This document shows, one piece after another, positions 1-24,000 of a DNA stretch of 24,000 bases. A model generated the notes under the pieces. It had not been told where the DNA came from, did not search any database, and saw only the letters and a list, made by a program, of their open reading frames with translations. This stretch comes from Microbacterium schleiferi (GTDB taxonomy: Bacteria > Actinomycetota > Actinomycetes > Actinomycetales > Microbacteriaceae). Location: contig NZ_JBBWSA010000013.1 of assembly GCF_038150145.1 (NCBI RefSeq), positions 27,957 through 51,956 on the forward strand. The letters are read 5' to 3'. Position 1 is the first letter of the stretch. The number at the start of each line of letters is the position of its first letter. Both the position numbers and the translations under genes were made by a program.

Positions 1-606
1 ATGATCGTCACCGAGCCGCTGCCTACCGAGGCATGGGACGCGATCGGCTGGTCGGGGCGAGAAACTCTCGGGGATTTCGCCCACGTCTATATGTACGCGC
101 AGCGAACTGCTGACGATCGCATCGCGTTCGGGGGTCGAGGCGTCCCGTATCGGTACGGATCCCGGGTCGATACGAACGGACTGACGCAGGAGCGCACGAT
201 CCGCTCTCTCACCGATCTCTTGCACGACTTCTTCCCAGCTACCCGCGGTGTGCCCCTCGCCCATGCGTGGGCCGGTGTGCTCGGCGTGCCGCGCGACTGG
301 TCGGCGACCGTCGGCTTCGACCTGGCGACGGGCCTTGGCTGGGCAGGCGGCTACGTCGGAACTGGCGTGACGGCAACCAATCTCGCCGGACGCACGCTCG
401 CCGACCTGGTGCTGCGCCGTGACACCGATCTCACGCGGCTTCCCTGGGTGGGGCATCGCGCAAAGCGGTGGGAGATCGAACCGCTGCGGTGGACAGCCGT
501 GAACGCCATCTATGCCGCATACCGCGGCGCCGACCGCCTCGAAGCCCGCGGCGGATCACGGACATCTGCTCTGGCGCGGGTGGCCGACCTCATCGCCGGG
601 CGCTGA
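1..606 (+). CDS. FAD-dependent oxidoreductase (DAO family), C-terminal part. The gene probably starts upstream of the window.
   Basis: Open frame from base 1 to TGA at 604-606. The translation (RIAFGGRGVPY..., GWAGGYVGTGVTATNLAGRTLADLVL) resembles the C-terminal half of DAO/PuuB-like flavoprotein oxidases. Codon usage is consistent with the rest of the window. Confidence 0.6.
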   Translation: MIVTEPLPTEAWDAIGWSGRETLGDFAHVYMYAQRTADDRIAFGGRGVPYRYGSRVDTNGLTQERTIRSLTDLLHDFFPATRGVPLAHAWAGVLGVPRDWSATVGFDLATGLGWAGGYVGTGVTATNLAGRTLADLVLRRDTDLTRLPWVGHRAKRWEIEPLRWTAVNAIYAAYRGADRLEARGGSRTSALARVADLIAGR

Positions 607-617
607 TTCCGCCCGGC

Positions 618-2105
618 TCAGTCGGGTGCGTGAGCCTCGAGGAACTCGTACACATCTGTGGTGTCCACGCCCGGGAACGCCCCGGTGGGGAGCGTGGCGA
701 GCAGCGTGCGCGGGGTGCGCACGTTCGGCCAGGAATGACCGCGCCAGGATGACTCGAGGTCTGCCGGAGCGCGACGGCAGCACACCTCCACCGAGTGCCG
801 GGAGACGCCACGATTGGTGGTCTCGCGCCCGATGAACCATTTGGTGTCGTCGAAGCGCACGCCCACGCTGATCGAATGGAGCCCCTCGGAGGAGGGCTCG
901 ACGCGGGCCGTGCACCAGTAGGTCCCGTTACCGGTGTCGGTGTACTGGAAGTACGGATTGAACCGGTCGGGGATATCGAAGACGACGCGGCTCGTCCACT
1001 TGCGACAGCACATCTGCCCCTCGATGGAGCCGAACCGGTCGGTCGGGAAGTTCACGTCATCGTTCTCGTAGGCCTTGGTGATGGTGCCCGACTCGTGGAC
1101 CTTCAGAAAGTGCACCGGAAGCTCAAGATGGACCGTCGCGAGATTCGTGAAGCGGTGAGCGGCAGTCTCGTAGGAGACCGAGTACGCGTCCCGCAGGTCT
1201 TCGATTGAGAGGGCGCGGTGAGACTTGGCCTCCTGCAGGAAGGGAACGACGTCGGCCTCCGGCATCAGGAGCGCCCCCGTCAGATAGTTGATCTCCACGC
1301 GCTGGCGAAGGAAGTCGCCGTAGCTCGCGGGCTCGTCGTGCCCCAGGATGCGGCTCGCCAACGACTGCAGCACCGCCGTTCGGGCATCCCGCTTACTCGC
1401 GATCGTGCTCGACAGATAGAGCCGGCCGTGCTTGAGATCCAGAACGCTGCGGGTGGTGAGGGGCACATCGGAGACGTAATGGATCGTGAACCCGAGGTGG
1501 GCGGCGATGTCGGATGCCGTGCGCTGCGTGAGCGGGCCTCCGGTGTGCCCGACGGCGGCAAGCAGGTCGCGGGCGTGAGCCTCGAGGTCGGCGAAGTAGT
1601 TCTGCTGGCTGGTCATGAGCCGGCGCAGGGAGAGGTTCGCGCGGCGCGCCACTTCCGGAGTGGCTGCCCGTTCATCTCGCAGTCGCTCGATCTCACCCTG
1701 CAGCGCAAGCATCGCCGCGAGAACCTCGTCGGGGAGTGAGCGACCGATGCGGAACGGGGAGATTCCGAGCGCCTGGAAGGTTGGCCCCCGCATCGCCCGC
1801 TCGAGGGAGACCTCCATCGTTGCGCGCTCATCCAGCGGCTCTGATTCCAGCAGCGCGTCCAGATTCGTGCCGAGAGCGTGCGCGATGGTGCGCAGCAGGG
1901 TGAGCTTGGGCTCTCGCTTTCCGTTCTCGATCATCGACAGCTGGCTCGGGGCACGGTCGACCACCGCCGCCAGGTCGTCGAGGGTCATCCCCCGCTCGGT
2001 ACGCAACTGGCGGATGCGCCTGCCGATCGTGAGGGTGTCGATGACATCGTCGTCATCCGTTGTGATCCCCGGGAGGGACTCTTCCGGCGCTGTGAGGCTC
2101 GTCAT
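618..2105 (-). CDS. ramB: RamB/ScfR-type transcriptional regulator: XRE HTH plus ImmA/IrrE-like and C-terminal regulator domains. Likely regulator of acetate / glyoxylate-shunt genes.
   Basis: ATG at 2105 (MTSLTAPEE...), in frame with the 618..2921 ORF. It has an XRE helix-turn-helix (IGRRIRQLRTERGMTLDDLAAVVDRAPSQLSMIENGKREP) and a Cys-rich C-terminal domain (CCRKW..., YWCTARV, VEVCCRR). It is divergent from aceB-aceA, as in corynebacteria and mycobacteria. The extension upstream of 2105 runs antisense through aceB and is rejected. Confidence 0.85.
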   Translation of the reverse strand: MTSLTAPEESLPGITTDDDDVIDTLTIGRRIRQLRTERGMTLDDLAAVVDRAPSQLSMIENGKREPKLTLLRTIAHALGTNLDALLESEPLDERATMEVSLERAMRGPTFQALGISPFRIGRSLPDEVLAAMLALQGEIERLRDERAATPEVARRANLSLRRLMTSQQNYFADLEAHARDLLAAVGHTGGPLTQRTASDIAAHLGFTIHYVSDVPLTTRSVLDLKHGRLYLSSTIASKRDARTAVLQSLASRILGHDEPASYGDFLRQRVEINYLTGALLMPEADVVPFLQEAKSHRALSIEDLRDAYSVSYETAAHRFTNLATVHLELPVHFLKVHESGTITKAYENDDVNFPTDRFGSIEGQMCCRKWTSRVVFDIPDRFNPYFQYTDTGNGTYWCTARVEPSSEGLHSISVGVRFDDTKWFIGRETTNRGVSRHSVEVCCRRAPADLESSWRGHSWPNVRTPRTLLATLPTGAFPGVDTTDVYEFLEAHAPD

Positions 2106-2112
2106 GCCGCCG

Positions 2113-2133
2113 ATTCTGTCACAGATACAGAAT
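2113..2133. promoter_or_regulatory. Perfect inverted repeat ATTCTGT-N7-ACAGAAT in the ramB/aceB divergent intergenic region; candidate operator.
   Basis: attctgt (2113-2119), 7-nt spacer, acagaat (2127-2133). A third ATTCTG copy lies at 2154-2159. The right arm runs into AGAATTTTGCGTG (2129-2141), which matches about 9 of 13 positions of the corynebacterial RamB box A(A/G)AACTTTGCAAA. Confidence 0.35.
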
Positions 2134-2270
2134 TTTGCGTGATCTTCACACGGATTCTGGCCAACCAAGCGCTGAAACTTCACCGAGAGTGGGTGCACGA
2201 CGACCAACCAGGCGTCGATCCACCGGATGACGAAGCCGGCGGATGAGAGACCAGACAGGACGGATGCGCC

Positions 2271-3932
2271 ATGACTGCAACCACGACCCCGATGCCCGCC
2301 CGGACGGCTCCCGTGCCGACCTCGAGCGCCGCGGCGGCGCTCGAGGTCGTCGGGCCGATCCGTGACCGCTACGACGAGATCCTGACGCCCGACGCCCTCG
2401 CGTTCCTGACCGAGCTGCACTCCCGGTTCTCGGCTCGCCGCCACGACCGCCTGGCCGACCGGATGCGCCGCCGGTTCGAGATCGGCAACGGCCACGACCC
2501 GCAGTTCCGTGACGACACCGCGCACATCCGTCACGACGACGAGTGGCGGGTCGCAGGCGCCGGCCCCGGCCTCGAAGACCGGCGCGTCGAGATCACCGGC
2601 CCCACCGATCCGAAGATGACGATCAACGCATTGAACTCGGGAGCGAAGGTGTGGCTCGCCGACCAGGAGGACGCCACCAGCCCCACCTGGAAGAACGTGA
2701 TCGAGGGTCAGCTGAGCCTGTACGACGCGATCCGCGGGCAACTGCGGTACACGAGCCCCGAGGGCAAGAGCTACGAGGTCACCGCCGAGCAGACCCCCAC
2801 GATCGTGATGCGCCCGCGGGGCTGGCACCTGGTCGAGAAGCACCTGCGCTACACCGACCGCACCGGGCGCACGATGGATGCCTCGGGTTCGCTCGTGGAC
2901 TTCGGGCTCTACTTCTTCCACAACGCGAAGCAGCTGATCGAGAACGGCGTGGGTCCGTACTTCTACATCGCCAAGCTCGAGTCAGCGGAAGAAGCCAAGC
3001 TCTGGGACGACGTGTTCACGTTCAGCGAGCGATACCTCGGCATCGAGCACGGCACGATCCGAGCCACCGTGCTGATCGAGACCCTCCCCGCCGCCTTCGA
3101 GATGGAAGAGATCCTCTTCGAGATGCGCGACCACGTGGCCGGCCTGAACGCCGGCCGCTGGGACTACATCTTCTCGATCATCAAGAACTACCGCGGCCGC
3201 GGCGCGCGCTTCGTCCTTCCGGACCGGAGCGAGGTAACCATGACGGTGCCCTTCATGCGGGCCTACACCGAGCTGCTCGTGAAGACCTGCCACAAGCGGG
3301 GAGCCTTCGCGATCGGAGGCATGAGCGCCTTCATCCCCAACCGCCGCGACCCGGAGGTCACCGAGCGCGCCTTCGAGAAGGTGGCAGCCGACAAGAAGCG
3401 CGAGGCCGGCGACGGGTTCGACGGCACGTGGGTTGCCCATCCCGATCTCATCCCCGTCGCACGGGCCGAGTTCGATGCCGTGCTCGGCGACCGGCCGAAC
3501 CAGCTCGACCGTCAGCGGCCCGACGTGCACGTCAGCGCGGCCCAGCTCATCGATGTCCACATCGGTCGCCCGATCACGGCATCCGGGGTCTACGGCAACG
3601 TGTCGGTGGCGATCCGCTACATCGAGGCGTGGTTGCGGGGCCTCGGCGCCGTCGCGATCGACAACCTCATGGAAGATGCCGCAACAGCGGAGATCAGCCG
3701 CTCGCAGATCTGGCAGTGGATCCACCAGGACCGCACCACCGACGACGGCACGCCCATCACGCGCGAGTACGTCGAAGGCCTCATCGCACAGGTGCTCGAT
3801 GAGGTGACTCGCTTCGAGGGCGACCGATTCGACGACGCGGCAGCGATCTTCCGCGAGGTGGCACTCGGGAGCGACTTCCCCGCCTTCCTCACCCTCCCCG
3901 CCTATTCGCGCTACTTGGTCGAGACCGACTGA
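2271..3932 (+). CDS. aceB: Malate synthase A
   Basis: 553 aa. Hallmark blocks: RRVEITGPTDPKMTINALNSGAKVWLADQEDATSPTW, RPRGWHL, GLNAGRWDYIFS, DGTWVAHPDL. An AGGA lies about 10 nt upstream of the ATG. Confidence 0.95.
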   Translation: MTATTTPMPARTAPVPTSSAAAALEVVGPIRDRYDEILTPDALAFLTELHSRFSARRHDRLADRMRRRFEIGNGHDPQFRDDTAHIRHDDEWRVAGAGPGLEDRRVEITGPTDPKMTINALNSGAKVWLADQEDATSPTWKNVIEGQLSLYDAIRGQLRYTSPEGKSYEVTAEQTPTIVMRPRGWHLVEKHLRYTDRTGRTMDASGSLVDFGLYFFHNAKQLIENGVGPYFYIAKLESAEEAKLWDDVFTFSERYLGIEHGTIRATVLIETLPAAFEMEEILFEMRDHVAGLNAGRWDYIFSIIKNYRGRGARFVLPDRSEVTMTVPFMRAYTELLVKTCHKRGAFAIGGMSAFIPNRRDPEVTERAFEKVAADKKREAGDGFDGTWVAHPDLIPVARAEFDAVLGDRPNQLDRQRPDVHVSAAQLIDVHIGRPITASGVYGNVSVAIRYIEAWLRGLGAVAIDNLMEDAATAEISRSQIWQWIHQDRTTDDGTPITREYVEGLIAQVLDEVTRFEGDRFDDAAAIFREVALGSDFPAFLTLPAYSRYLVETD

Positions 3933-3964
3933 CTGCGCCCGAGACCGACGACGAAGGACAAGAC

Positions 3965-5560
3965 ATGACCATCTACCAGGACGACATCGCCGCCATCCGC
4001 GAGCTCAAGAATCGGCACGGTTCCAGCTGGGATGCCATCAACCCCGAGTCCGTGGCACGGATGCGGGCACAGAACCGGTTCCGCACGGGCCTTGAGATCG
4101 CCCAGTACACCGCCGACATCATGCGCCGCGACATGGCAGAGTACGACGCCGACTCCTCGCTGTACACGCAGTCGCTCGGGGTCTGGCACGGCTTCATCGG
4201 CCAGCAGAAGCTGATCTCGATCAAGAAGCATCTCAAGAGCACGAACAAGCGCTACCTCTACCTCTCGGGGTGGATGGTCGCGGCGCTGCGCTCCGAGTTC
4301 GGGCCGCTGCCTGACCAGTCGATGCACGAGAAGACCGCGGTGCCCGCGCTGATCGAGGAGCTCTACACGTTCCTGCGCCAGGCCGACGCGCGCGAGCTCG
4401 ATCTGCTGTTCACGAAGCTGGATGCCGCGCGGGCTGCGGGCGACGAGACGGCGACGGAGTTCATCCAGAGCCAGATCGATAACTACGAGACCCACGTGGT
4501 GCCGATCATCGCTGACATCGACGCCGGATTCGGTAACCCCGAGGCGACGTACCTGCTGGCCAAGAAGATGATCGAGGCCGGTGCCTGCGCCATCCAGATC
4601 GAGAACCAGGTCTCGGACGAGAAGCAGTGCGGTCACCAGGACGGCAAGGTGACGGTTCCCCACGAGGACTTCATCGCCAAGCTCACCGCGGTGCGCTACG
4701 CGTTCCTGGAGCTAGGCATCGACAACGGCATCATCGTGGCGCGCACCGACTCGCTCGGCGCAGGGCTCACACAGAAGCTCGCGGTCACGCACGCGCCCGG
4801 CGACCTCGGCGACCAGTACAACGCGTTCCTCGACGTCGAGGAGATCTCGGATGCCGACCTCGGCAACGGGGACGTCGTCATCAAGCGGGATGGCAAGCTC
4901 CTGCGTCCCAAGCGCCTGGCGAGCAACCTCTACCAGTTCCGCCCCGGGACGGGTGAGGCCCGCTGCGTGCTGGACTGCATCACGTCGCTGCGAAACGGCG
5001 CAGACCTGCTGTGGATCGAAACCGAGAAGCCCCACGTCGAGCAGATCGCGGGCATGGTGGATGCGATCCGCGAGGAGATCCCGAACGCGAAGCTGGTCTA
5101 CAACAACAGCCCCTCGTTCAACTGGACGCTGAACTTCCGTCAGCAGGCCTACGACACCCTCGCCGCGGAAGGGAAGGATGTCTCGGCCTACGATCGGGCG
5201 GAGCTCATGAGCGTCGAGTACGACGACACCGAGCTCGGCCGGCTGGCCGACGAGAAGATCCGTACGTTCCAGCGGGATGGGTCGGCACGGGCCGGAATCT
5301 TCCATCACCTCATCACCCTGCCGACCTACCACACAGCGGCCCTGTCGACCGATGATCTCTCGAAGGGATACTTCGGCGACGACGGGATGCTCGCCTACGT
5401 GCGGGGCGTGCAGCGCCGCGAGATCCGCGAGGGCATCGCGACCGTCAAGCACCAGAACATGGCAGGAAGCGACATCGGCGACAACCACAAGGAGTACTTC
5501 GCCGGCGACGCTGCCCTCAAAGCGGGTGGGCAGCACAACACGATGAACCAGTTCAGCTGA
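3965..5560 (+). CDS. aceA: Isocitrate lyase, long (~530 aa) form
   Basis: 531 aa. It has the ICL catalytic loop QIENQVSDEKQCGHQDGKV (KQCGH variant of KKCGH), YLSGW, and ADIDAGFGN. It starts 32 nt after the aceB stop with a GAAGGA Shine-Dalgarno, so aceB-aceA form an operon. Confidence 0.95.
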   Translation: MTIYQDDIAAIRELKNRHGSSWDAINPESVARMRAQNRFRTGLEIAQYTADIMRRDMAEYDADSSLYTQSLGVWHGFIGQQKLISIKKHLKSTNKRYLYLSGWMVAALRSEFGPLPDQSMHEKTAVPALIEELYTFLRQADARELDLLFTKLDAARAAGDETATEFIQSQIDNYETHVVPIIADIDAGFGNPEATYLLAKKMIEAGACAIQIENQVSDEKQCGHQDGKVTVPHEDFIAKLTAVRYAFLELGIDNGIIVARTDSLGAGLTQKLAVTHAPGDLGDQYNAFLDVEEISDADLGNGDVVIKRDGKLLRPKRLASNLYQFRPGTGEARCVLDCITSLRNGADLLWIETEKPHVEQIAGMVDAIREEIPNAKLVYNNSPSFNWTLNFRQQAYDTLAAEGKDVSAYDRAELMSVEYDDTELGRLADEKIRTFQRDGSARAGIFHHLITLPTYHTAALSTDDLSKGYFGDDGMLAYVRGVQRREIREGIATVKHQNMAGSDIGDNHKEYFAGDAALKAGGQHNTMNQFS

Positions 5561-5573
5561 TCATCGAGAAGAC

Positions 5574-5609
5574 ACGGATGCCTCGGACGACGCCGTCCGA
5601 GGCATCCGT
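5574..5609. terminator. Bidirectional intrinsic-terminator-like hairpin between convergent aceA and the Fur-family gene
   Basis: Perfect 16-bp stem ACGGATGCCTCGGACG / CGTCCGAGGCATCCGT with 4-nt loop ACGC. It lies 14 nt after the aceA stop and 23 nt from the Fur-gene stop. There is no U-tract, as is common in high-GC actinobacteria. Confidence 0.6.
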
Positions 5610-5631
5610 CGTTCGCGGGGCGCCGTCCCGT

Positions 5632-6111
5632 TCAGGAGACGCCGCGAGCGCAGTCCGCGCAGGTGCCCACGAGCGAGCTCTGCGCGGGCTCGAGCGCGAA
5701 GCCGTTCGCGTTCCGGGCCGATCGGGCGGCCGAGGCAAGCAGATCGGCTGGCAGCGCGACGACGACCCCGCACGAGCGGCAGACCCCGTGAAGGTGCGCG
5801 TGCCGGTCTTCCCCGGTGGCGAGGTGATAGCCGGTCGAACCCTGCCCAACCGGACGCGTGGTGACCACCCCCAGGCTGTCGAGCATCTCGAGCGTGCGGT
5901 AGACCGTAGCCCGATGGATGCCGAGGTCAGCGACAGCACCCGCGATCTGCTCCGCCGTGCGGTGCTCATGCTCGGCCGCGAGCACACCGATGACGGCGCG
6001 ACGTGCTGCCGTGATGCGCTCGCCACGCTCGGAGAGCTGCGCCAGCGCGGCGTCGGCAAGGCTCACGGGAGCCTCCGCGTGGAGGTGCTCGTGGTCGTGT
6101 GGCGCACCCAT
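5632..6111 (-). CDS. Fur-family metalloregulator, putatively Ni/Co/Zn-responsive (Nur/Zur-like)
   Basis: ATG at 6111 (MGAPHDHEHLHAE...). Winged-helix region AEQIAGAVADLGIHRATVYRTLEMLDSLGVV. His cluster HLATGEDRHAHLH. Two CxxC pairs (CRSCG, CADCA). It is divergent from the ECF Ni/Co transporter. Confidence 0.85.
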   Translation of the reverse strand: MGAPHDHEHLHAEAPVSLADAALAQLSERGERITAARRAVIGVLAAEHEHRTAEQIAGAVADLGIHRATVYRTLEMLDSLGVVTTRPVGQGSTGYHLATGEDRHAHLHGVCRSCGVVVALPADLLASAARSARNANGFALEPAQSSLVGTCADCARGVS

Positions 6112-6174
6112 TCGGCAATCGTGGCACACGCCCCTCCGAATGGCGGCACGGCGGAGATTTCGACTCTTGTGTAA

Positions 6175-6189
6175 TGCGACTGAGTCGCA
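6175..6189. promoter_or_regulatory. Perfect 7-1-7 palindrome TGCGACTgAGTCGCA; candidate Fur-family operator overlapping a putative cbiM promoter.
   Basis: TGCGACT (6175-6181), G, AGTCGCA (6183-6189). It sits inside the 18-nt spacer of a possible TTGTGT (6167-6172) / TAGTGT (6191-6196) promoter, 48 nt upstream of the cbiM ATG. 7-1-7 is the classical Fur-family operator architecture. Confidence 0.45.
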
Positions 6190-6236
6190 ATAGTGTGAGC
6201 GCAATCCCAGACCGCATGGTCACCCGAGGAGGGCCG

Positions 6237-6926
6237 ATGCACGTACCTGATGGATTCCTCAGCGTGCCGGTCTCGATTGCGACGGGGGTCGTAGCGGCCG
6301 GAGCTATCGGCCTGGCGATCAAGAACTCACGCGCCGAGATGGCCGATGACCGCAAGGCCCCGATGGTGGGAATCGTCGCCACGGTGATCTTCGCCACACA
6401 GATGATCAACTTCCCCGTGGGCGCGGGAACGAGCGGCCACCTGTTGGGCGGTGCGCTGGCGGCCGTGCTGCTGGGTCCGTGGACAGCGGTGCTCGCGTTG
6501 AGTGCCGTGTTCATCGTCCAGGCCCTTCTGTTCGCCGACGGCGGGCTGACGGCCCTCGGGACCAACATCACGCTGATGGGGCTGGTGACGATCACCGTCG
6601 GCTGGTGGGTGTTCCGGGGCCTTGTCCGCCTGCTGCCTGCACGCCGATGGGCCATCGCGGTGGCCGCAGGTATCGGTGGCCTGCTCTCTGTCCCCGCGTC
6701 GGCAATCGCGTTCGTCGGCCTGTTCGCGATCGGCGGTCAGGTGGCAGTGCCGATCGAGGCAGTCTTTGCTGCGATGGTCGGCTGGCACGCTCTCATCGGG
6801 ATCGGCGAGGCGATCATCACCGGACTCATCGTCGCCGCCGTACTCGCTACTCGTCCAGACCTCGTCTACGGAGCGCGCTTCCAGCGATCCGGAGCGACCC
6901 CGACCCGAGAGGCGGCACTGGTATGA
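6237..6926 (+). CDS. cbiM: ECF transporter substrate-capture permease CbiM/NikM (nickel/cobalt)
   Basis: The N-terminus MHVPDGFLS is the conserved metal-binding start of CbiM/NikM. A GGAGG lies 7 nt upstream. The protein is multi-pass hydrophobic, with FATQMINFPVGAGTSGHLLGGAL. The portion of ORF 6099..6926 upstream of this ATG is rejected. Confidence 0.9.
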   Translation: MHVPDGFLSVPVSIATGVVAAGAIGLAIKNSRAEMADDRKAPMVGIVATVIFATQMINFPVGAGTSGHLLGGALAAVLLGPWTAVLALSAVFIVQALLFADGGLTALGTNITLMGLVTITVGWWVFRGLVRLLPARRWAIAVAAGIGGLLSVPASAIAFVGLFAIGGQVAVPIEAVFAAMVGWHALIGIGEAIITGLIVAAVLATRPDLVYGARFQRSGATPTREAALV

Positions 6927-7243
6927 GCACCTCCTCCGCCCCCTCAGGGCGCCGGATCTCCACACGCACCTTCACTCTCTGGGCTCTGGGCATCGCGCTG
7001 GTGATCGCGACGGTCGTCAGCATCTGGGCCTCATCAAACCCCGACGGGCTGGAGTTCGTCGCGGAGGCCGTCGGCTTCAGCAGCGCCGCGCAAGACAGTG
7101 CGACGGCGGGCTCACCCTTGGCCGACTACACAGTGGCCGGACTCGACGGGAACTGGCTGTCGATCCTCATCGTCGGTGTCGTCGGATGCGGCATCACCTT
7201 CGCTCTGGCGTGGCTTCTCGGCCGTCTCGCACGGCGCGGCTGA
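6923..7243 (+). CDS. PDGLE-domain membrane protein (CbiN/NikN-like auxiliary component of the ECF Ni/Co transporter)
   Basis: ATGA overlap with the cbiM stop. 106 aa with two hydrophobic helices flanking the literal motif SNPDGLEFVAE. Confidence 0.8.
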   Translation: MSTSSAPSGRRISTRTFTLWALGIALVIATVVSIWASSNPDGLEFVAEAVGFSSAAQDSATAGSPLADYTVAGLDGNWLSILIVGVVGCGITFALAWLLGRLARRG

Positions 7244-7270
7244 CACAGTGCGCCGGATAAGGGCGATGCG

Positions 7271-7921
7271 GTGAGCACGCTGGACTGGGGGCATCGCGAG
7301 GGAACCTCCCTCCTGCACCGCGCCCCCGCACGGACGAAGTTAGTCGGGACGGTGGCCTTCGCCGCTGTCGTGGTCGCCACTCCCCGTGACTGGTTCCTCG
7401 CCTTCGCGGTGTACGCGCTGGTGGTGGTCTCAGCGCTGGTCATCGCGCGTGTCCCACCCCGGATCGTGGCACGACGGATGACGATCGAGCTGCCTTTCGT
7501 CGTGTTCGCCCTCCTCCTCCCGTTCATCGCGACAGGGCCGACGATCGAGGTCGGTCCCCTGACGCTCGCTGTGGAAGGGCTCTGGGGCGCATGGGCGCTC
7601 CTGGCCAAGGCGACCCTCGCCGTGGGCGCCGCGACCGTGCTCATCTCGACCACCGAGCCGCGGCGGATGGTGCAGGCGCTGGGTCAGCTCCGCCTCCCCG
7701 CGGTCCTCACCTCGATCATCGGCTTCATGATCCGCTACCTGGATCTCATCGTCGAGGAGACCCGGCGGATGCGCATCGCTCGCGAATCGCGGGGGTTCCG
7801 CGCTCGGGGCCTCGCGGCGTGGCGGATCATCGCGCAGGCCGCGGGAGCGGTCATCGTGCGCTCCCATGCCCGCGGCGAGCGCGTCCATCTCGCGATGCTC
7901 TCGCGGGGTGGAGTCGGATGA
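7271..7921 (+). CDS. cbiQ: ECF transporter transmembrane (T) component CbiQ
   Basis: GTG start at 7271. Hydrophobic protein with the ECF T-component signature region (IRYLDLIVEETRRMRIARESRG). Its stop overlaps the next start (ATGA). Confidence 0.85.
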   Translation: MSTLDWGHREGTSLLHRAPARTKLVGTVAFAAVVVATPRDWFLAFAVYALVVVSALVIARVPPRIVARRMTIELPFVVFALLLPFIATGPTIEVGPLTLAVEGLWGAWALLAKATLAVGAATVLISTTEPRRMVQALGQLRLPAVLTSIIGFMIRYLDLIVEETRRMRIARESRGFRARGLAAWRIIAQAAGAVIVRSHARGERVHLAMLSRGGVG

Positions 7922-8730
7922 GTTCGGCATCCGTATCGGTGCGGGGGGTCGGTTTCTCCTACCCGTCCGGCACTGCCGTGCTGCACAGCATCGACCTCGA
8001 GATCGCCGCCGGCGAGCGGGTGGCGGTGCTCGGGCCGAACGGAGCGGGCAAGACGACGCTCATGCTCCATCTGAACGGCATACACCTTCCCGATCGCGGA
8101 GTCGTGGAGATCGGCGGCACACCGGTGGGCCGAGGGTCGCTGCCCGAGATCCGCCGCCGAGTGGGCGTCGTCTTCCAAGACCCCGACGACCAGCTCTTCC
8201 TCCCGACAATCGGGGAGGATGTCGCATTCGGTCCCGGAAACTACGGCGTGCGCGGGCCGGAGCTGGAGTCGCGGGTCACCGAGGCTCTGACCCGGGTTGG
8301 ACTCGAGCACCATCGAGACACGGCGCCCGGTCGGCTGTCGCTTGGCCAGCGACGCCGCGCGGCTATTGCGACGATCCTGTCGATGGATGTGGAGGTCATC
8401 GTGCTCGACGAGCCGACCTCCAACCTCGACCCTGCCGCCCGTCGAGATTTGTCCGCGACCCTCGGTGCACTCGACGCCACGATCATCGTGGTGACCCACG
8501 ACCTGCCCTACGCCCTCGAGCTCTGCCCTCGGTCGGTGATCCTCGACGAAGGTCGAATCGTCGCCGACGGCACGACAACCGACATCCTCTCCGACGCCGA
8601 CCTGCTGAGCGCGCACGGCCTCGAGCTCCCGTGGGGGTTCGATCCGCGAGCGCCCCGTCCACCCCGTACCGGCGCGACCGGCCACGGCTCGGCGCCAGAT
8701 CAGGTCAGGATGCCGCGAGCCGAGCGTTGA
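7918..8730 (+). CDS. cbiO: ECF transporter ATPase CbiO (ABC ATP-binding protein)
   Basis: Walker A GPNGAGKTT, Q-loop, signature LSLGQRRR, Walker B VIVLDEPTSNLD, H-loop VTHDL. ATG at 7918 overlaps the cbiQ stop. Confidence 0.9.
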   Translation: MSSASVSVRGVGFSYPSGTAVLHSIDLEIAAGERVAVLGPNGAGKTTLMLHLNGIHLPDRGVVEIGGTPVGRGSLPEIRRRVGVVFQDPDDQLFLPTIGEDVAFGPGNYGVRGPELESRVTEALTRVGLEHHRDTAPGRLSLGQRRRAAIATILSMDVEVIVLDEPTSNLDPAARRDLSATLGALDATIIVVTHDLPYALELCPRSVILDEGRIVADGTTTDILSDADLLSAHGLELPWGFDPRAPRPPRTGATGHGSAPDQVRMPRAER

Positions 8731-9454
8731 CCCGCGCGAGCTGGGCACTCACGCGAGCCTCGAGTCCCCCGGCGGTGTCGCCGTCGATGACCTCGGCCAC
8801 CGCACCCCAATGGATGGCAACCTTCTCGCCGGCCGTCGCGGTGTCGCCGAAGGGGACTGTGACGTCCCGCTCGGCGTTCGCATCGTCGGAGTCATCGAGC
8901 GCGAGAACGCCCTCGCGATAGACCAGTCGCGGTCCGCGCACGCGCCAGCGTGTGGCATCCGCGTGCATGACCGTGGCAGGCAGGATCGCGCACGACTCCA
9001 ACACCTCGACGGGCTCGGGCCGACCGGTGCTGAGCAACCGCGTCCAGGGGTACACCCCGAAGACGTGAAAGGCGTGATGGGGAGCCGCTTCGGCGGCCAG
9101 AGACTCGTCAAGGTATGCCCAGTACGACCCGGCGCGCGGACCGATGATCGCCAGCAACTCACGCCAGAAGACGGCGGGATCGATGGCGTCGCCCTCGACA
9201 GAACCTGTCCAGTACGCCCGCACCGCCCGCTCATCGAGCGGATCGCACGCGAGAAGGCGCCCGATGACCGTCAGATACGGCCACGCGCCCGAGAAGCGGG
9301 TAGCCGCCCCCCGGACGTCCACCCCAGCGCCCTCACCGCTCGCCACCTCCGCGAGCAGGGGTGCGCCATCGGGGCCGCAGTAGCCCTTCTCGTTCGGGTG
9401 GTACGCGTAGCGCGCGAACAGTCGCTCCCCGTGCGGTCTCGAGTCGGCGCTCAC
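8705..9454 (-). CDS. Uncharacterised conserved protein, last gene of the hydrogenase maturation operon (possibly a DUF6390-type family; unverified)
   Basis: The GTG at 9454 forms a GTGA overlap with the hypD stop. 249 aa (VSADSRPHGERLFARYAYHPNEKGYCGPDGAPLL...). Only the last 250 codons of ORF 8705..10474 are credible, because the rest is antisense or out of frame to hypD. Confidence 0.6.
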   Translation of the reverse strand: MSADSRPHGERLFARYAYHPNEKGYCGPDGAPLLAEVASGEGAGVDVRGAATRFSGAWPYLTVIGRLLACDPLDERAVRAYWTGSVEGDAIDPAVFWRELLAIIGPRAGSYWAYLDESLAAEAAPHHAFHVFGVYPWTRLLSTGRPEPVEVLESCAILPATVMHADATRWRVRGPRLVYREGVLALDDSDDANAERDVTVPFGDTATAGEKVAIHWGAVAEVIDGDTAGGLEARVSAQLARVNARLAAS

Positions 9455-10581
9455 ACGCGGGCCACGGCCTGGGCCGCCTCCCGGTGGAGCCGACCGAAGT
9501 TGTAGTACGCGGCGCATGCGCCTTCGGGCGAGACCATGCACGTACCGATCGGGGTCTCGGGGGTGCACGCGGTGCCGAACACCTTGCACTCCCACGGCTT
9601 GATCACACCCCGCAGGACGCTGCCACATTCGCACGCTGGCGGGTCCTCGACCCGCACGCCGGGCAGCGCGAACTTCTTCTCGGCGTCGAATCGTTCGTAG
9701 TCGGGGTGGATGCCGTACCCAGACCGTGGGATGTAGCCGAGGCCCCGCCACTCGAACGTGTCGCGCACCGCGAAGACCTGCTGCATGAGCGCCAGCGCGG
9801 CAGGGTTCCCTTCGCGCCGCACCACCCGCGCGTACTGGTTCTCGACTTCGCAGCGGCCGTCCTCGAATTGCGCCAGCAGCATCTCGACAGACTGCAGGAT
9901 GTCGAGCGGCTCGAACCCGGTCACCACGATGGGAAGTCCATACTCGGCGGGGATGAAGTCGTAGACCGTCGTCCCCACCACCGTCGAGACGTGTCCGGGA
10001 CCGATGAAACCGTCGAGGTCGAGGTCGTCGGCATCCAGGATCGCGCGCAGCGGCGGTTCGATCAGGACGTGATTGCAGAAGATCGAGAAGTTCTTGATCG
10101 CGAGCGCTGCAGCACGAGCGATCGTCACCGCCGTCGACGGTGCGGTCGTCTCGAAACCTACCGCGAAGAACACGACCTCTTTGTCGGGGTTGTCGATGGC
10201 GATCTTCAGGGCATCCAGCGGCGAGTACACGAAGCGGACGTCGGCACCCGCTGCCTGCGCCTGCAGGAGGCTGCCCTCGGTGCCGGGAACGCGCATCATG
10301 TCGCCGAAGGTCGTGAAGATCACTCCGGGCCGATGCGCGAGCCACACCGCGTCGTCGACGCGTCCCATCGGGATGACGCACACCGGGCATCCGGGACCGT
10401 GCACGAGTTGCACGGCCTCGGGAAGAAGGTGCTCGAGCCCGTGCCGATAGATCGTATGGGTGTGACCGCCGCACACCTCCATGAACGACAGCGTGCGACC
10501 GAGGCGCTGCGTCTGCGCCTCGATGACACCGAGCAGCGAGCGGGCCGCAGCGGGGTCGCGGAACTCATCGACGAAACGCAT
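9451..10581 (-). CDS. hypD: [NiFe]-hydrogenase maturation protein HypD
   Basis: 376 aa. Motifs: MRFVDEFRD, FMEVCGGHTH, GPGCPVCV, FETTAP, GPGHVS, and C-terminal Cys motifs (CECG, CTPETPIGTCMVSPEGACAAYY). Confidence 0.95.
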   Translation of the reverse strand: MRFVDEFRDPAAARSLLGVIEAQTQRLGRTLSFMEVCGGHTHTIYRHGLEHLLPEAVQLVHGPGCPVCVIPMGRVDDAVWLAHRPGVIFTTFGDMMRVPGTEGSLLQAQAAGADVRFVYSPLDALKIAIDNPDKEVVFFAVGFETTAPSTAVTIARAAALAIKNFSIFCNHVLIEPPLRAILDADDLDLDGFIGPGHVSTVVGTTVYDFIPAEYGLPIVVTGFEPLDILQSVEMLLAQFEDGRCEVENQYARVVRREGNPAALALMQQVFAVRDTFEWRGLGYIPRSGYGIHPDYERFDAEKKFALPGVRVEDPPACECGSVLRGVIKPWECKVFGTACTPETPIGTCMVSPEGACAAYYNFGRLHREAAQAVARV

Positions 10582-10853
10582 CAGACGATCTCCGTTTCCA
10601 TGAAGGCCTCGAGCTCTTCGTCGTATGTTCGCCCGAGCTTTCGGATCTGGTCGAGGGTGACATCCGCCTCGCGCTCGTCGATCTTGCTCATCGCGAAGCC
10701 GACGTGAACCAGCACCCAGTCCCCGACTCCGACATGCTCGTCGGCAAGCAACCGCGTGGAGATGACGCGGCGAACACCACTGACCTCGACCGACGCGAGG
10801 TGTTCGTCGGCATCGACGACCTCGACGATCTCACCGGGGATTCCGAGACACAT
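10581..10853 (-). CDS. hypC: [NiFe]-hydrogenase assembly chaperone HypC
   Basis: 90 aa starting MCLGIPGEIVEV (essential Cys2). The ATG at 10853 is preceded by AAGAGAGG. Its stop overlaps the hypD start by 1 nt. Confidence 0.9.
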   Translation of the reverse strand: MCLGIPGEIVEVVDADEHLASVEVSGVRRVISTRLLADEHVGVGDWVLVHVGFAMSKIDEREADVTLDQIRKLGRTYDEELEAFMETEIV

Positions 10854-10867
10854 GACTGACCTCTCTT

Positions 10868-11992
10868 TCAGCAGATCCGGGGAAGGGGGTCGCCCACGAG
10901 CATGTCGACGATGCGGGTGCCACCGAAGGCGTTGCGCACCGCCACGATGTCGGAGGGACTCGCGACAACTTCGCCGATGATGGCGGCACTGTCGCCGCCG
11001 GGAAGTGCCCGTAGGGCAGCGAGCCCGGCATCCGCGACATCGGCGGGAACGACCGCGGCGAACATCCCCTCGTTGGCGACGTAGAGGGGATCGATCCCGA
11101 GCATGTCGCACGCGCCGCGAACCACCGGCGCCACCGGCAGGGCTTCGTCGTCGACGATCACTCCGCACCCGGATGCCTGTACGAGCTCGTTGAGCACGGT
11201 GCCAAGGCCCCCACGGGTGGCGTCTCTCATCCAGCGGGTCTGCGGCGCGGCATCCAGCAGAGCCTCGACGAGTCCGTTCACGGCACGGGAGTCGGACGAG
11301 ATCTCGGCGTCGATCGCGAGGTTGCCCCGCGCGAGCATGACGGCCATTCCGTGGGCGCCGATGGCACCTGACACGAGGATGCGATCGCCCGGTTCGACGA
11401 GGTCGGCTCCGAGTCGGCGACCTTCGGGGAGCACCCCCACCCCGGCTGTCGTGATGAAGAGCTTGTCGGCAGCGCCCCGGGGGACGACCTTGGTGTCGCC
11501 CGCGACGATCGCCACGCCCGCCGCGTCGGCTGCAGCCCGCATGTCGGCGGCGATCTCGCGGAGTGTCTGGACAGGAAGCCCCTCTTCGATGACGAAAGCC
11601 GCGGTGAGTGCGGTGGGCACCGCACCGCTGACGGCGAGGTCGTTGACGGTGCCGTTGACGGCAAGGTCGCCGATGCTCCCGCCGGGGAAGCGGATCGGGT
11701 TGACAACGTACGAGTCGGTGGTCATCGCGATGCGTCCCGCCGGCCGGTCCAGGACTGCAGCGTCGCCCGGGTCGCCCGGCGTGGGAGAGCCGAATGCTTC
11801 GAAGAAGACGGCGTCCACGAGCGCCGCAGAGGCCTTCCCCCCTGCTCCGTGCGCCAGGGTGATCACCTCGTCGATCAGCCGCGGGCGGCGCCGGCGGAAT
11901 GCTTCGATGCGGGCGAGGACCTCGTCCTCCGACTCATTGAGCCGGTTCTTTCCGCGCCGGACAGTGTCGGCTGCGGCGGAATCGGTGGTCAT
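10868..11992 (-). CDS. hypE: [NiFe]-hydrogenase maturation protein HypE (carbamoyl dehydratase)
   Basis: 374 aa with a PurM-like fold (TLAHGAGGKAS, TTDSYVV, VNDLAVSGA) and the diagnostic C-terminus ...GDPLPRIC. The ATG at 11992 is in an ATGA overlap with the upstream gene. Confidence 0.95.
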   Translation of the reverse strand: MTTDSAAADTVRRGKNRLNESEDEVLARIEAFRRRRPRLIDEVITLAHGAGGKASAALVDAVFFEAFGSPTPGDPGDAAVLDRPAGRIAMTTDSYVVNPIRFPGGSIGDLAVNGTVNDLAVSGAVPTALTAAFVIEEGLPVQTLREIAADMRAAADAAGVAIVAGDTKVVPRGAADKLFITTAGVGVLPEGRRLGADLVEPGDRILVSGAIGAHGMAVMLARGNLAIDAEISSDSRAVNGLVEALLDAAPQTRWMRDATRGGLGTVLNELVQASGCGVIVDDEALPVAPVVRGACDMLGIDPLYVANEGMFAAVVPADVADAGLAALRALPGGDSAAIIGEVVASPSDIVAVRNAFGGTRIVDMLVGDPLPRIC

Positions 11993-12633
11993 GACATCAC
12001 CTCCGCGGCGATCGGGACGGGCACCTCGGGCGGCAGCGGCACCGAAGCGATCGCCATCCCGGCGTGGATGAGCACGAGGTCGCCCGGCCTGACGTGTCCG
12101 AGGATCGTGACATCGACATCCTCCTCGCCGTCCGCAGTACGTACGCGCGCCGGAGCAAACAGGACGGGTGGAGCCGCGAGGACCTCTCCGAGTCGACCTT
12201 CGTCGCTGCAAGTAATACAGACCTCGTCCGTGCACTCCACGATGGCCGGCTGCAGCGCGGCGGGGTCTGCTCGCAGGTCGTCGGCGAGGGTGAGGATGCC
12301 GGGCACGACGACCTCAGGATCGCCGGCGACACACACGGTGGCCACGCCATCGGCAGGACGCTGCGCATCCCCTACCCAGATCCCCGCGACTCCCCATGCT
12401 GGAAGTCGGGCCAAGAGCTGGTCCCGGTCGGCGAAGGCGCCCACGATGATCGCGGCGTCGCCCGATCGCGCGGTGGCTCGCAGAATCTCGACCGCGTCGG
12501 CCTGCCCCACCTCCCGGACACCGGAGAGCGCTGAAGAGTCCACGCCGATGACGTGCACAGCGCCACCGAGCACCTGGGCGCGGGCCACGTGGACGGCGGC
12601 GATCCGCAGGTCGCTTGCAGGCGCGGCGCTCAC
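11989..12633 (-). CDS. Uncharacterised two-domain protein: unknown N-terminal alpha/beta-like domain fused to a C-terminal HypC/HupF-like domain with an internal CxxC
   Basis: GTG at 12633 (GTGA overlap with the upstream hypC-paralog stop). 214 aa. The C-terminal ~90 aa (EVCITCSDEGRLGEVL...VDVTILGHVRPGDLVLIHAGMAIASV) mirrors the HypC pattern (MC-x-x-P-G...GD-x-VLVHxGFA), but its Cys residues are internal. Confidence 0.6.
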   Translation of the reverse strand: MSAAPASDLRIAAVHVARAQVLGGAVHVIGVDSSALSGVREVGQADAVEILRATARSGDAAIIVGAFADRDQLLARLPAWGVAGIWVGDAQRPADGVATVCVAGDPEVVVPGILTLADDLRADPAALQPAIVECTDEVCITCSDEGRLGEVLAAPPVLFAPARVRTADGEEDVDVTILGHVRPGDLVLIHAGMAIASVPLPPEVPVPIAAEVMS

Positions 12634-12902
12634 AGCCCGATCCTCGCGTCGTGGGCAATCGCACCGTCGGCATTGACGACACCGGCATCCTGCATCGCGC
12701 TCATCACCTGGGTGACCTGATCGGCCGGAACGCGGGTGAGCGCAAAGCCGGCGTGCACGATGACGTAGTCGCCGACCTGGAGGTCGGGGAGGAAGTTGAG
12801 CTTGGCCGTTTTGGTCTCGCCGGCGAAGTCGATCTCGGCGACGATCGCGCCGTCGGGCTCGACCCAGCGGTCGGTGATCCTGCCCGGAATCGCAAGGCAC
12901 AT
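12630..12902 (-). CDS. hypC: Second HypC/HupF-family hydrogenase chaperone
   Basis: MCLAIPGRITDRW...VGDYVIVHAGFALTRV. The ATG at 12902 is preceded by AGGGGAG. An alternative GTG at 12911 (GTGA overlap with the hypF stop) would add MSP before the essential N-terminal Cys, so it is less likely. Confidence 0.85.
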   Translation of the reverse strand: MCLAIPGRITDRWVEPDGAIVAEIDFAGETKTAKLNFLPDLQVGDYVIVHAGFALTRVPADQVTQVMSAMQDAGVVNADGAIAHDARIGL

Positions 12903-12907
12903 CGGGC

Positions 12908-15295
12908 TCACTCCCCTCTGCCGGACGAGCCGGCAAGCATCAGGTGTCCGGCGAGGGCCTGCCCGAGGCTCAGGCCGCCGTCCCCGGCGGGAACCCGACG
13001 GTGGAGCATCATCGGGACCCCGTCGCGGGACAGTCTAGATCCGACCTCGTTCAGCAGCACGCGGTTTTGTGCGACGCCGCCGGTGATGCCCGCAACGTCG
13101 GCGCGGCCAGAGCTGACGAGGTCGGTGAGCGCGGTGGCGATCCAGGCAGCGACGCCGTCGTGGAACCTCCGCGCCAGACACGCGACCGGTTGTCCCGCAC
13201 GCATCCGCTCAACGATGTCGGCGACCATCGCGGGCAGATCGGCTGCGGCATCCGGGTGCCCGCCGTGCTCGCAGGCGCCCGCAGCTGCCTCGAGCTCCAT
13301 CGCCGCCTGGGCTTCGTAGGTGATGCGATGACGGATGCCGAGAATCGCCGCGACGGCGTCGAAGACCCGCCCGAGACTTGAGGTCGCGATCACGCCGACG
13401 GGCTCCGCGGAATCCAGCTGTGCATGCACGAGAGCCAGTTCCGCGGGTGGAGCATCGGCGGCGACGGGGATGCCGGTGTCATCGATGCCCCAGTCGCGCA
13501 GCAGCCCGACTGCGACGCGCCAGGGTCTGCGGGCAGCGGTGTCCCCACCGACCAACCGGAAGCGTGGGACGTGCGCGACGCGCTCGTATTCGAGCGGGTC
13601 GGCCCCGACGAGCAGGATCTCGCCACCCCAAATGGTGGAGTCCTCACCCCACCCGGTGCCGTCGACGGCGGCCACCGCGACCCGGGTGCCGAGCGCGCCG
13701 TGTTCGGCGACAAGACTCAGGGCGTGCGCGTGGTGGTGCTGGACCTGCACGAGAGAGATCCCGGTCCGATCCGCATGCCGCTGCGCCCACCGCGTTGTCG
13801 CGTAATCGGGGTGCAGATCGGCGACCAGAAGAGCCGGCGAACTGCGATGCAGCGCCTCGAACTGTGCGACGCCCCGCTCGAAAGCATCCTGGCACGCGAG
13901 CGAACCCATGTCTCCGACGTGGGGCGACAGGAACGCCCGGTCATCGCGCACGATCGCGAACGTGTTCTTGAGTTCGCCTCCGACAGCGAGGACCACGCCA
14001 CCGCCGGACGAGGCTGAGAGACGGATCGGTAGCGGCGCGTACCCGCGGCTCCGACGAATCGGAATCAGGTCGCCGCCTGCGCCACCGGCGAGCAGGACCG
14101 AATCCTCGACGGGAACGTGGATACCTCGGTCGTTCGTGAGGAAGAGGTCGGCGATCCCGCCGAGCAGCTCGAAAGCGTCGTCCTCGCGGAAGCACAGCGG
14201 GTCACCTGACACGTTGCCGCTGGTTGCCACCACGACGTCTGTCGGATTCAGCAGGATCTCATGCACCGCGGCGGAGGGGAGCATGATGCCTATCCGCGAC
14301 AGCCCGGGAGCCACGGACGGCGCGAGATCGGCATCCGTCGCTGCATCGGCGATGACAATGGGACGGGCAGGCCCCGTCATCTCGCGGGCCGCGGCCGCGT
14401 CGAGGTGCGCGATGCGCGATGCCTCCTCGATCGAACCGGCCATCACCGCGAAGGGCTTGTCGGGACGGCGCTTACGCTCCCGCAACCGGCGGACGGCAGC
14501 GTCGCTGCGGGCATCGCACATCAAGGTGTAGCCGCCGAGGCCTTTGACCGCCACGATGCGCCCGTCCCCGAGAGCACGTCGCGCGGCGGCGAGCGCCTCC
14601 GTTCCGGTACTCACGGGACTCCCAGCGGCATCCGTCAGCGCGAGAGTAGGTCCGCAGTCGAAGCAGCTGATCGGTTGGGCGTGGTAGCGCCGATCGAGGG
14701 GATCCTCATACTCGGCGCGGCAGGCTGCGCACATCGGAAAGACCGACATGGTCGTCAGCGGCCTGTCGTAGGGGAGGTCACGGATGATGCTCAGCCGTGG
14801 TCCGCAGTTCGTGCAGGTGATGAAGGGGTAGCCGAAGCGCCTGTCATCCGGGTCTCGAAGCTCGCGGCGGCAGTCGTCACAGCATCCGACGTCGGGCGGG
14901 ATGAGGGTGCGCACGCCGTCCGCACGGCGGCTCTCGACGATCCGGAAGTCGGCCTCCCCCGGGATGGTGTCGCGATCCGCGGTGGTCATTTCGTCGATGA
15001 CAGCGAGGACTGGCGCATGCTCACGCACCTCGCGCAGAAAGTTTGCGACGGCGGCGGCAGTCCCCTGCGCCTCGATGAAGACGCTCTCGTCGTCGTTGCC
15101 GCACCATCCGGTCACGCCGTGCGCGGCAGCGATTCGCGAAACGTGCGGGCGAAACCCGACACCCTGCACGACACCGCGCACCGTCGCGGCTACGCGGACG
15201 CTGGGCACGACGACAGCGCGCAGGCGCGCCGTGTCAGTGCCCGCCGCAGCCACAGCCCTCGGGGCCGCATGCGCCGGCCCCGGTCCCGCAGGCAC
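12908..15295 (-). CDS. hypF: Carbamoyltransferase HypF
   Basis: Acylphosphatase domain (VRGVVQGVGFRP), two zinc-finger CxxC pairs (CDDCRRE...CTNCGPR; CAACRAEY...CFDCGP), and YrdC-like and Kae1-like domains. The start is uncertain: GTG 15295 is the longest; GTG 15253 or GTG 15208 are alternatives. 15208 gives the N-terminal length most typical of homologs. Confidence 0.9.
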   Translation of the reverse strand: MPAGPGPAHAAPRAVAAAGTDTARLRAVVVPSVRVAATVRGVVQGVGFRPHVSRIAAAHGVTGWCGNDDESVFIEAQGTAAAVANFLREVREHAPVLAVIDEMTTADRDTIPGEADFRIVESRRADGVRTLIPPDVGCCDDCRRELRDPDDRRFGYPFITCTNCGPRLSIIRDLPYDRPLTTMSVFPMCAACRAEYEDPLDRRYHAQPISCFDCGPTLALTDAAGSPVSTGTEALAAARRALGDGRIVAVKGLGGYTLMCDARSDAAVRRLRERKRRPDKPFAVMAGSIEEASRIAHLDAAAAREMTGPARPIVIADAATDADLAPSVAPGLSRIGIMLPSAAVHEILLNPTDVVVATSGNVSGDPLCFREDDAFELLGGIADLFLTNDRGIHVPVEDSVLLAGGAGGDLIPIRRSRGYAPLPIRLSASSGGGVVLAVGGELKNTFAIVRDDRAFLSPHVGDMGSLACQDAFERGVAQFEALHRSSPALLVADLHPDYATTRWAQRHADRTGISLVQVQHHHAHALSLVAEHGALGTRVAVAAVDGTGWGEDSTIWGGEILLVGADPLEYERVAHVPRFRLVGGDTAARRPWRVAVGLLRDWGIDDTGIPVAADAPPAELALVHAQLDSAEPVGVIATSSLGRVFDAVAAILGIRHRITYEAQAAMELEAAAGACEHGGHPDAAADLPAMVADIVERMRAGQPVACLARRFHDGVAAWIATALTDLVSSGRADVAGITGGVAQNRVLLNEVGSRLSRDGVPMMLHRRVPAGDGGLSLGQALAGHLMLAGSSGRGE

Positions 15296-15701
15296 CCGTC
15301 GGGGCGGCGCTCGGCCCGCGCAACAGCGATTCGAGACTCACGAACGCTACGGGACGAGCGCTCGCCGTCGGCGCCGGCGCCGTCGCCTCGGCGGTGGCTG
15401 CGGGGTCCGGCATCCGGATGATTCCGTGCATGCCCAGCAGCATCCGCACTGCCGGATCGTCGACGAGGTCAAAGAGGAGCTCCTTGCCACGTGGGTCTTC
15501 CCGCAGAGCCCGCACGATCGTGGTGAGCGCCTCCTTTGAGAGAGCGTCAAGGGCCAGCGCGAACTCTTCAGCCACGGCACGACTGTCGGGATCGAGCCGG
15601 CTGATGGCAGCGACAGCCGCATCCAGTCTCGAGGCAGTCGTTTCGAGGGTTGCAGCCTCTGGAGTGTCAGTGTCTCGCGTGTGAGTGTCGAGCATCGTCA
15701 T
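15234..15701 (-). CDS. Uncharacterised hydrogenase-associated protein with a C-terminal Cys/Gly-rich tail (possible metal or Fe-S binding accessory protein)
   Basis: The ATG at 15701 is preceded by GGGGAGG at a 6-nt spacing. 155 aa with a helical core (ALDALSKEALTTIVRALREDPRGKELLFDLVDDPAVRMLLGMHGII). The tail is GACGTGAGACGPEGCGCGGH, which holds the only 4 Cys of the protein. Confidence 0.6.
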   Translation of the reverse strand: MTMLDTHTRDTDTPEAATLETTASRLDAAVAAISRLDPDSRAVAEEFALALDALSKEALTTIVRALREDPRGKELLFDLVDDPAVRMLLGMHGIIRMPDPAATAEATAPAPTASARPVAFVSLESLLRGPSAAPTGACGTGAGACGPEGCGCGGH

Positions 15702-15735
15702 CGGATACCTCCCCATTCGTTCCGGCGTGCGGGCG

Positions 15736-16920
15736 TCATGCCGGGCTCCCCGCCGCCACCAGTTGGTCACGGAGGTCACGCACGATCGCGGCCGAGTTCT
15801 CATCGCCCTTCGAAGCGAACAGGAACTCCGCCTCATCGAACCGCCCCCGTGCATCGTCAAGGAGTCCGAGATGGGCAAGCGCATTCCCTTGGTTCGAGAG
15901 CACCCGGGCGCGCCCGAGAGCGTCCTTCTTCGGCGATCGGGTGCGTAGCACCACTTCGTAGAGGTCCACAGCTTCCATGAGGTTGTCACGCTGGCGCGCG
16001 GACGGCGCGTACACCAGCGCGTTGGCGAGATTCAGACGAGCGCTGGCCCATTCCTCGGCGTCGTCTTTCTCATCGAGCAGTCGGGCCGCCGTGCGCAGGG
16101 ACTGGATCGCGATCCCCACACGCAGCATGTCGGCATCCGACATGACGGGCGCCGCCAGGTACGCAGTGCCGAGGTTGAGATGTACGCGGGCGAACAGGGG
16201 CCGGTTCTCGCCCTCATCAAGGTGCCGGAGCGCCTCGGTGTAGCCCTGGATCGCTTCGGTGAGAGAGCGCCGCCCCTCGATCGCCATTCCGTGGACAAGG
16301 CCCGCGCGGTGGTAAAGAGCCTCGGCGTACGCGGCGCGGAGGTCGGTGCCCTTCAGCAGCGCGACTGCCTCGTCGGCATCGGCAAGATTGTGTCCACGAC
16401 CGGCGAGTTCGCTGAGGATGACGCCCGCGAACGCGGGAGCGACGCCGCGGACGTGGTCGGCGGCGGCGCGTAGACATTCGACAGCCTCGTTCTCGTCGCC
16501 GTCATCGAGCGCATGGGCTGCCTGCGCGGTGAGGATCAGTGCGGCAACCTCGCCGGTGGAGCTGCCGACCTCGGGCGGGATGCTGGTCTGCCCGAGCGTG
16601 AAGGCGACATGGTCGACGAGCGGCCGCCACTGGTCCCCGAGCGCGGCAGTGACATCGGTTCGCGCAATGCTGTCAGGGTCGACGACGAAGAGGTTGTAGC
16701 GGTCGACGGGACGGTCGGATGCCGCGAAGACCGCGGCAGCATCCTCGACTCGTCCCTCGTAAGCCAGACGCACCCCTTCGAGCGCGGCGGGCCAGCTCTC
16801 GGGCAGGCGACCGGCAAGCAGCGACTGCCGCGCGGCATCCGTGTCGTCGCCGGCGACCAGCAGCAGACCGGCCGGCAGGGCGAACGCTCCGAGGGGCTGT
16901 GGGCGGTCGATCTCGGTCAT
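15736..16920 (-). CDS. TPR-like repeat protein, hydrogenase-associated, function unknown
   Basis: The ATG at 16920 is in an ATGA overlap with the upstream small ORF. 394 aa. The C-terminal half has TPR-like helical pairs (VHLNLGTAYL, ARLNLANALVY, VLSNQGNALAHLGLLDDA). Confidence 0.7.
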   Translation of the reverse strand: MTEIDRPQPLGAFALPAGLLLVAGDDTDAARQSLLAGRLPESWPAALEGVRLAYEGRVEDAAAVFAASDRPVDRYNLFVVDPDSIARTDVTAALGDQWRPLVDHVAFTLGQTSIPPEVGSSTGEVAALILTAQAAHALDDGDENEAVECLRAAADHVRGVAPAFAGVILSELAGRGHNLADADEAVALLKGTDLRAAYAEALYHRAGLVHGMAIEGRRSLTEAIQGYTEALRHLDEGENRPLFARVHLNLGTAYLAAPVMSDADMLRVGIAIQSLRTAARLLDEKDDAEEWASARLNLANALVYAPSARQRDNLMEAVDLYEVVLRTRSPKKDALGRARVLSNQGNALAHLGLLDDARGRFDEAEFLFASKGDENSAAIVRDLRDQLVAAGSPA

Positions 16921-17231
16921 CGGGAACCCTCTTCGGTGATGGTCAGGCGGCGGCGCTTTCGCGACCATTGTGCTCCCACGAAACCAACCGGGTAGTCATC
17001 GGCGAGCGCTTCACGCAGGAGAACGCTGCGGTCGCCCGCGACGTTGCGTTGCTTGAGCATCAGTCCACCGGATGCGGCGACGCCGACCGGCATCACCACG
17101 ATCTCGCCGGTGGGTGCACGAAGGGCGGCGATCCGGTCATCCGGGAAGTGGGCGCGAGCGAAGTCTGCGGGAAGGCGCAGGTGCCCCTCGGGAGTGAACT
17201 CGACGGTCACCTGCTCGACGTCCTCAGTCAT
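16917..17231 (-). CDS. Small (104 aa) uncharacterised protein, hydrogenase-associated
   Basis: The ATG at 17231 overlaps the protease stop by 8 nt, and its own stop overlaps the TPR gene start. The codon bias is coding-like and I recognised no motif. The N-terminal VTVEFTPEGHLRLPADFARAHF is faintly AbrB/MazE-like. Confidence 0.55.
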   Translation of the reverse strand: MTEDVEQVTVEFTPEGHLRLPADFARAHFPDDRIAALRAPTGEIVVMPVGVAASGGLMLKQRNVAGDRSVLLREALADDYPVGFVGAQWSRKRRRLTITEEGSR

Positions 17232-17787
17232 CGACCTGCTCCTCCAGGTCGGCGATGCGCTCCTGCACGATCCCGAGCGCCCGCTCGACCGCCGCGTCCA
17301 CGACCGGGCTCAGGGGCGCACCGAAGGCGAAGGAACCGCCCTCGATGAGCAGGACGTCGATGTCAGCCGGCATGAGCGGCCCCAAGAGCCACCGGCCGAA
17401 GGCGATCGCGTGATCCCACCGGAAGTCATGGCTTCCCATCGCACCGGCGGGCGGGAGTTCCGCGACGACATCTCCGGGAACGGCGAACAGGGTCCCGGGC
17501 TCGGCGCCGGTACTGGACGCATCGATGATGAGGACCCGGTCGGCGTGACGCATCTCGAACGCGACGCCCATCCCACTGGTGCCCCCGTCGGCAATCCGAA
17601 CCGTCTCCGGCACGGGCCCGGCCTCCCACAGCCGCCTGATCAGGACTGGACCTGCCGCGTCGTCCCCACGCAGGATGTTCCCGCATCCGATGATCAACAG
17701 CTCGACGCGCGAACTCTCGTCACCGTCGTCGATCAACCGCCACGGCTCGACCGCCTCGTCGGTATGAACGGCCGCGCCCGCCTTCAC
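17224..17787 (-). CDS. hupD: Hydrogenase maturation endopeptidase (HupD/HybD/HupW family)
   Basis: The GTG at 17787 is preceded by GAGGGA at a 6-nt spacing, 14 nt after the large-subunit stop. Motifs: LLIIGCGNILRGDDAAGP, IADGGTSG, VLIIDA, SHDFRW. Confidence 0.85.
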   Translation of the reverse strand: MKAGAAVHTDEAVEPWRLIDDGDESSRVELLIIGCGNILRGDDAAGPVLIRRLWEAGPVPETVRIADGGTSGMGVAFEMRHADRVLIIDASSTGAEPGTLFAVPGDVVAELPPAGAMGSHDFRWDHAIAFGRWLLGPLMPADIDVLLIEGGSFAFGAPLSPVVDAAVERALGIVQERIADLEEQVDD

Positions 17788-17801
17788 CTCTTGTCCCTCG
17801 C

Positions 17802-19412
17802 TCAACACATGTTGTTGATGACGAACGACGACATCTCTCGCCCCGTCTTGCCGTCGTAGGCGTGCACCGTGCACACGAGGCACGCGTCGAAGCTACGGGT
17901 GACGTGGCCGAGCTCGACGGGGTCTTCCAGGTCGTAGACGGGAGCCCCGATCAGCGCCTTCTCGATCGGTCCGACGACGGCATCCTTATCGCGCGGCCCG
18001 ATGTTCCACGCGCTCGGAGTGATGACGTTGTAGTTCGCGATCTTGCCGTCCTCGATGACGATCCAGTCCTGCAGCGCGCCGCGGGCAGCCTCCGTGCCGC
18101 CGTAACCGCGCGCCGACACCGGGTCGGTGGGCTCGGCGAAGAACGAACCGTGCAGGTCGATCTGGTTCAGCCAGTTCTTCACGAGCTTGTAGTACTTCGC
18201 AGCCTCGTGCATCCGCGCGAGCTGGCGCACCAGGACCGAGGGTCCCTTCTTGGCCATGACGTCGGTGAACAGCGGATCGTAGTCCTGGAAGTCCTTCGTC
18301 TGCGGCTTGCCCGCAACGACCTGCCGCGCGAGTGGTCCGGCTTCCAGTGGCAGCCGGCCGACCCCGGGCACGTCATAGCGCGGAGCCTTGGCGAAGGAGT
18401 ACTTGTCTTGCTTGGCGCCGAGCTCGGGGTCGATCGCGTTCTGCTCCCCGTCGAAGGGATGCACGACGTCATCGCCGCGATAGAAGGAGTGCGCGACATC
18501 CTCGCTCACCCGCGCCTGGTCGTACTCGTGGTGCGCGCCGTTCGCGTAGACACCCGAGCGCACGACAAGTGCATCGTTGCGGCCCTCGATCGTGGGGTGA
18601 TCGTAGGAGGCCGGGTCGAAGTAGGTACCGGCGGCGATGTAGTTGCCCCATCCCTGCCCGTACAGGTCAAGCCCGATGTCCAAGGCGTAGCGGATGAAGA
18701 ACCCGCAGTCAGAGTCGCGGTGGGCGTCGCTCTCGTCGACCCAGGCCAGGATGTCTTCCCACGTCTTGTTCTCGAGCCACCGGTCGACGGTGCAGCCGAG
18801 CCACTGCTTCTCGAGCCACGCGTTCTTCCAGTTGTCAAGGATCGCGTGCGAGCGGGTCACGTCACTGAGGGTCGGAGCGCCCATGATGCCACCGGGAACC
18901 ATGAAGGACGAGTGCGGCCACTGACCGCCGAAGATCGCGTAGATTTCGACGGGCTTCTGGCTGAGCACGACGCCCGGCTGGTAGCTCGTGCCGACGTAGG
19001 CCGAGAACCTCCGGCAGGCCTCGTCGTAGAGGGGCGAGTTCTTGTACTTCTCGTGCGTGAGGTCGATCGCGAAGATCGCGTAGAAGTAGCGCGGAATCGA
19101 CTGCAGGGTCTCGACCGCCTGCCCGATGTTGCGAACGAGCGTCGCGTTGTGGGGGACGAACGTCTGGAACGCGGTATCCAACGCGTAGCACGCCTTGTAG
19201 AGGTGGCTGCCGCCGCAGATCCCGCAGATGCGGGGCGTCATGATCAGGCCCGCGCGCATGTCCTTGCCCCGCAGGATCGTTTCGAACCCGCGGAACATCA
19301 TGGCCTGCGTCCAGGCATCCGTCACGACACCGTCTTCGATGGTGACGCGCACGTCCAGGTCGCCCTCGACGCGGCCGAGGGGGCTGACGTGCAGATCGAC
19401 GGTAGAACTCAT
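17802..19412 (-). CDS. [NiFe]-hydrogenase large (catalytic) subunit, uptake type; Huc/HupL-like by size and motifs
   Basis: ATG at 19412 with a GAAAGG SD. 536 aa. N-terminal Ni-binding motif TPRICGICGGSH (C63, C66). C-terminal RSFDACLVCTVH (C511, C514, H517), followed by a 19-aa tail that would be the endopeptidase substrate. Confidence 0.95.
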   Translation of the reverse strand: MSSTVDLHVSPLGRVEGDLDVRVTIEDGVVTDAWTQAMMFRGFETILRGKDMRAGLIMTPRICGICGGSHLYKACYALDTAFQTFVPHNATLVRNIGQAVETLQSIPRYFYAIFAIDLTHEKYKNSPLYDEACRRFSAYVGTSYQPGVVLSQKPVEIYAIFGGQWPHSSFMVPGGIMGAPTLSDVTRSHAILDNWKNAWLEKQWLGCTVDRWLENKTWEDILAWVDESDAHRDSDCGFFIRYALDIGLDLYGQGWGNYIAAGTYFDPASYDHPTIEGRNDALVVRSGVYANGAHHEYDQARVSEDVAHSFYRGDDVVHPFDGEQNAIDPELGAKQDKYSFAKAPRYDVPGVGRLPLEAGPLARQVVAGKPQTKDFQDYDPLFTDVMAKKGPSVLVRQLARMHEAAKYYKLVKNWLNQIDLHGSFFAEPTDPVSARGYGGTEAARGALQDWIVIEDGKIANYNVITPSAWNIGPRDKDAVVGPIEKALIGAPVYDLEDPVELGHVTRSFDACLVCTVHAYDGKTGREMSSFVINNMC

Positions 19413-19429
19413 GTGCTGGGCCTTTCGGG

Positions 19430-20401
19430 CTAGACGACGAACATGTCTTCTTTGGACCACTTGGGGGCGGAGATCCGCGCCGCGGCAGCCATGGCCATGT
19501 AGGTGACGTGGTCCTCTCCGGGCGGGAGGTCCTTCGGGATGGCGCCGGCGATCAGCTGCGTCTTGAAGACGGAGCCCGGCATGAGGTCGGCGAACGGGAA
19601 CTCGGGCTCCGTGCATCCGAGGCACGGCATGCCCGCGCGGGTCTTGGAGGACTGGCGGTTCCACAGGATGCGGTTGCACGGCGCGTGGGTCATCGGCCCG
19701 CGGCATCCGAATTCGTAGAACAGGCATCCGGTGCGCGTGCCCTCACCGAAGCTCATCGTGGACTGCTTGAACTCGAAGAAGGTGTTGCGGGTGCAGCCGT
19801 TGTGCACGAACTGGGTGAAGAAGGTCTGGGGCCTGTTCAAGTCATCCAGTGCGATGTCTCCGACGCGGCCCGTGGCCAGCGCAACGATGATCTGCGTGAT
19901 CCAGTCGGGGTGGGCGGGGCAGCCGGGGATGTTGATGACGGGAAGTCCCGACTTGCTGCGCCAGTCGGCGCCGAGGAACCCGCCCTTGGCCTTGCGGTGG
20001 AACTGCAGACCGGTCGAGTCACTCGGGTTGGGTGCGACGGCGGGAAGCCCGCCGAAGCAGGCGCAGTCGCCGATGGCCACGACGATGGATGCCGCCTCGG
20101 CGAGCTCGGTCACCCAGTCCTTCATGGGGCGGTCGGCGAACATGTCGAAGCGGCCCGTGCCGTCGGGGCCTTCGATCACGGTCCCTTCGAACACGAAGAT
20201 GTCGAGCGGCCGCTTGCCCTCGGCGCAGTCTTTGAAGATCTTCTGGGCGTTCTTGCCCATCTCAAGGCCCGTCGTCGGGTGCCAGAGAATCTCCAGCCCG
20301 AAGTCGACAATGAGATCGACCACGCTCGGCTCATCCGCGTTGAGGAACGACATCGTGTTCCCCGAACACGCCCCGCCCTGCAACCACAGCACGCTGGTCA
20401 T
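19430..20401 (-). CDS. [NiFe]-hydrogenase small (Fe-S) subunit, no Tat signal peptide
   Basis: 323 aa, starting directly at the mature-domain motif MTSVLWLQGGACSGN. Further motifs: GDCACFGG, NIPGCPAHPDW, HNGCTRN, GCLFYEFGCRGP, PCNR, PCLGCTEP. ATGA overlap with the upstream gene. Confidence 0.95.
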   Translation of the reverse strand: MTSVLWLQGGACSGNTMSFLNADEPSVVDLIVDFGLEILWHPTTGLEMGKNAQKIFKDCAEGKRPLDIFVFEGTVIEGPDGTGRFDMFADRPMKDWVTELAEAASIVVAIGDCACFGGLPAVAPNPSDSTGLQFHRKAKGGFLGADWRSKSGLPVINIPGCPAHPDWITQIIVALATGRVGDIALDDLNRPQTFFTQFVHNGCTRNTFFEFKQSTMSFGEGTRTGCLFYEFGCRGPMTHAPCNRILWNRQSSKTRAGMPCLGCTEPEFPFADLMPGSVFKTQLIAGAIPKDLPPGEDHVTYMAMAAAARISAPKWSKEDMFVV

Positions 20402-21000
20402 GCCTGCTCTCCTTCCGTTGCGGTGGTCTCTCCCTCTGCACGGAGGGAGCGACCGAGTTCCTTGACGATCCGCAGCGCGAAGGCAAGCCCTCGCCTGACA
20501 TCCGGATCGCGGGTCATGCCGCTGATCGCGATGATGCTCGGCGGCTTCTGCTCAGCCTCGGCCTGCGCCTGCTCGGTGGCGCGACTCACGCCGCCGGCCA
20601 GCCTCGTCAGCAGATCGAGAAGCGCTGGGTCGAGCAGGCCCGAGGACCCGATCTTCTCGACGAGATCGGCATCGGCCACGTGCTCCAAGACGGGAATGGC
20701 CTGGTCGGCGACCTTCAGGAGCGCAGGGCCGGCTGCCACTGCCCGCTTACCGACCGGACTCTCGGTGACCATCGCCACGGCTTCGTGGTAGCTGGTCGCG
20801 ACGTTCTCGACGATGTTGTCGGAGTGCGCGAAGAAGCCGCCCACGACGTCGAGGAGCCCCGCGACGAGCTCCGCGTTGTCGAGCAGGTGGTTGAGGGCAG
20901 CGACGGTCTCTGGATCACCGAGCCGCTGGCGAAGGCGCTCGGCCTCGATGTCGGCGCCTGTGATCATCTTCGCGTCGTCCGGCGAGAGCACAGTGCTCAT
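20398..21000 (-). CDS. DUF1641-like helical protein, first gene of the hydrogenase operon; candidate third hydrogenase subunit or scaffold
   Basis: The ATG at 21000 is preceded by GGAGGA at a 6-nt spacing. 200 aa and predicted helical. The C-terminal block PPSIIAISGMTRDPDVRRGLAFALRIVKELG resembles the DUF1641 signature. Its stop overlaps the small-subunit ATG (ATGA). Confidence 0.7.
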   Translation of the reverse strand: MSTVLSPDDAKMITGADIEAERLRQRLGDPETVAALNHLLDNAELVAGLLDVVGGFFAHSDNIVENVATSYHEAVAMVTESPVGKRAVAAGPALLKVADQAIPVLEHVADADLVEKIGSSGLLDPALLDLLTRLAGGVSRATEQAQAEAEQKPPSIIAISGMTRDPDVRRGLAFALRIVKELGRSLRAEGETTATEGEQA

Positions 21001-21123
21001 ACGGCGTCCTCCGATCGGGGCACTCCGCGACGAGGTGCCCTGGCATGAATGTATCCCTGGCGCCCGGTGCATAGCATCCGGAATGCGCAGGGTTTATCCT
21101 CAGAGCGATCCTCTGGAGGACAT

Positions 21124-22110
21124 ATGGTTCGTCCCCTCCGCACGCCGCCAGCCCTGGCGAGTGCCCCGTCGGTGCGCACCGACGACCCGCGGCGTCTCGC
21201 CGGTGAACTCGGTGCTCTCCTGGGCGAGGGCACCGTCGCCGTCCACGACAACCGCGCGAGCCTCGACGGCGCGCTGTTCACCCGCAGCTTCGACACGATC
21301 TCGTTGGGATACCTCGACATCGGCACCCCGACCACCATCGACATCCCGGTCACTGCCGACGCCGTCACGGTCTGCATGAACCAGGGCGGAGCGCTCACGG
21401 CGCGCGTAGACGGAGTCACAGTGCACACCACGACGGTCCAGGCGATCGTGCTCTCACCGCGCACCGCGGTGCGGCTGGAGATGACTCCCGAATCTCCCCA
21501 GCTCCTCGTCCGGCTCGAGCGGCACGCCGTGGAAGCCGCCGTGGCTCGCACCCTCGGCCGACGCGTCAGCGAACCACTGCGATTCGAGCCCTTGTTCGAT
21601 CTGAGCTCTCCCGAAAGCATCCGGTGGAGCATCGCGGTGCAGCTGCTGAGCACCGAATCCATGACCGATTCGTCGCTGCTGACCCTGCCCCTGGGTCGAC
21701 AGAGCATCGCCGACCTCCTGGTCGCATCCCTGCTCCTCCTGCAGCCCTCGAACTACTCCAACTCCCTGAGGCGACAGGCAACGTCGGGTCTCATGGTCGA
21801 CGCCCTCGCCTACATCGAGCAGCATCTGGCCGAGCCCTTCTCGCCGGCGGCCCTTGCCCACGCGGTGCATGTCTCCCCGCGCCATCTGCAGCAGACCTTC
21901 CGCGACCGCCTGGGCACAACGCCGTCAGGATACGTTCGCGACCAGCGACTGCAGCGGGTGCGCATCGATCTGACGGATGCCGACCCCAGGCGCGGCGCGA
22001 CAGTCGCGGGGATCGCACAGCGGTGGGGGTTTACCCACGCCGGCCGGTTCGCGAACGAGTACCGCGACCGCTTCGGAGAATCGCCCTCTCGCACCCTTCG
22101 CGGCGCGTGA
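21124..22110 (+). CDS. AraC-family transcriptional regulator (N-terminal effector domain plus C-terminal dual HTH)
   Basis: The ATG at 21124 is preceded by TGGAGGA. 328 aa. C-terminal AraC HTH: ALAHAVHVSPRHLQQTFRDRLGTTPSGYVRDQRL...IAQRWGFTHAGRFANEYRDRFGESPS. It is divergent (123 bp) from the hydrogenase operon. Confidence 0.85.
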   Translation: MVRPLRTPPALASAPSVRTDDPRRLAGELGALLGEGTVAVHDNRASLDGALFTRSFDTISLGYLDIGTPTTIDIPVTADAVTVCMNQGGALTARVDGVTVHTTTVQAIVLSPRTAVRLEMTPESPQLLVRLERHAVEAAVARTLGRRVSEPLRFEPLFDLSSPESIRWSIAVQLLSTESMTDSSLLTLPLGRQSIADLLVASLLLLQPSNYSNSLRRQATSGLMVDALAYIEQHLAEPFSPAALAHAVHVSPRHLQQTFRDRLGTTPSGYVRDQRLQRVRIDLTDADPRRGATVAGIAQRWGFTHAGRFANEYRDRFGESPSRTLRGA

Positions 22111-22161
22111 TCACCCTGGCGCGTTCCGCCGGAGCGCCGATTGGATCTAGGGTGAGGGCAT

Positions 22162-22175
22162 CCCCACCGGTGGGG
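22162..22175. promoter_or_regulatory. 14-nt perfect GC-rich palindrome CCCCACCGGTGGGG immediately upstream of the hypA SD
   Basis: Read directly from the sequence: ccccacc/ggtgggg at 22162-22175, 12 nt before the hypA ATG. Its function (operator or RNA structure) is unknown. Confidence 0.3.
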
Positions 22176-22187
22176 TCGGAGGGCCGG

Positions 22188-22568
22188 ATGCACGAGCTGT
22201 CGTTGTGCCGATCGATCGCTGCGATCGCTGAGCGTTCGAGCGCGGGCCGCCCCGTGCTCTCGATCCAGCTCGATGTCGGTCAGCTCCGCCAGGTGGTGCC
22301 CGAGACGCTCGTGTATTGCTGGGGCATCGTGTGCGAGAACTCGCCGTCGTTGTCTGGATCGCGGCTCGAGGTGACCTCGATCCCGGCCATCGTCACGTGC
22401 CGCGAGTGCACCACCGATTCGACGATCGAGGGAGTGCCGATCCTGGTCTGCGCGTCATGCGGAAGTGGATCGGTGGTCGTACGATCTGGGGAGGAATTCC
22501 TCGTCCGGTCAATGGAGGTCGGCGAAAAGGAAGGGAAGACCGATGGGTCGCTTTCACCGCCACGATGA
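22188..22568 (+). CDS. hypA: Hydrogenase nickel-insertion metallochaperone HypA
   Basis: N-terminal MHELSLC (Ni-binding MHE motif). Zinc site CRECTT...CASCGS. A GGAGGG lies upstream. 126 aa; the last 26 nt overlap hypB. Confidence 0.85.
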   Translation: MHELSLCRSIAAIAERSSAGRPVLSIQLDVGQLRQVVPETLVYCWGIVCENSPSLSGSRLEVTSIPAIVTCRECTTDSTIEGVPILVCASCGSGSVVVRSGEEFLVRSMEVGEKEGKTDGSLSPPR

Positions 22569-23382
22569 CGGAACCGTGCACGCTCACGATCACCACGATG
22601 ATGGTCACACGCACGAGCACTCGCACGAAGATCACGACCACGCGCATGATCACGTGCACGAAGACCACATCGGTGACCACTCCGGATACGAGACGGGCGC
22701 CGAGCGGATCGACGTGCTCGAGCGGATCTTCAGCGAGAACGATGCGGCGGCTGATCGCAACCGCCGGGCCCTGGATGCCGCATCCGTCGTCTCGATCAAC
22801 CTGATGTCATCTCCGGGCGCCGGCAAGACGACGCTGCTGGAACGGACGCTCGCGGAGTTGGAGGGGCGCGTGCGCGTCGGGATCGTGGAGGGCGACATCG
22901 AGACAGCCCTCGACGCCGATCGACTCGACGGCTACGGAGCGCAGATCTCGCTCTTGAACACCGGAAACGGCTTCGGCGGCGAGTGCCACCTTGACGCACC
23001 GATGGTCGACCGGGCTCTGCGTGGTCTCGAGCTCGAGGACCTCGACCTCGTCGTGATCGAGAACGTCGGCAACCTCGTGTGCCCCGCCGAGTTCGACACC
23101 GGGGCTCACTATCGCGCGATGGTCGCATCCGTCACCGAGGGCGAGGACAAGCCCCTGAAGTACCCGGTGATGTTCCGGTCGGTGGACGTGGTCGTCGTGA
23201 ACAAGACCGACCTGCTCCCCTACCTCGACTTCGACCTCGACCTGTTTCTCGCGAACGTCCGTGCCGTAAACCCCACAGCACGGATCATCCTCACAAGCGC
23301 GAAGGCAGGCGACGGCCTCGCCGACTGGTTCTCCTGGATCGCGGAGATCACGGCGCCGGCCACCGCTGCCGCCCGGGGCTGA
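22543..23382 (+). CDS. hypB: Hydrogenase nickel-incorporation GTPase HypB with a His-rich N-terminal region
   Basis: P-loop SSPGAGKTTLL, ENVGNLVCPA, NKTDLL. 17 His within residues 5-46. The ATG at 22543 is preceded by AAAAGGAAGGGAAG. Confidence 0.95.
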   Translation: MGRFHRHDDGTVHAHDHHDDGHTHEHSHEDHDHAHDHVHEDHIGDHSGYETGAERIDVLERIFSENDAAADRNRRALDAASVVSINLMSSPGAGKTTLLERTLAELEGRVRVGIVEGDIETALDADRLDGYGAQISLLNTGNGFGGECHLDAPMVDRALRGLELEDLDLVVIENVGNLVCPAEFDTGAHYRAMVASVTEGEDKPLKYPVMFRSVDVVVVNKTDLLPYLDFDLDLFLANVRAVNPTARIILTSAKAGDGLADWFSWIAEITAPATAAARG

Positions 23383-23398
23383 CCCGGGACGGGCGGCC

Positions 23399-24000
23399 TC
23401 AGGCGATCTCGCCGGCGGCGACGACCTCGGCAAGACCCGCGACGCGCGACAGGTGGTAGACCCCATACGCGTCTGCTTCACGGATGCGGCGCGCATCGGC
23501 ATCCGTCTGCACGTCGTGCGCGAGGGTTGCCGCGAGCATCCGCGCGTGCATCAGCCCACCGGCCACGAAACCCAGGAGCATGAGGTACGGGACACTGACG
23601 GCATATGCGTCGCGTGTCATCCCGAACGCGATCAGCTGGGCAGTCGCCTCTTCAGCGGATGCACGGGCACGTTCGAGTCGCGCCGCGGTGCGCGCGGCGA
23701 CCGGGTGGTCGAGGCTCTCCAGCGTGGCGACCGCTTCGGCGGTCTCGCCGAGGACGCGGCCGACTGTCGCGCCGCCATCACGGATGATCTTGCGGCCGAT
23801 CAGGTCGTTGGACTGGATGGCCGTGGTGCCCTCGTAGATCGGCATGATCCGGGCATCGCGGTAGTGCTGGGGCGCGCCGGACTCCTCGATGAAGCCCATA
23901 CCGCCGTGCACCTGGATCGCGTCGGACGTGATCCGCAGAGCCTCTTCGGTGGTCCACCCCTTGAAGATCGGGACGAACAGCTCGGCAAGACGGATGCTGT
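23399..24000 (-). CDS. Acyl-CoA dehydrogenase, C-terminal part. The frame stays open to the window edge, so the gene continues beyond 24000.
   Basis: ...AIQVHGGMGFIEESGAPQHYRDARIMPIYEGTTAIQSNDLIGRK is the canonical ACAD C-terminal domain motif, followed by a ~120-aa extension as in long FadE-type enzymes. I saw no stop in this frame between 23912 and 24000. Confidence 0.8.
   Translation of the reverse strand, partial: SIRLAELFVPIFKGWTTEEALRITSDAIQVHGGMGFIEESGAPQHYRDARIMPIYEGTTAIQSNDLIGRKIIRDGGATVGRVLGETAEAVATLESLDHPVAARTAARLERARASAEEATAQLIAFGMTRDAYAVSVPYLMLLGFVAGGLMHARMLAATLAHDVQTDADARRIREADAYGVYHLSRVAGLAEVVAAGEIA

Follow-up and report, generated by a model that had tools for sequence, protein, structure and literature searches.

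A Microbacterium schleiferi gene directly upstream of hucS is very probably hucM, encoding a divergent orthologue of the third subunit of the Huc [NiFe]-hydrogenase

The closest described counterpart of the locus studied here is the Huc hydrogenase of Mycolicibacterium smegmatis, whose third subunit, HucM, co-purifies with HucSL and whose 833-kDa oligomer is lost, with activity kept, when hucM is deleted (PMC10017518). The cage that holds four HucS2L2 lobes is built from residues 20–79 of four intertwined HucM chains, residues 80–189 form a tetrameric coiled-coil tube that has a hydrophobic lumen and extends to the membrane, and menaquinone is proposed to pass through this tube to the acceptor site on HucS (PMC10017518). 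The menaquinone (MK-9) site itself is made up of HucM residues 63–78 and HucS residues 298–311 (PMC13433803). In the literature, HucM is treated as a DUF1641/HMP protein (PMC13524794, PMC13433803), and the name "helical membrane plugin" is used for proteins of this family (PMC13433803). What is known for this orthologue means that the role of HucM is no open problem at the level of the family. Here we describe a candidate HucM gene in a stretch of 24,000 nucleotides from Microbacterium schleiferi (the window), the relevant features of which are collected in Table 1.

Table 1. Features of the hucM locus, in positions of the window; residue numbers in the first seven rows refer to the 200-aa product.
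Feature	Coordinates	Strand	Remarks
hucM ORF	20398..21000	-	200 aa + TGA; helical DUF1641/HMP-family protein, very probably the third Huc subunit
N-terminal block, residues 21–79	20764..20940	-	putative counterpart of HucM 20–79; matches 7utd_Q
Helix, residues 62–77	20770..20817	-	aligned to HucM 63–78 of the menaquinone site
C-terminal region, residues 80–187	20440..20763	-	putative counterpart of the HucM stalk/tube; aligned to HucM 80–185
DUF1641/HMP domain, residues 147–184	20449..20562	-	PF07849
Aliphatic tip PPSIIAISGM, residues 153–162	20515..20544	-	located where mycobacterial HucM has its Trp-containing membrane tip
Acidic low-complexity tail AEGETTATEGEQA, residues 188–200	20401..20439	-	13 residues, net charge -4
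Shine-Dalgarno sequence GGAGGA	21007..21012	-	6-nt spacer to the ATG at 21000; read from the sequence
ATGA overlap of hucM stop and hucS start	20398..20401	-	sequence reads GC-ATGA
TACATT, candidate -10 element of the huc operon	21048..21053	-	conserved in 4/4 aligned relatives
hucS, group 2a small subunit, no Tat leader	19430..20401	-	631 bits, full length, to HucS 7uur_D
hucL, large subunit	17802..19412	-	536 aa from the ATG at 19412; 866 bits to HucL 7uus_A
AraC-family regulator gene, divergent	21124..22110	+	Pfam match
hypA, then hypB, after the AraC-family gene	about 22188-22568 (hypA)		Pfam matches

A preliminary description of this DNA had placed a 200-aa ORF with a strong Shine-Dalgarno sequence at the head of an operon and had its stop overlapping the ATG of the small-subunit gene, and each of these points is borne out. 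The frame runs from an ATG at 21000 to a TGA at 20400–20398. This start is supported because GGAGGA precedes it with a 6-nt spacer and because the Met encoded at 21000 is also the start in all close homologues of the product; the Shine-Dalgarno sequence is kept as GGAGG in two relatives (L036 and L041). The longest open frame at the locus extends to an ATG at 21072 and would encode 224 aa. We rejected this longer version, which is without a Shine-Dalgarno sequence, whose homologues begin at the Met of the 200-aa product, and which would cross the conserved promoter-like region of the spacer upstream. At the other end of the gene, the ATG of hucS (20401–20399) shares its last two letters with the TGA of hucM; the identical 4-nt overlap is present in two relatives (L039 and L041), and a third (L040) has a 44-nt gap.

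Upstream lies an AraC-family gene that has its supported start at the ATG at 21124 and points away from hucM across a 123-bp spacer, which makes hucM the first gene of the hydrogenase operon. A hexamer in this spacer, TACATT, fits TANNNT and is possibly the -10 element of the huc operon, a role assigned by inference only; scanning the 123-bp divergent region for sigma-70 and terminator consensus sequences returned nothing. That hucM is a real gene under purifying selection follows from its GC content at codon positions 1, 2 and 3 (0.74/0.45/0.83) and from dN/dS values of 0.02–0.08 in three of four comparisons with Microbacterium orthologues, the remaining one showing synonymous differences only. 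The product is 99% identical to the corresponding proteins of both M. schleiferi JCM 9175 and Microbacterium sp. NPDC076895.

The preliminary description had proposed the product as a candidate third subunit or scaffold, and had left undecided whether it is a homologue of HucM or a DUF1641 partner unrelated to it. The first proposal is supported by homology over the whole length of HucM. A phmmer search of PDB sequences matched 7uus_Q, the 188-aa M. smegmatis HucM (record title "[NiFe]-Hydrogenase Huc Membrane Associated Subunit"), at E 1.9e-8 with a collinear alignment of query residues 21–183 to HucM 22–185, and it also matched the 60-residue modelled N-terminal HucM fragment 7utd_Q (E 8.3e-7, query residues 21–74). 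With a profile of 20 family sequences, the match to 7uus_Q reached E 3.5e-34 over the full length; the same profile matched YjlC/Ncp (9snk, 9pxk) and ForE1 (8rqz) in the C-terminal part only, at about 1e-7. Pfam DUF1641 (PF07849, now "HMP") was detected as well, with 42.2 bits against a gathering cut-off of 21, covering residues 147–184; for comparison, the mycobacterial-type HucM of a relative in the same class (L011) scores 47.6 bits on this model and 143 bits to 7uus_Q. Since HucM is itself a DUF1641 protein, the proposed either/or dissolves: it was a false choice, and one protein carries both labels. A search of NCBIfam gave no model for the product, and hucM is the only DUF1641 gene in this genome.

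The DUF1641 superfamily pairs with several different oxidoreductases (PMC13524794, PMC8808070), and we therefore considered that the protein might be a generic DUF1641/HMP partner of some other quinone reducer, such as a ForCE-like formate dehydrogenase or an NDH-2/Ncp-like enzyme, encoded beside the hydrogenase by chance. The weak C-terminal matches to ForE1 and YjlC could be read in this way. However, the N-terminal block is peculiar to HucM and can be aligned with 7utd_Q, the fragment that binds HucSL, the ForE and YjlC matches at E ~1e-7 fall far behind that to HucM and are confined to the C terminus, and the gene order and the ATGA overlap with hucS recur in relatives, so we regard a chance neighbour of this kind as very unlikely. 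Membership of the ForE/YjgD or Ncp/YjlC subfamilies was rejected on the C-terminal extent of the match and on the hydrogenase genes next door. We conclude that the ORF is very probably hucM. Its product would be the third structural subunit of a [NiFe]-hydrogenase of group 2a (Huc-type), high in affinity and insensitive to O2, and would most likely work as in M. smegmatis.

The partners of the protein have a Huc identity of their own. HucS is ~80% identical to HucS of M. smegmatis, HucL has the same length as its counterparts in relatives (likewise 536 aa), and hucL is the only NiFe large-subunit gene in this genome; judged by their sequences, HucS and HucL are clear orthologues of the Huc (group 2a) subunits. 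The arrangement of the AraC-family gene, hypA and hypB recurs in four relatives (L039–L042), and the cluster is rich in maturation genes (hupD and hypA–F). Such company would also suit a factor that assists assembly or maturation of the hydrogenase transiently and is not a stable subunit of it. We give this reading almost no weight, given that the orthologue is a stoichiometric part of a purified and solved complex (PMC10017518) and that the protein resembles no Hyp/Hup maturation family in Pfam or NCBIfam.

The conserved blocks of a structural HucM subunit are both present in the protein. In the N-terminal block, L23, R26, L27, P30, L36, L39, L40 and I63 are near-invariant across 20 family members, and from this alignment, residues 21–79 appear equivalent to the HucM cage that binds the HucS2L2 lobes. 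The helix at residues 62–77 may contribute to quinone binding by analogy with its solved counterpart; within it, I63 is nearly invariant throughout the family, and N66 and V67 are invariant within the close clade only. The C-terminal helix of HucS, its counterpart at this site in M. smegmatis, is nearly unchanged here. In the C-terminal region, residues 82–108, 111–119, 125–147 and 166–194 form amphipathic helices, with the fourth extending into the acidic tail; their hydrophobic moments (0.39–0.58) were reached by no more than 3% of shuffled sequences, a test made at the level of sequence. At the DUF1641 end, D165 and G183 are invariant, and D167, R170 and F174 are nearly so.

The overall composition agrees with the preliminary description, which had noted an absence of Cys, an acidic low-complexity tail and a predicted alpha-helical fold. 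The 200-aa product contains neither Cys nor Trp. Its calculated pI is 4.7, its net charge is -13, and its last residues are AEGETTATEGEQA. An AF2 single-chain run with an eight-sequence alignment returned an all-helical secondary structure at a pLDDT of 39, with a three-dimensional model that was unusable; a poor model is unsurprising when the subunit is elongated, belongs to an intertwined tetramer and has a shallow alignment.

By analogy, the mechanism published for M. smegmatis most likely applies to Microbacterium HucM, so that tetramer formation, scaffolding, membrane docking and quinone conduction would all be expected in this organism. Four HucM chains would intertwine, with their N-terminal blocks (residues ~21–79) making a cage for four HucS2L2 lobes and the helix at residues 62–77 adding to a menaquinone site at the C-terminal helix of HucS. 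The C-terminal amphipathic helices (residues 80–187) would assemble into a tube with a hydrophobic lumen, and the DUF1641/HMP end of this tube would dock on the cytoplasmic face of the membrane. Docking would let menaquinone reach the distal FeS cluster by diffusion and come back in reduced form.

The membrane-facing end is where the protein departs from M. smegmatis HucM. The basic, Trp-bearing membrane-contact tip of M. smegmatis HucM is absent here, and the aliphatic segment in its place, which has a mean hydrophobicity of 0.81 over residues 156–162, may be what inserts into the membrane. The region from residue 147 to 187 carries a net charge of +3, and the tail of opposite charge follows directly. 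Five other short members of alignment A1 have a tail of similar composition; mycobacterial-type HucM proteins and 7uus_Q lack the acidic tail.

These differences raise the question of whether the protein is an orthologue of HucM that keeps its scaffolding role in the oligomer but has a modified or regulated interaction with the membrane. The acidic tail and the aliphatic tip would then affect how, or even whether, the stalk docks on the anionic membrane, for instance if the tail bent back onto the basic DUF1641 end. The replacement of the Trp- and Arg/Lys-rich segment of 7uus_Q by PPSIIAISGM, the juxtaposition of a -4 tail with a +3 domain, and the retention of acidic composition in the close clade would all fit such a change. 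However, the tip Trp is not conserved across the family: in alignment A2 it is limited to mycobacterial-type members, most other members have aliphatic or aromatic residues there, and Ncp has Phe (PMC13524794). The tip Trp is therefore a lineage trait and does not define the family. In addition, C-terminal tails occur in many family members and vary in composition, a pattern that suggests a disordered, weakly constrained extension. We thus consider modified docking improbable, and we are equally doubtful of its most specific form, in which the acidic tail beside the basic DUF1641 end and the Trp-less aliphatic tip would constitute an electrostatic latch that gates both the docking of the Huc stalk on the membrane and its access to quinone. 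Were the latch real, the helical-membrane-plugin mechanism would exist here in a regulated form, within a hydrogenase cluster of lateral origin. An ordinary HucM remains the reading that we carry forward.

We examined the neighbourhood of hucM in a synteny sample of 401 genomes of the class, counting as HucS orthologues those matches with at least 69% identity and more than 330 bits. Our genome samples are draws from larger groups, and "not found" covers the genomes searched. The HucS scores were sharply bimodal, with matches in 19 genomes besides this one at 69% identity or above and all other matches at 131 bits or below, the latter being other hydrogenase groups. A full-length HucM match was found in 13 of the 19 HucS-bearing genomes. 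In all 11 genomes with both genes on one contig, hucM and hucS share a strand and hucM lies upstream, directly adjacent in eight and ~1.1 kb away in three, and in the remaining two of the 13 the genes were split by contig breaks. The six HucS genomes without a full-length match comprise one contig-end fragment and five genomes of a single genus, in which no DUF1641 protein was found anywhere in the genome; at the one annotated locus of this genus, hucS stands first, with hypB divergent from it. The order seen in the window, with AraC-hypA-hypB divergent from hucM-hucS-hucL-protease, is kept in relatives at 79%, 65% and 45% protein identity, and hucM precedes hucS-hucL in the same orientation in L039–L042.

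Genomes of Microbacterium species with the cluster numbered 5 of the 401 sampled, with near-identical scores, and no huc cluster was found in six other sampled members of the family Microbacteriaceae. The nearest HucS outside the genus in the class sample is 88% identical and comes from a different family. Because the cluster is rare in Microbacterium and its nearest outside HucS belongs to another family, these data suggest that the huc cluster was laterally acquired by a small Microbacterium clade.

The preliminary description had called the role of this protein uncharacterised in its lineage, which holds for Microbacterium itself but not for the orthologue, which is experimentally and structurally defined (PMC10017518). 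What would otherwise be annotated as a "DUF1641 hypothetical protein" thus becomes a specific, structurally understood subunit, and the small Microbacterium clade would have all three subunits of a Huc enzyme that scavenges atmospheric H2, with lateral acquisition as its most likely origin. We conclude that Microbacterium hucM is an ordinary, divergent orthologue of the already characterised HucM and opens no new question. A HucM this divergent (~28%) beside a HucS at ~80% helps to show where HucM is truly constrained: in the N-terminal L-x-x-R-L-x-D-P...LLD block, at I63 and in the RDPDV-RG-F-G motif.

Set beside known systems, the protein is closest to M. smegmatis HucM (MSMEG_2261; 7UUS/7UTD chain Q; PMC10017518). 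Microbacterium HucM has 200 aa and M. smegmatis HucM 188, both are all-helical without cofactor-binding Cys, both are encoded directly upstream of hucS, and they share the HucSL-binding block and the DUF1641 domain. They differ at the tip, where Microbacterium HucM has the aliphatic IIAI..M instead of Trp, in the fewer basic residues that precede the DPDV motif in Microbacterium HucM, and in its extra 13-residue acidic tail, which has no counterpart in the solved M. smegmatis protein. Gene context differs as well: in Microbacterium a divergent AraC-family regulator lies upstream, unlike in M. smegmatis, and hucM and hucS overlap by 4 nt, whereas in mycobacterial-type relatives the hucM match ends ~90–100 nt before the hucS match. 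Identity to mycobacterial-type HucM proteins (L009, L011) is only ~28–29%, and, as far as these sequence comparisons go, the HucM scaffold evolves much faster than the catalytic subunits.

More distant likenesses are found outside the hydrogenases. ForE (YjgD) of the Bacillus subtilis ForCE formate:menaquinone oxidoreductase (8RQZ; PMC8808070) shares the C-terminal DUF1641/HMP domain and the amphipathic helices preceding it (profile E 9.5e-7), and it too is a small helical partner linking a soluble oxidoreductase to membrane menaquinone (PMC8808070), but its N-terminal enzyme-binding block is dissimilar and its partner is a Mo-bisPGD formate dehydrogenase. Ncp/YjlC of the B. subtilis Ndh-Ncp filaments (9PXK, 9SNK; PMC13524794, PMC13433803) shares the DUF1641/HMP head (profile E 2e-7 to 6e-7) and forms a tetrameric hydrophobic tube delivering quinone (PMC13524794, PMC13433803); in contrast to HucM, it is Bacillota-specific, lacks the HucSL-binding block, has Phe108 at its tip and polymerises with NDH-2 into lipid-filled filaments. 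Finally, HysM of the Acidianus brierleyi group 2e hydrogenase, a complex that has been modelled only (PMC11018855), is archaeal and has a reported identity to HucM of ~18% (PMC11018855); likened here by description only, it resembles HucM as a tube-forming third subunit, in a related hydrogenase of high affinity.

The huc cluster was present in 5 of the 401 sampled Microbacterium species genomes and in none of the six other Microbacteriaceae sampled, and the closest HucS beyond the genus among the genomes sampled (88% identical) came from another family. On these sequence comparisons, its rarity within Microbacterium combined with the family placement of the nearest outside HucS suggests that a small M. 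schleiferi-like clade obtained the cluster by lateral acquisition. Within the clade to which this window belongs, the gene order AraC-hypA-hypB was kept. The short region separating hucM from the divergent AraC-family gene holds conserved blocks, shared with relatives whose proteins are as little as 65% identical and including a TACATT and repeated GGAT-containing motifs, and from their sequence we regard these blocks as candidates for promoter sites and for AraC operators.

The hyp genes are bordered distally by a 589-aa frame that matches DUF6390. Since this frame overlaps the hypD ORF, the real DUF6390 gene is probably shorter than 589 aa. Approximately 3 kb past the distal limit of the hydrogenase cluster lies a further group of genes, consisting of those of the glyoxylate shunt and a regulator.

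Features of the window and of one related locus (L015)
Feature	Position	Strand	Remarks
Regulator ORF	618-2921	opposite to glyoxylate-shunt genes	HTH and IrrE-type peptidase domain
Malate synthase and isocitrate-lyase-family gene	2271-5560	+	glyoxylate shunt
589-aa frame	8705-10474	-	DUF6390 match, 254 bits, residues 347-588
hypD ORF	9451-10581	-	overlapped by 589-aa frame
Whole huc/hyp cluster	8705-23382
hucM/AraC divergent region	21001-21123		123 bp
Conserved TACATT	21048-21053	-	possible -10
Double-block HucM-family gene	L015:1480-2388	-	genome G138; directly upstream of a hucS

HucS was also found apart from HucM. Five genomes of one actinobacterial genus carried a HucS orthologue with 73-75% identity (loci L026-L029, from genomes G163, G259, G365, and G307, and a fifth genome, G392), and no DUF1641/HucM gene was detected genome-wide in any of the five. 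At L026, the one locus annotated among these genomes, hucS comes first in the gene order, with a hypB-like gene running divergently from it. These data point to a Huc-type enzyme lacking the scaffold and membrane stalk in these genomes.

Among the best 150 HucM-family representatives, approximately half (many of the proteins P0010-P0157) had two matched stretches and a length of 260 to 310 aa, a few proteins of 370 to 520 aa had three to six, and one protein of 1445 aa had ten. We looked at the nature of the extra stretch in two family proteins (P0008 and P0009) and in the L015 protein, and in all three it duplicated the N-terminal HucSL-binding block, preceding a single DUF1641 end. We found no discussion of tandem HucSL-binding modules in the literature consulted; such modules could multiply the number of hydrogenase lobes carried per stalk.
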